Virus record (IMG/VR): IMGVR_UViG_3300011013_000009 | Span: 1-64,000 of that record | DNA length: 64,000 bases | Strand: one strand, 5' to 3' | Source of the DNA: a virus | Shown: positions 1 through 64,000 of the stretch, piece by piece | How positions within the stretch are numbered: the first letter of the stretch is position 1 | Layout: every line of letters begins with the position of its first letter | Program-made: the position numbers and the translations under genes | Notes under the pieces: generated by a model | What the model was told of the DNA's origin: nothing | What the model saw: the letters and a program-made list of their open reading frames with translations, nothing else | The model's database searches: none

Positions 1-136
1 AGGTATTACAATAGATTATCTTATAGAAGAAAGAAGAATATCCTTTGGTGTTAATAGTACCCAAAGTGTATATAATTGGTGTAGTCAAGAAGATATCTTC
101 ACTGATAAGGATGAATTGATTGCGCAAATTGTATAA
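1..136 (+). CDS. partial hypothetical protein (5' truncated), member of micro-gene array
   Basis: Open frame from nt 2 (GITIDYLIEE...LIAQIV*) ending TAA at 134-136 inside the junction repeat. Confidence 0.6.
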   Translation, partial: GITIDYLIEERRISFGVNSTQSVYNWCSQEDIFTDKDELIAQIV

Positions 137-148
137 ACCAAAACAAAG

Positions 149-352
149 ATGAGTAAAGAAGAAATTAGTAAAGTGTTACATAACAACTTAAAAGTTGTAC
201 CAAAAGCATATGATATGCATGGTGAAAACTTTAACTGTGATTGTCATATGGAGATAACAGATAGAGCATACCAAATAATAGGTGAAGGAGATATTGATAA
301 AGGAAAGACTATTGTTGATGAATATCTAAAAGAAACTAATGGACAGTTATAA
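149..352 (+). CDS. hypothetical protein (67 aa)
   Basis: ORF track; starts MSKEE in junction repeat. Confidence 0.75.
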   Translation: MSKEEISKVLHNNLKVVPKAYDMHGENFNCDCHMEITDRAYQIIGEGDIDKGKTIVDEYLKETNGQL

Positions 353-367
353 ACCAAAACAAAGAAG

Positions 368-493
368 ATGAATAAAGAAGATTGGACTCCAAATATATGC
401 ACAACTTGTGGTTATACTACTACAATATTATTAGGTACAAAAGTTTGTACAAACATAGGTTGTTCTACTAATAATAAAACCAAAAGAAGATGA
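368..493 (+). CDS. small zinc-ribbon-like protein (41 aa)
   Basis: Translated by hand: MNKEDWTPNICTTCGYTTTILLGTKVCTNIGCSTNNKTKRR; CxxC...CxxxxC; bounded by junction repeats. Confidence 0.65.
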   Translation: MNKEDWTPNICTTCGYTTTILLGTKVCTNIGCSTNNKTKRR

Positions 494-696
494 GTAAAGA
501 AGAAGTAAAGTATATAGTATTTGCAGAGGATTCTACTGCTATGATGCAAGAGTCACTAATACAACAAAGTAACCCTTTGACAAAAGAAAGAGCTATTGAG
601 TTTGCAGAAAGAATTAAAGATAGAGATAACTTATTCTGTGTTACCATTCTTAAAAGAGTTAGTAAAGAAGAATTAAAACCAAAAGAAGATGAGTGA
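490..696 (+). CDS. hypothetical protein (68 aa)
   Basis: ORF track; MSKEE start, LKPKEDE end (both repeat-encoded). Confidence 0.75.
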   Translation: MSKEEVKYIVFAEDSTAMMQESLIQQSNPLTKERAIEFAERIKDRDNLFCVTILKRVSKEELKPKEDE

Positions 697-835
697 CTAT
701 ATTAAAGGACAAGAGGACCTAATTAAATATATTAAACAACAATTACTTTTAATGGCTAATAATTCACCAGATGAAACTATTATAGAGGATGTTGTTAACT
801 TTTTACAAAACCTTAAACCAAAAGAAGATGAGTAA
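689..835 (+). CDS. hypothetical protein (48 aa)
   Basis: By hand: MSDYIKGQEDLIK...NLKPKEDE*; bounded by repeats. Confidence 0.65.
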   Translation: MSDYIKGQEDLIKYIKQQLLLMANNSPDETIIEDVVNFLQNLKPKEDE

Positions 836-1001
836 AGAAGAATTTTATAGTAGACCGTCCTCAATAGGTTATTTGTATTGGTTAGATTCCAATAATGTTA
901 TTAAACAAGGACCTTCATTATGGGGTATAGGAAGATATAGAAGTTGGTTACTATTAGATAAGATACAAAATAGTAATGATTTTATTAAATGGTTAAATTA
1001 A
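828..1001 (+). CDS. hypothetical protein (57 aa)
   Basis: ORF track 789..1001; start moved to 828 (MSKEEF) inside the junction repeat. Confidence 0.65.
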   Translation: MSKEEFYSRPSSIGYLYWLDSNNVIKQGPSLWGIGRYRSWLLLDKIQNSNDFIKWLN

Positions 1002-1008
1002 AACAAAG

Positions 1009-1149
1009 ATGAATAAGAAAATACACATAGCAAGTAGAGGTATGGGTAATATTGATAAGGATGGTAACATTACTGATTTTAAGTTGTTATCATATGATTT
1101 AGTTACACCACCATATGGAATTTTTATTAAACCAAAACAAAGAAGATGA
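1009..1149 (+). CDS. small protein (46 aa) resembling a prohead-protease fragment
   Basis: By hand: MNKKIHIASRGMGNIDKDGNITDFKLLSYDLVTPPYGIFIKPKQRR. Confidence 0.55.
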   Translation: MNKKIHIASRGMGNIDKDGNITDFKLLSYDLVTPPYGIFIKPKQRR

Positions 1150-1424
1150 TAGTAATTAGAGATTTAAGTTCATATAGAGATGGTGGGACTATTTCGATTA
1201 AAGTGAATATTTCATTTGAAGGGTTTCGTTATGAAGGTGAAATTTGTTTAGACAAAAGAATGAGCGATAAAGGTGATGGTAAACTTTGGTTCGGTTATCC
1301 TGAAAAGGAAGGCTCTTCGATTATAGAAGATGTTAAACTTTTAGAACACATTAAAAAAGGAGTAATAGACTACAAAAAGTATCAGAATTTTAAACTTGAT
1401 GAATTAATAGAAAACTTAAAGTAA
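1146..1424 (+). CDS. hypothetical protein (92 aa)
   Basis: ORF track; start in junction repeat. Confidence 0.75.
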   Translation: MIVIRDLSSYRDGGTISIKVNISFEGFRYEGEICLDKRMSDKGDGKLWFGYPEKEGSSIIEDVKLLEHIKKGVIDYKKYQNFKLDELIENLK

Positions 1425-1426
1425 AG

Positions 1427-1606
1427 ATGAGTAAAGAATTAAAACTTACAATAAGTCCATATGAATGGGAAGGTAAAGAAGAATTTACTTATGAAGTAAG
1501 AGGTTTTAACATCTACTATTCAAAAGTTGGATTCCAAACTTATAAAGAAGCGGAAAAAGAAGGTCAATTAAAAGTTGAAGAATTAAACCAAAACAAAGAT
1601 GAGTAA
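1427..1606 (+). CDS. hypothetical protein (59 aa)
   Basis: By hand: MSKELKLTISPYEWEG...EELNQNKDE*. Confidence 0.65.
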   Translation: MSKELKLTISPYEWEGKEEFTYEVRGFNIYYSKVGFQTYKEAEKEGQLKVEELNQNKDE

Positions 1607-1706
1607 TATAGAAATAATAGAAATCATTTTATTATGTTACATTGCATTTACTGTAACAATAATTGCTAATCGACAATGGCAAAACAAAGATGAAGAAATA
1701 TATTAA
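1599..1706 (+). CDS. small membrane protein (35 aa)
   Basis: By hand: MSNIEIIEIILLCYIAFTVTIIANRQWQNKDEEIY. Confidence 0.55.
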   Translation: MSNIEIIEIILLCYIAFTVTIIANRQWQNKDEEIY

Positions 1707-1839
1707 ATTTTTACTATTTAAAAACAGATTAAGAGATTACGGAATATCACCTTTAGATATATTTTTTCCAATTGTTAGTTGGATTAGTATTTTTAGCACA
1801 ATATTTCTTATTTACTGTTTATTTAATATTCTTAATTAA
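1690..1839 (+). CDS. small membrane protein (49 aa)
   Basis: By hand: MKKYIKFLLFKNRLRDYGISPLDIFFPIVSWISIFSTIFLIYCLFNILN. Confidence 0.55.
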   Translation: MKKYIKFLLFKNRLRDYGISPLDIFFPIVSWISIFSTIFLIYCLFNILN

Positions 1840-1851
1840 AACCAAAAGAAG

Positions 1852-2109
1852 ATGGATGAAGATAAATATATTTTAACTTGGGCAAAAAGAAAAGGCTTTA
1901 ATGTTGGAACATTTATTAAGCCAATACAAATACTTGATGAATGGAATAACCCTACTGCAAATGATATTGAACTAATTGAAAATCCACTTTACTTTGACTA
2001 CAAGGGTAATCTTTGTACAATGAGAAAAGGTGTTAAAGCTGGTGGGTTTTGTATTAGGGATTCTTATGGTAATTGGGCTAAAAAACTAAAACTAAAAGAA
2101 GATGAGTAA
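1852..2109 (+). CDS. hypothetical protein (85 aa)
   Basis: ORF track; ends LKLKEDE in repeat. Confidence 0.75.
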   Translation: MDEDKYILTWAKRKGFNVGTFIKPIQILDEWNNPTANDIELIENPLYFDYKGNLCTMRKGVKAGGFCIRDSYGNWAKKLKLKEDE

Positions 2110-2413
2110 TATGGAAGCAATAATTTTATTTTTTACGATAATTGGAATAATATTCTTATTCAATTTTATAACTAAACAAATAGAGAAAAAACAAAACCAA
2201 AGAATTGAAGAACATAAAAAAATATACCCAGAATTGGAAGCACTGGGAAGATTGTATAAACAAGATAATTTTGATACAAAAAAAGAAAGTTTATTAATAA
2301 TGCAACATCATTTGAGGTGTTCTAATGTTGAAGCACTTCGACAAAATTTTACGATCTCAGATTATCATAATAAAAAATACAAGGAAGAGCACTTAAAATT
2401 GTTCGGATGTTAA
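2102..2413 (+). CDS. hypothetical membrane-anchored protein (103 aa)
   Basis: ORF track; N-terminal hydrophobic helix. Confidence 0.75.
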   Translation: MSNMEAIILFFTIIGIIFLFNFITKQIEKKQNQRIEEHKKIYPELEALGRLYKQDNFDTKKESLLIMQHHLRCSNVEALRQNFTISDYHNKKYKEEHLKLFGC

Positions 2414-2431
2414 TACTAAACCAAAACAAAG

Positions 2432-3037
2432 ATGAAAAAGATTAACATATGTATTTACGGATATGGACAAGAATTAGTTCAAGGAACTTGGTCTGATGAA
2501 GAAGTAGAAACGTTATTACAAGAATTAAATGACGACAATGACTTATCAACTGTAATATGGAACTTAGAAGAAATACTACCAGATAGTTACGATTGGTATG
2601 ATAGAGATGACCTATGTCATTATTATGGAGGCTTATCGGATAGCTGTAAGATAATAATATCATATGATGATAAAGAAGATACATATGATACTTTATTTGA
2701 TTTAGAAGCAATTGGTGCAATAATAGAATTTGAAGAAGTATATAATTATACTGGTAAGGACAATGTTATTACAATAATATCATCAGAAAAAGGCACAATG
2801 TTTGATGCTGATATTATATTAGAAGATGATGAAGAATTTGACTTATCAAAGTTACGGGTAGAATCAAAAGGAATAATATTCAACAACTATGAAAACGAAT
2901 TAATAACTAGTATATACTACAAAGACAAACAAATAGATGATGAAGGATGTGAAACAAATGGTAAAGGCTTTTATGCTTACCTAGATAAAAAGAAAAATCA
3001 ATGTATAGAAAAAGAAGAAGAAACAAAGAAGAGTTAG
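2432..3037 (+). CDS. acidic hypothetical protein (201 aa)
   Basis: ORF track; very D/E-rich. Confidence 0.8.
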   Translation: MKKINICIYGYGQELVQGTWSDEEVETLLQELNDDNDLSTVIWNLEEILPDSYDWYDRDDLCHYYGGLSDSCKIIISYDDKEDTYDTLFDLEAIGAIIEFEEVYNYTGKDNVITIISSEKGTMFDADIILEDDEEFDLSKLRVESKGIIFNNYENELITSIYYKDKQIDDEGCETNGKGFYAYLDKKKNQCIEKEEETKKS

Positions 3038-3159
3038 CACTGGCATGGATAATAATAAGTATAGCTAGTATAATAAGTATAATAGTATTCCCACCAATAG
3101 TATTAATAGCTATAGTAATATACGCTATATGGACATTATCAAGACATTATTATTTTTAG
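3001..3159 (+). CDS. small membrane protein (52 aa)
   Basis: By hand: MYRKRRRNKEELALAWIIISIASIISIIVFPPIVLIAIVIYAIWTLSRHYYF. Confidence 0.5.
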   Translation: MYRKRRRNKEELALAWIIISIASIISIIVFPPIVLIAIVIYAIWTLSRHYYF

Positions 3160-3845
3160 TCAATTTTTAGTCCATTTTTAGCTATTTCAGCAATGTATTT
3201 TTAGACCAAAGTACTTTTATTTTTAGAATGGTTTTTAGATTTAGTTACTACCAGGCGAAGAATAGGTGTGGTATGTAGTACGTTTACCTTCGGTCCTTTC
3301 AGGCCCTTCGGCAACCCGTATAAGTTCAAGACGCGGATATAGGCATTCCAGGAGTATAAGTGTGTAGTATGGAGTAAAGAATGGATAAAGTCCCCTTTCT
3401 ACCGGTATACATTATTTTTAGGGGGCATATGCTCTTTATCTCAACACCAGGTAGGTCCGGCCACCAGGAATTATTTTTAGTCCATTATACGTGCTTTTAG
3501 AGTCATTTACTTTTAGGCGGAATGGTCGTTATTTTTAGTCCTATATTTAGATTTACTTTTAGACCAAATGCCTTTTACTTTTAGACCAGGAGGCCAGGAA
3601 AGACGGTTTTATTTTTAGTCCAATATAATGTATTTTTAGATGCGTATGTATATATGCGTGTATATATATAGTTATTTTTAGACGGATATGCTATGTATTT
3701 TTAGTTTAATATATAGTCTGGGTATTCTATTTTTAGGGCAATATCCGCACTTTTAGTGCAGATCTGTTCGGTTCTCTAGCTATACGGAGTAAATTATTTT
3801 TAGAAGATCATTAGGATTTATGGATTTTTATTCTTATATTTAGAG
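3150..3845 (+). repeat. non-coding block of ~20 strand-biased (T)TTTTAG repeats; candidate origin or packaging region
   Basis: TTTTAG recurs every 10-60 nt, always in the same orientation; no ORF of 60 aa or more. Confidence 0.7.
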
Positions 3846-3867
3846 TATAAACATAAAAAGTATTATT

Positions 3868-3972
3868 ATGGAATTAAAGATATTAGAAGATTATTTACAG
3901 GAATTGGTAGATAACGGGATTATTCATCTAGATATAAAGGATGACATATTATATATAGTTAAACGATTATGA
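3868..3972 (+). CDS. small hypothetical protein (34 aa)
   Basis: By hand MELKILEDYLQELVDNG...; follows promoter 3812, ATGA overlap with next gene. Confidence 0.55.
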   Translation: MELKILEDYLQELVDNGIIHLDIKDDILYIVKRL

Positions 3973-4247
3973 AATATTTAGGACAAGTAGAAATAGAAAG
4001 AACAGAAGATATCTATGAAGATACAGAAACTGCTAATGTATATAAAATAATAACTGAAAAGACGTATGATATCGGAATAGAATCTGTGCCGATTGAATTT
4101 AACAGCCGTAGCTACAACACTGCGAATAGCGAAATATATATTGAGATATATCAGGATTCGATGATGCATCCGAATAGTTTATATATAGAAAAAGACCCGG
4201 GACAAGTAGAACTTTTGTTGAAAAAGATTTTAGGTAGCGAAAAATAA
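3969..4247 (+). CDS. hypothetical protein
   Basis: ORF track. Confidence 0.7.
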   Translation: MKYLGQVEIERTEDIYEDTETANVYKIITEKTYDIGIESVPIEFNSRSYNTANSEIYIEIYQDSMMHPNSLYIEKDPGQVELLLKKILGSEK

Positions 4248-4313
4248 ATTTGCTAAAAGATTAGGATCTTTGAAATAAAGGTCTTATATTTATAGAAATT
4301 AAAATTTAAAGAT

Positions 4314-4514
4314 ATGAAAAAAGGACATTATATGATTACAGATCTGATCGCAGAACTTAAGATTTCATTAAAAAAAGTACCTGCGGTACCTAATTATAAT
4401 AATATTATTAAAATAGTACCTGCTTTAGAACAGTGGGTTAAAGAAAACGGAGATCTGGAATTTGACCCAGATGATATGGAAAAGTTTTTAATGGCAAAAA
4501 AATCAGAGAGATGA
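4314..4514 (+). CDS. hypothetical protein
   Basis: ORF track; promoter cassette upstream. Confidence 0.75.
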   Translation: MKKGHYMITDLIAELKISLKKVPAVPNYNNIIKIVPALEQWVKENGDLEFDPDDMEKFLMAKKSER

Positions 4515-4720
4515 TAGAAGTAAAAATGACAGTTAGATATCAGGATATATTAATATCTGCCGGGAGATATATTCCAACCGGGACATCGTTTTTGGGTAAG
4601 AAGCTTTATAGAAATATTGATAATGGACAAATTGTTTCCATTGGAAATTTTGAGATTAAAATGATTAATAAATATAATGAGTCTCATGGTATCAATGAGT
4701 GGAAAAACATTGTGGGATAA
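4511..4720 (+). CDS. hypothetical protein
   Basis: ORF track; 4-nt overlap with the previous gene. Confidence 0.65.
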   Translation: MIEVKMTVRYQDILISAGRYIPTGTSFLGKKLYRNIDNGQIVSIGNFEIKMINKYNESHGINEWKNIVG

Positions 4721-4794
4721 AAGACGGAAAATAAAGTTAGCAAAATGCTTGACACGCATTGATATTATTCTTATATTAGTGTAAATTAAAAGAT

Positions 4795-5040
4795 ATGACA
4801 AATTACAAATTAGAATTAGAAGGACATTATGTCACAATCGAGATGAATGAATTTGAGGATAACGTTGCTCAGATTTTTAAAAATAACGATTTAATAGCTG
4901 AATATAAATTCGGTGGAGCTGGAGCAACTCATATATATCATTTGGAAGGTAAAAAACTTATTGATTTACTGGTTGCTATATTATATGAGCAAGCCGACAA
5001 AACTGTTGAAGTGTTAGCTAGCGAAACAAAAAAAGTTTAA
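4795..5040 (+). CDS. hypothetical protein
   Basis: ORF track; TTGACA-N17-TATATT promoter upstream. Confidence 0.75.
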   Translation: MTNYKLELEGHYVTIEMNEFEDNVAQIFKNNDLIAEYKFGGAGATHIYHLEGKKLIDLLVAILYEQADKTVEVLASETKKV

Positions 5041-5112
5041 AAAAAGTTAGCAAATTGCTTGACACGCATTGATTTATTTATTATATTTATATAAATTATA
5101 AAATTAAAAGAT

Positions 5113-5376
5113 ATGACAAAAGGAATTAATAAGCTATATTATAGCTTTAAAGAAATTATTGCAATTTACGCAGAAGCGTTGGAAAATGAAACGGGAGAGC
5201 CTATTGAAAATCTAGAAGCTGTTATGGATTTTGATAATTACAAAATCGAGTTTGATGCAAATGATGATAAAACTGTTATTAAAATATGTGGAGCTTTTAT
5301 ACAATTTGAAATGGATGACACAGATGTATCTGTTGTTAATTATATGGATGGCTCTGGCTGGTATGTTGGATATTAA
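5113..5376 (+). CDS. acidic hypothetical protein
   Basis: ORF track; promoter cassette upstream. Confidence 0.75.
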   Translation: MTKGINKLYYSFKEIIAIYAEALENETGEPIENLEAVMDFDNYKIEFDANDDKTVIKICGAFIQFEMDDTDVSVVNYMDGSGWYVGY

Positions 5377-5440
5377 AAAAAGTTTAAAAAAGATTAGGAT
5401 AATTGAATTATTATTCTTATATTAGTGTAAATTAAAAGAT

Positions 5441-6022
5441 ATGGAAAAAAGAAATACGCCGGCGGGCAATACGTATTGGGATGAAAATGGAGCATACCAA
5501 AAAGAATTAAATGAACTATATAACAAACTAGTTCCGATGAGCGGCGATGCCGAAACAGTACATGGAGAATTAGTTAGAGCAGTAAATAGATTATATTACG
5601 AATATTGTAACAATGGGAATTGCAATGCTATTGTACAAGAATATGTCGAGCAGGAATATACATGTTATAATTGTGACGGTACTGGTAATAGAGATTATCA
5701 CGACCACGAGATTGATGAATGGGAGTCTGTAGAATGTGATGACTGTTATGGCGATGGCTATCAATATGAAGAAGAAGAAGGCGATCGTTATATGGATTCA
5801 TATTATGACAGAATGTTAGATTTCATAAGAGATCATGTTTCAAATTCCTATCCGGTAGTTGATGCATTGGAAAGATTTATATTAGATGGTCCTGGCTATT
5901 CGAATTATCAATTTAATGATGCTGAGTATGAGTATTACAATGATGTAGTAGATACTGTAATGCATTATGTATTGAATTCAGAGAATATACCTAATCCGGA
6001 ATATAAACCAGAAAAAGTTTAA
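5441..6022 (+). CDS. acidic protein with DnaJ-type zinc-finger motifs
   Basis: CYNCDGTG and CDDCYGDG (CxxCxGxG pair). Confidence 0.75.
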   Translation: MEKRNTPAGNTYWDENGAYQKELNELYNKLVPMSGDAETVHGELVRAVNRLYYEYCNNGNCNAIVQEYVEQEYTCYNCDGTGNRDYHDHEIDEWESVECDDCYGDGYQYEEEEGDRYMDSYYDRMLDFIRDHVSNSYPVVDALERFILDGPGYSNYQFNDAEYEYYNDVVDTVMHYVLNSENIPNPEYKPEKV

Positions 6023-6086
6023 AAAAGATTAGGATAATTGAAATATTATTCTTATATTTAAAGTATAATAATAAAAATTAAAAGAT

Positions 6087-6263
6087 ATGGGAAATTTTAA
6101 AAAATATTTAAAAAAAGAATTAGACAGGTTGATTAAAGACGCAGAAGAAATTTGGGAGTCAGAAATCAATCCGGATACAGGAGCTCAATTAACATATGAT
6201 GAGCTTCAAGAAGTAGATAGAGAATTAGAAAGATTATATAGGATGAAAAACAATCCTTTATAA
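6087..6263 (+). CDS. small hypothetical protein (58 aa)
   Basis: By hand MGNFKKYLKKELDRLIKDAEE...; follows promoter 6030 and AAAAGATATG leader. Confidence 0.7.
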   Translation: MGNFKKYLKKELDRLIKDAEEIWESEINPDTGAQLTYDELQEVDRELERLYRMKNNPL

Positions 6264-6264
6264 A

Positions 6265-6730
6265 AAAGCTTGCCATAGCTATTAAATTAGGCGTGGACCT
6301 TTATTGATATGTGATAGCTTCACATAGGTGTTGATCAACCGGTTAAAGTAATCCATGTAGGCAAGTAAATTGTGTAATAATCCAACTACGATAACTTCAT
6401 GGGGGATAGAGGTGAATATAGTGTAGCTTGAAAGATAGCACCCGAATAACTCTATTACACATAAATTTGATTACTACAGGAGAGATAGGTATCACCTTGT
6501 ATCCTGCGGAGGCTTATAATCTCACGTGCTGGAGGGGTAATCATTTAAATGCGTACACCCATGACAGAAGGGCGTAGTTCAATTGCACCTGCCGCTAAGC
6601 AGGAAGATACAATAGCAAAACCTCTGAATATTCTGTCAGGTATTATAAGTGGGCCTTGGAGTCAGGACTCCCAGACTGAGTAGGTTAGTTTTTCATATCT
6701 CTTGCCTACCATATGTGGCCCACTTTATTT
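6265..6730 (+). ncRNA. putative large structured non-coding RNA (~460 nt), family not recognised
   Basis: ORF-free and GC-elevated; nested stems 6268-74/6360-66, 6291-97/6352-58, 6308-14/6320-26, 6371-79/6453-61, 6468-74/6537-43, 6562-69/6631-38, 6588-92/6599-603, 6647-55/6717-25, 6658-63/6666-71, 6680-84/6705-09. Confidence 0.65.
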
Positions 6731-6826
6731 TTAGAATGATATGACACATTTATTTTTAGAATAATATATAGCTATTTTTAGAATGTATTTTTAGAATAAT
6801 ATTTAGTTTTAGATTTGGATTTTAGA
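6726..6826 (+). repeat. second cluster of TTTTAG repeats
   Basis: About 6 same-orientation copies directly after the structured element. Confidence 0.6.
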
Positions 6827-6874
6827 AATAGATTTATTATATTATAGTATATTAACCATAAAAAGAAAGACCAA

Positions 6875-7156
6875 ATGGCAAAAACAAAAAGAACACCAGA
6901 ATTTCAATTCGGAATTGAATTGACAAGACCGTGGAGTCCAGAAATGTACTCACACAATGATCAAGTAAGAGAAGAAGCTCAGACAATTCTCAATGAAATG
7001 ATTGACAACGGAACAGTAACTGTTAACGGGACTGATATCAGAACCGAAGATACACTTACAAAACAAACCGTAGCTGATCTAAAATATTGGCAATTGGATA
7101 AGTTACACAAAGAACTTAACCTACCATTAACAGTAGGCTTTGTGGGATATAATTAA
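6875..7156 (+). CDS. hypothetical protein, paralog of 7913..8281
   Basis: Shared FQxGIExTxPWSxEMYxHNDxV and C-terminal GFVG. Confidence 0.8.
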   Translation: MAKTKRTPEFQFGIELTRPWSPEMYSHNDQVREEAQTILNEMIDNGTVTVNGTDIRTEDTLTKQTVADLKYWQLDKLHKELNLPLTVGFVGYN

Positions 7157-7178
7157 TATTTTTTAATTATTATTATTT

Positions 7179-7205
7179 AGGGGCACAGAAATGTGTCCCT
7201 TTTTT
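7179..7205 (+). terminator. intrinsic terminator
   Basis: AGGGGCACA-GAAA-TGTGTCCCT followed by a T-run. Confidence 0.8.
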
Positions 7206-7322
7206 ACTGTCCGGGCAGTAAGAGCTGTGAATAACTTTTTAAAAACGTTTTTAGAAAAGATTAGGATAATTGAATTATTAACCTTATATTAGAGTATTAA
7301 TAATTTAAAAAAATAAAAATAT

Positions 7323-7496
7323 ATGAATAGAAAATTTGAAGACATGAAGTTTGTGAAGAATGATGTAGCAGTTTGTGGCCATTGTGGATGTGGTGAAGTT
7401 AAAGAAGAGTTTTATACCGGAGTAATGATATGTGAAGAATGTCAGATAATTGAAGGTGATATTAATTATGTTCCCTATGATGAATATTATGATTAA
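7323..7496 (+). CDS. TFIIB-type zinc-ribbon-like small protein (57 aa)
   Basis: By hand ...VCGHCGCGEVKEEFYTGVMICEECQII...; promoter 7262 upstream. Confidence 0.65.
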   Translation: MNRKFEDMKFVKNDVAVCGHCGCGEVKEEFYTGVMICEECQIIEGDINYVPYDEYYD

Positions 7497-7567
7497 AATA
7501 GTTTAAAAATAATTAGGTTAGTTGAAAAATTAACCTTATATTTAAGAAATATTAAAAATTAAGAGAT

Positions 7568-7840
7568 ATGAAAATTAAAATTTTAGAAGGCTATGATGGC
7601 TTTGAAAGAAGTGTTAATGGCACAGTTGATTTGGATGGTAATAATGTGTATAAATTTGAATTAGACACTTATGACGGTATGACAAGTATATATTTGATAG
7701 ACGGGTATATTAGAATTAACTTAGAGGATGAAGATGAGTGTGATAGATATATTATTGAGGATGGTATTGAGATATATGACGAAATATTAGATTTTGTTAA
7801 TAACGAAGGCTATGACTTTATTGGAGTAGATTTTGCATAA
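7568..7840 (+). CDS. acidic hypothetical protein
   Basis: ORF track; promoter cassette. Confidence 0.75.
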   Translation: MKIKILEGYDGFERSVNGTVDLDGNNVYKFELDTYDGMTSIYLIDGYIRINLEDEDECDRYIIEDGIEIYDEILDFVNNEGYDFIGVDFA

Positions 7841-7912
7841 AAAAAGTTGCTAAAAGATTAGGATCTTTGAAATAAAGTACTTATATTTAAGAAATAATAA
7901 AAATTAAAAGAT

Positions 7913-8281
7913 ATGGCTAAAAAGAAAAAAGAAAAAGTATTCCAGCACGGAATTGAAATTACAAAGCCTTGGAGCAAAGAGATGTATGCTCACAATGACA
8001 AGGTTGCAACGGAGGTAAGAGATGAAATTTGGGAAAGATGGGCTAAGGCAGTTTTAGATGCAAACATAGACAAAAATGGCGCATGGGAATATGATGCTAC
8101 TGAGGAAATGGAAGACATCCAGATAGCTGTTACATGTTACGGATTTGGATTTGGGCATAGTATAGGAGATGTAGAGGATGAATTTATAGATGAAATGGAA
8201 AATCTTCCTTATTACCGACTAAATCAAGTAGTAGAAGATTTAGAAATAGAATTAGAAGAAGGGTTTGTTGGCTTTAAATAG
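7913..8281 (+). CDS. hypothetical protein, paralog of 6875..7156
   Basis: Shared motif; promoter cassette. Confidence 0.8.
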   Translation: MAKKKKEKVFQHGIEITKPWSKEMYAHNDKVATEVRDEIWERWAKAVLDANIDKNGAWEYDATEEMEDIQIAVTCYGFGFGHSIGDVEDEFIDEMENLPYYRLNQVVEDLEIELEEGFVGFK

Positions 8282-8360
8282 CCAGCAAACTTTTTTTACT
8301 TTTTATTAGGATCTCTGAAATAAAGGTCTTATATTTAAGTATAATTAAAAATTAAGAGAT

Positions 8361-8657
8361 ATGAAGAAACCAGAAAAACAAGTTTTGTCCTTTAGTGGAT
8401 TTGAGAAGATGCTCCAAGATTTATATCAGGACGCATATTATGAATTAGATTTTATTAATCCTGTACTATGGTATGCAATATATATTGCTGCAGAGGCTGA
8501 TGCTGATAACACAGTTAATGGCGCAATGGCATATTATGACAATGTAGAAATGATGATGATGTTCAATACTACTTTTTTAGATGCAATGGTAATGCTCAGA
8601 GGTAAATTGACAATGTTGGATGAGTTTGCAATTAAAGATTCATATAGATTAAACTAA
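8361..8657 (+). CDS. hypothetical protein
   Basis: ORF track; promoter cassette. Confidence 0.75.
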   Translation: MKKPEKQVLSFSGFEKMLQDLYQDAYYELDFINPVLWYAIYIAAEADADNTVNGAMAYYDNVEMMMMFNTTFLDAMVMLRGKLTMLDEFAIKDSYRLN

Positions 8658-8661
8658 GAAG

Positions 8662-8799
8662 ATGATGAAAGAACCTAATTTTAAAGAAGAACCAAAACTA
8701 TGGGTTTTGTGGAATATGTTTACTTATAAAAATAATGAAGAAACTGCAATTAAGTTATTAAAACAAAAAATGTGGTTACAACGAGACAGAATAACCTAG
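8662..8799 (+). CDS. small hypothetical protein (45 aa)
   Basis: By hand MMKEPNFKEEPKLWVLWNMFTY...; preceded by degenerate junction repeat. Confidence 0.5.
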   Translation: MMKEPNFKEEPKLWVLWNMFTYKNNEETAIKLLKQKMWLQRDRIT

Positions 8800-8858
8800 G
8801 CGTGTCACCATGCTGTAAGAATCCTAGTGATGTCTCTTAAATTTAAAACCAAAAGAAG

Positions 8859-8978
8859 ATGAAGAAGATAATAGCCTCCATGAAGGAAATATATGATGCA
8901 ATGAAACCGAGTGTACACCGTAACAAGAAGAAGTATACTAGGAAAGATAAGCATAAAAAAAAGTTCCCGAAAGATTAG
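8859..8978 (+). CDS. small basic peptide, ArfA-like (39 aa)
   Basis: By hand MKKIIASMKEIYDAMKPSVHRNKKKYTRKDKHKKKFPKD; preceded by TAAAACCAAAAGAAGATG. Confidence 0.55.
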   Translation: MKKIIASMKEIYDAMKPSVHRNKKKYTRKDKHKKKFPKD

Positions 8979-9028
8979 GTTATATGAAATATTATTCTTA
9001 TATTTAAGAAATTAAAAAATTAAAAGAT

Positions 9029-9199
9029 ATGTATAAGATTATTAAATTTATTTGTATATGGGTGTTACCTATAGGATTAGTAAAATTACTTCCACTTGAT
9101 AAGTTATTCGGTATTGACAGCATTGGAGAGCAATTGTATTACAGAATAGATGACTCTAAAAAACATAGAGGCGCGGGTATATTAATTCGTAAATCTTAA
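9029..9199 (+). CDS. small hypothetical protein (56 aa)
   Basis: By hand MYKIIKFICIWVLPIGLVKLL...; promoter 8976. Confidence 0.6.
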   Translation: MYKIIKFICIWVLPIGLVKLLPLDKLFGIDSIGEQLYYRIDDSKKHRGAGILIRKS

Positions 9200-9265
9200 A
9201 AAAAAGTTCCCGAAAGATTAGGACTTACGGAAAACCTACCTTATATTTATATAAAATTAAAAGAT

Positions 9266-9430
9266 ATGTTAGACGTAAAAAGATATTCAGAAAACTTCCA
9301 ACTTAAGTGTTGGGCGACTTATTATAATGTATATGAATTCATTATAAAGCACGGAGAGTTATTAGCATTAGATACTTACCCGACACCGGTAGTAAATTAT
9401 TTTAAAAATTGGATTGATTCCAGAAAATAA
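9266..9430 (+). CDS. small hypothetical protein (54 aa)
   Basis: By hand MLDVKRYSENFQLKCW...; promoter 9219. Confidence 0.6.
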   Translation: MLDVKRYSENFQLKCWATYYNVYEFIIKHGELLALDTYPTPVVNYFKNWIDSRK

Positions 9431-9436
9431 AGAGAC

Positions 9437-10012
9437 ATGAAAGAATACAAATATTATGATAGAGTATTAGCGCTGGCTACATTAGCACACGACGATCAGA
9501 AAAGAAAATATTCTGATGAGATGTATATAACACATCCGATTGCTGTAGCAAAGATATTAGATGATACTTTCGAAGTTCCTGAAGATCTTATCTATGCAGC
9601 ATTATTACATGATGTGATAGAAGACACTACCGTTACTAGATCGATGTTAACAATTCAGTTAATGATGATCTTTAACGACCAGAAATTAGCCTATAGGGTA
9701 GTTAACCTAGTAACAGAACTAACCGATGTATACACCAGTGAAGCATATCCAGGTTTTAATAGAAGGCAACGAAAGCTATTAGAGCATGACAGGATAGCTA
9801 GAATTAGTGATGAAGCAAAGTTAATTAAGTTAGCAGACCTTATCCACAACACCAAGTCTATTGTCGAAGAAGATCCGTCTTTTGCGAAAGTGTATCTTAA
9901 AGAGAAAGACCATATGTTAAAGGAAATGATGGATGCACGAAAATCTGACACGTTTACTTTGGAATTTGTCCAGCTATATGAATTAGCAAAACATCATAAT
10001 AAAGTTTCATAA
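9437..10012 (+). CDS. HD-domain protein, RelA/SpoT-hydrolase (Mesh1/SAH)-like (p)ppGpp hydrolase
   Basis: AHxxQKRK, YITHPIAVA, AALLHDVIEDT, V..LT, IKLADLIHN motifs. Confidence 0.85.
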   Translation: MKEYKYYDRVLALATLAHDDQKRKYSDEMYITHPIAVAKILDDTFEVPEDLIYAALLHDVIEDTTVTRSMLTIQLMMIFNDQKLAYRVVNLVTELTDVYTSEAYPGFNRRQRKLLEHDRIARISDEAKLIKLADLIHNTKSIVEEDPSFAKVYLKEKDHMLKEMMDARKSDTFTLEFVQLYELAKHHNKVS

Positions 10013-10070
10013 AGATTAGGTTATATGAAATATTATTCTTATATTTAAGAAATAATAAAAATTAAGAGAT

Positions 10071-10226
10071 ATGTATAGTTTAAATTGTAATTATTATGAT
10101 CGTGAATTCGAGACGATCGATGACTTAATTAGTGATGTTCTAGATAGTGGCATGGACCCGAATTATGAAATTACCCGCAACGGAGTAACCACGGGCGAGT
10201 GTTTATTTGATTTAATTGGATTTTAA
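10071..10226 (+). CDS. small acidic protein (51 aa)
   Basis: By hand MYSLNCNYYDREFETIDDLISDVLDSGMDPNYEI...; promoter 10017. Confidence 0.7.
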   Translation: MYSLNCNYYDREFETIDDLISDVLDSGMDPNYEITRNGVTTGECLFDLIGF

Positions 10227-10309
10227 AAAAGTTTAAAAAAAGTTAAGGAAAAGGTTGACACGCATTGATCTTTTCCTTATATTTAAGTATAATTTAAAAT
10301 TTAAGAGAT

Positions 10310-10426
10310 ATGAAAAAGAGAAAAATTGAAGCCGGAGTATTCTTCGCAGGAGTATTAGGATTTGCCGTATTGACAGCAATCCTTGTTTATAATGTATTGT
10401 TTAACGGATTAGTAATATGTATTTAA
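10310..10426 (+). CDS. small membrane protein (38 aa)
   Basis: By hand MKKRKIEAGVFFAGVLGFAVLTAILVYNVLFNGLVICI; promoter 10255. Confidence 0.65.
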   Translation: MKKRKIEAGVFFAGVLGFAVLTAILVYNVLFNGLVICI

Positions 10427-10427
10427 G

Positions 10428-10625
10428 ATGAGAGAGTTATTTGATATGTTCGACAATAAGATAGCTGTTATAAAGACAGCAATGATAATGATGTGTACAA
10501 TATTGTTTGTTGTAGGATCATGTTTAATCAATCCGATGATATTACTTTACACGGCGTTGGTAGCGTTGGGTATAGCATTATTATATTGTATATTCTTAAT
10601 AATATACATGTTTGTAGATGATTAA
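10428..10625 (+). CDS. small membrane protein, 2 TM
   Basis: ORF track; hydrophobic. Confidence 0.65.
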   Translation: MRELFDMFDNKIAVIKTAMIMMCTILFVVGSCLINPMILLYTALVALGIALLYCIFLIIYMFVDD

Positions 10626-10696
10626 AAAAGTTTAAAAAAGATTAGGACTTACGAAATAAAGGTGGTATATTTAAGTATAATTAAAAATTTAAAAAA

Positions 10697-10894
10697 ATGA
10701 GTAAAAATAAAGGTTACGGTTATGATAGACAAGACGCAGTCATCAGCAAATTCCGAAGAGATGTAAAGTCATCTAATAAGACGTCAGCAGTAGGTCAAGC
10801 AATTGCAAGAGGCAAGAAAGCTAAGAAAAAAATCGAAGAGACTGAAGAGGTAAGATTTTCTCCCAGAGCTTTAATAGAATTAAATAATGGGTAA
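10697..10894 (+). CDS. basic hypothetical protein
   Basis: ORF track; promoter 10643. Confidence 0.7.
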   Translation: MSKNKGYGYDRQDAVISKFRRDVKSSNKTSAVGQAIARGKKAKKKIEETEEVRFSPRALIELNNG

Positions 10895-11624
10895 GATATA
10901 TGTAAGCACCGGTGCTGTCATCTCAGATGTTGATAGCACCAAGCTTTACCTGAATGAGATAAAGCAGGCAAAGTTATTGACCCAGGAAGAAGAAAAGGCG
11001 TTAGCCGAAAGAATAAAAGACGGAGACCAATCCGCAGTTAACAAGTTAGTAGAATCTAATCTCCGCTTTGTAGTACAGGTTGCTAAGCAATACCAGGGAA
11101 TGGGAGTTGAGTTAGAAGACTTGATTGGCTTTGGTAACTTAGGATTATTCGAAGCTGCGAAAAGGTTTGAAGCTGATAGAGGAATCAAATTCATTAGCTT
11201 TGCAGTATGGTATGTTAGAGCTGAATTACAAAAGGCGTTGAATGACACCGGAAGAACAGTAAGGATACCTTCCCACAAAACAATGACAGAAGAATACTCA
11301 ACCGTTAGCACCGGAATGAAAATAGGTGAAGGAGAGGATTCGGAAACCTATGCGGATAGATATCTTCCCGCTGAAAAGGAGACTCCACAGAGTGCATTGC
11401 AGGATTTGAAATATGACTTGACAAGAGCATTAGGATTGTTAAAGCCTAAGCAGAGAACGGCTATTGAAATGTTTTATGGTATTGGGTATGACTATCCAAA
11501 GCCGATGGAGCAGATAGCTATCGAGTTATCAGTAACCGGAGAGCGAGCGAGGCAGTTAGTTCGTCAAGCGGAGCTCGGATTGAAGAAAATGTCAGGAATA
11601 AAATTGTTAGAACAATACCTATAA
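10887..11624 (+). CDS. RNA polymerase sigma factor, sigma70 (RpoD/RpoS-like) family
   Basis: Region 1.2 YLNEIKQAKLLTQEEEKALA; region 2 LVESNLRFVVQVAKQY, EDLIGFGNLGL, KFISFAVWYVR; region 4 IAIELSVTGERARQL. Confidence 0.92.
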   Translation: MGKIYVSTGAVISDVDSTKLYLNEIKQAKLLTQEEEKALAERIKDGDQSAVNKLVESNLRFVVQVAKQYQGMGVELEDLIGFGNLGLFEAAKRFEADRGIKFISFAVWYVRAELQKALNDTGRTVRIPSHKTMTEEYSTVSTGMKIGEGEDSETYADRYLPAEKETPQSALQDLKYDLTRALGLLKPKQRTAIEMFYGIGYDYPKPMEQIAIELSVTGERARQLVRQAELGLKKMSGIKLLEQYL

Positions 11625-11683
11625 AAGATTTGGTACTTTGAAATATTATTCTTATATTTAAGAAATAATAAAAATTAAGAGAT

Positions 11684-11908
11684 ATGAAAGAAGGAGTAAG
11701 TTTAAACGTAGTAGTATTCATAGTATTCCTGATACTAAAATTAGTAGGAGTGATAACATGGAGTTGGGTTTGGGTAACGAGTCCAATTTGGATAGGAGTG
11801 ATATTAGGCATATTGGTTTTGATAGCAATCGAATTATTGAAAGCGTATTTAGATAAAAGATCCAATAAGAGATTCGAAGAGTATAGAAAAAATAAGTTTA
11901 ATAAATAA
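11684..11908 (+). CDS. small membrane protein
   Basis: IVFLILKLVGVITWSWVWVTSPIWI, a widespread phage membrane-protein motif. Confidence 0.8.
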   Translation: MKEGVSLNVVVFIVFLILKLVGVITWSWVWVTSPIWIGVILGILVLIAIELLKAYLDKRSNKRFEEYRKNKFNK

Positions 11909-11913
11909 GAGAT

Positions 11914-12156
11914 ATGAAAGATTATAGTAAAATGACAACCGATGAATTGGTTGAGGAATTAGACAGATTAGAATTAGGATTAGAAATGAACTTGGTGATG
12001 GATGGAAGCGGAGAGTTAGGCGATGTTATCGGCAAAGGATATTATGAAGACATTAATGCTATCGAAAAGGAATTGCAGACAAGACCTGATAACCCTTATA
12101 AGTTCGATGGCAATATCGATCCCGATGATTATTTTACCGATGATTTACCTTTCTAA
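11914..12156 (+). CDS. acidic hypothetical protein
   Basis: ORF track; ends DDLPF (SSB-like tail). Confidence 0.75.
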   Translation: MKDYSKMTTDELVEELDRLELGLEMNLVMDGSGELGDVIGKGYYEDINAIEKELQTRPDNPYKFDGNIDPDDYFTDDLPF

Positions 12157-12266
12157 TTCAGGAAAAAAAAGTTCGCAAAAAGGTCGACTCGTATTGATAT
12201 TATTCTTATATTTAAGAAATAATAAAAATTAAGAGATATGAAAAATAATAAAAAAAGATTAGAGAT

Positions 12267-12506
12267 ATGAAAGAAGGTAACAAGGTTAAGATAATAGTTT
12301 GGACTGATAGACGCAGTGAGAAACAAACAATAGACTTAGATGCTAGCCAATTGGAAAGCGCTGTAAGTTCAGGACATGACAATGATTGGAACTGGAATAT
12401 TGATAAAATTAAATATCACTTAAATAGTGGAGATAAGAAAGGCACCACAGATATAACAAGATATCATGGTGGTGGTTCTGATGCTGTTTATTGGGAATTA
12501 AAATAA
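12267..12506 (+). CDS. hypothetical protein
   Basis: ORF track; flanked by a 21-bp direct repeat. Confidence 0.75.
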   Translation: MKEGNKVKIIVWTDRRSEKQTIDLDASQLESAVSSGHDNDWNWNIDKIKYHLNSGDKKGTTDITRYHGGGSDAVYWELK

Positions 12507-12570
12507 TAAAAAAAGATTAGGTTAATTGAAATATTATCCTTATATTTAAGAAATAATAAAAATTAGAGAC

Positions 12571-13521
12571 ATGAGCAATATTTATGAACCGGCCAGGTTA
12601 AATGGCAAATTAGTAGCAAAGAACATCGCTACAGGGAGTATCGCTCCGGAGGGATTGATTAGAGATATCCAAATCCAAAATGCTGAGAAGCAAGGACAGG
12701 TATTGGCAGTTGATCCGCATAATGGCAGAGTAACGAGACTCCCAGCTTCAGTAGTCGGAAAGGCTCCGGCGGAAGTGGAAGATCCTAAGCTATCCTTTAT
12801 GACAGTAGTTGAAAAGCGAGACCCGAAGGATATGTTCGACAATTTGGAGAGACTGACTAAAATGGTAGGCAGAGGAATCCAACCATCCTTGGTAGTAACC
12901 GGAGGCGCCGGATTGGGTAAGACTTATTTGGTTAAGAAAACATTAGCTGATATGGGCTTAACGGAAGCTAAGGAATTCGTTCACTTTAAAGGAAGAGCAA
13001 CTGCGGCGGGATTGTTTGTAACGCTGTATGAGAATGAGAATAAGATTATAGTGTTGGATGATTGTGATAGCGTGTTTAAGGATGCCGATGCAGTGAATTT
13101 ATTAAAAGCGGCATTGGATAGCTATGACACACGAAGGATATCATATATCAGTACTAAGCCGTTAAAGGATCAATACGGAGACCCAGTGCCAAGACACTTT
13201 GAGTTTACCGGTAAGATAATCTTTATATCCAACCTAAGCCAAGCTACGCTGGATGAAGCAGTTAAAAGCCGTTCCTTTGTATCAGACATCACAATGACGC
13301 AGGAACAAATGTTTATCCGAATAGAGCAGTTAATGGAGAGTATGGAGACAAGGATTCCAGAGACAGCTAAGAAGCAGGCATTAGAAATAATGAAAGAGTT
13401 ACATGAAAAGTATAGTGGCGTTGAGATTAATTTGAGAAGCTTTATTAAAGCGGCAAGGATATGTGCAATGGGATTTGATGATCCGACTACTATGGTAGCT
13501 GAGCAAATTATTAATTTATAA
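12571..13521 (+). CDS. AAA+/P-loop ATPase
   Basis: Walker A GGAGLGKT, Walker B IIVLDDCD, IIFISN sensor, SR finger. Confidence 0.85.
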   Translation: MSNIYEPARLNGKLVAKNIATGSIAPEGLIRDIQIQNAEKQGQVLAVDPHNGRVTRLPASVVGKAPAEVEDPKLSFMTVVEKRDPKDMFDNLERLTKMVGRGIQPSLVVTGGAGLGKTYLVKKTLADMGLTEAKEFVHFKGRATAAGLFVTLYENENKIIVLDDCDSVFKDADAVNLLKAALDSYDTRRISYISTKPLKDQYGDPVPRHFEFTGKIIFISNLSQATLDEAVKSRSFVSDITMTQEQMFIRIEQLMESMETRIPETAKKQALEIMKELHEKYSGVEINLRSFIKAARICAMGFDDPTTMVAEQIINL

Positions 13522-13540
13522 ACCATGTCTCTTAGGTTTA

Positions 13541-13566
13541 AGGAGTCGGAAACGGCTCCTTTTTTT
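13541..13566 (+). terminator. intrinsic terminator
   Basis: AGGAGTCG-GAAA-CGGCTCCT plus T-run. Confidence 0.85.
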
Positions 13567-13645
13567 CTTTAAACTTCACCGGTAAAAGATTTGGTAGAAT
13601 GAAAAAAACACCTTATATTTAAGTATAATTTAAAATTTAAGAGAT

Positions 13646-14245
13646 ATGAAAAAATTGAAAAAGCAAAAAGTAAAATTCATCGACAATACCGCAGCTTTAA
13701 AGAAAACGGATAAGAAGCACAAAGACGAAACGAATGATTGTGTGGTGTATGCTTTTATGAATGCATTTGAGGTTAGCTATGATGAAGCACATGAATATGT
13801 TGAAAAGAATTATAGCAGACGAAAAGGCAAAGGTACATTTAATACGGTACACGGATTAGCTGAGATGGGTGGATTGAAATTAGTATTATCTAAGAATACA
13901 GATAGTGATTGTGACACTAGTTATTTGAATGGCAAGACAACTAAGTATATCGGAAGTCATCCTAAAGCGTGTGTTAAAGACAAGGAAGGTAACGCTTATG
14001 GGACTTATATTAAATTAACCAATCCATTATATCCCTTAGGCAAAGGAGAGTATGCCGGATACACAGTAGGGAAGTTTAGATTACAGCATCCTAAGGGAAC
14101 ATATATTATATTAGTGAGTGGGCACGCATTGTGTATCAAAGACGGAGCGACAGTAGATAACTATTCTGAGAATGATATGTTATTCCAATTCTATAACAGA
14201 GATCAGAGAAGAGCTCTTCATATCTTCCAAGTAATTGACAAGTAA
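13646..14245 (+). CDS. hypothetical protein, possible papain-like (Cys-His-Asp) fold
   Basis: NDCVVYA ... GHALCIKDG..VD motifs. Confidence 0.6.
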   Translation: MKKLKKQKVKFIDNTAALKKTDKKHKDETNDCVVYAFMNAFEVSYDEAHEYVEKNYSRRKGKGTFNTVHGLAEMGGLKLVLSKNTDSDCDTSYLNGKTTKYIGSHPKACVKDKEGNAYGTYIKLTNPLYPLGKGEYAGYTVGKFRLQHPKGTYIILVSGHALCIKDGATVDNYSENDMLFQFYNRDQRRALHIFQVIDK

Positions 14246-14306
14246 AAAAGATTTGGTAGAGTGAAATAAAAACCTTATATTTAAGAAATAATAAAAATTA
14301 AGAGAT

Positions 14307-14648
14307 ATGAAAAAGTTTAAAAAGTTTAATTTAGGAGACACCGTTAGAGCTCACGATTTTGAAGGCAATTTGGAAGTAGGAACTATTAATGCCTGTTATG
14401 TAGAAGGCATTGTAGTAGACATTGTTAGAGTAGTAGAGATAGGAGGTTGTATGTGTTATAAGCTTAAGTGTACTAAGAAAGTATTTGGAGGCGAAGAGAT
14501 TAAAGAACACAAAGGCGAAATAGTATTCAGTCCTGTTAATGGCACTAAGACATTCTTCGGTAAAGAATTAAATCAGGTTGTGTTAGTTGAGGCATTTGAT
14601 GAAGACACAGATCCCGCAGGTGGATATGGATTACATTCCCACATTTAA
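14307..14648 (+). CDS. hypothetical protein
   Basis: ORF track; promoter 14253. Confidence 0.75.
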   Translation: MKKFKKFNLGDTVRAHDFEGNLEVGTINACYVEGIVVDIVRVVEIGGCMCYKLKCTKKVFGGEEIKEHKGEIVFSPVNGTKTFFGKELNQVVLVEAFDEDTDPAGGYGLHSHI

Positions 14649-14728
14649 AAGACGGAAAAGAAATTAGGATAGTTGAAATATTATCCTTATATTTAAGTAT
14701 TATTAATAATTAAAAAATAAATAATAAA

Positions 14729-15157
14729 ATGAAAAAAGTAAGTTTAAAAGAACAAATCGAAAAAGTAGAGAACCAATCATTAAGTGGAATTTATTCTAAG
14801 GAAGATGTATTGGCATTGTTAAATGATGTAGAAGCTGAAAAAGAATTTGATATTGACTTAGATGAATTGAAAAAGTATTTATTAAGCAATGTAGAGAATT
14901 ATTTTAATAATGTTTATAACGCAGCAGACTACATTGAAGATCCAGAATTTGAGATTAGCTATGGAAATGAATTGACGCTTGAAAGAGCACAATTTGATTC
15001 TAGCCAATTGGCAACTGATGTGGATGCATGTTTTGATGATGCATTAACAGAATATAAAGATGCCGAAGCAGCAAAGAGAATGGCTGAGATAGATAAGGCA
15101 GAGGAAACTCATTTTGAAGAGGCACCTGCAGAAGAGGTGACAGGAACAGAATTATAA
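14729..15157 (+). CDS. acidic hypothetical protein
   Basis: ORF track; promoter 14665. Confidence 0.8.
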   Translation: MKKVSLKEQIEKVENQSLSGIYSKEDVLALLNDVEAEKEFDIDLDELKKYLLSNVENYFNNVYNAADYIEDPEFEISYGNELTLERAQFDSSQLATDVDACFDDALTEYKDAEAAKRMAEIDKAEETHFEEAPAEEVTGTEL

Positions 15158-15248
15158 ACTAGTTAACACAGAGATAATGAAGAAGAGAGTTTAATACAAA
15201 GACATAGCTTTAATATAGAAAGCCAATAAGATAGCAAGACATAAGCAC

Positions 15249-15294
15249 AGCGTCCCTCCTTAAGCCATAGAGCTAAGCAGTAAGGGGCGCTTTC
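15249..15294 (+). terminator. hairpin closing the early region
   Basis: AGCGTCCCT (15249-57) pairs with AGGGGCGCT (15283-91), followed by TTCT. Confidence 0.4.
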
Positions 15295-15311
15295 TACAAT
15301 CCATGCCCTAA

Positions 15312-15418
15312 GGGGGCGTAGTAAAGGGGGCAGGGGTAGAACAAGGGGGGCTGGGGCAAAACCGGGGGCTAAAGGGGGCTAAATGGGGGGGTAGGGGAGG
15401 GTTTCATTAACACCCCCC
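15312..15418 (+). other. G-tract island (10 runs of 3-7 G), G-quadruplex-capable
   Basis: G-runs at 15312, 15326, 15333, 15345, 15353, 15364, 15374, 15385, 15394, 15399; C6 at 15413. Confidence 0.75.
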
Positions 15419-15540
15419 TTATCCAGGTGCGGGTTGGCTGCGTTAAACCTATTTTCTTAGCACGGATAGATTTTTTGCTATATAGGTGGTCTTTATTAGA
15501 ATATACTGCGTATATACTTTCTGGTACATATTTATATTAA

Positions 15541-16002
15541 ATGATAAAACTAAAGTCTATATTAACCGAACAATCAACCCCTACGGTAGTATTTGTTTCT
15601 GGATTAACTAAGTATGAATCAGTCGACGCACAGGGCAACCGAATACAAAGCGGTATGCCCGGATTCCAAGTTATAACATTTCATTATAAAGACAAAGAAA
15701 AAATTATAAAATATCTAAAAGATAACAATGTACAAGCTCTTATATTATATAGTAAGTCTTGTGAATACTGGAAGACATATAAACCATATATTAATAATAT
15801 TTTTTGCATTGAGCCATGGAATGGAAGTAATAAGATGGTATCTAGATACTCAGGGTTTCCTGCTGATAATATGTGGGTCGGCCCAGAAGATTATAGAGGG
15901 AATGGATTAAAAACTAATAATGATATAGTGCCCGGCAAAGGAACTCGGGGACATATCGAAGCCTTATCGGTTGTTTCTCTATTAATAGCTAGGAAAATAT
16001 AA
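15541..16002 (+). CDS. putative internal virion protein (MIKLKSILTE tag), alpha/beta-hydrolase-like
   Basis: N-terminal tag; VVFVSGL, LYSKSC and GHIEAL loosely suggest a hydrolase fold. Confidence 0.65.
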   Translation: MIKLKSILTEQSTPTVVFVSGLTKYESVDAQGNRIQSGMPGFQVITFHYKDKEKIIKYLKDNNVQALILYSKSCEYWKTYKPYINNIFCIEPWNGSNKMVSRYSGFPADNMWVGPEDYRGNGLKTNNDIVPGKGTRGHIEALSVVSLLIARKI

Positions 16003-16091
16003 TGATAAAACTAAAGTCTATATTAAACGAAATAGGAGATGCCTTGGTTGCTCCTTATATAACAATATCCATTCCTAGGCTTGGAGATTAG
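16002..16091 (+). pseudogene. truncated MIKLKSILNE-tagged ORF (29 aa)
   Basis: First 25 nt identical to 15541-15565; early stop. Confidence 0.5.
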
Positions 16092-16277
16092 TGTATGGCC
16101 TGAAGTTTACCTGAAAGGGCGTACTTATAAGCGTACTAACGTACTACGCTATATTTATTATAAAAAGTCTCCATATGGATAACGCAGGCGATATATTGAT
16201 GGAAATACAAATAATATGCCTCACTATATTTATGTGGAAATTGTATAGGTATATACTATATAAAGAAGGTAAAGAAA

Positions 16278-16925
16278 ATGATTAAATTAAAAGATTTATT
16301 AAAAGAGCAAAATTCATTTTTCGAACCAATTACGGGAATAGGATCACCAAAAGCTGGTACCAAGGCTGGTTCTGCATTTGTTAAAGCTGGAGAAAAAGCT
16401 GCAGATTTTGCAATAGCACGTAGTAAGGATAAGGATATCAACGTAATAACTGATTCTGAATTTCGCGCAGCCATGACAAAATTAGCTAATACGTGGAATC
16501 CTATACGAAATCAATATAAAGGTAAAACTGTAAACTTTTATAAAATAGGTACAGATGAATTGCTAGGCAATTTTAAAATAGAGAATATCATAGTTAAATA
16601 TTATGCCGGCAAAGAAGAGTTAGCGCCATATGTAGTTGTAAGATTATCAGGAGAACATAAAGGAACTGCTTATGCATATGAGCAAGATTTAAAAAGGAAT
16701 ATGTTTAAAGTAGGAAAATCTAAATTAGGTACTTATATGCCAGAAGCTCCATTAATGAATAAAGAGTTAACTAAAAGTATTTTATCAAAATGGCCTGCTA
16801 TCGATCGTATTGCTGGAGAATTATCTAATATAAAAGAGAAACAAAGAGTACCAGATGCAGATTTTACAGCTGCTATAGATTCTGAATTAGGCAATGATGA
16901 TATACAATCTACAAATATAGCTTAA
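16278..16925 (+). CDS. putative internal virion protein (MIKLKDLLKE tag)
   Basis: ORF track; N-terminal tag. Confidence 0.75.
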   Translation: MIKLKDLLKEQNSFFEPITGIGSPKAGTKAGSAFVKAGEKAADFAIARSKDKDINVITDSEFRAAMTKLANTWNPIRNQYKGKTVNFYKIGTDELLGNFKIENIIVKYYAGKEELAPYVVVRLSGEHKGTAYAYEQDLKRNMFKVGKSKLGTYMPEAPLMNKELTKSILSKWPAIDRIAGELSNIKEKQRVPDADFTAAIDSELGNDDIQSTNIA

Positions 16926-16965
16926 ATTAAAAATAACGCAATATTTATAATAAATTGGAAAAAAA

Positions 16966-17298
16966 ATGAAATTAAAAACATTACTAGAAGGATATGCTTG
17001 GGAAAGAAAAGATGGCCAACCATTACCAACATTAAATGATGTTCAGAAAGAGCATAATAAAAAAATATCTGAATCGCCTATACAATATAATCCAAATGAT
17101 TATGAATCTGCAAAACCAAGTAATATTAATTCTCTCTTAGAGGATGCAGAAGAGGAATTGGAATCAGTAGTAAATAAATTGTCGACAGATAGTAATGTAA
17201 GTACTTCAGATAAGTTAGTTTATTTACAAAGTCTTAAAAAAATAAATTATATATTAGATAGATTACAAAATAAAGATTTATCTGGATATTTTGAATAA
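16966..17298 (+). CDS. putative internal virion protein (MKLKTLLE tag)
   Basis: Tag followed by GYAWERKDGQPLPTL; late promoter 16941. Confidence 0.75.
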   Translation: MKLKTLLEGYAWERKDGQPLPTLNDVQKEHNKKISESPIQYNPNDYESAKPSNINSLLEDAEEELESVVNKLSTDSNVSTSDKLVYLQSLKKINYILDRLQNKDLSGYFE

Positions 17299-17310
17299 AA
17301 GGAAGAAATA

Positions 17311-17655
17311 ATGGAAGACCCTACATTAATCGGAATATTGGTTACATTATTAGGAGCATTTGGTGTTAAAGAGATTTGGACCATATGGAAAAAGAAAATC
17401 GATATCCAAGGACAAAAAGATTTAATAACATTAAGTAAAGAACATCAAATATTACATGGAGTTATAGAAGAGCAAAGAAATACAATTGAAGATATGACAA
17501 AAAGAATTGTATTGTTAGAAGATAAAATTGATCAATTAATCGAAGATAATAAAGATTGTGCTATTAAATTAGCTAGGATGGAAGAAAGATTAATATTATC
17601 AGCTAAACAAAGATCAACCAGAAAACAAAAATCAAAAAACGGTACATCAAAATGA
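17311..17655 (+). CDS. membrane-anchored coiled-coil protein (possible holin/lysis)
   Basis: N-terminal TM helix then heptad coiled coil. Confidence 0.55.
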   Translation: MEDPTLIGILVTLLGAFGVKEIWTIWKKKIDIQGQKDLITLSKEHQILHGVIEEQRNTIEDMTKRIVLLEDKIDQLIEDNKDCAIKLARMEERLILSAKQRSTRKQKSKNGTSK

Positions 17656-17957
17656 TTAAGCTAAAGAATTTATTAAAAGAAAAATATTCACACGAAGATT
17701 GGAAATCTGGCGCTACCGGAGAAATGTCTGGATATTATTTAATGAAACAATTAAATGATTTAGCACACGATGCCGAAAGATCAGAAGAGCATGATTTAGC
17801 AGATGCATATGAATGGTTACATGGTAGAATAAATCAATCTTATAGAGATATTGATCTTAATATAGTAGATATACAAGATTTATTAAATGAACCTGCGGGC
17901 AGAAAACATTGGAATAATTTGCCAATTGAATATTTGGAAGATTTATTTAATTTTTAA
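17652..17957 (+). CDS. putative internal virion protein (MIKLKNLLKE tag)
   Basis: ORF track; tag. Confidence 0.75.
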   Translation: MIKLKNLLKEKYSHEDWKSGATGEMSGYYLMKQLNDLAHDAERSEEHDLADAYEWLHGRINQSYRDIDLNIVDIQDLLNEPAGRKHWNNLPIEYLEDLFNF

Positions 17958-17959
17958 TT

Positions 17960-18469
17960 ATGATTAAATTAAAAGATATATTATCAGAAGCATTGCCAGA
18001 TGTTCCTATGACAATGGGATTTCGTAAACACGAAAATTATGAAGATCAAATCGTAGAACAATTTTTAAGATTTTATCAAAATGATGGCGGAAATAAAACC
18101 GGAAGATTTATTGATATGGCATCGCAACTAGTTGATACATATGGGGCGGAAGCAGTACAACAAAATTTAGAACGAATTGACGACTTATCAAATCAAATTA
18201 ACGAATTAATAAAACCAATTTATAAAGGTGCTGGACATAGTGTAAAAACTCCATTAGATTCTGGAGCAAATGCAACTATATGGAAATATCTAGATGATGC
18301 ACATGAAACAGTAAATGAAATAATAAATAATAGTACATTTAATGGATGGCCAATAGATACGGTTATAGCCGAACTAGATGGTTTATATAATACATTAGAC
18401 GAACTAAAAATGATATATACAACCAATTACGGCCCAGAACCTGAAAAAAGACAGGTAGGAATGGTATGA
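17960..18469 (+). CDS. putative internal virion protein (MIKLKDILSE tag)
   Basis: ORF track; tag. Confidence 0.75.
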   Translation: MIKLKDILSEALPDVPMTMGFRKHENYEDQIVEQFLRFYQNDGGNKTGRFIDMASQLVDTYGAEAVQQNLERIDDLSNQINELIKPIYKGAGHSVKTPLDSGANATIWKYLDDAHETVNEIINNSTFNGWPIDTVIAELDGLYNTLDELKMIYTTNYGPEPEKRQVGMV

Positions 18470-18906
18470 TTAAATTGAAAGACATATTACCTGAAGCACT
18501 TCGAGATTATGATTCAAATAACATAGATCTCCCAGCAAATGAATTTAATTTAAAAGATTTAACATTTGATGATGTGTTAGGTAACTTCCCTGGAGAGTAT
18601 AAAACCCAACAATTTACAAGAATGCAACCAAATGGACAAGAAGGACCATATTATAGAGACGGAGTATCATTTCCTAAAGTAGGTGATGGTATGACTACAA
18701 TAGGCGATTTGAAATCCTTCGAAGGTTGGAAAAAAGAGTTCTTAACTAAATTTGGAGAAACAATAATTTTATTAGACCCAGACGCAGAATGGTTTGATAA
18801 GGTTAAAATAAAAAATGATAAATTCAATCAACAATCCACTGCTAGTTCTAAAGCAATTTCAAAATATTACACAGATAAACCATCAGGTGGTTTTACTGGT
18901 GATTAG
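18466..18906 (+). CDS. putative internal virion protein (MIKLKDILPE tag)
   Basis: ORF track; tag. Confidence 0.75.
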   Translation: MIKLKDILPEALRDYDSNNIDLPANEFNLKDLTFDDVLGNFPGEYKTQQFTRMQPNGQEGPYYRDGVSFPKVGDGMTTIGDLKSFEGWKKEFLTKFGETIILLDPDAEWFDKVKIKNDKFNQQSTASSKAISKYYTDKPSGGFTGD

Positions 18907-18908
18907 CC

Positions 18909-19049
18909 ATGCCCCACTATAAACTTCTTAAAAATTCATTTACGATCATTTGTGGAAAATGTGATCATGAATGGAACAGGAAAAGAATGCCCGTTACGGC
19001 TACATGTCCTAAATGTAAACATAAAGCAAAAATTAAATCTAGATTATAG
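18909..19049 (+). CDS. small zinc-ribbon protein (46 aa)
   Basis: By hand ...ICGKCDHEWNRKRMPVTATCPKCK... Confidence 0.6.
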   Translation: MPHYKLLKNSFTIICGKCDHEWNRKRMPVTATCPKCKHKAKIKSRL

Positions 19050-19068
19050 TTAGTTATATTTATATAAA

Positions 19069-19926
19069 ATGATAAAGCTCAAAAACATATTATTAAATGA
19101 ACAACAAACTAAAACAGTAAAGGGAGTTGAATATTGGAGAAAAAGTGAAGGTGAACCATGGCAAGCAATAGATAAATGTGTTAAAGGTAATTGTCATCAT
19201 GGAGAAGGAGAAACTATTGGAGAAGATGGATCATTTATTGGCGAATTCAAGAATGGTAAACGATGGAAAGGAATTTTGACAGGACCAAACGGAGATCAAA
19301 TATATGTTAATGGTAAAGCTGAAATACTTAGAGAACCAGAAGAAAAATCAGGAGGATTTTTATCAGTTGCGTTAAACAGTATAATGCCCACTGATTATTT
19401 TAATTTATTACCAGTTAATGCAAAAGCTTGGGTAAAAGATTTAGTAGGAATTAAAAAAACAATTACTTCGAAAGATTTTTCAGTTAATGATTTATTAGTA
19501 TTAATTGAAATTGTTAAACGATTAAAAAAAGAAGGAAGAGTAGCAATACAATATTATGATTATAATAAGATGCTTAGGGATAATAAAATAAAAATCCAAA
19601 AGCAAGGAATTGAGAAGAGTTTTGAAGATTCAATAGCAGGTTCAATATATAGATTACGAACAACGTTAGGACGGGCTCGAATAGGCACAAATTCAGAAGG
19701 ACAAACAGTTATTGTAGATACATTTGATTTTAATAATGTCCTCTCCGGAGAGGGTAGTAGCGCTAGTTCTAAAAAAAGACAACAAGAAAAAATAATCCAA
19801 CAAATTTTAAATAATCCTACAGATCTTAGTTATGATAAAGCAAGAAGGATATCTGGTGCATTTGGTTCTGCAGACGGTGAAGGAGCTTATGTTTATATTA
19901 ATCTAGGAGATGAAGCAGATATATGA
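19069..19926 (+). CDS. putative internal virion protein (MIKLKNILLNE tag) with MORN-like repeats
   Basis: CVKGNCHHGEGETIGEDGSFIGEFKNGKRWKG. Confidence 0.7.
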   Translation: MIKLKNILLNEQQTKTVKGVEYWRKSEGEPWQAIDKCVKGNCHHGEGETIGEDGSFIGEFKNGKRWKGILTGPNGDQIYVNGKAEILREPEEKSGGFLSVALNSIMPTDYFNLLPVNAKAWVKDLVGIKKTITSKDFSVNDLLVLIEIVKRLKKEGRVAIQYYDYNKMLRDNKIKIQKQGIEKSFEDSIAGSIYRLRTTLGRARIGTNSEGQTVIVDTFDFNNVLSGEGSSASSKKRQQEKIIQQILNNPTDLSYDKARRISGAFGSADGEGAYVYINLGDEADI

Positions 19927-20198
19927 TTAAACTAGAAAACATATTAAAAAGTATTCCAAATCAAGAAATAGTTGAATCTGAATTAGGACAATGGGAATAT
20001 CCTGGTAGAATAACAAGAATACCAAGTAATACTATAACAATGCAACCCGATCCTAGAACAGGTAAGCCTATAGAACATATATTATTAATAATAGGAGACC
20101 AAAGCGGAGAAAAAAAGATAGGAATTCCAGGAGGACCTAATTTATTTTTTCCAACAGATACATCAGTTACTGAATATCCTATTAAAAGGCATATGTAA
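19923..20198 (+). CDS. hypothetical protein (MIKLENILKS tag variant)
   Basis: GQWEYPGRITRIPSNTITM motif. Confidence 0.7.
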   Translation: MIKLENILKSIPNQEIVESELGQWEYPGRITRIPSNTITMQPDPRTGKPIEHILLIIGDQSGEKKIGIPGGPNLFFPTDTSVTEYPIKRHM

Positions 20199-20221
20199 CA
20201 TATTTATATAAAAAGGATATT

Positions 20222-20398
20222 ATGAGTAAAAAACAATTAAACGAATGGAATGATGATTCATTTAAAAAATTACCTAAGCGATGGACTAAACATTATAATA
20301 AACCTGATGGAACTGGTTTAACAGAGTTTGAGAAAAAGGGCGGCAAAGATATTCCAAAGAAGAAAACAAAAAACAACCCCAAAAAATTTAAATGGTAA
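20222..20398 (+). CDS. small basic protein (58 aa)
   Basis: By hand MSKKQLNEWNDDSFKKLPKRW...; late promoter 20200. Confidence 0.65.
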   Translation: MSKKQLNEWNDDSFKKLPKRWTKHYNKPDGTGLTEFEKKGGKDIPKKKTKNNPKKFKW

Positions 20399-20402
20399 AA
20401 TT

Positions 20403-21407
20403 ATGAAAAAGAAACAATTATTAAAAGAAAGATTTCAACAATTAGCTGGATTAAAAGAAATTAAAATTTTAAATGAAGAAATTCATCCACCAAAAGAATT
20501 AGCAAATGATCTAGAAAAATGGATTGGTAATTTCGAAGCAATTCCATTTGGATCGGGCCAAGTAAATTCTGTAAGAATTACTGATCCTGTTGATACAAGC
20601 AGTAGAGATATTTTACGCATCGATGGAAATGAAAAAGATGCATATTATGTAATTTGGCCAGGTAAAGATTTCCCAAAAGATCCGGCATTAGATAGTTATT
20701 TTACATCTACTCCTGATAATACATATAAACAACCACACGAAAAAATAAAAGCAGCAAATGCATTTGTATTAGTAGGCCCGAAAGTACAAAAAATATTAAG
20801 CCATGTATCTGCGTTATTAGGACCCAGCGAAGAAGAGGAAGAAGAACCAAGAGCATCGTGGTGTAAGCGAAATTTAAATTCAGATTGGTATTTTGATAAA
20901 TTAATGAATGGATTAGGATATTTAAAAGTTGGTGATTGTGGTGATGCTGTAGAAATAGCACAAGAGCATATGAATGAATTTTTACAAAAAGATTCGGGTA
21001 ACTCAGCTAATATAGTTCCTTTAAATGTAGATGGTAAGTATGGGCCAAAAACAAAAGCTGAAGTTCAAAGAGTACAAAAAGCAATAAATACTAAACCAGA
21101 TGGATATTACGGTAAAAAAACTCACGATGCACTTATAAAATTAATTAAATCTATGACAACTATAGTTAACGAACCTGAAGTAATAGATAAAATGGATATT
21201 CGTGACCCGAATAATGTTTTAGGTAAAAACAAGCCTGAACCAATTAAATTACAAACATTAGCTCCAGTAACATCAGCTGATGATTCTGAGTTTAAAGAAA
21301 AAACAAGAAAAAAATTATTTAAACGTAAAAACAAGAAATCTAAAAAATCTAAATCAACGCCGATATATGATATACCAAAAATGAAAAATAAAACATATGG
21401 TTTATAA
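20403..21407 (+). CDS. peptidoglycan-binding-domain protein
   Basis: Start reassigned to MKKKQLLKERFQQLAGL; LKVGDCGDAVE..Q, VDGKYGPKT, PDGYYGKKT (PG_binding_1-like). Confidence 0.75.
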   Translation: MKKKQLLKERFQQLAGLKEIKILNEEIHPPKELANDLEKWIGNFEAIPFGSGQVNSVRITDPVDTSSRDILRIDGNEKDAYYVIWPGKDFPKDPALDSYFTSTPDNTYKQPHEKIKAANAFVLVGPKVQKILSHVSALLGPSEEEEEEPRASWCKRNLNSDWYFDKLMNGLGYLKVGDCGDAVEIAQEHMNEFLQKDSGNSANIVPLNVDGKYGPKTKAEVQRVQKAINTKPDGYYGKKTHDALIKLIKSMTTIVNEPEVIDKMDIRDPNNVLGKNKPEPIKLQTLAPVTSADDSEFKEKTRKKLFKRKNKKSKKSKSTPIYDIPKMKNKTYGL

Positions 21408-21409
21408 TA

Positions 21410-21595
21410 ATGCAAAAATTTTCTTTAATAAAGTTACATACATTCGATAATGAACCTATTTATATAAACAAAAAATATATCAAGAAAATATATCAAAATT
21501 CAGTAGGTATTATAGTGATACAATTATTAAATGAAGATTCTATTTTTACAAATGAAACTAGTATAGATTTATTAGCTGACAAATTATCAATGTAA
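21410..21595 (+). CDS. hypothetical protein
   Basis: ORF track. Confidence 0.6.
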   Translation: MQKFSLIKLHTFDNEPIYINKKYIKKIYQNSVGIIVIQLLNEDSIFTNETSIDLLADKLSM

Positions 21596-21621
21596 AGTTT
21601 TTTTACAAATATTTATATAAA

Positions 21622-22389
21622 ATGAGTGAAAAATATTTAAGAAATATTATAAGAAATCAATTATTAGCTGTCTTAAATGAACAAGAAATTGAAACTTCTC
21701 CTTTCACAGCAGCTGAAGAAAAGTTTTTAGCAAAATTTGCTGAACTAGGAACTACCTCATTGGGTATAATCTATTCGCCAAATGAAGTTGGAGTGCGTGA
21801 ATTTATCGGAAGAAGTGGGAAAGAACTAAATTTAACACCAAATGTATTAGCAAAGCTTCTTAAAGACAAAATAATTAGCATTATTCCATATGGAGGATAT
21901 GGAAGGAATGACGATTATACATTACAGTGCAACCTTCCACTTGATCAATTAGAAGGAATGAACTCAGGAACAGCAGAAGATGGTGGAGCTGATGGAGCTG
22001 AAGGAGCTGAAGCACCACCACCAGAAGGAGATTTACCTGAACCCCCGGAGGTTCCCGCAGGTCCGCCTGAAGAATCTGCAAGATCAAGCAAGGATATATC
22101 GAAATTATTGGTTTCTGAAGCAAAAAAATCAAAAAAAAAGTCCAAAAGTAAGGTTCATACCAAGAAAGCAAGGACATTAGGTCGATTACCTGGTGGTTAT
22201 GTGGTATATCTAGAACGAATTATTGAAATTTTAGGTCAAAAATTGCATACTTCATTAGAGAAAGAACATTTGGTGGCTGATATACTTGATAATTTAGCTC
22301 ATAATTTTGGTTTAACGCCACAACAAGTATATAAATCATTTATTTTTTATAGATCTCAAAATAGATTACAAAATGTTATTAAAAAATAA
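21622..22389 (+). CDS. hypothetical protein with P/E/G-rich linker, probable virion protein
   Basis: ORF track; late promoter 21609. Confidence 0.75.
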   Translation: MSEKYLRNIIRNQLLAVLNEQEIETSPFTAAEEKFLAKFAELGTTSLGIIYSPNEVGVREFIGRSGKELNLTPNVLAKLLKDKIISIIPYGGYGRNDDYTLQCNLPLDQLEGMNSGTAEDGGADGAEGAEAPPPEGDLPEPPEVPAGPPEESARSSKDISKLLVSEAKKSKKKSKSKVHTKKARTLGRLPGGYVVYLERIIEILGQKLHTSLEKEHLVADILDNLAHNFGLTPQQVYKSFIFYRSQNRLQNVIKK

Positions 22390-22446
22390 AATTATTATTT
22401 CTTGGAAATTACCTAAAAATTTTATATAATATAATAAAAAACAAAT

Positions 22447-22644
22447 ATGGGTTATTACACAGCAAAAGTCCAGTTAGAAGATGATTCATCTGGCAAAGTA
22501 AAAAAAGTAACTGAAATGTATCTAGTAGAAGCTATGTCAGTTACAGAAGCAGAAGCAAAAGTAGTTAAAGACTTTGGAACAACTGCATTTGATTATGAAG
22601 TCAAGGCCGTATCGGCAAGTAAAATCATTAAAATTATAGAATAA
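22447..22644 (+). CDS. DUF4494-like protein
   Basis: GKVKKVTEMYLVEAMSVTEAEAKV matches the Bacteroidota DUF4494 pattern. Confidence 0.75.
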   Translation: MGYYTAKVQLEDDSSGKVKKVTEMYLVEAMSVTEAEAKVVKDFGTTAFDYEVKAVSASKIIKIIE

Positions 22645-22931
22645 TGTATAAATTAGGAGAATCGGTTATTGTCACCGAAAGAAATAAGGACAAGTCAGAA
22701 AGACACCAAGTCGGTGTTATCATAAAACAAAGAAAAATCAAAAAACAGCCGTTTTATGATGTATTGTTAGAGACTAGGAGTGCTAGGATTATTTTAAATA
22801 CTGCTAGGTCAAATAAAACATTTATCAATAGGACACTTTCCGAAAAATTGTGCGAAAGTGGCGACATAGTCGCAACCATTCCATATCATTCTTTAGCAGA
22901 AGAAGATTTATTACCATTTATCGATTCATAA
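22644..22931 (+). CDS. hypothetical protein
   Basis: ORF track; TAATG coupling. Confidence 0.7.
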   Translation: MYKLGESVIVTERNKDKSERHQVGVIIKQRKIKKQPFYDVLLETRSARIILNTARSNKTFINRTLSEKLCESGDIVATIPYHSLAEEDLLPFIDS

Positions 22932-23233
22932 TGGGCCGACCAAGATTACCAGAACTAGAAAAATTACAAAATCGTGTCAAGAAAAGATATCCTGGCGCAT
23001 TTTGTAGCACAAACCCATTTGGGGAGTATTATATTGATTGGAATGGTACAAATTTAAATAATACTTTTCTGTTAGATGATTGTGAGACTGAAGTAGAAGC
23101 TTGGAGACAGGCATCTATAACAGCTAAACACGAACAACATATTAATAGAACACATCCTATGAAACAATGGATGAATGAAGAAAAGAAAAATCAAAATAAA
23201 GAACGAATAACTAAAAGGATAAGAAAACAATGA
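22931..23233 (+). CDS. hypothetical protein
   Basis: ORF track 22850..23233; start moved to ATG 22931 (TAATG coupling). Confidence 0.7.
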   Translation: MGRPRLPELEKLQNRVKKRYPGAFCSTNPFGEYYIDWNGTNLNNTFLLDDCETEVEAWRQASITAKHEQHINRTHPMKQWMNEEKKNQNKERITKRIRKQ

Positions 23234-23622
23234 ATAGTATCAATCAGCCTTGGGCTATATCTGATAAATTTAGACATAAATACGGAACAATTTGGTCTGA
23301 TATGGATTTTAAAGTCAATGAAAAATTAACAAATTATATGTTTAAAACAGACCCGATGAACACATCAGTTGGGACATTAGAAATATGTGGTAAAAGTATA
23401 CCATTAAAATATAAACACTTAATATCATATACAAATACCATTTCAGAATTAGCAAAAGCATTATATTTTGAAAAAGATATATCAAAACATGATAAATTTG
23501 CAATTCCTATAGGAGCAAAAGAGTTTTATTTGAAGAAACACGAAATAGGAAAATTGAATGAAACTTTAGGAGATTCTTTGGCTTGTATAGTTAAAAGTTA
23601 CCAACTAGGACTATATTTATAA
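23230..23622 (+). CDS. hypothetical protein
   Basis: ORF track. Confidence 0.7.
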   Translation: MNSINQPWAISDKFRHKYGTIWSDMDFKVNEKLTNYMFKTDPMNTSVGTLEICGKSIPLKYKHLISYTNTISELAKALYFEKDISKHDKFAIPIGAKEFYLKKHEIGKLNETLGDSLACIVKSYQLGLYL

Positions 23623-23625
23623 TAA

Positions 23626-24063
23626 ATGAACATATATGATAAAATATTAGTAAGTTTGCCGGAATATAATTTCTTTCGTGAACTACCAGATGTTGAAAAA
23701 GTACAATATCTTCTAGAAGTTTATGACATAGAAACAAAGCGTGTTGGAAATAGCATTGTTAATGGATTAAATAATTTTTTTGATGATATTCGTGAAGAAG
23801 ATGTTGAACATGGAATAGAATTTGATTCTATAGAATATGGCAATAAAAAAGATCGTGTTGATATCATGATTGATAATGAAAATATTGTTATAGAATCTAA
23901 TAGTTTAAAAGCATTAAGATATATAGCATATCGATTTGTTGATTCGGGCTATGTTATACTCAGAGACAAAAATACAGAAAAATTATTTCGAGCTGATAAA
24001 GTAACGAGGTATTTGCGAGTATATAAGATACTAGGGCAATCTAATTGTTTGTGTTATAATTAA
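23626..24063 (+). CDS. hypothetical protein
   Basis: ORF track. Confidence 0.7.
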   Translation: MNIYDKILVSLPEYNFFRELPDVEKVQYLLEVYDIETKRVGNSIVNGLNNFFDDIREEDVEHGIEFDSIEYGNKKDRVDIMIDNENIVIESNSLKALRYIAYRFVDSGYVILRDKNTEKLFRADKVTRYLRVYKILGQSNCLCYN

Positions 24064-24069
24064 TTTTAT

Positions 24070-24306
24070 ATGAACCCACGAAATATTGTAACAAAATCTC
24101 CAACCGTAGAATATCAAGACAAAAGATATATTATTAACCGGTTAGTAAAAGAAGTAGAAGAAGAAGATCCAGAATATTGGAAATCTATTATTCCACATGA
24201 TATAGTTTTAAAAAAAGATGGAATGCTTTGGTTTCTTTATGAAATTACTGAGGTGTTCCCTATAGACATAAAACATGGCAAAGAAGAAGAAACAAAAGAT
24301 ACCTAA
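24070..24306 (+). CDS. hypothetical protein
   Basis: ORF track. Confidence 0.7.
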   Translation: MNPRNIVTKSPTVEYQDKRYIINRLVKEVEEEDPEYWKSIIPHDIVLKKDGMLWFLYEITEVFPIDIKHGKEEETKDT

Positions 24307-24805
24307 ATATATTATTAACAAATTTTTAAAACCACAATTCAAAGTAGGTGATATAGTATTATATTCATTCCTAGGAGAAGGTGGTTATGGTAAAATTATA
24401 AGCATAAAAAATGAAAAAGCTGATCACAATGTTAGTTACACGGTTGAGGGGAATGGTTACAAATATCCTTGTGGCCTTAAGATTAAAGAACACAAAAGCT
24501 ACCAATTCGGATACATCTTATATGATGAAACAACAAATCATATCGGACCTCTTACAATCCCCAGAAGGAAAACTAATACAACAACAGATGATAGTAATAG
24601 CGGCAAGCGAACACCTAGAGATGGTAGCAAAATATTATCAAACAATGCCGGAGCCAGATTCGGGACAGAAAATGTTGATAGGGATATCATTACAGACAAC
24701 AGTATCCCAAATGATGAAGGCAGAAAAGATGATAGAGAGTCTTCGGAGCTCGAGTCTGCAATAGATAAACAGAAAGCTTTTTTGCGAGGATTTACTAAAA
24801 AATAG
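24275..24805 (+). CDS. hypothetical protein (KOW/SH3-like N-terminus)
   Basis: FKVGDIV...GKIISI. Confidence 0.65.
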   Translation: MAKKKKQKIPKYIINKFLKPQFKVGDIVLYSFLGEGGYGKIISIKNEKADHNVSYTVEGNGYKYPCGLKIKEHKSYQFGYILYDETTNHIGPLTIPRRKTNTTTDDSNSGKRTPRDGSKILSNNAGARFGTENVDRDIITDNSIPNDEGRKDDRESSELESAIDKQKAFLRGFTKK

Positions 24806-24869
24806 GTTGGATTCTTGAATTTTATTTCTTATTATAATAATGTAATTAAAAATTTAAAAAAATAAAACC

Positions 24870-25352
24870 ATGAAAAAATTAATATTATTAGCAGGAATCC
24901 TTTTAGGATTATTTTTAGGATCAAAAGTTTTTGGACAACAATCAAATATTAAATATCCTAATATCGATAGTTTACAAACAATTGTATATGATGCATTAAC
25001 TAATTTTGATAAATATGAATATTCGTTATTGAATTCTAATATTCAAACAAAAGATACAATGTTATATCATTTTTTCGATGTATTTACTGGCAGTGGCATT
25101 TTTCTAGATACAATGGAGTCAAAAGAATGTATTAAAACTATGATTGATATAGATTTACAATCTTTTATAAAACACGATGATTATTATGTTACATTTTTAC
25201 CTAGAGATGATATGTTTTATAATAATGGTATAGATAAATGGGCGATTATTTCTAAAATGAAATCTGATATATATGACAATGTTCTATACGTAGAATTTTA
25301 TTTTAATTCTGCTAATCAATTTCATTTTGTAAAAGTTACTCATTGTAAATAA
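24870..25352 (+). CDS. secreted/exported hypothetical protein
   Basis: Signal peptide MKKLILLAGILLGLFLGSKVFG-Q; early-type promoter near 24807. Confidence 0.7.
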   Translation: MKKLILLAGILLGLFLGSKVFGQQSNIKYPNIDSLQTIVYDALTNFDKYEYSLLNSNIQTKDTMLYHFFDVFTGSGIFLDTMESKECIKTMIDIDLQSFIKHDDYYVTFLPRDDMFYNNGIDKWAIISKMKSDIYDNVLYVEFYFNSANQFHFVKVTHCK

Positions 25353-25376
25353 TAATTATAGTTTATTATAACAGTA

Positions 25377-25402
25377 AGAAAGCGCTCAATGAGCGCTTTT
25401 CT
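25377..25402. terminator. bidirectional terminator between convergent genes
   Basis: AGAAAGCGCTC-AAT-GAGCGCTTTTCT. Confidence 0.75.
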
Positions 25403-25425
25403 ACATTTAACTAACAATAATATAT

Positions 25426-25983
25426 TTATGTTACATTATAAGACCAGCCTCTGTAGTCATTCCAATCATCAGCTCCTGACATATTAGGTGTTATATTTCC
25501 ACCTTGAGTACGTTTTATGTCTTGTATAACAGGCCATTTTCCCATTACTTTCGTAATGACATCCCAGTCTATTAATTGACTATTATCTTTATTACTACGT
25601 AAAAAGCTAACTAACGCCTGTGCTGGTACCATATCATGCATTTCTTTTGGTATTTTATTAACATCAAAGTAATTCAACAACCGACCTGCTGCGAACTTTA
25701 CATCATTTATAAAAAATTCATACTCGCTTTGTGAAAGATCAACTTCTCCTTGTGCATTTATTGAAGGAACCAATACAGCCTTTAAAACACCCGACCAAGG
25801 TTTCACAACGTGTTCTTTTTGTTTTTTTGTAAATCGATCATACGCCATATATTTTCGTGGCTTTCGGTTAAGAGTAGCAGTTTTTATAACTTGCGGCTCT
25901 CCTTTTTCTGGTGCTGTAGCTTGTTCAGAAAGATTTTTTGTTCCAAATCTTCTCATGTTCTCTTTTAAAATATTTAAATTCAT
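25426..25983 (-). CDS. putative internal virion protein (MNLNILKENMRRFGTKNLSE)
   Basis: Only credible minus-strand gene; reverse late promoter 26017-24 and terminator downstream. Confidence 0.75.
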   Translation of the reverse strand: MNLNILKENMRRFGTKNLSEQATAPEKGEPQVIKTATLNRKPRKYMAYDRFTKKQKEHVVKPWSGVLKAVLVPSINAQGEVDLSQSEYEFFINDVKFAAGRLLNYFDVNKIPKEMHDMVPAQALVSFLRSNKDNSQLIDWDVITKVMGKWPVIQDIKRTQGGNITPNMSGADDWNDYRGWSYNVT

Positions 25984-26133
25984 TTCGATTTCCTTATATC
26001 GTTAGTTTTATTTATAATAAATATAGAATAAAATACTTTTCATTATTTATTTGTATTCACAAAAAAATTCATTATATTAATAATAAATTGTCTATAGCAA
26101 TATTTATATATAGACCAAAAAAGAAAGGTAAAA

Positions 26134-26280
26134 ATGAAAGAAGTAATTAATTCATCATGGTTTAGAGCAGCATTAGCCGGAGGAGCTGGAGCTGCATTAA
26201 TGGTAACAGGTAACGTACTTTATGCAGGTATTGCATTTGGCGTTGGTGTTAGAGAATTGTTATTAGCATTCAAAAAATAG
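26134..26280 (+). CDS. small membrane protein (48 aa), possible holin
   Basis: By hand MKEVINSSWFRAALAGGAGAALMVTGNVLYAGIAFGVGVRELLLAFKK. Confidence 0.6.
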   Translation: MKEVINSSWFRAALAGGAGAALMVTGNVLYAGIAFGVGVRELLLAFKK

Positions 26281-26291
26281 AAAGTTATAAT

Positions 26292-26471
26292 ATGTCAAAA
26301 TTACGTTATAAAGAAAAAATCACAGATGACATTGTTGATGCAAGAGAAATCATTCGAATGGTTGGTCGTGGAATTGAAAATGGAAACATTGATCCACAAT
26401 CTGCTATGATAAATTTAGCTGAAGCTATTCGGAAGTTGGAAAATGCAAAATCATTTGTTGATCGTGAATGA
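26292..26471 (+). CDS. small hypothetical protein (59 aa)
   Basis: By hand MSKLRYKEKITDDIVDARE...; ATGA overlap with next gene. Confidence 0.65.
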   Translation: MSKLRYKEKITDDIVDAREIIRMVGRGIENGNIDPQSAMINLAEAIRKLENAKSFVDRE

Positions 26472-27466
26472 AAAAAGTTTTCCCATACATTGTATTGTTA
26501 GCGGCATTATGTTTAGCAACTAGTGCCGCTTACTACAGCGTATTCGGACTTAGCAAATTATTTTCCGCACAAACATTAGCTATTATTATAATGGCAGGTA
26601 CATTAGAGGTTTCAAAATTAATCACTGCTACTTATTTACACCGTTATTGGAAAAAATTAAATATACTTATTAAAATGTATTTAACTACGGCTGTTGTCGT
26701 ATTAATGTTTATTACATCTATAGGTATATATGGATTTTTGGTATCTGCATATCAAACAACCGCAGACCAATTAACTATAATAGATAAACAAATTGCAGTT
26801 ATAGAATTAAAGAAAGAAAGATTTAATGACCAATTAACTAGTTATAGTGCTGAAAAAGAACAGCTAGGAGAATCTATATCCGAACTATCAAAAGGATTAT
26901 CAAATAATGTAGTTCAATATAAGGATAAAGAATCTGGTAAAATTATAACTACTACATCTTCTTCTACAAGGAGAGTTTTAAATGATCAATTAGATGATTT
27001 TAAAGAACAAAGAAATAATATATCAATAAAAATAGAATCAATGACAGATTCAATAACAAAATTAGATTTACAAGTATTAGATATAGAATCAAATAGTGAG
27101 GCATCTGCAGAGATAGGCCCACTAAAATATCTATCAGAATTATTAGATAAACCCATGGACGAAATAGTTAATTGGTTTATATTAATTTTTATATTTGTAT
27201 TTGACCCATTAGCAATCATATTATTAGTATCAGCAAACAAAGCATTTGATATAGTAAATGAAACAAAATATAAATTATATGAAAAACAAGATGTTCAATG
27301 TTCCATTCCAGATGGATATGAATATAATACACCATACCCAATACCGGAGGAAATATTAAATGCCGAGGATAATCAAGAAGAAAATGTCGATTCCGTTCCG
27401 GAAGAGAAAACAGAGGTTAAAAAGAAAAAGAAACGTTTTAGGACAAATACAAAAGTTATATCATGA
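26468..27466 (+). CDS. multi-TM membrane protein with long coiled coil
   Basis: 3 N-terminal TM helices, coiled coil, EIGPLKYL, IFVFDPLAIILL. Confidence 0.8.
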   Translation: MKKVFPYIVLLAALCLATSAAYYSVFGLSKLFSAQTLAIIIMAGTLEVSKLITATYLHRYWKKLNILIKMYLTTAVVVLMFITSIGIYGFLVSAYQTTADQLTIIDKQIAVIELKKERFNDQLTSYSAEKEQLGESISELSKGLSNNVVQYKDKESGKIITTTSSSTRRVLNDQLDDFKEQRNNISIKIESMTDSITKLDLQVLDIESNSEASAEIGPLKYLSELLDKPMDEIVNWFILIFIFVFDPLAIILLVSANKAFDIVNETKYKLYEKQDVQCSIPDGYEYNTPYPIPEEILNAEDNQEENVDSVPEEKTEVKKKKKRFRTNTKVIS

Positions 27467-27624
27467 AAAAAGCAAAAACAAAAACAAGAGGGAATTATAA
27501 AAAAATGGCTTGTAAATATTGTGAGTCAATTGTTGAGCGAGTAGATTCGAACTCTGTCGCAGTTACATGTTCAAAATGTACTTTCAAATTATGTGAAGGT
27601 ATTGATTTGGATAGTTCCGAATAA
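27463..27624 (+). CDS. small zinc-finger protein (53 aa)
   Basis: By hand CKYC...VTCSKC. Confidence 0.6.
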   Translation: MKKAKTKTRGNYKKMACKYCESIVERVDSNSVAVTCSKCTFKLCEGIDLDSSE

Positions 27625-27648
27625 TTTATTATATTATATATAAAAAAT

Positions 27649-28425
27649 ATGTTAGAAGCAGAGAAAATTAAATTAAACTGGGATATATACAGAGATCGTG
27701 TTAATTCATTATTTCCGGATAGAGCAGTACAATTAAATAAATTATATGATGATTATGAAGATAGAATTATAATGATGCCAGCATCTTCTGTCGCTCATTT
27801 TCATAATGCATTTGCCGGAGGATATATTGATCATATACTTCGTGTTATGGATTGTGCAGAAAAATTATATGAATCATGGAAAGATATGGGAGCTGATATG
27901 TCAGGCTATACAGTCCATGAAATGTTATTTGCTGCAATGCATCACGATTTAGGCAAATGTGGATTTCCAGGAGATGGAAATGAAGTATACCAAGTAGAAA
28001 CTTCAGATTGGCATAGAAAAAATATGGGAAGGATGTATAAGCATAATGAAAACATTCCTTTTACAATGGTACCTGATTTATCAATATTTTTATTACACAA
28101 ATATCAAGTTCCGATGTCTTGGAATGAATATCAAGCTATCAAAATACATGATGGTGTTTATGATGAAGCAAATAAACCATATTTTATTTCTAGGTCAGCA
28201 CAATCAAAATTAAAAACTAATTTACCATTGTTATTACACCATGCAGATCATATGGCATCGCAGATAGAATATGAACAATGGAGAAACGCAAAAAATAATT
28301 CACCAAAACCAGTAGCACCAAAATCAAAAGCTACTAAATCAACCGCACTTAAAAATTTAGCAGAAAAAAATCCAACTATGGATAAGTCTATCTCTGATAT
28401 TTTTAGCACGTTTAACGAAGGATAA
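27649..28425 (+). CDS. HD-domain phosphohydrolase (YhaM-like)
   Basis: PASSVAHFHNAFAGGYIDH, HHDLGK, IHDG, LHHADH. Confidence 0.85.
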   Translation: MLEAEKIKLNWDIYRDRVNSLFPDRAVQLNKLYDDYEDRIIMMPASSVAHFHNAFAGGYIDHILRVMDCAEKLYESWKDMGADMSGYTVHEMLFAAMHHDLGKCGFPGDGNEVYQVETSDWHRKNMGRMYKHNENIPFTMVPDLSIFLLHKYQVPMSWNEYQAIKIHDGVYDEANKPYFISRSAQSKLKTNLPLLLHHADHMASQIEYEQWRNAKNNSPKPVAPKSKATKSTALKNLAEKNPTMDKSISDIFSTFNEG

Positions 28426-28426
28426 T

Positions 28427-28741
28427 ATGATTATATTCTTAATATCAATATCATCTGTACTATTAATAACGACTGTATATTTTATATATAGAGCATATGT
28501 ACTCGCAGGAGTATTAGCTGACGCTGAAGAATATATTAAAGATGTAGAAGACTTATCTACTTATATGTATCGACAAATAGATGCTTCATATGAAGAAATG
28601 AAGCGTGTCGATCATATGGGAGCATTTCATGAAGATGATGAAGCTGGAACTACATTTGCTATGTTAAAAGATGTAGTTGAAAAATTATATAAGGAATTTA
28701 ATGCCGAGAAAAAAGAAGCAGAGCAACAGGTATTGGACTAA
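28427..28741 (+). CDS. membrane-anchored hypothetical protein
   Basis: N-terminal TM; DHMGAFHEDDEAG motif. Confidence 0.7.
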   Translation: MIIFLISISSVLLITTVYFIYRAYVLAGVLADAEEYIKDVEDLSTYMYRQIDASYEEMKRVDHMGAFHEDDEAGTTFAMLKDVVEKLYKEFNAEKKEAEQQVLD

Positions 28742-29402
28742 CATTACCGAATGCTCAATATCTGCTTATAATCAATGTGCAGAAGAGCCAGTATTAAGGG
28801 AGCGAATATATAGAAGATTTATATTTCCTGCCTTTATGAAGCTAGCAGAAAATTTAATTAATAAAATGAAGTGTGAATATATAGATTCCACATTTCAAGA
28901 TCTACAAACAGATATAGTTACATATCTTACAGTTCGCCTAGACAAATTCAATCCAAATGCCGGAAGGGCATATTCATATTATACAAGAACTACATTTAAT
29001 TATTTAATCGCAGAAAATCAAAAAGGATATGCAAAATTAAAAAGAAAAGCAGAGCCTGTAGATATAGATGATAATAGAAATGTTCTAATTGAAATGCATA
29101 ATGATGAAATGCGAGAAACTTTAAAGTATTTTATGGACGCATATATTGAATATTGTTATAATAATTTAAATTTTATATTTACAAATGAATTAGATATACA
29201 TGTTGCTGATTCTATATTACATATTTTTTCAGAACGAGAAAATATAGAACAATATAATAAAAAAGCGTTATATGTTTTTATCCGTGAAAGAACCGGACTA
29301 CAAACAAACAATATAACAAGAGTTATAAAAGTACTTAAGGAAATTTATAACAACAAGTTTCTAGAATACGAACAAACAGAGTTCGTGAATTTGCCTTTTT
29401 AA
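28701..29402 (+). CDS. late-transcription sigma factor, T4 gp55-like
   Basis: Start at ATG 28701 (MPRKKK); KLAENLI, KFNPNAGRAYSYYT...NYLI resemble sigma region 2 of the gp55 family. Confidence 0.65.
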   Translation: MPRKKKQSNRYWTNITECSISAYNQCAEEPVLRERIYRRFIFPAFMKLAENLINKMKCEYIDSTFQDLQTDIVTYLTVRLDKFNPNAGRAYSYYTRTTFNYLIAENQKGYAKLKRKAEPVDIDDNRNVLIEMHNDEMRETLKYFMDAYIEYCYNNLNFIFTNELDIHVADSILHIFSERENIEQYNKKALYVFIRERTGLQTNNITRVIKVLKEIYNNKFLEYEQTEFVNLPF

Positions 29403-29426
29403 TATTTATTATTAAAAGGAACTACT

Positions 29427-29861
29427 ATGGACATAAAAGAAGAATTATTCAAAGGAACTAGCTTTGCTGACCTAATGTCCGATGTCTATCACAATTCAAA
29501 AAAGAAAGATAGACAAATAAATCAATTAATATCTCAATTACAACCACTAATACGTAATGCATCTGATGCTACTATAATAGTACCATTAATTAAAGAATAC
29601 CTGGATGTTGCGGTGAAGAACGATGATCATTTAGTCAAATTAACCGCTATAGTCCAACGTTATATATCCGCTACACAGACAATTTCCGGCGAATCTTCAT
29701 TATTAAGTGAAGAAGAAAAAATGCAATTATTAAAAGTTGCTGAAGAAACATTTGAGGACGAGTTATCAGATGAAATCAAAAAAATTGATGATGAAGATAA
29801 AGAGTTGAAAGAAAAAATTAAAAACGTTAAAGAATCGTTGGAGAAAAAAGATGCACGTTAA
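29427..29861 (+). CDS. helical hypothetical protein (small terminase candidate)
   Basis: ORF track; late promoter 29402; function is a guess. Confidence 0.5.
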   Translation: MDIKEELFKGTSFADLMSDVYHNSKKKDRQINQLISQLQPLIRNASDATIIVPLIKEYLDVAVKNDDHLVKLTAIVQRYISATQTISGESSLLSEEEKMQLLKVAEETFEDELSDEIKKIDDEDKELKEKIKNVKESLEKKDAR

Positions 29862-30864
29862 GTTTCATTTAGCGGAAGTAATTTCAAATAATAATATTGA
29901 TACGTATAAAAGAACTGAAATAGATAATTCAATTAATGATTTCTTTTTAATAACAGTACGTACATATGACGCTAATAGAACACAAGATATTGATTGTAGA
30001 CCAGCTAATCCAAATATAAAACAAATTCCTTTAATAGGAGAACATGTTTTAATATTTCAAGGAACAAATGAATTTAGTAATATCGATAAATTTAGACGCC
30101 AATGGTATTATCTTCCTGCATATTCTATACAATCAGCTATAAATGAAAATGCATTACCAGGAGTTGCTAAATTACGAGCAAGTGATATTAATCCATTACC
30201 AAGTCAAGATAATACTCCTATAGGTAATTCATTTAAACAAAAAGTTGTTTCTCCATTACAGCCATATGAAGGAGATACATTAATAGAAGGTCGTTTTAGT
30301 AATAGTATTAGATTAGGAAGTACAGTTACTGGTGGCGATTATACATTAATGCCATCTTGGGGCGGAAATGCTAATGGAGATCCAATTATAATATTATCAA
30401 ATAACCACACTGATTTACAAAATAAAAAATTTACAGTTGAAAATATAAAACAAGACGGATCTAGTTTATACTTAACATCGACGCAAACATTTCCAAATTT
30501 ACAATTGGATATTCCGCTAACAAAATCAACATCTGAGAGTCAATATAATTCGCCTCAAATAATTGGGAGTGCAGATAGAATTATATTACAAGCAAAAAAA
30601 GATATTATTGCATTAGATGCAAAAAAACGAGTAACTATTAATACGCCAAATTTACACATCGGAGATGAAACTGCGTGTGAAGCGATGGTGCATGGAGATG
30701 TATTATTGTCAATATTAATAGATATCCTCAATGTTTTATCGGCTGGAGGTATTGGTCCTAGTGGAATTCCAACTCAGCCTAAAGATTTAGCATCATTACA
30801 AAGCGCCCGAGAACAATTGCAGAATTTAAATAGTTCGAGATTTTTTATAAAAAGAGATAATTAA
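29851..30864 (+). CDS. baseplate hub/central spike protein (gp5/gpV-like)
   Basis: IPLIGEHVLIF OB-like motif; EGDTLIEGRFSNSIRLGS; upstream of gp25 and gp6. Confidence 0.6.
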   Translation: MHVKFHLAEVISNNNIDTYKRTEIDNSINDFFLITVRTYDANRTQDIDCRPANPNIKQIPLIGEHVLIFQGTNEFSNIDKFRRQWYYLPAYSIQSAINENALPGVAKLRASDINPLPSQDNTPIGNSFKQKVVSPLQPYEGDTLIEGRFSNSIRLGSTVTGGDYTLMPSWGGNANGDPIIILSNNHTDLQNKKFTVENIKQDGSSLYLTSTQTFPNLQLDIPLTKSTSESQYNSPQIIGSADRIILQAKKDIIALDAKKRVTINTPNLHIGDETACEAMVHGDVLLSILIDILNVLSAGGIGPSGIPTQPKDLASLQSAREQLQNLNSSRFFIKRDN

Positions 30865-30875
30865 AAGGAGTTATT

Positions 30876-31772
30876 ATGGCAGTATCACCACCATTAGATA
30901 TTATACCAGGCTTACCAGCTAAAGGAGTTGCAGAATTAAATAAATTGTCTAGTAAATTAATAAAACAAATTGCTGGCAAAGTTGGGGAAACTTTACAAGA
31001 TGCAATACAATTACCTGACAATATTAAATGTGATGATCCTAGGATTGAAGATATTAAACAAAAAATACAAGAAGCTCAAGAGCTAATTGCAAATTTGCAA
31101 GATGTTATTGCTACTATACAAAAAGTAGCTACGGCTGTACAACAAGCGGCTGCAATCGCAGCTGCAATTAAATCTTCGATTTTTTTACTGCCTCCACCAA
31201 TTGGCACTGCTGCGTTACAAGCTGAGTTAGTAGAAGTACAAAACATGACAATTGCAAATGCTATTGAAGCAGTAAAACAATTAAATATAATACCAGAATC
31301 ATTAAATGCAGGAATGGGACTAATTAATAGTCAATTAGCTAATATTATTGGACAGTTAGGATCTATTTGTAATAATGAATCATTTGCTGTTTCAGATGAA
31401 GTGGCAGCTAATTTAGATCAACAAGGAGATGGTAATACTATTGGAGGTGGTGAATATAACAACCCAGACGGAATCGGGTGGGGAACTGCAGAGAGTAGAG
31501 TAGATGATGCTACACTTGGTACTGAATTTTATACTGACATTAATGTATCAAAAGATGATTTGCAACAATATGTTTCTGCGGCGGAGAAATTAGTATTAAA
31601 TCAACAAAATTTATTAACATCGATAAAAGAAGCGCCTGCACAATCATATAATGGAACTACTCCTCCTTTAAGGGTATTAGGGAAGCCAGGGGATTACTAT
31701 ATCGACACTGCTGCTAAAAAAATGTATGGGCCTAAAACAAGTGATGGATGGCCAAGCCCCGTAAATTATTAA
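30876..31772 (+). CDS. putative virion structural protein
   Basis: Baseplate module; C-terminal GKPGDYYIDT...YGPKT. Confidence 0.6.
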   Translation: MAVSPPLDIIPGLPAKGVAELNKLSSKLIKQIAGKVGETLQDAIQLPDNIKCDDPRIEDIKQKIQEAQELIANLQDVIATIQKVATAVQQAAAIAAAIKSSIFLLPPPIGTAALQAELVEVQNMTIANAIEAVKQLNIIPESLNAGMGLINSQLANIIGQLGSICNNESFAVSDEVAANLDQQGDGNTIGGGEYNNPDGIGWGTAESRVDDATLGTEFYTDINVSKDDLQQYVSAAEKLVLNQQNLLTSIKEAPAQSYNGTTPPLRVLGKPGDYYIDTAAKKMYGPKTSDGWPSPVNY

Positions 31773-31801
31773 TTGTAATATTTATATAAAAGAAGAAAAT
31801 T

Positions 31802-32278
31802 ATGGACACAAAAAAATTTATTCAAACATTAAGAAAAGTAGTACAAGAAGAAGTAAGATCGGTTATTAAACAAGAATTAACTGAAATTTTACAAGAAGGA
31901 CTACAACCAACTATTTCTGAGTTACAAACGACAAAACAACCAATTCAAGAACAAGTTTCAGGACCTAAATACCCAACCACAACAAAGAAAAATAAAGTTA
32001 AATTTAAGAAAACTAAATATTCTGATATTTTAAATGAAACGAATTCTTTAAGAGAACAAACAACTGCAGGAGATTATGCTTCAATGATGAATGAAGATAT
32101 TGTCATGACGTCAAAAGATGCAGTTGGGTTTGGAATGCAACGAAATGGTTCTGCTCTAGCAACTATGGTCGACCCAGAAACTGGGAAGAATATGAAAGTA
32201 GATAGTGTTGTAGCAGATGCGATAACAAAAGACTATTCAGCTTTAATGAAAGCAATTGACAAGAAAAAAGGTAAATAA
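31802..32278 (+). CDS. hypothetical protein
   Basis: ORF track; late promoter 31778. Confidence 0.7.
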   Translation: MDTKKFIQTLRKVVQEEVRSVIKQELTEILQEGLQPTISELQTTKQPIQEQVSGPKYPTTTKKNKVKFKKTKYSDILNETNSLREQTTAGDYASMMNEDIVMTSKDAVGFGMQRNGSALATMVDPETGKNMKVDSVVADAITKDYSALMKAIDKKKGK

Positions 32279-32721
32279 TGGCATATCAAATTGTTGGTGT
32301 TGATATTAATGATATAGCTCCAAATAGTGCAATTGGAGTTAAATTTCCATTTAATGCCCAAGGCGTTTTTACTAAAACATATACAACATTAGAACAAGCT
32401 AGTACTAATGTTAGAAGTTTATTATTAACAAGAAAAGGAGAGCGTTATATACAACCAACATTTGGCACTGATTTACTAAACATTTTATTCCAGCCGAATA
32501 TTAATGAATTAAAAGATTTAGTTTCATCTACAATAACCGATGCTATAACGTATTGGTTACCTTATATTATTATTAATACATTAGAAATTGTTACGCAAGA
32601 AGATGATCCTACTTTAATACATGATATAAAAATATCAATTAAATTTACAACAGCCGGGGTTGGTGCAGAAGAAACTATTACTATTTTTGCTGGAGAAAAT
32701 GGTGTATTGCGAGTAGAATAA
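32278..32721 (+). CDS. baseplate wedge/sheath initiator, GPW/gp25 family
   Basis: NVRSLLLTRKGERYIQPTFGTDL...LF, YWLPYI. Confidence 0.9.
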   Translation: MAYQIVGVDINDIAPNSAIGVKFPFNAQGVFTKTYTTLEQASTNVRSLLLTRKGERYIQPTFGTDLLNILFQPNINELKDLVSSTITDAITYWLPYIIINTLEIVTQEDDPTLIHDIKISIKFTTAGVGAEETITIFAGENGVLRVE

Positions 32722-32736
32722 TAGAAAGCATAACAA

Positions 32737-34617
32737 ATGGAAATACAAAAAGATGTATCATATTTAGGAAAAGATTTTGGTCAATTTCGTAAAAACTTAA
32801 TTGACTTTACAAAGCAATACTTTCCTAATGATTACAATGATTTTAATGAATCGTCGCCAGGTATGTTGTTCATGGAAATGGCTTCATATGTTGGTGATGT
32901 ATTAAGTTATTATGCTGATACAAATTTAAAAGAGTCGTTATTAGAACAAGCATCAGAACGACAAAATATATATGATATTGCAAAATCATTAGGATATACT
33001 CCAAAAAATGCAATACCAGCTTATACAAATCTAGATGTATTCCAATTGGTTCCTGCTATTGGTTCCGGCGACAATGTAAGTCCAGATTATAATTATGCAT
33101 TATCGATAAAACCAGGAATTCGTGTTAAACAAAATAATGGATCAGCTGAATTTAGAACATTAGATGCTGTTGATTTTGAGTTTTCGTCGTCAATTAATCC
33201 AACAGAAGTTACGGTATATGAAAGTGATGATACTACAAAACAGCCAACGTATTATTTACTAAAGAAAACAGTACAAGCCGTATCTGGTGAAACTAAAACA
33301 GCTACATTTTCATTTACTTCTCCTAAAGCATATGATAAAATCGTTTTACCTGAAACAAATGTTATTGATATTATTTCAATTGAAGAATCTGATGGTGATA
33401 ATTGGTATCATGTTCCATATCTAGCACAAGATACTATATTTGAACCGGTACCAAATTTATTAGAGAATGATCCTGATTTTGTTCAATATCGAGATTCTAG
33501 TCCTAGTTTATTAAAATTAAGAAAAACTGCTAAAAGATTTGTAACTAGATTAAGGAGTGATAATAAATTAGAAATACAATTTGGAGCAGGTATATCTGAT
33601 AATAATGACGAAGAAATTATACCAAATCCAGATAATGTAGGAAATGGGTTAGCTGGGTTTAGAAGGCCAATTGACGTAGATATTGACCCTTCTAATTTTT
33701 TATATACTAGAGCATATGGACAAGTACCAGCAAATACAACGTTAACTGTTACATATACAGTTGGTGGCGGAGTTTCTGATAACGTTCAATCTGGTGTATT
33801 AACAAATATCGATTTTATAGATTATAATGATGATCCAAATTCTAGTAATAATGTGTCTACAGTTAGATTTATAAAATCAACAGTTGCTGTTAATAATACA
33901 AATCCAGCTAATGGCGCAAAAACAGCTGATACGTTGCAAGATATTAAAAATAATACTTTAGGAAATTTTGCTACTCAAAATCGGTTAGTAACAAGAGACG
34001 ATTATATTATAAGATGTTATTCAATGCCGGCTAGATTCGGGAGCGTTTCAAAAGCATATATTGTTCCTGATGATCAAATTGCTCAAAGTGACTTAGAAGA
34101 AACTATAGTAGCAAATCCATTAGCAATGAATTTATATACATTAGGTTTTAATTCACAAAAACAATTAACTCCATTAAATGATGCTATTAAAACAAATTTA
34201 AAAAATTATTTAGGTTATTATAGAATTTTAACAGATGCTATAAATATTAAAGATGCATTTATAATTAATATGGGTGTTGAATTTGAAATAACTGTTTTAT
34301 CTAATTTTAATTCCAATGAAGTATTATTACAATGCATTGATACTGTTAAAAGTTATTTTGATGTAGATAAATGGCAAATAAACCAACCTATTATTAAAAC
34401 CGAATTATTAAATACTATTGCAAATGTACAAGGAGTACAAAGTGTTGTAGGAGTTATATTTAATAATTTATATAATACCGACCAAAATTATTCTGGAAAT
34501 GTTTATGATTTAGAAGGTGCAACGAGACAAGGTATTATTTATCCTTCATTAGATCCAAGTATATTTGAAGTTAAATTTCCAAATCAAGATATAAAAGGAA
34601 GAGTAGTTAACTATTAA
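32737..34617 (+). CDS. baseplate wedge subunit, T4 gp6-like
   Basis: DFNESSPGMLFMEMASYVGDVLSYYAD, AKSLGY, IQFGAG, QNRLVTRDDY. Confidence 0.88.
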   Translation: MEIQKDVSYLGKDFGQFRKNLIDFTKQYFPNDYNDFNESSPGMLFMEMASYVGDVLSYYADTNLKESLLEQASERQNIYDIAKSLGYTPKNAIPAYTNLDVFQLVPAIGSGDNVSPDYNYALSIKPGIRVKQNNGSAEFRTLDAVDFEFSSSINPTEVTVYESDDTTKQPTYYLLKKTVQAVSGETKTATFSFTSPKAYDKIVLPETNVIDIISIEESDGDNWYHVPYLAQDTIFEPVPNLLENDPDFVQYRDSSPSLLKLRKTAKRFVTRLRSDNKLEIQFGAGISDNNDEEIIPNPDNVGNGLAGFRRPIDVDIDPSNFLYTRAYGQVPANTTLTVTYTVGGGVSDNVQSGVLTNIDFIDYNDDPNSSNNVSTVRFIKSTVAVNNTNPANGAKTADTLQDIKNNTLGNFATQNRLVTRDDYIIRCYSMPARFGSVSKAYIVPDDQIAQSDLEETIVANPLAMNLYTLGFNSQKQLTPLNDAIKTNLKNYLGYYRILTDAINIKDAFIINMGVEFEITVLSNFNSNEVLLQCIDTVKSYFDVDKWQINQPIIKTELLNTIANVQGVQSVVGVIFNNLYNTDQNYSGNVYDLEGATRQGIIYPSLDPSIFEVKFPNQDIKGRVVNY

Positions 34618-34625
34618 GGACAATT

Positions 34626-36068
34626 ATGTTTAAAATAATATATCCACAATCAGATGCAACATTATATGAATCATCGCCAACAACTAATACTGGATTAGAT
34701 GAAATATTAGAAGTTGGTAAACGACTATCAACAGCTGGCGATAGCTATTTAAAATCTAGATCTGTTATTAAATTTGATATGGCCGACGTAACATCTGCTT
34801 TAACAAAATATGGAGTTAGTTTAGATGATTGTAAATTTGTGTTACAGTTATATACTACTAATGCAAAAAATTTACCAGCTGATTATACAATTGATGCTAA
34901 GTTAGTGGGGGATGATTGGACTAATGGAACTGGTCAGCAATATGATAATACAATTGTAAAGGATGGCATAACCTGGGATAATCCTAAATCAGGATCTTTC
35001 TATTGGACATCAGGAAGTCAGTATGTACAGGTACCATCTGGTGGTGGCAGTTTAGTAAAATTAACGAGTGTTGGCTCATTTAATATTACAGGCAGTACTG
35101 CGGGAACTTATATTGTTAGTTCCTCGAATACTAATGTTACTGCTTCTATAACATTAACATCTACATCTAGTTTTGGGTCTGCTACAATAGTTGCAGCGAC
35201 TGGATCGTTTAATGTATCAGACACCGTTGTATTTACTTCACAATCATTAGGTGCTACCACATCCGGCGGAACTGATATGACATTTACTTTAGTTGATGTT
35301 GATTTTCGTAATGCAAGTAGCATTTATATAAGTGGATCTGGTGTTGGTGGTAGTTGGCTATATCAATCTGGGTCTGGAATATATAGTGGTAGTTTAACAT
35401 TTTATTCTCAATCATTCTTTACACAACCAGGATTAGATTTATCCGAAGATTTTAATTATAGACCAACTGATTTAAATATTGATGTTACCGGAGCGGTGAA
35501 AACGTGGATAAGTGGTTCGGGAGGATTTACTATTCCAAATTATGGATTTTTATTACAATTTTCTGATGCAGATGAAGCAGATGTTTCAAAAACTGGATAC
35601 GTAAGATTCTTTAGTAGGGAAACCCACACTGTATATGTTCCTAGATTAACAATGTATTTTGATAAATCTAGTTTTGCTACAGGATCTTTGTCAGCAATGG
35701 ATTTAGATTCATATACAGTATACACAAAACTTAAAAAAGAATATAAAGATTCTGAAGTATCTAAACTTAGAATTTATGCTCGTGATAAATACCCACAAAA
35801 ATCACCAACTAATTTATTTCCAATGACAACCGTAAAATATTTGCCTAGCAATACTTTATATACATTGAAAGATGCGGCTACAGACGAAACGATAATTCCA
35901 TATGATAATATTTATACTAAAGTAAGTTGCGATAGTACAAGTAATTATGTGTATATGGACATGACTGGTTTAATGCCAGAGCGTTACTATCGTTTAGAGT
36001 TTAAAGTCGTAGATGGCTTTGTAGAAGAATATATAGAAGATGACTTCTATTTTAAAGTAGTTAGGTAA
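34626..36068 (+). CDS. virion structural (baseplate/tail) protein with S/T-rich insert
   Basis: DATLYE...NTGLDEILEV, RSVIKFD, NYGFLL, FFSRETHTVYVPRL (DNRLRE-like). Confidence 0.65.
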   Translation: MFKIIYPQSDATLYESSPTTNTGLDEILEVGKRLSTAGDSYLKSRSVIKFDMADVTSALTKYGVSLDDCKFVLQLYTTNAKNLPADYTIDAKLVGDDWTNGTGQQYDNTIVKDGITWDNPKSGSFYWTSGSQYVQVPSGGGSLVKLTSVGSFNITGSTAGTYIVSSSNTNVTASITLTSTSSFGSATIVAATGSFNVSDTVVFTSQSLGATTSGGTDMTFTLVDVDFRNASSIYISGSGVGGSWLYQSGSGIYSGSLTFYSQSFFTQPGLDLSEDFNYRPTDLNIDVTGAVKTWISGSGGFTIPNYGFLLQFSDADEADVSKTGYVRFFSRETHTVYVPRLTMYFDKSSFATGSLSAMDLDSYTVYTKLKKEYKDSEVSKLRIYARDKYPQKSPTNLFPMTTVKYLPSNTLYTLKDAATDETIIPYDNIYTKVSCDSTSNYVYMDMTGLMPERYYRLEFKVVDGFVEEYIEDDFYFKVVR

Positions 36069-36073
36069 ATAAT

Positions 36074-37168
36074 ATGGCACGAAATGTAAATCAAGCAAAT
36101 GTACAAGCTGTAGCAATTCGTGATCCACTACCAGATCCAATTGCACAAGAAATTCAACAGCCATATATACTAAATGGATTAACATATCAGTCTAATAATC
36201 CATATGTTGTTGAAAGAGATGGTGCTGGTAATATTAAATTATATGAATCTGAGTCTAATCAAAGATTAATAATTGAACCATCAATTGAAAATATTACTAA
36301 TGAATCATTTGTACAAGTAGTAGATACTCAATTTCAATACTTTAAATTTCCTGTTAGAACTGTTTCAGCTGGATCATCTGCGATAACAGATATAGATTTA
36401 GATATATCGCAAGATCCATATGAAGGAAGATTGATTAGAACTGATTCTAGTAATACATATCTAATAGAAAATGGACTTAAACGGTTATTTTTTATTAAAG
36501 CAGATAACACATGGGCACTAAAAAATAATTTGCCTCCATTTTCTAATATCGCAGATAATATAAACAATGTAGACCCAGGCGGATATAATCCAGATTCGTC
36601 ATTAAACGTTGAAAAAGTTCCTGAAACTATATTAGGGTCATATCCAACCGGCGCAGCATATTTGCCAACAGATGCATTTCCAGAAGGAAACGTATATAGT
36701 AAATTTACATTTATATTAGAAGAAAAAGCAGATAATACAAATGCCTCGTTATTAATAACCGGACCAGGATTTGGTAAAGCAAAATTTGATGGAGGTGTTA
36801 CTACAAATGATGGAAACGTAATACGTGTCATGGAATTTAATATTAATGATACTGCTAATAGTTATTTAGAATTTAGTATGCCAGATTTGGGAGGGCCTCG
36901 TAAGATGACACTTGGCGTAGGAGGATTTTTGGCTACTGACTTTAGGCTAATTGCTGATTTATTAGAAAATAGCGAAAATGGAAATACATCAAATAATCAA
37001 AGTAAACCAATAAAAAATAAAACTTGGAAATTATCAATTTCTGATTTATTAAATTATAATAAAGATATATTACAGGCAGCGTTTGATTTTAATACTAATA
37101 AGGTGCCATTTCGAATTAAAGGCAATACTACTATTCAATTTACTTTAACAATACTAAAGGATGAATAA
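36074..37168 (+). CDS. putative virion structural protein
   Basis: ORF track; structural operon. Confidence 0.6.
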   Translation: MARNVNQANVQAVAIRDPLPDPIAQEIQQPYILNGLTYQSNNPYVVERDGAGNIKLYESESNQRLIIEPSIENITNESFVQVVDTQFQYFKFPVRTVSAGSSAITDIDLDISQDPYEGRLIRTDSSNTYLIENGLKRLFFIKADNTWALKNNLPPFSNIADNINNVDPGGYNPDSSLNVEKVPETILGSYPTGAAYLPTDAFPEGNVYSKFTFILEEKADNTNASLLITGPGFGKAKFDGGVTTNDGNVIRVMEFNINDTANSYLEFSMPDLGGPRKMTLGVGGFLATDFRLIADLLENSENGNTSNNQSKPIKNKTWKLSISDLLNYNKDILQAAFDFNTNKVPFRIKGNTTIQFTLTILKDE

Positions 37169-37180
37169 CCTATAGGCAAA

Positions 37181-40100
37181 ATGATATCACAATATTCAAA
37201 TATCGATGAAATTTTAAATGCGGACCAATCACTATCTGGTTTGCGTTTATCAAAAAAACAATCGGATTTGTTATCATTTCCATTAGACAAACGTATTGAT
37301 TTTGCTAATATTAATCCATCTCAAGAAAATTTATTAGAATTTCATGTATATGCAAATGATACATGGATAACCGGAAATCATACTTTACCGGTAACTAATG
37401 AATCAGCTACATTTACCAATACAGCTACTAATGAATCTATACAATTAAATGGCGTTCCTGTTAATATTAATTTATTTCAACAACTTGACAATTTAAAATT
37501 AACTGCAGGAAATTATAGATTTGTAATTAATTTCTTTGAAAATTTAATTGGTAGTTATGCATTACAGTACTTAAAAGTCGATGAAATATCTCCAGATAGA
37601 ACAGAGGTACGGTTAAAAGCAATTGATAAAAAAAATTCACAGTTTTTAATACAAATTAATAATTATATTAACAGCGTTAATCAAACTGCAACTCCTGGCG
37701 GATTTGCTAAAACGTATTTATTGAATTTTAGTAGAAATCAAACATTTCAATATGTTAATAGTGTTGTTATTGGCGAATTTTTATATGTAAAATTATTGAA
37801 TCCGCTTCCTGATACAATTGAAGAACAATTTAAATGTTGGGTTGTACAAGAAAACAAATATCCATATATTGATAATGTAGTTATTTATTCCCAATCAGGC
37901 GTTTCTCCTGTTAATATATTATCTGGTCCTAATTGGCAAGCAAATAATCAAGGCTTTAATATTTCATCAGAAACTAATTTAAAAACATGGAATGATTTAT
38001 TAGGTTCTTCTACTCAAACATCTCAAGAAATTGTAGACGCACATTTTTCTGGTAGTTTATCTGGTATGTCATTAAATATCGATTATACTGATTTTAATAA
38101 TTTTATATTTTATAGTTCAGCTACAGAAAGATTAGCTAATTACAGATATAAATTAGATTTATTAGAATATTATATTGCACAATCATCATCCGCTGCAGAA
38201 TTATCTGGATCTGTAGCAGTAACTAATGCTACAGATTATGATAAATTAAAAACAAATTTAATTGGAGGATTTGATAAATTTGAGCAATTTTTATATTATG
38301 AATCTTCGTCTGGATTATTTAGTAATGAAATTCCGTTAGAAAATCCTAATGTTAGTTATGTAACAGGAAGTTATATCACACCATCTCCTAAATCTAATTC
38401 AACGTTGCCATATACTTTATATTCAATTACTAGTAGTCAATTTGAAACGTGGTATAATGGTTTATATGATAGTGCATCTATTTATGACAATCGAAATTTA
38501 AATTTATTAACAAAGTCCGTACCAGAATTTATATTGTTAGATGAAAATAATTCTCAATTATCTACATTTGTTAATATGTTAGGTCAACATTATGATATAT
38601 TATATACATATATTAATGCAATGACTCGTATAAACAAAAGAGATGAACATCCTAAATTAGGAATGCCTAATGAATTATTATATGATGTAGCAAAACAATT
38701 TGGATGGAATTTACAAGACGGAAATCAAAATAAAAATTTATGGGAATATACATTAGGTACTGATGAATCTGGAACGCCTTTAACTGGTTCTAATTCTATT
38801 AGCGGAACTTCAATGCCAGCACAAGATATGACATATAACATATGGAGACGTATTGTTAATAATATTCCAGGGTTATTAAAGTCAAAAGGAACTAAGCGTA
38901 GTATACAAGCGTTATTGGCTTGTTACGGCGTACCACAATCATTAATTACTATAAAAGAATATGGCGGTCCTAGATTAGAAAGACCTCCTATATATGAACA
39001 ATTGAATTTTGATTATGCATTAGATTTAATTACAAATCCTGCAGGTACAGTGACAGTTAATTATGATCAACCAATCGATGGAGTAGAATTGAGATTTAGA
39101 ACCGATAATATTTTAACTAATCCTACAATGTCAAGTACAATGAATTTATATAATGTAGGTAGTAATTCAGTAACTATTGATTTTTCTTCTGGTACAAAAG
39201 GTACTATTCAAATTAATGGAACTAGTTCAGCTGCATTCGAATGTTTCAATGGAGATTGGGTAAATACAATATTAAGAAGTGGTAGTAATGGCACATTAGA
39301 AATCGTTGCAAAAAAATCTAAATACGGAAAAATTGTTTCATCAGTTTCTGCATCTGCTACAGCAAGTTTACCTGCATCTGGTACTGTTACCTTAGGTAGT
39401 ACTAGTACCGGCGCTACTAGATTAGAAGGCCAATTACAAGAACTTAGATTATGGACTGGAAGTTTATTAGATGATCCTATGGAAAATCATACAAAAGCAC
39501 CTGCGGCATATGATGGTAATGTAGATGCATATGATGAATTAGTATTTAGAGTTCCATTAACACAAAAAATTGATCATTCTATAACATCAAGTTTATCTGG
39601 CGTCGAGCCGAATCCTTCCGGAATATCTGCTTCATTTGCAAGTTGGACAAATGATACTCCATATGATTCTATAGAAGAAATGTATTATTATGATGGTATA
39701 TCATTAGGAGCAGGAACGTTTGATGATAATAAGATACGGTTAGAATCAAATGAATTAGTAGGAACATTAGATTTTCTTACGAGAGCAGAAAGAAGTCAGT
39801 TTGATAGGGCTCCATTAGATAGCAAAAAATTAGGTGTATATTATTCTCCACAAACAATGATTAATGAAGACATTATTGCACAATTAGGATTTCAAAGTTT
39901 AGATGATTATATAGGAGATCCTGGAGATCAAAATAGTCGTTCATATCCTGATTTAATTAGAGTAGCTACAGACTATTGGAAAAAATATACACAAAAGAAT
40001 GATATTAATGCATATATAAAAATATTTTCTTTATTTGATTTATCATTCTTTAAACAATTAGAGCAATTATTGCCAGCTCGTGTTGATAAAATAACTGGAT

Positions 40101-40687
40101 TATTAATACAACCAAATTTATTAGAACGTAGCAAAGATACAGCATTACCAAATGTTAATCGCTTCAATGAAACATATAATGGAGAATTAATTGTATTTGA
40201 TAATACAGATGAATTTATTAATTCACAATATTTAACGTATACTGGATCTGTCGGTACATTGATTGCATCTATGAGTGGTAATGATGATGATCAATTACAA
40301 GCATATTTAACTAGTAGTCAAGATAATTATAATGGAACTACATATTGTTATCCATATTTAATTAGATCTGGAAGTGGATGGCTGCAAGTTTCATCTTCAT
40401 ATTGGTTATGTGAAGGAGTATTACCAACTATTACCGGAAGTAGATTATCAGAAATATATGAATATGTATATTCTGGGAGTGTTATGCGTTCTGCAGAAGT
40501 ACAAGACTATTTGCCAACCGGAACAGAGCGTCATGAATACCTAGGATGTTCTATGACTAGTCCAGACTTCAATATTGATTCGACGGATACTATTGACGGC
40601 GGACCTGTAGTCGAATATATAGAAGCAAACCCAAATCAAATAATTACACAATCGCCAGGACAACAAGGAGGGTTTCAAATTAAATAA
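37181..40687 (+). CDS. large baseplate/tail structural protein (1168 aa)
   Basis: LLKSKGTKRSIQALL (P2 gpI/gp7-like wedge motif); LamG-like segment. Confidence 0.65.
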   Translation: MISQYSNIDEILNADQSLSGLRLSKKQSDLLSFPLDKRIDFANINPSQENLLEFHVYANDTWITGNHTLPVTNESATFTNTATNESIQLNGVPVNINLFQQLDNLKLTAGNYRFVINFFENLIGSYALQYLKVDEISPDRTEVRLKAIDKKNSQFLIQINNYINSVNQTATPGGFAKTYLLNFSRNQTFQYVNSVVIGEFLYVKLLNPLPDTIEEQFKCWVVQENKYPYIDNVVIYSQSGVSPVNILSGPNWQANNQGFNISSETNLKTWNDLLGSSTQTSQEIVDAHFSGSLSGMSLNIDYTDFNNFIFYSSATERLANYRYKLDLLEYYIAQSSSAAELSGSVAVTNATDYDKLKTNLIGGFDKFEQFLYYESSSGLFSNEIPLENPNVSYVTGSYITPSPKSNSTLPYTLYSITSSQFETWYNGLYDSASIYDNRNLNLLTKSVPEFILLDENNSQLSTFVNMLGQHYDILYTYINAMTRINKRDEHPKLGMPNELLYDVAKQFGWNLQDGNQNKNLWEYTLGTDESGTPLTGSNSISGTSMPAQDMTYNIWRRIVNNIPGLLKSKGTKRSIQALLACYGVPQSLITIKEYGGPRLERPPIYEQLNFDYALDLITNPAGTVTVNYDQPIDGVELRFRTDNILTNPTMSSTMNLYNVGSNSVTIDFSSGTKGTIQINGTSSAAFECFNGDWVNTILRSGSNGTLEIVAKKSKYGKIVSSVSASATASLPASGTVTLGSTSTGATRLEGQLQELRLWTGSLLDDPMENHTKAPAAYDGNVDAYDELVFRVPLTQKIDHSITSSLSGVEPNPSGISASFASWTNDTPYDSIEEMYYYDGISLGAGTFDDNKIRLESNELVGTLDFLTRAERSQFDRAPLDSKKLGVYYSPQTMINEDIIAQLGFQSLDDYIGDPGDQNSRSYPDLIRVATDYWKKYTQKNDINAYIKIFSLFDLSFFKQLEQLLPARVDKITGLLIQPNLLERSKDTALPNVNRFNETYNGELIVFDNTDEFINSQYLTYTGSVGTLIASMSGNDDDQLQAYLTSSQDNYNGTTYCYPYLIRSGSGWLQVSSSYWLCEGVLPTITGSRLSEIYEYVYSGSVMRSAEVQDYLPTGTERHEYLGCSMTSPDFNIDSTDTIDGGPVVEYIEANPNQIITQSPGQQGGFQIK

Positions 40688-40733
40688 AAATATTTGATTG
40701 TAATATTTATATAAAATTAAAGGTAAAAAGAAA

Positions 40734-41396
40734 ATGGGATATTTAGATAACAGTTCAGTAACAGTTGATGCTATATTAACTCTAAAAGGAAGAGAATTAT
40801 TAGCAAGAGGCGGAAATGCATTTAATATTACGCAATTTGCATTAGGAGACGATGAGGTAGATTATGGATTATGGAATCCGCAACACGGATTAGGTTCAGA
40901 TTATTATGGTGTAATTATAGAAAATATGCCGGTAACTGAAGCAGTTGCTGATGAAACACAAGCGTTAAGATATAAACTAGTTACATTGCCGAAACAAACT
41001 ACTCAAATACCTGTAGTAACAGTTGGTAATGCTTCTATAGATTTATTAGCGGCTGGAGACTCTTCAATTATATCTCCCAATACTAGTAATTTACAAGGAG
41101 GCAATTCTACATTAGGCTATACTGCGATTTTATCTGATAGTACAGTTGCAGATATTACTGTTACTCAACCATTACAAAATTCAGTACTTCCTACTACGCC
41201 AAGATTTATTGGTGATAATGAAGATGCTCAAAGTGTTGCTGTAGCTGGGTTTGCTTTTCAAGTTGTTGCTAAGTATCAAGCATTAGCAGATAAAACTGCT
41301 ACTATAACTATAATAGGAAATGAAACAGGTGGTAGTACTACTATTAATTTAACAGTTAGAGAAGCAACTGCTAATACTGCAGGAATAACATTATAA
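40734..41396 (+). CDS. baseplate/tail structural protein
   Basis: AILTLKGRELLA...ITQFALGDDEVDY. Confidence 0.65.
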   Translation: MGYLDNSSVTVDAILTLKGRELLARGGNAFNITQFALGDDEVDYGLWNPQHGLGSDYYGVIIENMPVTEAVADETQALRYKLVTLPKQTTQIPVVTVGNASIDLLAAGDSSIISPNTSNLQGGNSTLGYTAILSDSTVADITVTQPLQNSVLPTTPRFIGDNEDAQSVAVAGFAFQVVAKYQALADKTATITIIGNETGGSTTINLTVREATANTAGITL

Positions 41397-41405
41397 TAGG
41401 ATAAT

Positions 41406-42662
41406 ATGAAAACATTAATAACTACATTAAAACAATTACCAAACCAAGGACAGCGAGTACCTAGGGGAGGCGAAGTAAATAGAGAAGCACTTGGCGATCG
41501 GGCAACTGCGGCTGGTGAAGCAGCATTGAATGCTCAAATACAAGCACAGGCACAAGTAATAGCCGAACAAATTATTGCTCAGCAACAACAAGCTGATATA
41601 TTATCTAAAAACGGATCGACATTCTCAGTGTTTAATCCTACAGAAGATATTGTTGATAAACAAACAGAGGTTGTTACTGCGGGGCTGTGGAGTGATAATC
41701 AAGGAACGTTAACGACACACTTTTCTTCATCAACTCAAACAGTTAGTCAAGTTCGTCATTACGTAGATGTATATCAAAAACTTCCTTCTGATACTGGTTC
41801 GGCTGTACAATATGCTTTATCATATGGACATGTAGATGGAAGTGGTTCTTCGAATTTAGGAACACAGGAAAATCCGGCATCAAAAGCTACATATGCTCAA
41901 TATAAACAATTATTATTAGAAAAGACTGCAACTAGGTTTGTTACTGCCGGATCTGGTAGTACCGATTCTGTTTATGTTATTAATGTACAACGTAATAGAA
42001 TGAAAGAGCAATTAGATGCAGGAAATTGGCAATTACCATTAACTGGAGTTACTTCTAGAGCAACTAATGCAACTGGTAGCGTTGCAGTTGGATCGGTTAG
42101 TGGATCTATAACATTGATAGATGATTCAAGTGTTAATACTGGTACTGTTGGAGAGACAGGAGTCGTTTATAATGTAGTATCAGGTAGTATTGATAATGGA
42201 GTTCATAATTCTACAAATCCTGTTTATTATGGATTATTTTATCCGAAACATGGAGCAATTGTATTAGACGGAAAAATGTTAGATCAACAATTGAGTTTTG
42301 ATACTAATACAACTTCAAATTCAGAAGGAAATAATCATTATGCGTTATTCCATTCTATATCTGGTTCTGCTAGTGCTTCTTCAGAAGGATTTGAAGCAAG
42401 AAACCAAGAAACAGTAACGAGTACTCATTATTTTGTAAGAGTTAAAAATGGAATGTTTAATTTCTCAAATAATCCTTCTTATACAACTGGAAGTGTTGGA
42501 ACGTTAGCACAAAGTACTTTTGTAGGTGCACCTAAATCTTATGTAACGACAGTTGGATTGTATAATGATCAACAAGAATTGTTAGCAGTTGCAAAATTAA
42601 GCAAACCATTATTGAAATCATTTTCTAGAGAAGCGTTGATTAGAGTTAAATTAGATTTTTAA
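41406..42662 (+). CDS. tail/baseplate structural protein
   Basis: C-terminal YVTTVGLYNDQQELLAVAKLSKP (tail-collar/fibre-attachment-like). Confidence 0.65.
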   Translation: MKTLITTLKQLPNQGQRVPRGGEVNREALGDRATAAGEAALNAQIQAQAQVIAEQIIAQQQQADILSKNGSTFSVFNPTEDIVDKQTEVVTAGLWSDNQGTLTTHFSSSTQTVSQVRHYVDVYQKLPSDTGSAVQYALSYGHVDGSGSSNLGTQENPASKATYAQYKQLLLEKTATRFVTAGSGSTDSVYVINVQRNRMKEQLDAGNWQLPLTGVTSRATNATGSVAVGSVSGSITLIDDSSVNTGTVGETGVVYNVVSGSIDNGVHNSTNPVYYGLFYPKHGAIVLDGKMLDQQLSFDTNTTSNSEGNNHYALFHSISGSASASSEGFEARNQETVTSTHYFVRVKNGMFNFSNNPSYTTGSVGTLAQSTFVGAPKSYVTTVGLYNDQQELLAVAKLSKPLLKSFSREALIRVKLDF

Positions 42663-42680
42663 AAGTAACTCATTGATTTT

Positions 42681-42719
42681 AGACCTGTTATATTTATTAT
42701 AAAAGTATAGCAGGTTTTT
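42681..42719 (+). promoter_or_regulatory. hairpin containing the late-promoter motif
   Basis: AGACCTGTTATA (42681-92) pairs with TATAGCAGGTTT (42706-17); ATATTTAT at 42690. Confidence 0.55.
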
Positions 42720-42725
42720 ACTATT

Positions 42726-44270
42726 ATGCCAAATCATATAACAGACGAATATAAAGGTGTTTATCCGCAAGTACTAAAAAAGGTAGAGCCGAGCGATTAT
42801 AAAGTTAATCAATTTGAAGCTAACAAACAATTTATTTTTACTTCAGGTAGCGCTGTTACAGATGGTTATACTCCATTACAAGGAATATATGTATCTTCGT
42901 TGCCTCCTATATCTAGTAGCCAAACGTTTAATTCTGCTACCAACGTCGATGGCTCATATCAATTTTCAACATATTATTCTATCAATCAATTGTTTTATAA
43001 ACGAAAAGGAGAACCAAGTAAAACTCATGGACCAACTAATCTAAATAGAACTTCAAAATTTCTATATGAGTCTGCTTCGGTATTTGCAATACCACAAACC
43101 AAATTTGGCGAAGCTATTAAACCAGCTTCGTTTACATATACCGGATCTGTTAGTTTGAAATCTGATCGTTATGGAAATATATATGATGAAAATATTTCTA
43201 CCGGTTCATTTCCTGGCGGAGAAACATTTTATGAAGGGTTCAATGAATATTTTGATTTAACAAGAATTCCTTATGTATCTGCATTAGGTGTTACATATAT
43301 TGATGGTGTTACTACAAGTAATGGAAGTCAATTACCAATTGGATTATCAGCAAGATTTTCTGGATCTGGATATATTGAAAGTGATTTGCCTGGATATTAT
43401 AATCGTGATTATAATTATGCAATTTCTTTCTTCATATCAAGTGGATCTGCAACGGCTGATGAATTAATACTAGGAAAAATATCAGCATCAAATACTCCAC
43501 AATATCCATTTAATGTACAATTAAGTGGTAGCAATCAATTAAAATTTTCCGCAGGTGGTTCTAATACTTTTACAGCAGAAATTTCATCATCAACATTTGT
43601 TAGTAGTAGCTGGACACACGTTGTATGCCAAAAGTCAGGTAGCGAATTACAATTATATATAGACGCAACATTACACGCATCTGCTAGCTCAAATTTATTG
43701 TTATCCGCATTCAATACACCATTTACCGCATCTGCTAGAATCGACAATGATTATCCACTCAAAATAGGCGGATATAGCCCCAATACCGGCAATCTACACG
43801 CAGATCTAGATGAAATTAGGATTTTTAATAAATCATTGACTCAAGCTCAAATAACATCGTTATCGGACCGTAGCGAGGGCGGAGGTTTATTGCAAACTGA
43901 TAGAGTTGGCAATGTATTTAATAAACAAGGATTAGTAGTAATTTCTAGTACAGATTATAGATATGATGATATATTAACTGCTAATTATACCTCAAGTTAT
44001 AAGAGCACTATTACATTATATGAGCATTCTATATTAGCAAGATTAAATGCTGGAGATTTTAATATATCTTCAAATCCTACTACTTTAAAAGATGATGGGT
44101 TTAACATTCAGAATTGGGCCACCGGTAGTAATTTTAATCCTTATATAACAGAAATCGGATTGTATAATGATGCTGGACAATTATTAGCAATAGGAAAATT
44201 AGCAACACCAATTAAAAAAAGAGATGATATCGATATGAATTTTTTAATTAACATTGATATTGATAAGTAA
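42726..44270 (+). CDS. LamG/concanavalin-A-like domain tail protein
   Basis: WTHVVCQKSGSELQLYID, LKIGG, LDEIRIFNKSLT; C-terminal YITEIGLYNDAGQLLAIGKL. Confidence 0.8.
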   Translation: MPNHITDEYKGVYPQVLKKVEPSDYKVNQFEANKQFIFTSGSAVTDGYTPLQGIYVSSLPPISSSQTFNSATNVDGSYQFSTYYSINQLFYKRKGEPSKTHGPTNLNRTSKFLYESASVFAIPQTKFGEAIKPASFTYTGSVSLKSDRYGNIYDENISTGSFPGGETFYEGFNEYFDLTRIPYVSALGVTYIDGVTTSNGSQLPIGLSARFSGSGYIESDLPGYYNRDYNYAISFFISSGSATADELILGKISASNTPQYPFNVQLSGSNQLKFSAGGSNTFTAEISSSTFVSSSWTHVVCQKSGSELQLYIDATLHASASSNLLLSAFNTPFTASARIDNDYPLKIGGYSPNTGNLHADLDEIRIFNKSLTQAQITSLSDRSEGGGLLQTDRVGNVFNKQGLVVISSTDYRYDDILTANYTSSYKSTITLYEHSILARLNAGDFNISSNPTTLKDDGFNIQNWATGSNFNPYITEIGLYNDAGQLLAIGKLATPIKKRDDIDMNFLINIDIDK

Positions 44271-44287
44271 CTGATATTTATTATTAT

Positions 44288-46126
44288 ATGAATAAATTAG
44301 ACATTATATTAGATCGGTTAAATGTTACCGTTGACAATCCAAAATATTCTAGCTTAATTAAAGAAGAAATGGATCGAGCTAAACAATTACAATTACTTAA
44401 TGAAGTAATAAAAATTAAGTGGGAATTAAAAGATATATCAAATGTTAAAAAGTTTTTAGATCAAGGATTTGATGATGCATTTCGTGTAAAGCGTGTAACA
44501 AATAAACCTAAAAAACTTAAAGAATTAACTATAACAGAATTTTTAACAACAATATTGGATGCGATGACTAACAATAATTGGAAAGAAAAAAATTATTTTA
44601 ATTCTAATTATGTATTATTTATCGGACCTGATTATCGAAAATATACTCCAAAACAAGTTATGGATTTATTAATATTCCCAAAATCTGATATTAATACCGA
44701 GGAACTAGATACTTCAAAAAAAATAACATCGATCAATGGTGCCGATGTTTATAATTATGGAGATTTTCCAGGAGGGCGAATTAAAGGCACTAAAGTTGAT
44801 CGAAAATCATATAAAGGGAAAGAACAAGATGCAAAAAATTTACATGCTCCTGAAGTTAGAGTAGAAACAGAACCAGAAATAGATGCAACTAGTCAATTGA
44901 CTACTAACATACCATTACCAACATTGAAGCTTGGTTCTAGAGGAGAAGAAGTTAAAAAATTACAAACTATTTTATTTAATGATCAAACAGAATGGGATGG
45001 TAAATTTGGAACCAAAACAAAAGCGTTTTTAACGGCGTGGCAACAAGTTAATATTCTTAATCTTGATGGTATATATGGCCCAAGCTCATATGAGCGAATG
45101 AAACAAACTAATGGAACTTGGTCATTAGGAAAAACTGAAACTGGCGCCAATGGATCAGTAAAACAAAATAAAACCGATTTAGGAAATTATATTTACACTG
45201 AATTAAAGAAAAAATCTAAATCTAAAAGCGATACTAATGTTGGGTCAATTTGGTCGGCTCTAAGAGAAGCTCAACGAGGCTATATTACAAAAATATTGGA
45301 AGAAACAAATGCTGAATCTTATATAAAACCGGGTACTACAATAATTGGTGTTGTTGATACTACGAGCAATCGATTTTTTAGAGACGATTTAAAAAAAATG
45401 GGAAGAGAATGGGTTAATGCAATACAGAAAAAAGTTTTGTATTTTACAAAATGGAATGATTCATCAAGTAGAATTCCAGAATGGGGTGGTGGACCTGGAG
45501 GCCAAATATCATTAATTTATAAGTATACTAACGTAACTACTTTAGATGTAAACTCGCCTGGAGCTTATATGAAATATGATACAACAAAATCTGAAGAAAA
45601 ACCTAAAGATACTAAAGTAGTAAAATATCCAAAATTAGATGAAGATGAATTTTTAATTGTTAAAGCGTGGCAAAGTAATACTGGTAAAAAATCAAATTGG
45701 GGAGTTCGACAACCTGCTTTAGAATATAAAGTTAAAGATAGGTATGGAAATACTCCAAGTTTAGCAACGTTGAAAAAATATTTCGGTGGGTCTAGATTTG
45801 GCTCCTCAATTGGACGATTTAAATGGTATGGTACTGGAAAAACATGGGAGGCATCTAAAGGCTCTATTAAATTTTATATGAAACCATATAAAGATGGAAC
45901 GTTATATACTCCGGGACATTATATGGACTGGGGAAATGATCCGTATTGGATTAATTCCCATGCAGCTGGAATTATGAAAAAAGCAAAAAATATAGGAAAT
46001 GGTAAGATGAAAATTAGTCCAGATGTAAGAAGTGTATCTTCAAAATCTAGTTCATCATCTAGTTCATCATCTAGTTCATCATCTAAACCAAGGATGGATT
46101 ATATAAACACCGGAGGATTAAAATAA
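44288..46126 (+). CDS. peptidoglycan-binding-domain protein (612 aa)
   Basis: TLKLGSRGEEVKKLQ, DGKFGTKT, LDGIYGP. Confidence 0.75.
   Translation: MNKLDIILDRLNVTVDNPKYSSLIKEEMDRAKQLQLLNEVIKIKWELKDISNVKKFLDQGFDDAFRVKRVTNKPKKLKELTITEFLTTILDAMTNNNWKEKNYFNSNYVLFIGPDYRKYTPKQVMDLLIFPKSDINTEELDTSKKITSINGADVYNYGDFPGGRIKGTKVDRKSYKGKEQDAKNLHAPEVRVETEPEIDATSQLTTNIPLPTLKLGSRGEEVKKLQTILFNDQTEWDGKFGTKTKAFLTAWQQVNILNLDGIYGPSSYERMKQTNGTWSLGKTETGANGSVKQNKTDLGNYIYTELKKKSKSKSDTNVGSIWSALREAQRGYITKILEETNAESYIKPGTTIIGVVDTTSNRFFRDDLKKMGREWVNAIQKKVLYFTKWNDSSSRIPEWGGGPGGQISLIYKYTNVTTLDVNSPGAYMKYDTTKSEEKPKDTKVVKYPKLDEDEFLIVKAWQSNTGKKSNWGVRQPALEYKVKDRYGNTPSLATLKKYFGGSRFGSSIGRFKWYGTGKTWEASKGSIKFYMKPYKDGTLYTPGHYMDWGNDPYWINSHAAGIMKKAKNIGNGKMKISPDVRSVSSKSSSSSSSSSSSSSKPRMDYINTGGLK
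46046..46084 (+). repeat. 12-bp tandem repeat (TCTAGTTCATCA)x3 encoding poly-Ser
   Basis: Seen directly. Confidence 0.85.
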
Positions 46127-46133
46127 TATAGTT

Positions 46134-46619
46134 ATGAAAAAAAATCATTGGCATACCGCTGGAAGTAAAAAACGTCAAGCGGCATATAAATACGGTTATA
46201 AATCTGGATTAGAATTGACAGTTGCTAATCAAATCAAAGAAGCAAAATATCCAGTAAATTACGAAACTGAAAAATTAGAATATACGGTACCTGCAAAAGA
46301 TCACAAATATACACCAGACTTTGTATTTCAAAAGAAAAATGGAGAAACAATGTATATCGAAACAAAAGGTAGATGGACGACTATCGATAGAAGAAAAATG
46401 AAACATATATTAGCTTCTAATCCGGATATTGATTTAAGAATAGTATTTCAAAACCCAAACCAAAAAATAACAAAAGGTAGTAAAACTACATATGAAATGT
46501 ATGCAAAGAAGTTAGGAATAACTCATATTGCAAAGAAAGATATCCCAGATGCGTGGTTTAAAGAATGTTTGAAAGATGGAGAAGTTCCAAAACCGAAAAA
46601 ACAATTTTTAACGTATTAG
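46134..46619 (+). CDS. T7 endonuclease I-like Holliday-junction resolvase
   Basis: YKSGLE, YE...Y, YTPDF, IETKGRW, DLRIVFQ. Confidence 0.9.
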   Translation: MKKNHWHTAGSKKRQAAYKYGYKSGLELTVANQIKEAKYPVNYETEKLEYTVPAKDHKYTPDFVFQKKNGETMYIETKGRWTTIDRRKMKHILASNPDIDLRIVFQNPNQKITKGSKTTYEMYAKKLGITHIAKKDIPDAWFKECLKDGEVPKPKKQFLTY

Positions 46620-46808
46620 GTTGGATTTGTGAAATTTTTTAATTATTTTCTAAATGTAATTAATAAAATGATTATTATTTATTATAATGAAATGTTTAAT
46701 AAATGATGATCGTTAGATCGTTTATTGATTGTAATTAATAAATGTATTTAACCATAATATATAAGCCATATACTTTGAATTCTTCAGTATTTTCATTATA
46801 ATATTAAT

Positions 46809-47750
46809 ATGAAGAATCTTAAATTACTTCAATTATTAGAGTCTGTATTAGGTAAAGGTAAGAAAACCTCAGGAGATAATATAGCATTTTTCTCTCCATT
46901 TACTTCGCATTATAAACCTAAATTAGAAATAAATCTTAACACATCAATAGAAGGCCAGAATCCATGGCACTGTTGGATATCTGATAGAAAAGGGCGAACA
47001 ATTGGTTCGCTATTTAAACAACTAAAACTCCCAAAAGAAAAATTTGAGCAATTAAGTCGAATAATACAAACGGCAAAATATCGCAATAATGAAACAGTAA
47101 AAACAGAAGAGACATTAAGATTACCAGAAGAATACATACCACTCTGGATTCCAAAGAAAACACCTGATTATCGTAATGCAATGCATTATTTAAAAACAAG
47201 AGGAGTTACTATATTTGATATTATTAGATACAGAATTGGGTATGCTGAATCTGGCGAGTATTCCGGAAAAATAATTATACCAAGTTATAATAAAGAAGGA
47301 CTTATAAATTATTTTGTATCAAGAGCATATTATTCAAGCGATTCTTATAAACACAAAAATCCAAAAGTATCAAAAGATATAATAGGATTTGAAATGTTAA
47401 TTAATTGGGCAGAGCCAATTGTTTTATGTGAAGGAGCGTTTGATGCAATAGCAATAAAAAGAAATGCGATACCATTATTTGGAAAAATAATACAACCAAC
47501 ATTACAGAAAAAAATTATAGAAGAACGGGTAAAAGATATATACTTATGTTTAGATCAAGATGCAATTAAAAAAGCATTATCTATCGCAGAGAAATTTATG
47601 GCAGAAGGATTAAATGTATATTTCGTAGAATTGCCGGACAAAGACCCAAGTGAGTTAGGGTTTGAAACAATAAACAAGATGATTACAAATACAACTACAT
47701 TTTCATTTGAAAGGTTAATGCAGTTAAGAATGAATATAATATGGAAATAA
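46809..47750 (+). CDS. DNA primase (TOPRIM)
   Basis: WHCW Zn-binding remnant, YLKTRG, IIIP, LCEGAFDA, CLDQDA, KDPSE. Confidence 0.88.
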   Translation: MKNLKLLQLLESVLGKGKKTSGDNIAFFSPFTSHYKPKLEINLNTSIEGQNPWHCWISDRKGRTIGSLFKQLKLPKEKFEQLSRIIQTAKYRNNETVKTEETLRLPEEYIPLWIPKKTPDYRNAMHYLKTRGVTIFDIIRYRIGYAESGEYSGKIIIPSYNKEGLINYFVSRAYYSSDSYKHKNPKVSKDIIGFEMLINWAEPIVLCEGAFDAIAIKRNAIPLFGKIIQPTLQKKIIEERVKDIYLCLDQDAIKKALSIAEKFMAEGLNVYFVELPDKDPSELGFETINKMITNTTTFSFERLMQLRMNIIWK

Positions 47751-50700
47751 AAGAATTAGAAACTAATATAGAGTATATTGATAAGATATTTCACATATCT
47801 GATATACATATTAGAACACTAAAACGACACAATGAATTTAATAAAGTTTTTGACAATATGTTTTTACACATTGCTCAACACGCAACAGATTCTAGTATTT
47901 GTGTTGTAACTGGAGATATAGTACATTCTAAATTAGAAATGTCTCCGGAACTAATAAACATGTTAACTAAATTCTTTCGTGGCTTTACAATTCCTACAAT
48001 TGTTATGTTAGGAAATCACGATATGAATTTAAATAATTTAAATCGAATAGATGCACTGTCGCCTATATTAAATGTAATTAATAATCCAAATATACATTTT
48101 ATAAAAGAGAATGGGCTGTTTAAATTAGGAAATGTTGTCTTTAATCATATGGCAGTAGATGTACAGCCTGAAAATTATATACGAGCAAAAGATTTTGATG
48201 CACCATATAAAATTGCATTACACCATGGAGCAGTAGATAGCGCAGTTACAGATGTAGGATTTGAAATTTCAAATGATCATGTAAAGACAGATTTATTCGA
48301 AGGACATGATTTAACATTATTAGGAGATATTCACAAACCAGCACAATTTTTAAATACAGAAAAAACAATTGGATATCCTGGAAGTTTAATTCAACAAAAT
48401 CATGGAGAGGCATTAGATCATGGTATGTTAGTTTGGGACCTCCCAAGTAAAACATCTGAATTTATACAAGTACATAATGAATATGGTTATGTTACATTTG
48501 AAGTTAATAAATCAACTATTGTAGATGCACCACACCGAGTTCCAGAAAAACCAAGAGTAAGAATAAAATTTAATGGAACAGATGCAGCAGATATTAAAAA
48601 ATTAATTGCAACTATTCGAAACAAATATGATGTACAAGACATTTCAATTCAACGGAATACTGACGAATTAGAACAACAGGAATTAGAAGTAAATACAATT
48701 GGAAATGTAAGAGATGTTGAATATCAAAATACAATGATAACGGAATATGTTGAAAACACATTTCCAGATGCATTAGATTCAGAAGTAGATGCAGTAAGAC
48801 ACATTAATAGAACAATGAATTCTAAATTACCAGCACTCGATTCTGTTAGAAACGTAACTTGGTATCCTGTGTCATTTGAATTCGAAAATATGTTTTCATA
48901 TGGCAAAAAAAGTACTATTGACTTTTCTAAATTAAATGATGTAGTAGGATTATTTGCCGCAAATACATCTGGAAAATCATCTTTATTAGACGCAATAACA
49001 TATACTATATTTGATAAATGTAGCAAGACAAGTAAATCAAAAGAAGTTTTAAATAATAAAAAGTCTACATTTAAAGGAGTATTTAAATTCATGTTAAATA
49101 ATGAATTATATACTATTGAGCGAGAAGGAATAACATTAAAACATGGACATGTTAAAGTAAATGTTAATTTTCATAATGAAACTGAAAATTTCAATGGGGA
49201 AGAAAGAAGTGATACAAATAAAATGATTCGAAAGTATCTTGGTACTTATGATGATTTCATATTAACTGCATTTTCATTACAAGCAGATAATAATAATTTT
49301 ATAGAAAAGTCACAACGAGAAAGAAAAGATTTATTATCACAATTTCTAGATACAACCGTATTTGAACAATTATATCATATTGCATCACAAGAAGTAAAAG
49401 AGACAGCTGGCAAGTTAAAAGAATATAAAAAGACGGATTTTGGAGAAATTATAAAACAATCTGATGAAATTATAACTGATGAGCAACAAGAAATTACAGA
49501 ATTAGAAAAATCAGAACACGACTTACAAGAGTCACGAAATCAATTACAAGACGACATTTTAGAATTAATTGACCAAAAACAACCAACATCATATGATGGG
49601 CCAGATTTGGAAAAATTACAAGATGTACAAGAAGATTTAGATTCAGAAATAGATACTACAGAAAGTAATATACAAGATCAAGAAGAAGTTGTACAACAAA
49701 CTAATTCCAAATTTAAAGAGTTTAGCGATACTGTTAACGATAATCAAGAAGTTACTACAGAAATATTAAAAGAGAAAATTGAAAAGCGTGCTCCTATTGT
49801 AAAAGAATTTGAAAGAAATATAAAAAAAATTACCAAGGAAGAAACTGAGTTAAAACAATTAATAAAAATACAAAAGAAAAAATTAGATCATTTAAAAACA
49901 CACGAATATGATCCAAATTGTAAATATTGTACATCAAATGTTTTTATTAAAGAAGCGGAACAAGCAAAACAAGAATTGCCTGATAATGAAATTAGATTAG
50001 AGTCAAAACAAAAAGCAATAAAGCATTTCCAAAAACAAGCAGATGGAATTACAGAAACAATATCCAAATATCAATTAGGAGTAGACTTATTAAATAAATT
50101 AGAAACTCAAAAATTACAATTACAAGTAATGCAAAGCGATTTGCAAACAAAAGAGAATGAATTAAAAACAAATAAAAATCAACAAGACAATTATATAAAA
50201 AATGAATCTTCGATCATACATAATAGCGGAATAGATTCAAAAATTGAAAATAATAAATCATTAATAAAAGATATTAGTACTACATTAAAAGGTATAACTG
50301 GGTCGATTAAATCTAAACATGGAAAAATTGAAGTAGCAAAAACTAAAAAGAAAAATGCAATCGAACAAATTGAAAAATATAAACAATTAGAAACAGAATA
50401 TAAAGCATATGAATATTATTTAAGTGCTGTTGGAAGAAATGGCGTTTCATATGAATTAGTTAAAATTGCATTGCCTAAAATTGAAAACGAAATAAATAAT
50501 GTATTAAACCAAGTAGTTGATTTTAATATGGTTTTACAGACAGATGGAAAAAATATTAATGGATATATTATTTATGATGAAGATAATTTTTGGCCATTAG
50601 AATTAACATCAGGAATGGAAAGATTTATTTCTTCATTAGCAATTCGTGTAGCATTAATAAATGTATCAGCATTACCAAGACCAAATTTCATAGCAATAGA

Positions 50701-50881
50701 TGAAGGCTGGGGCAGTTTAGATCAAAACCATATGTCATCAATTTCAAATCTATTTGAATATTTTAGAACCAAATTTGAGTTTTGTATTATTATTTCACAC
50801 GTTGATACAATGAGAGATATGGTAGATAATTTAATCGAGGTAAATAAGATAGATAATTTCAGCCAGATTGTACATACTTAA
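47741..50881 (+). CDS. fused SbcD/Mre11 nuclease - SbcC/Rad50 ATPase (T4 gp47-gp46-like)
   Basis: SDIH, TGD, GNHD, LGDIH, YPGS phosphoesterase motifs; Walker A NTSGKSS, CKYC zinc hook, SGME signature, IDEGWGSLD Walker B, ISH. Confidence 0.9.
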   Translation: MEIKELETNIEYIDKIFHISDIHIRTLKRHNEFNKVFDNMFLHIAQHATDSSICVVTGDIVHSKLEMSPELINMLTKFFRGFTIPTIVMLGNHDMNLNNLNRIDALSPILNVINNPNIHFIKENGLFKLGNVVFNHMAVDVQPENYIRAKDFDAPYKIALHHGAVDSAVTDVGFEISNDHVKTDLFEGHDLTLLGDIHKPAQFLNTEKTIGYPGSLIQQNHGEALDHGMLVWDLPSKTSEFIQVHNEYGYVTFEVNKSTIVDAPHRVPEKPRVRIKFNGTDAADIKKLIATIRNKYDVQDISIQRNTDELEQQELEVNTIGNVRDVEYQNTMITEYVENTFPDALDSEVDAVRHINRTMNSKLPALDSVRNVTWYPVSFEFENMFSYGKKSTIDFSKLNDVVGLFAANTSGKSSLLDAITYTIFDKCSKTSKSKEVLNNKKSTFKGVFKFMLNNELYTIEREGITLKHGHVKVNVNFHNETENFNGEERSDTNKMIRKYLGTYDDFILTAFSLQADNNNFIEKSQRERKDLLSQFLDTTVFEQLYHIASQEVKETAGKLKEYKKTDFGEIIKQSDEIITDEQQEITELEKSEHDLQESRNQLQDDILELIDQKQPTSYDGPDLEKLQDVQEDLDSEIDTTESNIQDQEEVVQQTNSKFKEFSDTVNDNQEVTTEILKEKIEKRAPIVKEFERNIKKITKEETELKQLIKIQKKKLDHLKTHEYDPNCKYCTSNVFIKEAEQAKQELPDNEIRLESKQKAIKHFQKQADGITETISKYQLGVDLLNKLETQKLQLQVMQSDLQTKENELKTNKNQQDNYIKNESSIIHNSGIDSKIENNKSLIKDISTTLKGITGSIKSKHGKIEVAKTKKKNAIEQIEKYKQLETEYKAYEYYLSAVGRNGVSYELVKIALPKIENEINNVLNQVVDFNMVLQTDGKNINGYIIYDEDNFWPLELTSGMERFISSLAIRVALINVSALPRPNFIAIDEGWGSLDQNHMSSISNLFEYFRTKFEFCIIISHVDTMRDMVDNLIEVNKIDNFSQIVHT

Positions 50882-50906
50882 TATTTATAGAAAAGAGTAA
50901 TGTTAA

Positions 50907-53900
50907 ATGGCAAAACAGCGGGCAGTAAAAAAAGGATTTGATACAATTCCAACTTATTTTACAGACACATCTGTATCATCTCCAGATGTATTCAAAATTA
51001 CTAAACTCCCATTACGATTCACAGCCGGCAAAAATTTAATTAAATTACAAGGCAATACTGATAATTTAAAATTAGGAACACTTGTTGATGTTGAAGTTTT
51101 AGATTATAATGGAGACCCAATATATTCTGAGTTTATTGATTATCTAGAAGAAGATAAGTCTAGAGTCATTGCAATTTATGTTTATGAAGATACATCTCCT
51201 GGTGACTGTACTGTTACTATTACTGGAACGTTGTCTAAACTCAACGGACAGCCAGTTCCACAAGAATGGCAAGGCAAAACAAATGTTAAATGGATTAAAC
51301 AATTTCCAGTTAATCCTACAGATCCAAATGAAACAGAAATAATATTCACAAAAGAACCTACAATAACTGTTGAAGAAAATGTAGGAGTACAGTTAGATAG
51401 AAATTATACAACAACTCAATTCCCAACATATACTACAGGAACAGTTGAATATTTTTTTAAAAATAATCAGCCGGCATTACAATTAGTAGGTGGAAAATTT
51501 GAAGGAGATATGATCGGAGGAACTATTACAGTTGCTAGCCCAACAAACCCAGCACCAACACCAAATTATACTCCATCCACTACACAATTTACATCTAAAA
51601 TAAAAAAAGTATTAAATGACAATTCAGTAACATTAGAAACACCATTTACTGTTTTAAGCAACAAAACAATATCATCTCATACATATAATCATTTTGATCC
51701 ATCATCATTTAGTTTATCATATGAAGCAGACCCAACATATGTCGCAACACAAAATTCAGAATCATTTGCATTATTACAAATAAATGATTTAGATCCAGCA
51801 ACAGGAGATATTTCAAGAATAAAAGTTTATACCAACGGGAGTGGCACTGTTGGCACATGGGAACAAGTAAATGATGTATTGTTAGAAGGCACAGAAATAT
51901 TTGTAGATTCTACAGCATCATTAACACCAGATCAATCTATAGGAATATTTACAACACAAAGTATAATTGATACGTATTGGGAAGGACATTTATATTTAGG
52001 CAATTCTGAATCAACTGAACCAGCTTTATTATGGAGGACTGGATCAATTAATAATGGAATGTTAATTCGCAGTACTACAAATATTAATGCAAAAACAGAT
52101 GTATTGGTTGCACAAGTAACAGATCAATATTCTGGATTTTTCGTAAGCCAGTCACAATATAAAGTTACAATTGATGCATTTGCAGAAAGAAGTATTTTAT
52201 CAGATTATAATAATCCTAAACTATCGATATATGCATCTGGTTCTGCATTTAATTTTGATACAACCGATGTTCTAAATCAATCGTTGCCAGTAACATTAGG
52301 TAAGAAAATTGGAGAAATAGAAAGCACTGCAAAAACATCGCAACGGTATGATGATATAGAATTTGAATTTAAATCAGATCAATCAGGTAATGGCTCTTTG
52401 TTATTTGTAGTAGAAGCAGGAAAATGGTATATTGCTGATATAAGAACAGTAACAAGTGCAGAAATAGGTTACAGCCCAAATTACACAAGAATTAGATCTG
52501 AAATACCAACTAAACATAAAAGTGATAATCAATTATCATTTAAAGTAGAATATTATAATGTAATTGGTGATAGAAGTAAAACTATTAGTTATGTTAATAA
52601 TAAAACTTGGGAAGGTGGAAATAGATATATTGACGGAGCATTTTCAATGCTTACTGGTTCATTATATGTAGCTGATACATTAGAATCAGGTATAGATATT
52701 TCCGGATTAAAAGATACAGGCTTTATTCGTTCATTACCATATGGAGGATTTAATCAAGCAACAGGATCAGGAGCACCAGGATTTTTATTGTTTTCTGGAT
52801 CTGCATTGCCAAATCAAACAGCAACATCATATCAAGGCGTTGGATTAGAAATGGTTGCTGATGCAAATAACTATTTTAGATTTAGAACCAATCCATCAAT
52901 ATTAGATATAAGAACAGAAACAATATTTTTGAGTGGTAGTAATGTTGAAATAAATACTCCAAATTTCTTTTTAGGAGTGGAAGGAGGAGTTTATTTATCT
53001 GGATCAAATGGAAATATTGCAATTTCTGCTTCTAATTTTTCTGTATCTCAAGAAGGAAGTGTAACTGCATCAAATGCATTATTTAGTGGAGTAGCATTAG
53101 CTAATATTATACGGGATAAAACTATAATTGTAAATGATGGTAATAGCGGAAGTTATTTACAATTAGTAGATATAGAACCAGGCGGTGGTATATGTTATGC
53201 AACACAAGTTGTTTTCGATGGGTCATTGGGTGGAGAAACAGTCCGAAGACTACGTATAGCAACAACTAATTTACCATATTCGCCAACCTTCCCTGCCGGC
53301 ACAAACGGAGCACCTATAGGAGATTTTTTACTTCCGGAATTATCTAGTACATCAAAATTAGATTTTGTTTTAGAATTTGCTGGTGACAATAAATCTGTAT
53401 TTGATGTGTTTACTCCATCGAAAGCAGCCGGTGGCCCTAGCCCCCCACCATTCACTTGTCCACCAGACTATATTACATTAGACGCGAATTCTGTATTAAC
53501 TTTCGTAGCCGGCGGATCTGGGCTTACTTGGTTAACAACTGCTGGTACACAACACCCGTTTGATCATACATTTAACCGCAATATTACAATCGGAGATGGA
53601 GATTCAAGTGGAGGATCAATACAGGTAATAAAGTCAGGGTCAAATACCGGCACCTCTGCCAGGATTGGTCCTTATATTGAACTTATTAATCCAACTTATG
53701 GAAACACTAATAAATTTACTATATCACAAGGAGGAACTACTGGAACTACTCCACTCGTATTAGCAAACAATGAGCCATATTGGGGAATTGTATCTAACCA
53801 AGTAGGTACTATATTTAATGAACCATATATAGCATTTTCTGGATCTTTAAATGGAGATACTAGAAAAACAATGATTACTAGTGCACTGTATCACAATTGG

Positions 53901-54209
53901 CGCGAAATATCATCTGCTGGAACATATGATGCCAACGGAGATGATTATTTTATTATTGTTAATCACACAACTGGTACTGTTACAATAGAGCCATCTGCCG
54001 TAGCTTCGGAACAAGGGCGTGTTTTAAAAATAATATATACCGGAACTGGTGGAACATTAGTTATTAATCCTCCCGGCTTCGGAGTTATATTAATTGCCGG
54101 TGGAGGAGTACTAACTAGGACTACTACTGTGCAAGGATCTGCTATATCATTAGTAGCAAACGGAGCTACATCGTGGATACAATTCGCAGAAACTGGCACA
54201 TGGACATAA
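50907..54209 (+). CDS. tail fibre / large structural protein (1100 aa)
   Basis: Beta-rich, G/S/T-rich, variable C-terminus; late promoter 50881. Confidence 0.65.
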   Translation: MAKQRAVKKGFDTIPTYFTDTSVSSPDVFKITKLPLRFTAGKNLIKLQGNTDNLKLGTLVDVEVLDYNGDPIYSEFIDYLEEDKSRVIAIYVYEDTSPGDCTVTITGTLSKLNGQPVPQEWQGKTNVKWIKQFPVNPTDPNETEIIFTKEPTITVEENVGVQLDRNYTTTQFPTYTTGTVEYFFKNNQPALQLVGGKFEGDMIGGTITVASPTNPAPTPNYTPSTTQFTSKIKKVLNDNSVTLETPFTVLSNKTISSHTYNHFDPSSFSLSYEADPTYVATQNSESFALLQINDLDPATGDISRIKVYTNGSGTVGTWEQVNDVLLEGTEIFVDSTASLTPDQSIGIFTTQSIIDTYWEGHLYLGNSESTEPALLWRTGSINNGMLIRSTTNINAKTDVLVAQVTDQYSGFFVSQSQYKVTIDAFAERSILSDYNNPKLSIYASGSAFNFDTTDVLNQSLPVTLGKKIGEIESTAKTSQRYDDIEFEFKSDQSGNGSLLFVVEAGKWYIADIRTVTSAEIGYSPNYTRIRSEIPTKHKSDNQLSFKVEYYNVIGDRSKTISYVNNKTWEGGNRYIDGAFSMLTGSLYVADTLESGIDISGLKDTGFIRSLPYGGFNQATGSGAPGFLLFSGSALPNQTATSYQGVGLEMVADANNYFRFRTNPSILDIRTETIFLSGSNVEINTPNFFLGVEGGVYLSGSNGNIAISASNFSVSQEGSVTASNALFSGVALANIIRDKTIIVNDGNSGSYLQLVDIEPGGGICYATQVVFDGSLGGETVRRLRIATTNLPYSPTFPAGTNGAPIGDFLLPELSSTSKLDFVLEFAGDNKSVFDVFTPSKAAGGPSPPPFTCPPDYITLDANSVLTFVAGGSGLTWLTTAGTQHPFDHTFNRNITIGDGDSSGGSIQVIKSGSNTGTSARIGPYIELINPTYGNTNKFTISQGGTTGTTPLVLANNEPYWGIVSNQVGTIFNEPYIAFSGSLNGDTRKTMITSALYHNWREISSAGTYDANGDDYFIIVNHTTGTVTIEPSAVASEQGRVLKIIYTGTGGTLVINPPGFGVILIAGGGVLTRTTTVQGSAISLVANGATSWIQFAETGTWT

Positions 54210-54258
54210 TTTTAATATTAATATAAACTAACTAGATATTTATAATAAAGAATAAAAA

Positions 54259-57200
54259 ATGGATAAAGTAACAGTATTATTCCCAGGAGGATTTAAACCA
54301 ATCACAGGAGCTCATATGGCTCTTGCTCAACGATACGCACAAAACCCAAATGTTAATAAAGTTTTAATGTTTATTGGACCAAAAGCAAGACATGGAGTAA
54401 CAAGAGATCAATCCAAACAAATATTCAATTTATTAAATAGAAACAAAAAAATACAATTAATATATTCTAGATTAAATTCTCCAATTGCATCAGCATTTGA
54501 TTATTTACTTACAATGCCAGAAGACACTGTCGGAAAATTTGCATTAGCAGCTGCGAATAAAGATAAAGACTATGTACGAATAAAAGATTTTATTGGAGCA
54601 GTTGATAAATATAAAATTAATCCAGACAAAAAAGGAAATAAAATTCCACAAGGAGTAGATGCTATAGAATTAATGGTAAATGTAGACCCATTAACATATC
54701 CAAACGGAGAACCTATATCTGCAGATTCAACTATATCTACAATAAATTCCGGAGAGTTATCAAAATTTAAAGACAGCTATCCAAATTACTCAGATGCTAT
54801 AGTAAAAAATATATGGCAACTATTAGGTGGAGAATCTACATTTGGAGATGAATTTGGAGATGAAGCAAAATCAAGAGTACAAAAAAGTGCGGGCATAAAA
54901 CCAAAAGAAGATTTTTCTACACAAATGCCATTAATAGGATGGGAATATGATAAATTTGTAGAGAATTATAAAAATCTACACCCAGATAATGTAGTAGAAG
55001 ATGGCCCTGATAATTACACATATGGATATAGAAAAGGCGATACCCAAGCCCATTGGAAATATGATGATTTAGACAATGTAATACAATCAGACTCGAATAA
55101 AGAAATTAGAAAAGTAATTGGATCTCCCCAAACCGCAACGTTATGGAAAGAATCTAAATATGGCAATCAAGTGTCGTGGAATACAAGTCCTATACAAACA
55201 GCTTCTGGCCAAATGCCAAAAGAAAAACACACTGATGGTAAAGGAAATGAATTGCCAACTAAAGATGAATACGAAATAGGAGACAAAGTAGAAATCCCAT
55301 ATCAATATATGGTTACTACTGGAATAGTTAGAAGTATTGATAAGAGAGGCAAATCAAACCCAAGAAATTGGGAATATACAGTACAACAAAAAGGCGATGA
55401 AGCAGGAACAAAAGAAGAGGATGGTTATAACGGACCTAGGTCATATCCATGGGGATATGATATATATGGGTATTGGCCTGATAAAGAAAAAAATGAAAGT
55501 ATACTCACAAAAGATTGGTGGGTAAATGAATTACTTGCAGATGCAAAACAAATGTTCAATGAATTAAGAACAGGCAAAAGATTAAGAGTATTTGATTTTG
55601 ATGACACATTAAGCAAAATGAATGCTACTATATATGTTACACACAGAGATGGAAATAAGACAAATTTAAGTCCAGCAGAATTTGCAGTATATGAGCCAAG
55701 GCCAGGCGATGACTTTGATTTTAGAGATTTTGATAAAATTATAAAAGGAGCAACACCAATATCTGTTAACATAGAAGCACTACGAAAAGCACAAAATGAT
55801 CCTGGAGCAAAAACAACAATATTAACTGCGAGAGGAATAGGATACCCAGTAAAAAGATATTTAGAAAGAGAACACGGAATAAAAAATGTTTATGTAGTAG
55901 CATTAGGTTCATCAGACCCAATGGATAAAGCAAGGTGGATAGAAGACCAAATTAAAAAAGGATATGACGACATTTATTTTATAGACGATTCTCATAAAAA
56001 TATAGCCGCAGTAAAAACATTGATAGATAAATATCCAGATGTACATATGGATGTCGAATTGGCAGAAGGATATGAAACTCCAAAAGGAGCTAAAGCGCAC
56101 ATTAAAAAAATAAGCAAATTAAGAAAATATTTAGATAAAGATGATAATAAAGGATTTGTTTATGACTTCGATAAATTTCCTAAAACTGTGTTTGGAACCA
56201 AACATTTAACTGAAGGCGGATTAGCTGGACATATGAATCACCCATTTGAGCGAGCAACATCAAGATCACTGACATTTGGAGATATGAAAGAAATAGTTGC
56301 TAGGGCATTACAAGGAAGATTAGATATTGAATCTGTTGTAACAGAAAAGACTGATGGATTAAATATATTTGTAACAGTTAAAGATGGACAAGTTAAATTT
56401 GCAAGAAATAAAGGAGAAAGAGTCAATCCACTAACTGCAAAAGAGTTAGCTACAAAATTTGCCGGTCGAGGAGATTTAACAAAAGCATTCACAGAAACTG
56501 GGGAAGATTTAGCATCAGCATTTTCACAAGTTAATTCAGAAACAATACAAAGTATATTCCAAAATGGACGTGTATTTGCAAACATGGAAATTATATATCC
56601 AGATACTAAAAATGTTATTTCATATGATATTGCAGCATTACAATTTCACAATTTACAGGAATTTGATGAAAAAGGAAATGTAGTCCAAACTGATATGACA
56701 GGAGCAAATGTAATACAAAAAGCAGTCGAAGATGCAAATGCTCATATGCAAAAAACATTTAATTTAATACCACCAAATAAAATTAAAGTTGGACAGTTAG
56801 AAGATTTTGAAGATTACCAAGATGCGTTATTTAATGAATTAGACCAATTAAAAAATCAATATGAATTAGATGATAAAGATACTATATCTGAATATCATAA
56901 AGGGTGGTGGAGAGATGTAATACAAGATAAAGCAACTGAATTAGGATATGAAATTCCAGAAGAAGTTTTAGAATTGTTAGTCGATAGATGGGCATTCAAT
57001 TTAAAAGGCACAAGAATCACAGCTGTTAAAAAAATGATTGACAATGAAAAATTTGCAAATTGGGTTACTGATTTTGATAAAAAAGATTTTAAACAATATC
57101 AAAAACAAAATGTAGAACCATTTGAATCTGTATTTTTAAAATTAGGTGCAGAGGTATTAAAGAATGTTTCTAGTATGTTGGCTGCAAATCCTAATAAAAC

Positions 57201-57438
57201 GGCACAACAAATAAGAAAAGATTTAGCATCTGTAATTCGAGAACTAAGAGCAACCAATGATTTAAGAAAATTAGAATTAATGAAAACACATTTACAAAAA
57301 ATTCAACGAATGGGAGGATTTGAAAAAATCGTGCCAATTGAAGGTTTAGTATTCGTGTATGGTGGGAATACTTATAAATTAACTGGATCATTTGCACCAA
57401 TAAATCAAATATTAAACATTGTAAAGTATTCTAGATAA
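54259..57438 (+). CDS. multidomain protein: cytidyltransferase-like + HAD phosphatase + ATP-dependent ligase-like
   Basis: FPGGFKPITGAH; RVFDFDDTL, ILTAR, FIDDSHKN; TEKTDGLN, IEGLVF, YKLTG. Confidence 0.75.
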   Translation: MDKVTVLFPGGFKPITGAHMALAQRYAQNPNVNKVLMFIGPKARHGVTRDQSKQIFNLLNRNKKIQLIYSRLNSPIASAFDYLLTMPEDTVGKFALAAANKDKDYVRIKDFIGAVDKYKINPDKKGNKIPQGVDAIELMVNVDPLTYPNGEPISADSTISTINSGELSKFKDSYPNYSDAIVKNIWQLLGGESTFGDEFGDEAKSRVQKSAGIKPKEDFSTQMPLIGWEYDKFVENYKNLHPDNVVEDGPDNYTYGYRKGDTQAHWKYDDLDNVIQSDSNKEIRKVIGSPQTATLWKESKYGNQVSWNTSPIQTASGQMPKEKHTDGKGNELPTKDEYEIGDKVEIPYQYMVTTGIVRSIDKRGKSNPRNWEYTVQQKGDEAGTKEEDGYNGPRSYPWGYDIYGYWPDKEKNESILTKDWWVNELLADAKQMFNELRTGKRLRVFDFDDTLSKMNATIYVTHRDGNKTNLSPAEFAVYEPRPGDDFDFRDFDKIIKGATPISVNIEALRKAQNDPGAKTTILTARGIGYPVKRYLEREHGIKNVYVVALGSSDPMDKARWIEDQIKKGYDDIYFIDDSHKNIAAVKTLIDKYPDVHMDVELAEGYETPKGAKAHIKKISKLRKYLDKDDNKGFVYDFDKFPKTVFGTKHLTEGGLAGHMNHPFERATSRSLTFGDMKEIVARALQGRLDIESVVTEKTDGLNIFVTVKDGQVKFARNKGERVNPLTAKELATKFAGRGDLTKAFTETGEDLASAFSQVNSETIQSIFQNGRVFANMEIIYPDTKNVISYDIAALQFHNLQEFDEKGNVVQTDMTGANVIQKAVEDANAHMQKTFNLIPPNKIKVGQLEDFEDYQDALFNELDQLKNQYELDDKDTISEYHKGWWRDVIQDKATELGYEIPEEVLELLVDRWAFNLKGTRITAVKKMIDNEKFANWVTDFDKKDFKQYQKQNVEPFESVFLKLGAEVLKNVSSMLAANPNKTAQQIRKDLASVIRELRATNDLRKLELMKTHLQKIQRMGGFEKIVPIEGLVFVYGGNTYKLTGSFAPINQILNIVKYSR

Positions 57439-57466
57439 TATTTATATTAAAAATAAGGCAATAGCT

Positions 57467-58315
57467 ATGGCTAAAAAGTACAAAAAACCAGAAAATAAAA
57501 AACATAAACCCAGAAAAGATTTAAAAGATTATGAGGGAAAAGAGACTGAAAATATGGTATTAGACGCATCAGGCGAACCACAACCAGATGTTCCTAGAAA
57601 AATTAAATATTCAGACATAGGCGATTCTGAAAATATGGTTTATGATGTAAAAGATTCTGATAGGGCATATCCAATAAAAGATATGCAAGACGGAGATCCT
57701 AAGATGGCTAAACACGCATTAAAAACATTTGATAAAAACGTAGAAGCTGATGCTGACGATTTTATAGAAACATTGTCAAAAAAGGATGGTGGGTATACTT
57801 CTAAATTAAAAAAATTAACTAAAGAACAAAAAGAAAAATTCGTTAGAGCTATAGTTCGTAAGCGTATTGAACAATTTATTAATGAATCAGTACAGTTAGA
57901 ACAAGGCGATCCAGAAGAAGAGCCATTAGCTGATACTCCAGAGCCTGCACCAGCCCCCGAAGCACCAGCAGTTCCTGCAGATCAAACAGAACCTGCACCA
58001 ACTCCCGAAATACCTGCAGAACCAGAATCAACTCCTGAAATGCCGGCGCCAACAGGAGCGGCTACTTCACCCGAAGCACCTGAAGCACCAGAAGCATCAG
58101 CCGACCCAAATGATCCGGATGGCGATGGTATGCCAGGCGATTCTAGAATTGATAACTTTGTATTAGCAGTTCAACAAAAACCAAATATTGTACAGCAAAT
58201 AAAAATGATTATGGATGTAATAAATAAAATTACTGCTGAAGATGATAGAAAACAAAAAATTGGAAAAATTGGTTTATTAAAGCGAGTTGTAGATAGAGCA
58301 ATTTCAAGATTATAA
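57467..58315 (+). CDS. hypothetical protein with P/A/E-rich linker
   Basis: ORF track; late promoter 57438. Confidence 0.75.
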   Translation: MAKKYKKPENKKHKPRKDLKDYEGKETENMVLDASGEPQPDVPRKIKYSDIGDSENMVYDVKDSDRAYPIKDMQDGDPKMAKHALKTFDKNVEADADDFIETLSKKDGGYTSKLKKLTKEQKEKFVRAIVRKRIEQFINESVQLEQGDPEEEPLADTPEPAPAPEAPAVPADQTEPAPTPEIPAEPESTPEMPAPTGAATSPEAPEAPEASADPNDPDGDGMPGDSRIDNFVLAVQQKPNIVQQIKMIMDVINKITAEDDRKQKIGKIGLLKRVVDRAISRL

Positions 58316-58324
58316 AAGGATAAT

Positions 58325-58963
58325 ATGTCAAAAAAGTTACAAAATATAAAAGCAGTGAAAAAAATGCTCGAAGGAACTCATGCATTTCAAACAAAGAAAA
58401 CTCACGGATTTTCAGATGCTAAAAAAACAGCAGACAAAAATCAAAAACGAGAAGTGGGAGATATCTGGGATGAAGAAATTAATGGTACCCTTTACACAAT
58501 AGAACAAAAAAAAGGGTTTAGAATAAAAAAACCAAAAAATTCAATCGCATCAGATATAAAAGAATATTTAAAATCATTTCCAAATTGTCCAAAAGAAACA
58601 TGTACATGTAAAGCGCCAAATCGATTAGATAATAAGATGCGTATATATCACGGAAAATGTTTTGATTGTGTTATTGATATGGAACATCAATTACGTGTAG
58701 AAGGAAAATACGAAGAGTATGAAAAAAATAGAATAAAAAATAATGCAGTTGCTTGGTTAAAAAAAGCAGAAGAAGATGTTAAAATGTTAAAAAAAGCATA
58801 CACCGAAGCTAGTACAATAGTTACTAATGCAGATGGTTTAACAGAGAATTGGGCAGCAAAAATGACTCCGGAACAATTCGAAGAATCAGTACAACAAAAT
58901 TTTGATAAGTTTAAAAAAGAATTTTTAGAAAATTTAAATAAAGAAGAAAATGAAGACAATTAA
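58325..58963 (+). CDS. hypothetical protein with Cys cluster
   Basis: CPKETCTC...HGKCFDC. Confidence 0.75.
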   Translation: MSKKLQNIKAVKKMLEGTHAFQTKKTHGFSDAKKTADKNQKREVGDIWDEEINGTLYTIEQKKGFRIKKPKNSIASDIKEYLKSFPNCPKETCTCKAPNRLDNKMRIYHGKCFDCVIDMEHQLRVEGKYEEYEKNRIKNNAVAWLKKAEEDVKMLKKAYTEASTIVTNADGLTENWAAKMTPEQFEESVQQNFDKFKKEFLENLNKEENEDN

Positions 58964-59270
58964 AAAATATTGGAAAATAATTGCAGGTGCAATTGTAGGA
59001 TTATTTGGATTAATATTTCTAGTTTCAAGAAAAATAACTGCAAACAAATTAGATAAAACAGAAGAAGAAATTGATAAAAATAATTCAAAAGTCGATAAAT
59101 TATCAGGAAAATTGGAACGAATTAAAGAGGAAGAAGAAGAAGCTAAAGCAGACATTAAAAAACAAAAAAAAGATATTAAAGAGGCAAAAAAGAAAAAAGA
59201 CACCGTTCCTACAACAAAGAGAACTACTGCCGATGCTAAGAAAAATATAATCAAAAAAACTCGGAAATGA
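58950..59270 (+). CDS. membrane-anchored coiled-coil protein (spanin-like)
   Basis: N-terminal TM plus charged coiled coil. Confidence 0.55.
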   Translation: MKTIKKYWKIIAGAIVGLFGLIFLVSRKITANKLDKTEEEIDKNNSKVDKLSGKLERIKEEEEEAKADIKKQKKDIKEAKKKKDTVPTTKRTTADAKKNIIKKTRK

Positions 59271-59647
59271 AAAAATTTTTTATTATATTATTATTATTAC
59301 CAGTTTTTTCGTTTACACAAACTGTTGATACTTGTTTTACAGAAGAACAAATACATGATATATCTGAAACAATAGATTCATTATATTATTTAGATTCTGT
59401 TAACAATGATATTATAATAAAACAAGACAAGTTAATATCTAGTTTAGATCGATTAAATAAATTAGATTCATTACAAAAATTATATTATCAACAACAAATT
59501 GATTTATTAAACAGTAACATTGATTTATATATTGAACGAGAAGACCTTATAAAACCAAAATGGTATGATAGCAAAATAATTTGGTTTGGTGCTGGTATAT
59601 TAACTACGGTATTGACCGGAAAGTTAATTGTAGAAGTGGTTCAATAA
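59267..59647 (+). CDS. signal-peptide, coiled-coil, C-terminal TM protein (spanin-like)
   Basis: MKKFFIILLLLPVFSFTQ; PKWYDSKIIWFGAGIL. Confidence 0.55.
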   Translation: MKKFFIILLLLPVFSFTQTVDTCFTEEQIHDISETIDSLYYLDSVNNDIIIKQDKLISSLDRLNKLDSLQKLYYQQQIDLLNSNIDLYIEREDLIKPKWYDSKIIWFGAGILTTVLTGKLIVEVVQ

Positions 59648-59648
59648 T

Positions 59649-61226
59649 ATGGCTGAAAAAAATATAAAACAAATAATTGAAGAACAATATGTAAAGTGTG
59701 CAAATGATCCAGTATACTTTATGCGACAGTTTTGCTATATTCAACATCCTTTAAAAGGAAAAATCAAATTCGATTTATTTCCATTTCAAGAAGAATCACT
59801 ATCTACTTTACAAAATAGTCGTTATAGCGTAATATTAAAATCAAGGCAGTTGGGTATATCAACATTATCTGCTGGATATGCATTGTGGTCGATGTTATTT
59901 AATGAAGACTTCAACGTTTTGGTTATAGCAACAACACAAGATGTAGCAAAAAACTTAGTAAGTAAAGTTCAAATAATGAATGAAAATTTACCTAGTTGGT
60001 TAAAAACTACAATAACAACTAATAATAAATTATCATTAAAATTTTCAAATGGTTCGCAAATAAAAGCAATTTCAAGTGCATCAACAGGAGCTCGGTCAGA
60101 AGCATTATCATTACTAATAGTTGATGAAGCCGCATTTATTAGAAACATCGAAGAGATATGGGTGGCATCACAAGCAACGCTATCAACAGGTGGTGGCGCT
60201 ATTGTTTTATCTACCCCAAATGGTTTAGGAAATTGGTTTCATCAAATATGGGCAGATGCTGAAACTGGCACAAATGGGTTTGAAACAATTAAGTTAAAAT
60301 GGGACCTTCACCCAGAACGTGATCAATCTTGGAGAGATGACCAAACAAAGTTATTAGGCGAAAGAGGAGCAGCTCAAGAATGTGATTGTGATTTTATATC
60401 ATCAGGTCATACTATTGTCGATGGGGCAATATTACAACAATATGAATTAAAATGTGAAGATCCGGTTGAAAAAAGAGGATATGATAACGGTTATTGGATT
60501 TGGGAATATCCAGACTATACAAAAAATTATATAGTAGTAGCAGATGTCGCAAGGGGCGATGGAGCAGATTGGTCTGCATTTCATGTAATCGATGTTGAAA
60601 CAATAACCCAGGTAGCAGAGTATAAAGGAAAGCTACCACCTAAAGATTTTGGCAACATGTTAGTATCAGTTGCAACAGAATGGAATAATGCATTATTAGC
60701 AATTGAAAATGCAAATATAGGATGGGCGGCAGTACAGCCAGCATTAGATAGAGGATATGAAAATCTATTTTATACATATAAAACAGAAGGATATGTAGAT
60801 TTAGAAGTACAATTACAAAAAGGATATGACATAAAAGATAAAACAAAAATGGTACCTGGAGTCTCAACTACAAGTAGAACTAGGCCATTAATGATATCTG
60901 CATTAGAAATGTATATGAGAGAAGGAACGCCTATTATTAAATCAAAACGACTTATACAAGAATTATTTGTATTTGTCTGGCTTAACGGTAAAGCACAGGC
61001 ACAGATTGGTTATAATGATGACTTAGTAATGAGTTATGCAATAGGATTGTGGTTAAGAGATACTAGTTTAAAATTAAGACAACATGGAATTGAATTAAAT
61101 AAACGAGCATTATCACAATTTAGAAAAACAGATACAACCATTTATACTAATAATAACACAAAACAAAATGATAGTTGGAAATGGAATAATGGTTCAGAAG
61201 ACGAAAATTTAACCTGGCTTCTGTAA
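59649..61226 (+). CDS. terL: terminase large subunit (T4 gp17-like)
   Basis: LFPFQ, KSRQLGIST, LIVDEAAF, STPNG, QECDCDF, ADVARGDGAD, DDLVMS. Confidence 0.95.
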   Translation: MAEKNIKQIIEEQYVKCANDPVYFMRQFCYIQHPLKGKIKFDLFPFQEESLSTLQNSRYSVILKSRQLGISTLSAGYALWSMLFNEDFNVLVIATTQDVAKNLVSKVQIMNENLPSWLKTTITTNNKLSLKFSNGSQIKAISSASTGARSEALSLLIVDEAAFIRNIEEIWVASQATLSTGGGAIVLSTPNGLGNWFHQIWADAETGTNGFETIKLKWDLHPERDQSWRDDQTKLLGERGAAQECDCDFISSGHTIVDGAILQQYELKCEDPVEKRGYDNGYWIWEYPDYTKNYIVVADVARGDGADWSAFHVIDVETITQVAEYKGKLPPKDFGNMLVSVATEWNNALLAIENANIGWAAVQPALDRGYENLFYTYKTEGYVDLEVQLQKGYDIKDKTKMVPGVSTTSRTRPLMISALEMYMREGTPIIKSKRLIQELFVFVWLNGKAQAQIGYNDDLVMSYAIGLWLRDTSLKLRQHGIELNKRALSQFRKTDTTIYTNNNTKQNDSWKWNNGSEDENLTWLL

Positions 61227-61256
61227 TAAGATATATTTATATAAAAAAAGAAAACA

Positions 61257-63077
61257 ATGGCATCATTAAGAAAACGTTTAAGAAATTTATTTTCTACTAA
61301 TGTAATAGTACGTAAGTATGGAAAAGATCGTCTAAGAGTAGTCGATACTAACAGATTACAGTCATTAGGAAATTTATCACAAAGCAAGTTAACGGATAGA
61401 TATAATCGATTACACGGCACAACTAAACATAATATGGGTGGTTATGGCGGATATGATTCGAATTACTACATGCAACAGAATCGTATGCAATTGTATACTG
61501 ATTACGAGATGATGGATAAAGACCCAATAATATCATCTGCATTAGATATATATGCTGACGAATCAACATTAGCAGATCAGTTCGGCGATATATTAACTAT
61601 TAAAACAAATAAAACTCATATACAAAAAATATTATACAATTTATATTATGACATATTAAACATTGAATTTAATATGTGGCCATGGATTCGTAATATGTGT
61701 AAGTATGGAGATTTCTTTTTAAAATTAGATGTTGCTGAAGAAATAGGAATTTTAAATGCACGCCCACTTTCTACTTATGAAATTGAAAGATTGGAACAGT
61801 ATGACGAAACAACGGGTGAATATGATATTAAATTTAGACACGCCGCAACAGAACATTTAGAATATGATGTGTTTGAGATAGCACACTTCAGGTTATTATC
61901 AGATTCAAACTTCCTCCCATACGGCCGAGCAATGCTTGAAGGAGCTAGACAAGAATTTCAAAAATTAATGATGTTAGAAGATGCAATGCTTATTCACAGA
62001 ATAATGAGAGCACCCGAAAAACGTATTTTTAAAATTGATATTGGTAATATTCCACCCAATGAAGTTGATTCATTTATGGAAACAATTATTAATAAAATGA
62101 AAAAAATTCCATATGTTGATAAACAAACTGGTAACTATAATCTTAAATTTAATTTGAATAATATGTTAGAAGATTATTACTTACCTGTGCGGGGAGGCAA
62201 TAGTCAAACGACAATAGATACACTACCAGGAATGGAGTTTACCGGCATTGATGACATCGAATATGTAAAACACAAAATGATGGCAGCATTGAAAATTCCT
62301 AAACCATTTTTAGGATATGATGAGGGAGTTGAAGGGAAAACTACATTAGCGTCAATGGATATTAGGTTTGCAAGAACAATTGAAAGAATTCAAAAAATAG
62401 TTGTTTCAGAATTAGTTAAAATTGGAATTGTACATTTATATTCTCAAGGCTATGAAGGAGATGATTTAATAGGATTTGAGTTAGAATTGACTCCGCCATC
62501 TATAATTTACGATCAACAAAAAGTTGCATTGATGAATGAAAAAGTAACTTTAGCATCTGCAATGAAGGATCTAAAACTAGTTTCAGATAAATACATTTAT
62601 GAGTATATTTTCAATATGTCTGAAGATGAGTGGTTAGAAGAGCGTAATAATGTTATAGAAGATCTTAAATTAAGATTTAGACAAAATCAAATTGAACAAG
62701 AAGGTAATGATCCAACATTAACAGGAACATCATTTGGAACACCACATGATTTGGCGTCAATTCATATGAGTACCGATGACGTAGAAGATAAAGATCCGGG
62801 GGGCAGACCACCCGAAGGAATTAAATATGGACAGCACAAAAATGAATTTGGTTGGGATCCAACTGGGGCTAAAACAATTAAGCAAGGAACAGATCCAAAC
62901 AATATCACAACCACATTCCAACCAGATCCTAGATTTAGAAATACAAAAACAACTGTAGCAACTGAAAATGCTGATATTTTAAAGAAATTAAGACCTAAAA
63001 GCCCAAAGATTATAACAGAAGATCAAAATAAAGATGTAGATTCTGGAACAATGTTGGACGAAGACAATATTTTATAA
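61257..63077 (+). CDS. portal protein (T4 gp20-like)
   Basis: LEDAMLIHRIMRAPEKRIFKIDIGNIP, MLEDYYLPVRGG, IDTLPG, ALKIP. Confidence 0.93.
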   Translation: MASLRKRLRNLFSTNVIVRKYGKDRLRVVDTNRLQSLGNLSQSKLTDRYNRLHGTTKHNMGGYGGYDSNYYMQQNRMQLYTDYEMMDKDPIISSALDIYADESTLADQFGDILTIKTNKTHIQKILYNLYYDILNIEFNMWPWIRNMCKYGDFFLKLDVAEEIGILNARPLSTYEIERLEQYDETTGEYDIKFRHAATEHLEYDVFEIAHFRLLSDSNFLPYGRAMLEGARQEFQKLMMLEDAMLIHRIMRAPEKRIFKIDIGNIPPNEVDSFMETIINKMKKIPYVDKQTGNYNLKFNLNNMLEDYYLPVRGGNSQTTIDTLPGMEFTGIDDIEYVKHKMMAALKIPKPFLGYDEGVEGKTTLASMDIRFARTIERIQKIVVSELVKIGIVHLYSQGYEGDDLIGFELELTPPSIIYDQQKVALMNEKVTLASAMKDLKLVSDKYIYEYIFNMSEDEWLEERNNVIEDLKLRFRQNQIEQEGNDPTLTGTSFGTPHDLASIHMSTDDVEDKDPGGRPPEGIKYGQHKNEFGWDPTGAKTIKQGTDPNNITTTFQPDPRFRNTKTTVATENADILKKLRPKSPKIITEDQNKDVDSGTMLDEDNIL

Positions 63078-63116
63078 TTAACACGATATTTATATGTAAA
63101 GGAACTGTGTTTCGAT

Positions 63117-63971
63117 ATGAAAAAATTAAAACATTCTAAATATAAGAATACGGCAATGTTATTCGAAATTTTAGTAAGGAAATTAACATCCGAATCATTG
63201 ACTTCAGATAAGTCAGTGACAATTGATATAATTAAAAAGTATTTTGGAAAGAACACTGAGCTGTCAAAAGAACTACAATTATATAATTCATTAATAAAAG
63301 AACAATTTAAGTCAGAAGCGAGAGCATTAGATTTTATTAGGTCTTGTAAAGAGACTCACAATAAATTAAATAAATCTTTAATTAAAAGACAACGGTATAA
63401 CTTAGTAAAAGAAATATCAGAAAATTTTATTTTTGATAAAATGTCAAAAATTAGGATTAATAATTATAAACAAATTGCTTCAATATATAAATTATTTGAA
63501 TATAATGAATCACACAATCCTAAACAAATTTTAGAATGTAAAGATGTAATTATAGAACATATATTAATTAAAGACACAAGTAATTCAAAGAAAAATACTA
63601 TATTAGAATCATTTAAAAATCAACATAAAGATGTTCGATTATTAACATATAAATTATTAGTTGATAAATTTAATAAAAAATATTCTGGTTTAAATGAAGC
63701 ACAAAAGGATTTGCTTAATCATTATATTACTCACGTTAATGATACTGAGTCTTTAAAGGAATATATCCACAAAGTTATTCCTGTTATTAAAAAACAATTA
63801 AAAGAACATGTTAAATTAATAGATGACAAAGTGACAAAAATTAAAGTAGACAAATTATCAGAAATGCTTTGTAATGTTGAAACAATTAAAACTATTAAAG
63901 AATCTCATGTATTATCATTATTAAGATATTTTGATTTAATTAAAGAATTAAAAGAGGTAAATATAAAATGA
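63117..63971 (+). CDS. hypothetical protein of the head module
   Basis: ORF track; follows portal; late promoter 63086. Confidence 0.7.
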   Translation: MKKLKHSKYKNTAMLFEILVRKLTSESLTSDKSVTIDIIKKYFGKNTELSKELQLYNSLIKEQFKSEARALDFIRSCKETHNKLNKSLIKRQRYNLVKEISENFIFDKMSKIRINNYKQIASIYKLFEYNESHNPKQILECKDVIIEHILIKDTSNSKKNTILESFKNQHKDVRLLTYKLLVDKFNKKYSGLNEAQKDLLNHYITHVNDTESLKEYIHKVIPVIKKQLKEHVKLIDDKVTKIKVDKLSEMLCNVETIKTIKESHVLSLLRYFDLIKELKEVNIK

Positions 63972-64000
63972 AATCTTTTTTAAATGAAATGGAAAAAAAG
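63968..64000 (+). CDS. partial ORF (MKSFLNEMEKK...)
   Basis: ATG overlapping upstream stop; runs off window; FLNE resembles the tag/cleavage motif. Confidence 0.5.
   Translation, partial: MKSFLNEMEKK

Follow-up and report, generated by a model that had tools for sequence, protein, structure and literature searches.

Introduction

Phage genomes are rich in tiny orphan genes, for many of which a role in host takeover or counter-defence is presumed, and the movement of these genes between phages is poorly understood. In the T4-type phages phi1/RB49, PST/T4 and nt-1/KVP40, plastic genome regions contain promoter-early stem-loops (PeSLs), and exchange between neighboring repeats gives rise to mini-circles (Arbiol et al., 2010, PMC2839356; Comeau et al., 2014, PMC4122927). 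Another class of short phage repeats, the start-associated sequences (SAS) of the Cluster K mycobacteriophages, has been proposed to function in translation initiation (Pope et al., 2011, PMC3203893). Short conserved boundary sequences have also been proposed for the mosaic joints of lambdoid phages and mycobacteriophages (as summarized in PMC3029335).

Here, we analyzed the left end of a 77-kb IMG/VR contig from an uncultured marine T4-like myovirus, a stretch of 64,000 nucleotides that we refer to as the window, in which a row of micro-genes is joined by a short linker. Like the PeSLs, the linker is a repeat located between orphan genes of a T4-type plastic region, extending from the upstream stop to the downstream start, and both mark points where insertions, deletions, replacements and shuffling would arise by homologous recombination. 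However, a PeSL is the boundary of a transcription unit, with a sigma-70-like promoter, a stem-loop terminator and a Shine-Dalgarno sequence, whereas the linker is the boundary of a translation unit, with stop codons in three frames and no promoter, stem-loop or Shine-Dalgarno sequence. Furthermore, one linker sequence is common to phages with 29-35% identical large terminases and to a second phage group.

The SAS resemble the linker in being short, asymmetric repeats in one orientation directly upstream of ATG, in front of non-structural genes only and almost absent from the hosts, and the upstream stop codon is sometimes located inside the repeat. Unlike the linker, they have an AGGAG Shine-Dalgarno core, are limited to one phage cluster, are scattered rather than arrayed and have not been linked to gene exchange (PMC3203893). 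As with the linker, the proposal for the boundary sequences is that modules recombine at their borders by homology between short stretches of common sequence, but such stretches are not found at most mosaic joints of those phages, whereas the linker is found at nearly every array joint. The array is also reminiscent of integrons, in which unrelated accessory genes without promoters likewise follow one another in one direction, are separated by a common junction and differ in content among relatives, but the junction is here only 25 nt long with the start codon included, and neither an IntI-type or other site-specific recombinase (five records searched) nor an attC-like hairpin is associated with the array. 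Finally, termination-reinitiation at overlapping or close stop/start pairs occurs in bacteria and archaea, and at about 80% of the linker junctions the stop and start codons overlap (ATGA) or are located within 15 nt of each other. The difference is that one fixed linker, at which reinitiation is predicted from the sequence, serves all three frame relations and recurs across genomes.

Results

Base 1 of the window is also base 1 of the contig, which is 46% complete, and genes for a T4-type large terminase, portal and baseplate wedge are present in the phage. The array consists of 13 tandem micro-ORFs on the plus strand at positions 149-3037, each start being preceded by a copy of the linker (Table 1). 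Nine of these junction copies are clean and four are degenerate (before the starts at 1009, 1427, 1690 and 2102), and the linker occurs in three length variants, in which the ATG follows the ...CCAAAA core after 4, 5 or 8 bases. A variant of the linker pattern that allows up to two mismatches was matched 15 times in the window, as compared to 2.0 expected, and none of 100 shuffled sequences reached 15 matches. The ORFs are mutually unrelated, with no blastp match among the 13, and no Pfam or PHROG family was found for the cassettes.

These results confirm the observation made in a preliminary description of this DNA, namely a tandem array of 13 unrelated ORFs joined by a repeat with a few degenerate copies, and all of the C-terminal peptides (LKPKEDE, NQNKDE, KTKRR, KPKQRR) and recurrent N-termini (MSKE(E)/MNKE) listed there were found. 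The number of ORFs below the cutoff, given there as six of 13, should instead be seven of 13 under 60 aa. The array was also thought to continue past the left edge, and indeed the 5'-open ORF at 2-136 matches the C-terminal part of a linker-preceded cassette in another phage. The stray copy at 8844-8861 is likewise real and belongs to a two-gene mini-array. A separate PeSL-like promoter repeat is located in the window at 4.3-14.7 kb.

Table 1. Coordinates of linker copies and cassettes in the window, with matches to other phages (L records) and to metagenome contigs.
Feature	Position	Strand	Matches and remarks
Cassette 3' part, 44 aa, cut by contig start	2-136	+	Aligns to residues 53-98 of the 98-aa linker-preceded cassette L046:105-401 (63% aa identity); 78-82% nt identity to L040, L046 and L106, the match stopping in the linker
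Linker 1 (134-157) + ORF 149-352 (67 aa)	134-352	+	132-368 has 90% nt identity to L098, linker-bounded on both sides; dN/dS 0.09; flanks 30% and 10% identical in the comparison
Linker 2 (long variant) + ORF 368-493 (41 aa, 4 Cys)	350-493	+	No Pfam/PHROG family; no blastp match to other array ORFs
Linker 3 (G variant) + ORF 490-696 (68 aa)	475-696	+	475-694 has 93% nt identity to L007 and 78.5% to L088, with unrelated neighbors there; dN/dS 0.09
Linker 4 + ORF 689-835 (48 aa)	674-835	+	Weak homologs in L062, L112 and L126; metagenome contig spans 678-823, then unlike sequence past the linker
Linker 5 + ORF 828-1001 (57 aa)	813-1001	+	Metagenome contigs span 815-983 and 815-1002
Degenerate linker 6 + ORF 1009-1149 (46 aa)	994-1149	+	Contig 29 of run X5 has 993-1124 and 2418-2488, in this order, with 224 other bases between them
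Linker 7 (long variant) + ORF 1146-1424 (92 aa)	1128-1424	+	Metagenome contig matches 1149-1434, with 212 unlike bases before
Degenerate linker 8 + ORF 1427-1606 (59 aa)	1412-1606	+	Contig of run X4 spans 1424-1606
Linker 9 + ORF 1599-1706 (35 aa, hydrophobic)	1584-1706	+	ORF and linker calls
Degenerate linker 10 + ORF 1690-1839 (49 aa, one membrane-span-like stretch)	1675-1839	+	ORF and linker calls; no blastp match to other array ORFs
Linker 11 (G variant) + ORF 1852-2109 (85 aa)	1837-2109	+	Metagenome contigs span 1835-2088 and 1865-2069
Degenerate linker 12 + ORF 2102-2413 (103 aa, hydrophobic N-terminus)	2087-2413	+	Contig spans 2040-2415
Linker 13 + last linker-preceded gene 2432-3037 (201 aa)	2417-3037	+	No Pfam/PHROG family
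Mini-array, two genes	8647-8978	+	Degenerate linker + ORF 8662-8799 (45 aa); clean linker 8844-8867 + ORF 8859-8978 (39 aa)

The linker is about 25 bases long, with the consensus TTAAACCAAAACAAAG-ATG-AGTAAA. Its conservation is limited to positions -16 to +8, no base further upstream than -17 being conserved, and its composition is almost wholly A and C, with A at positions -3, -6, -12 and -13 and a near-invariant CC at -11/-10, C at -5 and G at -1. A stop codon is offered in all three frames, as TAA at -15, TGA overlapping the ATG and TAA at +5, and such all-frame stops were present in 46% of the linker windows, a frequency that drops to 19% at other gene starts and to 1.5% in random windows. 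In 229 of the 286 junctions, the stop of the upstream ORF is located between -21 and +8, with an approximately even split among the three stop positions, and the gene spacing is quantized to +12, -4 or -8 bases.

In Flavobacterium johnsoniae, A at -3, -6, -12 and -13 are measured positive determinants of the start site (PMC6847099), and the linker agrees with such "Kozak-like" start sites of the Bacteroidia type in its A positions, low structure and lack of a Shine-Dalgarno sequence. The RNA was unstructured in the four junction contexts that were folded, with minimum free energies of 0 to -4 kcal/mol that were no better than for shuffled sequences, and no inverted repeat or attC-like hairpin was found in the same four contexts. 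Words similar to the Shine-Dalgarno sequence precede none of seven array genes, as compared to 45% of the genes beyond 15 kb. Such words are present at 37% of the late (larger) genes of the array phage, as in the Microcystis phage Mel-JY01, and are avoided in nearly all other linker-bearing phages, as in the Flavobacterium phage immuto. Plain leaders rich in A/T precede the other genes of the linker-bearing phages, so that general start-site rules do not account for the invariant C residues and the G at -1, and a specific trans-acting factor may have a part in this. The suggestion in the preliminary description that the repeat is a signal for translational coupling thus fits with the geometry, including the spacing, the A positions and the lack of structure and Shine-Dalgarno sequence, and coupling is its probable role.

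No sigma-70-like early promoter was identified inside the linker, and promoter-like matches in positions 1-4400 were at the level of shuffled sequences (33 vs 28.9), as were terminator-like sites in the same segment (1 vs 1.2 expected). An Rfam scan of positions 1-8000 yielded one sub-threshold chance match only, and a GC-rich patch at 3235-3500 gave no fold signal (z = +0.87). The share of words in four RNA runs was 0.05-0.06, and no claim about expression rests on these runs.

The exact 18-mer core of the linker was identified in at least 119 IMG/VR stretches, with a strand bias of 299:1 and up to 23 copies per array. The copies are organized into one to three tight clusters per genome with a median spacing of 218 nt and are confined to one gene class per genome. 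Besides phages with large terminases of just 29-35% identity, the carriers include a second group of phages with a DnaB-type helicase, for which the only helicase matches were to phages of Bacteroidota. In 596 Gb of prokaryote genomes, the core occurred at chance level, in 94 stretches and nearly all in single copy. We rejected these as cellular linkers and consider most of them to be due to chance or to a small number of native gene starts, such as those in three Eudoraea genomes; where several copies occur, they are located on low-GC contigs of metagenome-assembled genomes that resemble phage DNA. The linker is absent from the two closest cultured phages, a BLAST search with a 36-nt query against cultured phages produced partial matches at chance level only (E of at least 0.4), and a string search of the literature for a 13- to 15-mer of the linker returned 0 occurrences.

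The ORFs represent real genes, as the cassettes evolve under purifying selection (median dN/dS 0.20, 63 pairs), and the homology blocks of the window cassettes stop in the linkers. The median nucleotide identity was 90% just inside the cassette as compared to 33% just upstream of the linker in 61 pairs, which are not phylogenetically independent, and 28% for random 40-mers. The neighbor gene was conserved at 10% of the linker junctions vs 34% of other junctions, again in pairs that are not phylogenetically independent. Indels of one cassette between two linker copies were observed in the comparisons of L056 with L081 and of L038 with L114, and a linker-bounded replacement distinguishes L046 from L106. 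Five cassettes with 95.5-98.3% nucleotide identity are common to G003 and G009, a 380-kb and a 156-kb phage with large terminases of 29% identity, but are arranged in a different order. No flanking proteins were common to the first 20 kb of G000 and the 36 kb around the array in G009.

Independent marine metagenome contigs also contained window cassettes, at 95-100% identity, and diverged at the linkers. Many joints in these contigs were skips with a shorter side of 20-25 letters. These were rejected as variants of the window phage and taken as other arrays that match the linker alone, and only longer pieces were used, such as record 29 of run X5. The proposal that the repeat is an exchange point is thus upheld, since the gene order is not fixed but varies among relatives and the breaks fall at linker copies, so that the outcome named in the preliminary description as refuting it did not arise. 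Because the genes abut, a break in the linker is not fully separable from a break at the gene boundary, and with this qualification the linker is shown by sequence comparison to be the site of whole-gene gain, loss, replacement and reordering.

The Phage_integrase domain (PF00589) is absent from G000, G003 (100% complete), G009 (96%), G007 (89%) and G005, with the control being positive in 14 of 14 genomes, and the Resolvase domain (PF00239) is absent from the same five records, with a positive control in 12 of 14 genomes. No recombinase was visible in the preliminary description, and this wider search of five array-bearing records was likewise negative for tyrosine and serine recombinases. 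In G003 and G009, the two near-complete genomes, we found RecA/UvsX-like ORFs, which suggests that the short linker shared by the cassettes serves as a substrate for general homologous recombination.

Discussion

We propose that the array is an accessory micro-gene block in which the linker does two jobs, stop-restart of translation and recombination point, and we estimate the probability of this explanation to be about two in three. The block is probably polycistronic and probably expressed early, and would be part of the plastic region in a T4-like genome. Each cassette consists of the standard linker of about 25 nt and one ORF. In translation, the linker would end the upstream ORF whatever its frame and provide a start site that is unstructured, rich in A and C and devoid of a Shine-Dalgarno sequence, at which the ribosome may restart or load at the next ATG. 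Since an identical linker is present on every cassette, homologous recombination between copies could delete, insert, replace and reorder whole genes, probably by the general recombination enzymes, within one genome or between co-infecting phages, and the product would always be ready to be expressed. The need to remain compatible with this common cassette pool would then preserve an identical linker even in very distant phages. One point against homologous recombination is that 16-25 nt is short for an efficient process. By analogy, the array is best read as a translation-level counterpart to PeSL shuffling. The interpretation in the preliminary description is hence supported in part, with "integron-like" being apt as an analogy to co-oriented, promoterless and variable cassettes but not with regard to tyrosine or serine recombinases and attC-like hairpins.

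Several other explanations should be considered. We regard it as unlikely, yet deserving of attention, that the linker serves primarily to be recognized, as RNA or DNA, by a specific trans-acting factor. Such a protein or RNA, of phage or host origin, would repress, activate or cleave this class of messages, and recombination would be a by-product of linker identity. This alternative is modelled on RegA/RegB of T4 or on the factor suspected for the mycobacteriophage SAS. It is favored by the near-invariant CC at -11/-10, C at -5 and G at -1, which general rules for starts without a Shine-Dalgarno sequence do not require, and by a motif that is limited to one gene class per genome and all but missing from cellular genomes. 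On the basis of the same pattern, Pope et al. proposed that a factor acts on the SAS (PMC3203893). However, no gene family was both universal to the six linker-bearing genomes and missing from two linker-less relatives, several of the records being incomplete and distant; the best candidate in this set is an HD-domain (HD_4) phosphohydrolase in five of the six. Pfam searches for RegA/RegB (PF01818, PF10715) in five linker-bearing genomes gave no match, but the controls were equally silent. Moreover, the linker is also found in the DnaB-helicase group with helicase matches to Bacteroidota phages only, so that one factor could serve all of these phages only if its phage gene were very widespread or if the host encoded it. 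Quite improbable, in our view, is that the repeat is only a favored sequence for translation initiation and that mosaicism results from illegitimate recombination and selection for intact genes, so that breaks coincide with gene ends. The linker does fit the known A-rich start-site determinants and occupies the whole intergenic space, and hence any gene-preserving break must fall within it. Yet, one-cassette indels leave exactly one linker copy, which is the signature of crossing-over between direct repeats, and linker junctions retain the neighbor gene three times less often than other junctions do, with anchor genes of comparable identity. Neither is the sequence used by hosts, judging from the prokaryote genome search, and its exact form is kept in phages with 29% identical large terminases whose other genes use different leaders.

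The span from -16 to +8 also matches the size of a phage-type promoter, the conserved first codons would suit an initially transcribed region, and the phage encodes a sigma-70-family factor (10887-11624). Each linker might therefore act as a compact promoter, recognized by a phage-directed RNA polymerase or sigma factor and giving a leaderless or near-leaderless mRNA for each micro-gene, but this seems to us very improbable. The upstream ORFs end inside the linker with a spacing quantized by frame, the start codon is invariant but follows the core at variable distances (4, 5 or 8 bases), and the array genes have no -35/-10-type or TATA-like elements, which other gene classes have at 20-70 nt upstream. 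A true integron-like system, where a dedicated site-specific recombinase encoded elsewhere moves the cassettes at the repeat, is already disfavored and has hardly any probability left. The one-way, promoterless cassettes with a common junction and the incompleteness of the window contig would be in line with such a system, but Phage_integrase and Resolvase domains are absent from all five records with positive controls and the junction has neither an inverted repeat nor a fold. Without a tyrosine or serine recombinase and a hairpin site, the array is not an integron.

Going beyond the two-job explanation, a tentative hypothesis, possible although we would not bet on it, is that the linker is a pan-lineage "universal adaptor", a sequence standard of unrelated marine phages that comprise T4-like phages of 125-380 kb as well as the DnaB-type helicase group. 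Any ORF between two copies would be stopped in all frames and restarted, and could thereby belong to a common micro-gene pool across families. A dedicated factor may read the linker, and in the array phage there could perhaps also be a stage switch from early starts of the linker type to late starts of the Shine-Dalgarno type.

Our findings provide an unusually clean and environment-wide case in which a 25-base stop-restart linker marks the points of whole-gene exchange in more than 100 contigs, with exchange that crosses phage lineages with 29% large-terminase identity. The linker represents a simple sequence handle for cataloguing the accessory gene pool in metagenomes, and a natural system in which to test how translation proceeds without Shine-Dalgarno sequences and how recombination uses very short homologies. 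If the universal-adaptor hypothesis is true, micro-genes that are ready to be expressed would circulate as a common pool across phage families.

A tandem array of small genes in a T4-like phage

The source record is a linear IMG/VR virus genome of 77,441 bp with a CheckV completeness of 46%; the window covers its bases 1-64,000, where the G+C content is ~30% and the plus strand carries nearly every gene. The phage is identified as a T4-like myovirus by its PHROG hits (T4-type large terminase, portal and baseplate wedge); the nearest large terminases from cultured phages are in Microcystis phage Mel-JY01, at 56% identity, and in Flavobacterium phage immuto, at 52%. The preliminary description of 13 unrelated tandem ORFs joined by a repeat was borne out: a copy of the repeat, here called the linker, precedes each of the 13 starts (9 clean and 4 degenerate copies), the ORFs were mutually unrelated when compared with each other, and Pfam and PHROG searches matched none of them to a family. 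One variant of the repeat pattern has 15 matches in the window against 2 expected, a number reached by no shuffle. The C-terminal peptides and MSKE N-termini quoted previously were found again in the window ORFs, and recur because upstream ORFs extend across the repeat in differing frames. The suggested continuation past the left edge also holds, since the partial ORF located there is half of a cassette (a linker plus its ORF) from a family whose members in other phages follow a linker, and the array is thus cut by the contig end. The stray copy reported downstream is likewise genuine.

Features of the phage window and of one related array (last line)
Feature	Position	Strand	Remark
Partial ORF	2-136	+	C-terminal half of 98-aa cassette family
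13 tandem ORFs, 35-201 aa	starts 149, 368, 490, 689, 828, 1009, 1146, 1427, 1599, 1690, 1852, 2102, 2432	+	linker before each start
Non-coding stretch	3152-3803	+	14 copies of ATTTTTAG
GC-rich patch	3235-3500		inside 3152-3803
Second repeat	4260-14310		~70-nt promoter-like intergenic cassette, distinct from the linker
Non-coding stretch	6727-6794	+	4 copies of ATTTTTAG
Stray linker copy	8844-8861		part of a two-gene mini-array
HD_4-type metal-dependent phosphohydrolase	9437-10012		SpoT-like HD domain
Sigma-70-family sigma factor	10887-11624		phage-encoded; regions 1.2, 2 and 4
TATA-like word before many genes	15500-64000		at ~-10 to -25 from the start
Sole sizeable ORF of its strand outside larger plus-strand ORFs	25426-25983	-	185 aa; rest of the 64 kb one-directional
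Thymidylate synthase and ABC-transporter-membrane-domain genes	L098:1590-4093	-	in a linker array, behind clean/degenerate linkers

Substitution patterns argue that the cassettes are real genes, with a median dN/dS of 0.20 across 63 homologous pairs of linker-preceded ORFs (92% below 0.5) and 0.09 for the two pairs involving window cassettes. A few cassettes outside the window can be assigned a function (thymidylate synthase and an ABC-transporter membrane domain), and the presence of both genes in the array of L098, another IMG/VR locus with the linker, indicates that the cassettes are more than orphan micro-genes.

Anatomy of the linker

When 247 non-identical copies having the commonest spacing, drawn from 122 loci, were aligned, the conserved span was -16 to +8, counted from the A of the ATG. 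The consensus is TTAAACCAAAACAAAG-ATG-AGTAAA, and no position further upstream than -16 is conserved. Positions -14 to +3 are partly fixed by the way the loci were found; among 98 copies without the scanned 18-mer, 88% nevertheless have A at +3, and T-A-A at +5 to +7 is kept at 61-76%. The linker offers one stop per frame (a TAA at -15, a TGA that overlaps the ATG, and a TAA at +5), and the upstream ORF ends within -21 to +8 at 229 of 286 junctions, the three stop positions being used about equally, so that the spacing between genes is quantised at +12, -4 or -8 bases. All three frames contain a stop in 46% of linker windows, compared with 19% at other gene starts and 1.5% in random windows.

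Computed folding indicates that the linker RNA is unstructured. No Shine-Dalgarno-like word was found before any of the array genes; of the genes located beyond 15 kb, 45% are preceded by such a word at the usual distance. The linker carries A at -3, -6, -12 and -13, which coincide with the four positions where A promotes initiation in Flavobacterium johnsoniae, a bacterium in which ribosomes disregard the Shine-Dalgarno sequence (PMC6847099).

Exchange of cassettes at linkers

Window cassettes have close relatives at other loci, including 132-368 (90% nucleotide identity to L098), 475-694 (93% to L007 and 78.5% to L088) and 2-166 (78-82% to three loci), and these matches all stop within linkers, with unrelated neighbours at the other loci. 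In 61 cassette pairs from non-duplicate loci with at least 70% amino acid identity, the median identity was 90% over the 40 nt just inside the cassette and 33% over the 40 nt immediately preceding the linker, compared with 28% for random 40-mers; the next cassette was random-like in 13 of 13 cases. A conserved neighbour gene was found at 10% of linker junctions versus 34% of other junctions, and at 16% versus 53% when the anchor genes were at least 70% identical, the pairs being non-independent in both comparisons.

Individual events can also be recognized. L081 has one extra cassette between two linker copies where L056 has a single linker, L114 and L038 show the same type of one-cassette difference, and L046 and L106 differ by a linker-bounded replacement (493 versus 478 nt) between flanks that are 98% identical. 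The large terminases of two larger linker-bearing phage records, G003 (380 kb) and G009 (156 kb), are 29% identical, yet these records have five common cassettes at 95.5-98.3% nucleotide identity, one record reading A-B-C-D..E and the other D-C-E-A-B, with one of the five duplicated in the second array of G003. Independent marine metagenome contigs contain single window cassettes at 95-100% identity that diverge at linkers, and one such contig links 993-1124 to 2418-2488 via 224 unrelated bases. Thus, as anticipated in the preliminary description, content and order vary among relatives and homology breaks at linkers, and the sequence comparisons show the linker to be where exchange happens. 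The linker spacing variant travels with the downstream ORF (475-694 against L007, and the L081 insert), and the mobile unit therefore appears to be the linker plus the ORF.

Distribution of the linker

The exact 18-base core was identified in at least 119 IMG/VR stretches, with a strand bias of 299:1, a median spacing of 218 nt and up to 21 copies in one 6.5-kb locus among the matches listed. Six larger records (125-380 kb) have 10-23 copies each, confined to one to three tight clusters; their large terminases are 29-35% identical to that of the phage under study, and that of G009 is 54% identical. The array adjoins the contig end in five of eight records (position 1 of G000, the phage's own record; the end of G001 and G003; the start of G004 and G007), which could mean that assembly broke in a repetitive, polymorphic region or that the genomes really end there. 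A second group comprises smaller contigs with one to three linker copies before small genes, adjoining a DnaB-type helicase that matches only crAss-like, Flavobacterium and Cellulophaga phages.

In 596 Gb of prokaryote genomes, 94 stretches had the core, nearly all as a single copy; about a quarter were from Bacteroidota, and the few multi-copy contigs were low-GC MAG pieces that resemble phage DNA. A search of the two closest cultured phages that tolerated two mismatches yielded zero copies. The linker therefore characterizes a pool of phages rather than a host genome or a single phage lineage. The exact linker string does not occur in the searchable literature.

Shine-Dalgarno usage and other upstream elements

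Shine-Dalgarno-like words are present at 4-8% in the linker-bearing records G003, G005, G006, G007 and G009 and at 5% in immuto, compared with 37% in G000 and 36% in Mel-JY01, which the related G001 group also resembles. More broadly, they precede 22-37% of the larger genes in G000 and the G001 group (L006/L079/L086/L103), versus 0-10%, an immuto-like avoidance, in nearly all other linker-bearing phages. This points either to different hosts or to a different late translation mode in the G000/G001-group lineage.

The second repeat of the window consists of a -35-like element (TTAGGA or TTGACA), a gap of 17-18 nt, a -10-like TATATT and an A-rich leader with a terminal AAGAGAT before the ATG. 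It precedes 18 orphan genes, each a separate unit, and looks like an early-promoter repeat of the kind described as promoter-early stem-loops (PeSLs) in T4-type phages. Farther downstream, the TATA-like word ATATTTATATAA has 8 exact plus-strand copies, 7 of which lie beyond 15.5 kb, and by analogy is reminiscent of T4 late promoters; a Shine-Dalgarno-like word accompanies 45% of these downstream genes, whereas the genes of the array and of the 4.3-14.7 kb block have none. The linker, the promoter-like repeat and the TATA/Shine-Dalgarno words thus define three distinct upstream regimes in this phage.

The motif ATTTTTAG has 26 copies in the window against 12 expected, and the GC-rich patch gave no Rfam match and no fold signal; the stretches that bear the motif are possibly an origin, a binding-site array or a promoter cluster. 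Homologs of the sigma factor were identified in G003 and G006 and are absent from immuto and Mel-JY01.

Mechanism and comparison with known systems

Searches for tyrosine and serine recombinases in five linker-bearing records, two of which are at least 96% complete, identified none, and the controls worked; folding identified no hairpin at linker junctions. RecA/UvsX-like ORFs are present in the two near-complete genomes. The simplest reading, we infer, is general homologous recombination on the common patch of 16-25 nt, which could occur within one genome or between co-infecting phages. Shuffling by homologous recombination has also been proposed for PeSLs (PMC2839356, PMC4122927).

The putative translational role of the linker would be to end the upstream ORF in any frame and then let translation resume at a start site that is free of structure and lacks a Shine-Dalgarno sequence. 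Such a role fits all of the junction geometry. General start-site rules do not account for the invariant C and G bases of the linker, which leave room for a specific reader, by analogy with the one suspected for the start-associated sequences of mycobacteriophages (PMC3203893). A phylogenetic-profile search for such a factor gave no universal candidate. The HD_4-type phosphohydrolase is present in five of six linker-bearing large phages and absent from two linker-less cultured relatives.

The earlier integron-like label holds only as an analogy: both the recombinase and attC are absent, and the array is therefore not an integron. Nor is the linker a strict PeSL, since it has neither promoter nor stem-loop. 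It is best read as a lower-level counterpart of a PeSL, one that bounds translation units instead of transcription units. It differs from both PeSLs and the start-associated sequences of Cluster K mycobacteriophages in that it is built to stop all three frames, lacks a Shine-Dalgarno sequence and is spread over very distant phages. It is mainly this breadth, together with the very recent transfer between lineages, that makes the case notable.

Follow-up and report, generated by a model that had tools for sequence, protein, structure and literature searches.

A candidate RNA anti-start element that mirrors the start regions of early phage genes

The c4 antisense RNA of phages P1 and P7 (immI) lies on the same strand as its targets and is made from a longer transcript, and in its exposed loops it carries complements of the ribosome-binding region of phage genes elsewhere. 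By mechanism, c4 would be the closest described counterpart of the element reported here, a 15-nt sequence at positions 6689-6703 (+ strand) of the window, as we call the whole stretch of 64,000 nucleotides of viral DNA that was analysed. Like the c4 loops, this 15-mer is predicted to be exposed (0.85 unpaired), and it is complementary at 15/15 positions to four starts on its own strand. Unlike c4, the window element shows no similarity in sequence or to the Rfam covariance model and is not a member of that family. Moreover, c4 acts on a single operon (icd-ant) as part of lysogenic immunity; the window element would address 10-18 early genes of a lytic T4-like phage. Its mirror also extends over the AUG itself, and the host lineage is one in which Shine-Dalgarno sequences are ignored (PMC7797042).

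Pairing between the two ends of one mRNA is known from cellular genes. In the icaR mRNA of Staphylococcus aureus, a motif in the long 3' UTR pairs with the mRNA's own initiation region and controls translation and decay (PMC3868564), and 5'-3' UTR pairing of the same kind is found in the hbs mRNA of Bacillus subtilis (PMC5737220). Of the described systems, icaR-type pairing is probably the closest to the short elements that lie just past stop codons in the window, at 13524-13532 (9/9) and 6273-6285 (11/13), and in orthologues. Whereas icaR and hbs are single cellular genes in which pairing involves the Shine-Dalgarno sequence, here a repeated, clade-wide phage element would pair with the AUG region. 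The 15-mer at 6689-6703 also differs from icaR and hbs in that it fits the starts of other genes better than its own.

Phage T4 provides two further precedents, namely RegA/RegB and the occlusion of start sites by hairpins in read-through transcripts (reviewed in PMC3014915). The likeness to RegA/RegB is that early genes would be shut down globally after transcription, by way of a signal common to their initiation regions, with an early product exerting delayed feedback; RegA and RegB are proteins, however, whereas the recogniser here would be an RNA. In T4-type phages, repeated intergenic modules named PeSLs, consisting of a terminator stem-loop, early promoter, leader and start codon, flank small orphan genes of hyperplastic early regions and are described as recombination or regulatory DNA modules, according to the sections of the two reports drawn on here (PMC2839356, PMC4122927). 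Similarly, a repeated promoter-like module and a shared leader precede most early genes of the window, but stem-loops occur at only a few of its junctions. Those same sections contain no inverted copy of the start region that sits at the upstream module edge and co-varies with the starts (PMC2839356, PMC4122927). Cluster K mycobacteriophages carry a conserved short start-associated sequence at the translation starts of a subset of genes (PMC3203893). That sequence differs from the window motif, as does the host. We know of no RNA-displayed mirror copy of the Cluster K sequences, and our literature search found no paper that describes the anti-start system presented below.

The window makes up the first 64 kb of an IMG/VR record of 77.4 kb, whose completeness CheckV puts at 46%. 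It has a GC content of ~31% and nearly every gene lies on the + strand. Among the proteins encoded in the record are a large terminase of T4 type, a portal protein and a baseplate wedge protein, and its early region encodes a sigma-70-like factor and an HD-domain protein. Among cultured phages, Flavobacterium phage immuto comes nearest, its terminase being 52% identical, and it lacks the motif system. The window phage has dozens of marine metagenomic relatives. It is an uncultured, marine, T4-like phage, and its host therefore probably belongs to the marine Flavobacteriia, whose ribosomes ignore Shine-Dalgarno sequences (PMC7797042). No tRNA or tmRNA was found in the window by ARAGORN, and the Rfam 15 covariance models, including those for C4 antisense RNA, tRNA, tmRNA, group I/II introns, 6S and RNase P, yielded zero hits at gathering thresholds over the whole window.

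The first-pass annotation had described a structured RNA whose loop is the exact antisense of a start-codon region shared by the early genes, and direct reading of the sequence bore out every position it gave. The 15-mer is the exact reverse complement of the AUG region, from -7 to +8, at starts 10310, 12238, 13646 and 14307. In a pattern search of the window, the minus strand has one exact copy of AAGAGATATGAAAAA, at 6689-6703, and the plus strand has four, at 10303-10317, 12231-12245, 13639-13653 and 14300-14314, which correspond to these four starts. Matches with one mismatch lie at 7561 (7561-7575, the start region of gene 7568, 14/15), 8354, 11677 and 11907, and matches with two mismatches at 4307, 4788, 5106, 5434, 9430 and 12260. 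The exact and 14/15 complementarity claimed at these five starts was thus recovered in full. At up to two mismatches the window holds 17 matches, against 1.8 ± 1.3 in shuffled sequences, and 17 was reached in 0/100 shuffles. Besides the four exact cases, the 15-mer nearly matches ~10 further early genes, and AAAAGATATG-type starts are found at 6087, 7913, 9029 and 9266. The start regions of genes 7568, 10310, 13646 and 14307 are predicted targets; as no ORF of at least 30 aa begins at the ATG at 12238, that position may not be a genuine gene start.

Predicted duplexes with the 15-mer reach -10 kcal/mol or lower at 18/30 early starts, compared with 5/53 late starts, and they are strong at ~8 early starts. 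Consensus starts bind at a predicted -17 to -22 kcal/mol, while the start of gene 6087, on whose transcript the loop would be carried, reaches -13.3 kcal/mol with one mismatch and two G.U pairs; eight other starts match the loop better. In local alignments, the identity between the 15-mer and the start regions ends sharply on both sides at 15 nt, and no trace of an inverted promoter was found beside it. For these reasons we rejected the origin of the 15-mer as the decayed start of an inverted cassette, which the first-pass annotation had itself named as the finding that would speak against its proposal.

The strands of the helices proposed around the 15-mer are present in the sequence: GTAGG at 6680-6684 with CCTAC at 6705-6709, and the outer stem formed by AAGTGGGCC (6647-6655) and GGCCCACTT (6717-6725). 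The minimum free energy (MFE) fold contains exactly these helices. It predicts a three-way junction at 6647-6725 (+), in which the 9-bp outer stem surrounds a hairpin at 6658-6671 and a display hairpin at 6680-6709 with a 5-6 bp GTAGG/CCTAC stem and a ~20-nt loop that shows the 15-mer. The region 6640-6730 has an MFE of -29 kcal/mol (z = -2.9 versus dinucleotide shuffles). Averaged over the 15-mer, the unpaired probability is 0.85 in each of three contexts (96, 471 and 674 nt folded), in agreement with the earlier placement of the 15-mer in a loop, and the loop is predicted to stay unpaired when 6062-6735 is folded together. A U-rich tract at 6724-6732 (+), which overlaps the first TATTTTTAGA unit, lies right behind the outer stem and is a putative transcript end. 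Although both a 9-bp stem and a U-run are present, a simple terminator scan makes no call here because the loop is too large, the stem enclosing a 61-nt branched insert. The fold of the whole stretch 6265-6735 is no better than those of shuffled sequences (z = -0.47 on the + strand, -1.97 on the - strand). The description as a structured RNA thus applies to the 3' domain, whereas a multi-domain fold of the 470-nt island has neither thermodynamic nor comparative support.

Upstream of the 3' domain lies an ORF-poor island (6265-6646, +) with a GC content of ~0.40 versus 0.29 in its surroundings. It directly follows gene 6087 (6087-6263, +), an early gene of 58 aa with a typical early promoter-like module (~6025-6066) and leader. 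As this module precedes gene 6087 and no terminator-like site was found by a terminator scan between 6087 and 6647, we infer that the island is the long untranslated tail of the gene 6087 transcript, which would then carry both the island and the loop. Transcription of the + strand across the island would likewise follow from gene orientation and the promoter-like modules. The island contains no convincing frame under code 11, with TAG read as Q, or under table 4, and a search of 6265-6735 against Rfam gave no match even at E <= 10. No cultured phage was matched in BLAST searches with the island or with 20 kb of sequence, and when five large relatives and 17 early-region loci were searched with the island by BLAST and nhmmer, only the 15-mer was recovered. 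An exact 21-mer from the 3' domain was absent from the viral contigs searched, and the small frames at 6428-6577 and 6549-6683 gave no tblastn hit in any of the loci collected. The only nearby intergenic sequence with homologues in relatives consists of five TATTTTTAGA-type units (6726-6813, +) and the promoter of gene 6875 behind them. Gene 6087 also has an anti-start of its own: the sequence at 6273-6285 (+), 9 nt past its stop codon, is an 11/13 reverse-complement match to its start region (6078-6090) and includes a CC opposite the unusual ATGGG of this gene.

Early regions of related phages (283 kb in total) were gathered using the sigma protein. Four loci recruited through a 193-aa neighbour protein (L002-L005) belong to unrelated phages with other GC contents and were set aside as uninformative. 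On the gene strand of the 283 kb, the 9-nt core of the mirror, CATATCTCT, occurs 22 times, compared with 0.65 ± 1.07 times for 300 letter-permuted 9-mers. The sites occupy at least 7 non-orthologous places, almost all of them intergenic, and nearly always follow a stop codon or an RNA gene and precede a hairpin. In two different conserved genes, the core sits directly past the stop codon and ahead of a hairpin. The tail of the sigma gene in G003 has two tandem copies followed by a terminator, and a copy follows the first early gene in G001, L121 and L122. In L120 the core comes after a tRNA gene, which is flanked by one decayed and one intact motif-plus-hairpin, and in L125 a non-coding stretch ends in a hairpin of 12 bp whose loop holds two tandem copies. 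Genes with such a post-stop element usually bear the sense motif at their own start. The majority of mirror copies in the relatives lie in 3' UTRs and match the start of the mRNA to which they belong.

The window contains a second element of this kind. The sequence CATGTCTCT at 13524-13532 (+), 2 nt past the stop codon of gene 12571 (12571-13521) and before a terminator at 13540-13561, is the exact complement (9/9) of the start of the same gene, AGAGACATG at 12565-12573 (+), with which it co-varies. We collected 63 distinct orthologue loci of this gene and compared their starts and tails. In L269-L281 (81-84% identity to the window protein), a U in the start faces an A in the tail, giving a U-A pair within 9-12 contiguous pairs (12 in L269). 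In L280 and L284 (77-79% identity) the start has U and the tail G, a U.G wobble, and in the window and L260-L266 (94-99% identity) the start has C and the tail G, giving C-G. A C-A state is absent among the orthologues compared, and the variant tail G still wobble-pairs with ordinary starts. Gene-specific extensions are mirrored as well: in the G003 clade, the start ATGCA is matched by the tail TGCAT, and in L312 and L315 the start ATGAC is matched by the tail GTCAT.

The compensatory change of icaR-type pairing is therefore seen for the orthologues of gene 12571. It amounts to 2-3 independent events, and a permutation test that takes in every flanking position does not reach significance (5503/20000), the signal being confined to positions -1, +4/+5 and -7. 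The post-stop element is absent from 28/63 distinct loci, which shows that it is dispensable. Nevertheless, the path from U-A through U.G to C-G, in which a wobble forms the intermediate, is that of an RNA helix and would be unexpected for a protein site or a recombination scar; it points to pairing at the RNA level. The first-pass annotation had proposed to look in related phages for co-variation between the loop and the leader consensus. The outcome is positive in outline, in that compensatory change with the starts was found here and, in the non-coding RNA described below, the type of loop follows the type of leader.

Five of the relatives (L120, L126, L127, L128 and L134) carry an ORF-free, GC-rich unit of ~300-370 nt behind a large TATTTTTAGA array and a promoter-like module. 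The unit is diverged in L125, where a tRNA is inserted, and occurs in a short form in G002; it has no match in Rfam. The helices of this non-coding RNA (ncRNA) co-vary, with nine pairs showing double changes. Its single-stranded linker contains the anti-start in L126 and L128 and a G variant of it in L127, and the linker anti-start is absent from L134 and G002. The loop of the terminal hairpin is a CU-rich sequence of 15 nt that is invariant in 6/6 sequences and predicted to be 97% unpaired. The loop sequence is a mirror of the purine leader that immediately precedes the AUG of early genes in those phages. In the complete genome G002, all 9/9 genes that share the promoter-proximal leader (read by eye) are predicted to pair at -9 to -11 kcal/mol, and the others in the region at -0.4 to -5 kcal/mol. 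The hairpin loop of L125 unites a CU-rich part with an anti-AUG part.

A covariance model of the two 5' helical domains of this ncRNA (R1) matches L120, L126, L127, L128 and L134, and weakly L125 (E = 0.001), and gives no hit to the window, also when the filters are switched off. In L120, L128 and L134, the ncRNA is followed after a few hundred nt by a homologue of window gene 6875, which places the window island at a roughly equivalent position. With the leaders of the window, the CU loop of the relatives is predicted to bind at -6 kcal/mol, versus -13 kcal/mol for the window's own loop. This poor binding of the one and good binding of the other indicate that loop type follows leader type, a comparison that covers three loop types only.

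On the basis of these observations, we propose that the loop belongs to an RNA anti-start element that pairs in trans with the start regions of early mRNAs and exerts negative feedback on early expression, a reading to which we give an even chance. An early transcript would start near 6030, at the promoter-like module, comprise gene 6087 with its untranslated tail of 470 nt, and end at the three-way junction (6647-6725) and the U-run. The display loop would offer an exact mirror of the AUG region common to the early mRNAs and would pair in vivo with the start regions of ~8-18 of them. As pairing would cover the AUG itself, repression is the likeliest outcome: initiation, mRNA stability or both would be lowered, producing a delayed negative feedback, and early protein synthesis is probably damped by the loop. 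For the same reason, the suggestion that the loop might aid the recruitment of ribosomes appears unlikely. The short post-stop copies would instead fold back on their own start once the tail has been made, and limit initiation or trigger decay, whereas for copies exposed in the ncRNA, which lacks a start that they could pair with, action in trans would be the only option.

We favour the assignment of the window 15-mer to this latter, exposed kind, as the modelled duplexes with consensus starts are better than that with its own start and gene 6087 already has a copy specific to itself at 6273-6285. Some of our observations speak against this reading. The loop RNA would be made simultaneously with its targets, A/U-rich pairing over 9-15 bp is modest, and the evidence from the relatives best supports pairing in cis, within one mRNA. 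To these come the lack of an island homologue in the sequences searched, the shuffle-like stability of the whole-island fold, the small number of independent co-variation events and the many relatives that have no post-stop element. The first-pass annotation had further suggested that one RNA recognises the whole early regulon. The complementarity to many early starts upholds this in part, but the second element at 13524-13532 and the gene-specific copy at 6273-6285 show that a single master RNA is an overstatement, the elements being distributed. The window loop would thus be one member of a clade-wide set of post-stop and ncRNA-displayed copies. More tentatively, and with doubts that outweigh our confidence, this set could be read as an RNA address and anti-address system: the AUG regions would be the tags, and mirrors in mRNA tails (self-limiting) and in early ncRNAs (addressing the whole set) would time the shut-off by RNA alone in hosts that ignore Shine-Dalgarno sequences, with the window loop as a trans member.

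If the pairing is real, early genes in a widespread group of marine phages would be shut off by RNA mirrors of the start-codon region rather than by proteins like RegA/RegB, and this would include a self-limiting 5'-3' fold-back of individual mRNAs. It would reveal a route of initiation control in the Bacteroidota, where Shine-Dalgarno pairing is unused, and would give a testable reason for the identical sequence over the AUG of unrelated early genes. The co-varying start/tail pairs are ready-made designs for compensatory mutations.

Alternatives to RNA pairing have to account for the same distribution of copies. The motif is A/T-rich in a genome of 31% GC, and on the minus strand it reads as a start motif with a three-codon frame, a similar frame following the inverted motif in G001 and G003; a chance match or the start of a minus-strand mini-gene can nevertheless hardly be credited. 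Arithmetic from base composition predicts ~1e-3 exact antisense copies per window and no shuffle approached the motif counts, which exclude chance. A minus-strand gene at the 15-mer was rejected because three codons do not make a gene; that strand has no early-promoter-like module (by eye), and almost no minus-strand genes are found there. It is more conceivable, if still improbable, that the inverted 15-mer is a by-product at the DNA level, a scar or boundary left by promoter-leader-ATG modules that recombine like the T4 PeSL cassettes. The promoter/leader modules are near-identical and have the start codon at the module end, as PeSLs do in the parts of the reports considered (PMC2839356, PMC4122927). 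Moreover, the element has been gained and lost among relatives, and the L120 tRNA between its decayed and intact motif-plus-hairpin resembles an insertion at a module. However, the abrupt end of identity at 15 nt without an inverted promoter does not fit such a scar, and neither does the strand- and position-specific placement of the copies past stops, before hairpins and in loops. Mirror copies are also strongly constrained in orthologous intergenic DNA while the hairpins adjoining them drift, and their variants are wobble-compatible or compensated, which is not predicted for repeats 950 nt apart.

The copies could also mark a site in double-stranded DNA that is bound by a protein of the phage or host and serves in either orientation as an operator or roadblock, as the same 9-mer is found in both orientations at gene boundaries. 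Mycobacteriophage stoperators are protein-bound DNA sites, and conserved short motifs at starts and stops serve as protein sites in other phages. The start-associated sequences may be an example (PMC3203893). We consider this explanation very improbable. Sense copies hold a fixed register with the ATG, extensions into the coding sequence that are specific to one gene recur as mirrors in its tail, RNA pairing rather than a single protein site accounts for the U.G intermediate and the C-G end state, and no candidate binding protein was identified.

A different question is whether pairing at the RNA level is confined to cis, with the loop pairing either with the gene 6087 start or, in read-through transcripts, with a start further downstream, limiting the translation of that message alone and having no regulon-wide action. 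All co-variation found is between a gene start and its own tail, the order of stop, anti-start and hairpin is the usual architecture in the relatives, and the gene 6087 start can pair with the loop at the -13.3 kcal/mol given above. Even so, we think it unlikely that the loop acts in cis only. Gene 6087 already has the better, own-specific copy at 6273-6285, eight other starts are better matched by the loop, and the loop remains unpaired in the predicted fold of 6062-6735, which includes that start. Downstream, the next genes, 6875 and 7323, lack the motif, and a strong terminator at 7179-7200 precedes gene 7568. Pairing in trans, which we prefer for the window loop, is also consistent with the ncRNAs of L128 and L125, which bear mirror sequences of starts and have no start codon of their own.

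The early-region loci and genomes of related phages contain a family of conserved non-coding RNAs, with members at L128 7615-7975, L127 6790-7110, L126 2820-3095, L134 279-560, L120 7682-8010, L125 5590-5960 and, on the minus strand, G002 86246-86396. The helices of this family covary, and no counterpart was found in Rfam. Its RNAs carry an invariant CU-rich terminal loop and a linker containing the anti-start (the reverse complement of the AUG region of the early genes), and AACACCUCC sits in an internal loop. AACACCUCC resembles the 3' end, or anti-SD, of Bacteroidota 16S rRNA. For this rRNA, PMC7797042 quotes the sequence ACCUCCUUUCU.

In the window, the ORF-poor island 3' of gene 6087 (6265-6725) contains a frame of 44 codons (6549-6683), and a GGAGG precedes it by 13 nt. 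The frame stops 5 nt short of the anti-start 15-mer (6689-6703) and 10 nt short of the CATATCTCT core. As no homologue of this frame was found in any of the fetched loci of relatives, it is probably not a gene.

Two further genes are candidates for pairing between a start and a tail. A variant tail element (13524-13532), which follows the stop of gene 12571-13521, mirrors the start of that gene. The start region of the HD-domain gene 9437 (9430-9444) likewise carries the variant AGAGACATG, and is therefore a second predicted perfect partner of this element. The other candidate is gene 7913 (7913-8281), whose stop is overlapped by a terminator (8256-8297). The 3' half of this terminator contains 6 nt complementary to the gene's own ATGGCTA start, and the resulting own-pair duplex ranks first of 32; start and terminator may form another fold-back pair, or the match may be due to chance.

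Anti-start modules in the early regions of relatives also adjoin tRNA genes (L120 13544-13655 and L125 5703-5775). The L120 tRNA is 112 nt long, so it has a long arm or an intron. It is flanked by one decayed and one intact copy of the motif plus hairpin, as if it had been inserted at a module.

The window contains two arrays of TATTTTTAGA-type units, a large one at 3151-3844 (16 copies at ≤1 mismatch) and a small one at 6726-6813 (5 copies at ≤1 mismatch). Every unit in both is on the + strand, often at a spacing of about 21-22 bp, and the unit is similar to the -7 box found in the promoter-like modules that precede most early genes. Relatives (G001 109500-110030; G002 86530-87350, minus strand; L120, L121, L127 and L128) retain both the large array and the GC-rich stretch that precedes it (3240-3480), which terminate in a common GGTTCTCTAGCTATAC-like block. 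The arrays may serve as origin iterons or as an array of binding sites for a protein.

Where the early cassettes give way to the following block of genes, a non-coding island (15158-15540) carries about nine runs of G4-G7 on the + strand; this island is conserved in relatives G004, L136, L125, L128, L120 and G002. Within the early region, the 193 aa protein encoded at 5441-6022 gave weak matches to DnaJ-type CXXCXGXG/anti-TRAP zinc fingers, and its homologues were found only in unrelated phages of higher GC.

Follow-up and report, generated by a model that had tools for sequence, protein, structure and literature searches.

A modular 3' region behind an early gene of an uncultured marine T4-like phage, with a widespread candidate RNA motif and a predicted antisense terminator loop

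We have resolved a gene-free segment of a marine phage genome, positions 6265-6735 of the window (the whole 64,000-nt stretch of DNA that was analysed), into a chain of five hairpin-closed, separable modules (M1, M2a, M2b, M3 and M4), and find that M1, M3 and M4 are conserved beyond most neighbouring genes. The modules would make up the 3' untranslated region of a 58-codon open reading frame (ORF), and we judge it reasonably probable that the segment forms the 3', non-coding portion of an early transcription unit, a modular chain with M3 and M4 as its core. The observations behind this reading are the modular make-up, the conservation, compensatory pairs in M3 and M4, G-U pairs on the sense strand and an exact antisense match in M4. 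Such a unit would run from a promoter at 6029-58 through the ORF at 6087-6263 to a terminator stem (6647-55 / 6717-25) and its U-tract. Its parts are as follows.

6026-6058, + strand: early promoter cassette, promoter-like by sequence (TTAGGA 6029-34, 18-nt spacer, TATATT 6053-58)
6087-6263, + strand: 58-codon early ORF, from the ORF list
6265-6368, + strand: M1, branched hairpin domain of ~100 nt, closed by CUUGCC 6269-74 / GGCAAG 6360-65
6369-6464, + strand: M2a, optional hairpin domain with stem TGTGTAATA 6371-79 / TATTACACA 6453-61 (inverted repeat I22)
6465-6546, + strand: M2b, optional hairpin domain with stem TTGATTAC 6468-75 / GTAATCA 6537-43
6547-6640, + strand: M3, motif member, with homologues from exact-pattern scans
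6641-6735, + strand: M4, predicted branched intrinsic terminator with outer stem 6647-55 / 6717-25, then UUUAUUUUU
6726-6797, + strand: four TATTTTTAGAAT boxes, the first of which is also the terminator U-tract
6811-6843, + strand: next early promoter cassette (TTTGGA-18-TATATT), serving the gene at 6875-7156 and conserved in all relatives

The source of the window is an uncultured marine T4-like phage. Its baseplate wedge, SbcC-like nuclease, large terminase and portal genes are T4-like, and the stretch is contained in seawater and marine metagenome runs. The IMG/VR record is a 77-kb contig, 46% complete. Contigs from RNA libraries cover parts of 6265-6735, as assembled contigs without strand, ends or level and from a library type that can contain DNA. 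When relatives were sought with the flanking 193-aa protein, four distant contigs were found (33-39% identity), without similar DNA; the flanking 93-aa protein had no relative in IMG/VR and only four clusters in the protein database, at identities of at least 84%. BLAST against cultured phages with 701-, 55- and 84-nt queries gave chance hits only, and a full-text literature search with the motif sequences returned no relevant paper.

The cassette at 6026-6058 is the putative promoter of both the 58-codon ORF and the RNA region. It recurs at 6811-6843 as direct repeat D4, about 14 early genes are preceded by the same promoter, leader and start cassette, and 6012-6057 is seen in many contig contexts across sequencing runs. 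Neither Pfam nor PHROG has a match for the ORF itself. Its conservation reaches 92% in two relatives (L035 and L074); it is only 76% identical in a third (L036) in which the flanks on both sides are identical, and is replaced by another gene in L050, L053 and L067.

Between 6264 and 6874 there is no ORF of at least 50 aa in any of the six frames, in line with a preliminary description of this DNA, which had called 6265-6730 free of ORFs. Stops of mixed types fill all six frames, so recoding does not explain the gap, and the short ORFs that are present (31-49 codons) have no Pfam match even at E<=1. The elevated GC content that it described is likewise real for 6265-6735, at 35-46% per module versus 30.7% across the window. 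Rfam 15, the scope of which includes GOLLD, ROOL, group I and II introns, RNase P, tmRNA, 6S, riboswitches and self-cleaving ribozymes, gave no covariance-model match at gathering score over the whole window and, for 6000-6900 at E<=10, two chance-level hits only, both outside the modules. ARAGORN found no tRNA and no tmRNA in the 64-kb window. These searches uphold the earlier statements that the segment bears no tRNA, tmRNA, RNase P or intron signature and can be assigned to no family. A promoter had also been placed near 6030, where TTAGGA-18-TATATT lies (6029-6058), and a T-rich end was noted, where a 9-bp stem (6647-55 / 6717-25) is followed by a T-tract.

The separability of the modules is evident from seven syntenic contigs compared by BLAST and alignment (L036, L048, L035, L074, L050, L053 and L067). 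M3 and M4 are the constant core, present in all seven. Two relatives (L035 and L074) are missing M2a and M2b and keep M1, M3 and M4 at 94-98% identity, and three (L050, L053 and L067) have neither M1 nor M2. M3 also stands without the other modules at loci L007/L071, which represent the lineage of record G005; there a U-run follows it. Among the syntenic relatives, M1, M3 and M4 are 91-100% identical, versus 57-96% for the flanking genes. Additionally, borders of insertions and deletions coincide with module borders in the deletions of L035 and L074, the gene replacement of L053 and the divergent 58-codon gene of L036. The 'about 5 domains' of the preliminary description correspond to our five hairpin-closed modules, but these are not conserved as a unit.

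The fold predicted for M1 (MFE -29.8 kcal/mol) exceeds chance (z -3.16, 0/200 shuffles). Identity of M1 in L036, L048, L035 and L074 is 95-100%, compared with 76-96% for the flanking gene at 5441-6022, and M1 occurs only alongside the 58-codon gene. Zero compensatory changes were seen in M1 among the relatives, one variant (6270 T>C) disrupts its closing stem, and a pattern scan for it gave zero hits. We suggest that M1 may be an accessory element travelling with the 58-codon gene.

M2a and M2b, with fold z-scores of -0.59 and -0.64, would be lineage-specific insertions. M2b is found only in the window, L036 and L048, is 100% identical in all three, and has no copy elsewhere in IMG/VR by pattern scan. 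M2a alone is skipped (92-93 nt) in contigs from two runs, X16 (an RNA library) and X2 (DNA), with joints 6371>6464 and 6367>6461. Within M2a, AACTACG and TCATGGG complement the 5' flank of M3, and two pseudoknots had been proposed from these complementarities. Both matches exist (AACTACG 6384-90 with CGTAGTT 6573-79, and CATGGG 6398-403 with CCCATG 6558-63). However, M2, which holds one arm of each, is gone from L035 and L074, and M2a alone is gone in the two runs; since M2a is missing from relatives, the pseudoknots cannot be essential.

M3 is, judged by its sequence pattern, a member of a widespread marine-phage RNA motif absent from Rfam. The motif starts with a helix closed by GG/CC; next come an 11-nt bulge (AAGAUACAAUA), the helix GCAA/UUGC of 4 bp and, last, the loop AACCUC / UCAA. 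In the window these parts lie as follows.

6563-69 / 6631-37, + strand: outer stem X
6570-82 and 6619-30, + strand: conserved loop strands
6583-86 (UUGC) / 6615-18 (GCAA), + strand: 4-bp helix H
6588-92 / 6599-603, + strand: inner hairpin Y
6604-14, + strand: conserved 11-nt bulge AAGAUACAAUA

The motif was found in three topologies and about 15 gene contexts, near-identical between unrelated genes. A 21-nt block is identical in all collected copies from scans that demanded 17-19 exact nucleotides, an invariance that is partly search bias because the scan demanded an exact 19-mer. The type-B alignment holds 16 pairs with 100% pairing and shows compensatory changes at five, versus 31-50% pairing in slid controls; the compensatory events come from just two or three lineages, so that few are independent. 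Pairing in the Y helix is kept across about 10 different sequences, with G-U pairs on the + strand only. Changes in the stems are compensated, the unpaired parts are fixed and G-U pairs are confined to the sense strand, so that selection appears to act on the RNA itself. Two-unit forms (L033 and L034) swap GCAA/UUGC for GUAA/UUAC in a manner consistent only with units that pair across each other. The closing helix of type A was read directly; its register shifts by one base among copies, for which reason RNAalifold did not find it. Relatives with flanking genes at 57-96% identity keep M3 at 95-96%, and the 77-kb record has a single copy of it.

In the collections searched, M3 is specific to phages. 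Rfam has no match for any of the three topologies, BLAST found no M3 in cultured phages, and a scan of 185,579 bacterial and archaeal species genomes gave just two matches, both coding. A type-B covariance model run on 15 viral records returned no new copies and weak hits to known type-A copies. No antisense target of at least 11 nt for the M3 loops exists within the window. M3 has no consistent gene-class association, its flanks being as diverse as small ORFs, a MoxR/CbbQ-like AAA+ gene and tRNA genes.

In other phages the motif is the body of a predicted intercistronic terminator hairpin. Type-A copies and those of the G005 type have a U-run behind the closing stem, and TATTTTTAGAC boxes lie behind the type-A motif in other contigs. 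Our terminator consensus scan was limited to loops of 8 nt, hence the hairpins of M3 and M4 were unlisted. M3 has fixed unpaired nucleotides framed by covarying helices, a trait of riboswitch and ribozyme classes. We suggest that M3 probably serves as a module of the terminator or 3' end that a protein or ligand would recognise, with an effect on termination, processing or stability. Two other readings were dropped. A tRNA D-arm or T-loop likeness of GUAGUUCAAUUG was set aside, as the D-arm look exists only in type B and is lost in type-A copies, and AACCUC as an antiterminator competing with the closing helix fails in that AACCUC is fixed while the helix sequence changes.

M4 has the form of an intrinsic terminator, with a 9-bp stem containing five G-C pairs followed by the U-tract UUUAUUUUU. 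Two hairpins and a loop lie within it.

6658-62 / 6667-71, + strand: hairpin 1
6680-85 / 6704-09, + strand: hairpin 2
6689-6703, + strand: loop of hairpin 2, UUUUUCAUAUCUCUU, the exact antisense of the early-gene start region AAGAGAUAUGAAAAA

Its predicted fold (MFE -29.0 kcal/mol) exceeds chance (z -2.37, 3/200 shuffles), and its identity is 91-100% across the seven syntenic relatives; in the 77-kb record it is single-copy. Two compensatory pairs were found (6662/6667, U-A to A-U; 6681/6708, U-A to C-G), from events in two or three lineages, few of them independent. Pattern scans for M4 returned 44 hits, every one of them coding and spurious, and a 23-mer from hairpin 1 gave none. Of the covariation among homologues that the preliminary description looked to, compensatory pairs are seen in M3 and M4; there is none in M1, and the carriers of M2 are identical.

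The complementarity between the M4 loop and early-gene starts exceeds chance at a site predicted to be accessible, as in antisense small RNAs. The start-region pattern has 17 sites at two or fewer mismatches, versus 1.8 expected, and its sole minus-strand site is the M4 loop. The loop matches four gene starts at 15/15 positions and four more at 14/15, its mean unpaired probability is 0.85, and its predicted duplexes with the eight start regions range from -19.8 to -23.0 kcal/mol. The match has exactly the extent of the start box and leaves out the leader next to it. Every carrier of M4 keeps the loop, with one U fewer in L050, L053 and L067; loop and target box are invariant among carriers, with no loop-target covariation visible. 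Contigs with M4 hold many start boxes, and in records G005 and G007, which have M3 without M4, the start box is at background level. In a second phage with the same start box (L030), an 11-nt antisense stretch lies directly 5' of a terminator. M4 probably acts in trans as a repressor of early-gene translation. In this model the transcript, once terminated, or a fragment from its 3' end would pair through the loop with early mRNAs at -7 to +8 and block ribosome loading, making M4 the RNA counterpart of a class-wide translational repressor. Expression from an early promoter would come at an odd time for a shut-off factor that did not act by accumulation, and the loop could instead be left over from a start cassette copied in inverted orientation.

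The preliminary description had taken the segment for one pseudoknotted, multi-domain non-coding RNA of ~460 nt, a new family resembling GOLLD and ROOL and folded as a single unit. A contiguous ORF-free, GC-elevated block between promoter and terminator that fits no known family would suit such an RNA, as would the excess of 7-mer inverted repeats (27 versus 10.7 +/- 4.0 in shuffles), the colinear 7+7 complementarity between M2a and M3 (reached by 1/200 shuffles) and a 9-bp match between M1 and M4 (GTAGGCAAG / CTTGCCTAC). However, that 9-bp match is equalled in 24/500 shuffles, and covariation is seen for no long-range pair, all carriers of M2 being 100% identical. The + strand of the 466 nt folds at -121.9 kcal/mol versus -119.0 +/- 5.5 kcal/mol for dinucleotide shuffles (z -0.53, 34/100), and the central 178 nt (M2) have z +0.25. 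The folding control thus fails for the whole region; what exceeds chance are the folds of M1 and M4, the 7-mer inverted repeats and the compensatory changes in M3 and M4. The modules also vary independently, M2 being missing in L035 and L074, M2a in two runs, and M1 with M2 in L050, L053 and L067, while M3 stands alone in another lineage. We thus consider a single RNA very unlikely, and the likeness to GOLLD and ROOL is confined to a sizeable, GC-elevated, gene-free phage stretch with many predicted helices; no covariance model matches, and the modules here occur separately. Less likely still are the decayed remains of protein-coding genes or of a mobile element (homing endonuclease gene, intron or IS-associated guide RNA). 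A GC content unlike the surroundings, ORFs of 31-49 codons and a mini-ORF starting from the conserved AATGCGTAYACC at 6549 could be taken as such remains, but the ORFs of the region have no Pfam match even at E<=1, the mini-ORF differs in length among three lineages (44, 17 and 16 codons) and is missing in type-A copies, and there is neither an intron or other Rfam match nor a transposase, TnpB or reverse transcriptase nearby. Conservation above that of the flanking genes is the opposite of decay.

A more serious contender, to which we nevertheless give a rather low probability, is that the segment is made of DNA recombination cassettes of the PeSL type, in which conserved promoter and terminator cassettes are crossover points in gene shuffling, the modules accumulated by illegitimate recombination, the terminators are plain, the antisense loop is what remains of an inverted start cassette and no RNA acts in trans. 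PeSLs (promoter-early stem-loops) combine a terminator with a promoter and are described as mediating indels in T4-like phages (PMC4122927; PMC2839356). The segment has their arrangement, with the M4 terminator (6647-6735) followed by the promoter at 6811-6843, kept in relatives, and lies between small early genes of a variable T4-like region. The number of TATTTTTAGAAT boxes between the two differs among relatives. Like PeSLs, the modules surpass most flanking genes in conservation and mark the places where insertions, deletions and gene replacements begin or end, including the replacement around the 76% identical 58-codon gene of L036 with its identical flanks. The stereotyped promoter, leader and start cassette common to early genes, the many contig contexts of 6012-6057, and the near-identity of M3 between unrelated genes in about 15 contexts all favour recombination. 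PeSLs, however, have many dispersed copies; here the promoter, leader and start part is dispersed (~14 copies), whereas M1-M4 are single-copy in the 77-kb record (46% of the genome). Compared with the PeSL description, M3 alone has a long conserved bulge and loop, an inner helix and three topologies, and it is common to phages with differing flanking genes; an antisense loop exists only in M4. For a plain terminator, the 21-nt conserved bulge and loop and the 4-bp inner helix would be superfluous, and compensated stems, fixed unpaired parts and sense-only G-U pairs point to selection at the RNA level. Additionally, the hairpin bearing the antisense loop stays paired through a double change, and the antisense match coincides exactly with the start box, leader excluded. 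Our preferred reading remains the 3', non-coding portion of an early transcription unit.

Known regulators offer partial parallels to this unit. In c4 RNA of phages P1 and P7, RsaE-type anti-SD small RNAs and the 3'-UTR small RNAs CpxQ and SdhX, a loop or seed pairs with ribosome-binding regions. M4 shares with these an accessible loop perfectly complementary to the start regions of a class of mRNAs, and a position at an mRNA 3' end, using its terminator. It differs in that the target is a 15-nt A/U-rich box including the AUG, not a Shine-Dalgarno sequence. In T4 the protein RegA acts on the start regions of many early mRNAs as a repressor; M4 would be an RNA. The early mRNA of T7 has hairpins between its cistrons at which RNase III cuts; their asymmetric internal loop is conserved, and processing leaves a protective hairpin at the 3' end. 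By analogy these may serve as a working model for M3, which likewise has an asymmetric conserved loop and a position between early genes; there is no sequence likeness, and the M3 helices (4-8 bp) are well under those of a typical RNase III substrate.

M3 is compact and extremely conserved, has covarying helices, and is absent from Rfam, cultured phages and bacterial genomes. Motifs with a similar signature have often proved to be binders of ligands or proteins. We propose, tentatively and at less than even confidence, that M3 is a new functional RNA class (a terminator-embedded sensor or protein dock, possibly riboswitch-like or a ribozyme, whose pseudo-twofold two-unit form hints at a symmetric or dimeric partner) and M4 a class-wide RNA repressor, together a 3'-UTR cassette undescribed for T4-like phages. 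A survey of IMG/VR, the same data source, lists 8,495 unnamed 'DNAVirus' structured-RNA models, 1,241 of them with Rho-independent terminators, which are the same kind of object as M3 (PMC10690425).

These findings bear on how early genes are organised and controlled in uncultured marine phages. M3 provides a handle on the organisation of early transcription units in these phages. T4 uses proteins such as RegA and RegB for early-gene shut-off. If M4 acts as we suggest, a T4-like phage would silence a whole temporal gene class through one antisense loop. Additionally, gene-free, GC-rich islands in phage early regions can be stacked independent cassettes rather than single giant RNAs.

We conclude that the ORF-free, GC-elevated stretch at 6265-6735 is real and uncatalogued, but is no single giant RNA; its interest lies in the family of motifs to which its M3 module belongs and in a loop of its M4 module that is antisense to the start box, a 15-nt start region common to early genes. 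Much of the preliminary description holds. A 58-codon ORF (6087-6263) is separated from the next start, at 6875, by sequence that has no ORF of at least 50 codons and in which stops of mixed type break all six frames. GC content is 35-46% across 6265-6735, in a window of 30.7% GC overall. A promoter-like cassette lies upstream at 6029-6058, and a 9-bp G+C-rich stem (6647-55 / 6717-25) followed by a T-tract forms the T-rich end. ARAGORN returned no tRNA or tmRNA, and Rfam no known family, both at gathering thresholds and at E<=10. However, folded as one molecule, the + strand does not outperform dinucleotide shuffles (z -0.53). The minimum-free-energy fold and the list of inverted repeats instead give five hairpin-closed units, each with its own terminal closing stem; M2 taken whole has a fold z of +0.25.

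Modules of the stretch, with fold z, and two helices of M3
6265-6368, + strand: M1 (z -3.16)
6369-6464, + strand: M2a (z -0.59)
6465-6546, + strand: M2b (z -0.64)
6547-6640, + strand: M3 (z -1.28)
6641-6735, + strand: M4 (z -2.37)
6563-69 / 6631-37, + strand: M3 stem X, which closes the element
6588-92 / 6599-603, + strand: M3 hairpin Y, after UUGC and one purine

Contigs from four runs were placed against 5900-7000. A variant without 92-93 nt, exactly M2a, occurs in one RNA-library run and one DNA run, and a divergent contig of another run retains 6571-6631 alone. An exact scan with a conserved 19-mer from 6571-6631 led to IMG/VR record G005, which has a ~90-nt M3 equivalent 3' of a different small gene, with a U-run directly after. 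Scans with a second conserved block added two further contigs from IMG/VR, along with 45 true loci in metagenomes, seven of which are syntenic relatives of the window. Two of these (L036, L048) carry M1 to M4; two (L035, L074) have the 58-codon gene, M1, M3 and M4 but miss ~172 nt (6377-6548), which is all of M2; and three (L050, L053, L067) pass from another upstream gene directly to M3 and M4. Thus, five natural forms exist: M1-M2a-M2b-M3-M4, M1-M2b-M3-M4, M1-M3-M4, M3-M4 and M3 alone. M1 is 95-100% identical to the window, M3 95-96% and M4 91-100%, against 57-96% for flanking genes (the 57% being a gene truncated at a contig end); thus, the modules are at least as constrained as most surrounding coding sequence. 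In L036, the 58-codon gene has only 76% identity to window 6087-6263, while its upstream promoter cassette and downstream M1, M2 and M4 are 98-100% identical and M3 96%, a pattern that points to cassette-bounded recombination.

The complementary words read as pseudoknots (AACTACG 6384-90 with CGTAGTT 6573-79; CATGGG 6398-403 with CCCATG 6558-63) are present, yet these pairings cannot be essential, because one arm of each sits in M2a, a module missing from some natural forms. The colinear 7+7 complementarity between M2a and the M3 5' flank is unusual (reached in 1/200 shuffles), whereas the 9-bp match between M1 and M4 is not (24/500). The region holds 27 7-mer inverted repeats, compared with 10.7 +/- 4.0 in composition-matched shuffles. 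All M2 carriers are identical and so show no covariation for these pairings.

M3 runs from the X 5' strand through a UCAA-ending loop strand, UUGC, one purine and Y, and after hairpin Y through the bulge AAGAUACAAUA, GCAA, the loop strand AACCUC... and the X 3' strand. This one internal-loop module occurs in three arrangements. In type B, found in the window and G005 lineages, X closes and Y is the inner hairpin. In type A, seen in ~ten contexts, Y closes the element, and a U-run separates it from the next gene; a stop codon lies a few bases before the start of these copies, except in L031 and L047, where they start immediately past an early promoter cassette. In the two-unit form (L033/L068, L034), two units face each other within one hairpin. 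Across seven distinct type-B sequences, 16 pairs are 100% paired (slid controls, 31-50%), with five pairs altered on both sides. Pairing of Y is maintained through ~ten sequence versions, including GCAGG/CCUGC, GGUAGG/CCUACC, GGAGG/CCUCC, GGGAAGG/CCUUCCC, AACAGGGG/CCCCUGUU and UAGAGGAG/CUCCUCUA; an A·A mismatch occurs there in L064, a copy of type A. The + strand has G-U pairs, with zero A-C in the seven type-B sequences, which points to selection acting on the RNA of the sense strand and not on DNA. In two-unit forms, one unit has GCAA with UUAC and the other GUAA with UUGC, the order is reversed between L033 and L034, and both 4-bp helices are perfect only with cross-unit pairing. The swap amounts to a compensatory change from C-G to U-A and yields a pseudo-twofold structure.

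The 21-nt block AAGAUACAAUAGCAAAACCUC is identical across all copies found, an invariance that is partly search bias, as the scans demanded 17-19 of its bases. None of the M3 arrangements matches an Rfam family, and the motif was not found in 50,697 cultured-phage records; its 19-mer gave two coding-sequence matches only among 185,579 prokaryote species (one genome each). The motif is single-copy in the records examined, and its loops have no antisense target of at least 11 nt in the window. Neighbours include small unknown ORFs (one recurring, with the motif W-K-K-W-N-x-K-C-H-P-E-D), a MoxR/CbbQ-like AAA+ gene and tRNA-Arg and tRNA-Lys genes, and this diversity leaves M3 without a riboswitch-like gene-class association. 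The two-unit form (L033:3894-3983, - strand, and in L068) lies 3' of the AAA+ gene and 5 nt (L033) or ~26 nt (L068) upstream of tRNA-Arg(TCT) and tRNA-Lys(TTT) genes, after which comes an ORF that matches GIY-YIG weakly; tRNA processing by RNase P would free it as a separate RNA. Ahead of type-B M3, a mini-ORF (window 6549-6683) starts from the conserved AATGCGTAYACC, reads MR(T/I)P(M/L)... and spans 44, 17 and 16 codons across three lineages; type-A copies have none, and it is probably not coding. GCGUA words at 6551-55 and 6572-76 are conserved.

The source IMG/VR viral contig (77 kb, its first 64 kb forming the window; completeness rating 46%) encodes a T4-like baseplate wedge protein, SbcC-like nuclease, large terminase and portal, and the terminase is nearest to those of Microcystis phage Mel-JY01 (56%) and Flavobacterium phages (52%). 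Many studies contributed seawater or marine metagenome runs that contain the stretch. From 4.3 to 14.3 kb lie small early genes, all on the same strand, each behind a cassette of TATATT-ending promoter, ~25-nt leader and start box AAGAGATATGAAA.

Cassette-borne early gene starts within window 4300-14320
Starts 1-7: 4307, 4788, 5106, 5434, 7561, 8354, 9430
Starts 8-14: 10303, 11677, 11907, 12231, 12260, 13639, 14300

One early gene (9437-10012) has an HD_4 / HD domain with a RelA/SpoT-type hydrolase fold (E 3e-12) and may encode a phage (p)ppGpp hydrolase. Another (5441-6022) encodes a protein of 193 aa whose CXXC zinc-finger-type matches, to Anti-TRAP and DnaJ CXXCXGXG, are weak and fall under the Pfam cut-offs; its relatives, at 33-39% identity only, are in four IMG/VR contigs without the RNA region. 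An ORF-poor segment of ~660 nt (3150-3810) carries 15 same-strand TTTTTAG boxes (consensus TATTTTTAGA) alternating with GC-richer segments, and could be a protein-binding array, promoter array or origin; 3236-3415 shows no folding advantage over shuffles (z +1.13). Four more boxes cluster at 6726-6797, and TATTTTTAGAC boxes also lie 3' of type-A M3 in L032, L044, L058 and L066.

When five distinct M3-M4 sequences were aligned and folded, M4 formed an outer stem plus hairpins 1 and 2, with compensatory changes at 6662/6667 (U-A to A-U) and 6681/6708 (U-A to C-G). Reverse-complementing the hairpin 2 loop (6689-6703) gives exactly AAGAGATATGAAAAA. With <=2 mismatches allowed, the start-box pattern occurs 17 times where 1.8 are expected; 14 of these sites lie at gene starts, of which four agree at 15/15 positions and four at 14/15, and the M4 loop is its sole minus-strand site. 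The antisense match ends exactly at the box edges and leaves out the shared leader. By prediction, the loop is open, with an unpaired probability of 0.85, and forms duplexes of -19.8 to -23.0 kcal/mol with eight start regions. All M4 carriers retain it, and the start box is abundant in their contigs; in two records with M3 and no M4 (G005, G007), the box is at background level. A different phage with the same start box (L030:3724-3770) has an 11-nt antisense of it, TTCATATCTCT, directly past a stop codon and single-stranded, with a simple terminator hairpin just downstream, a layout of seed plus terminator.

The main rival is that the modules are recombination cassettes of the promoter-early stem-loop (PeSL) type, with generic terminator function only (PMC2839356, PMC4122927). 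Varied flanks are expected of such cassettes, matching the behaviour of the cassette at 6012-6057, which meets many different flanks in sequencing runs, and the model accounts well for the mosaic distribution. However, it leaves unaccounted for both the unpaired sequences that stay fixed between stems that covary and the preserved presentation of the antisense loop.

The best-supported reading is an early transcript with a stack of RNA cassettes as its 3' untranslated part. It would start behind 6029-58, encode the 58-residue protein and end at the M4 terminator. M1 is probably an accessory element linked to the 58-codon gene, and M2a and M2b are lineage-specific insertions. We infer that M3 serves as a recognised module of the 3' end or terminator, for which protein docking, regulated termination, processing or stabilisation are candidate roles. 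We also infer that the M4 loop blocks early-gene initiation in trans, by pairing with start regions of early mRNAs.
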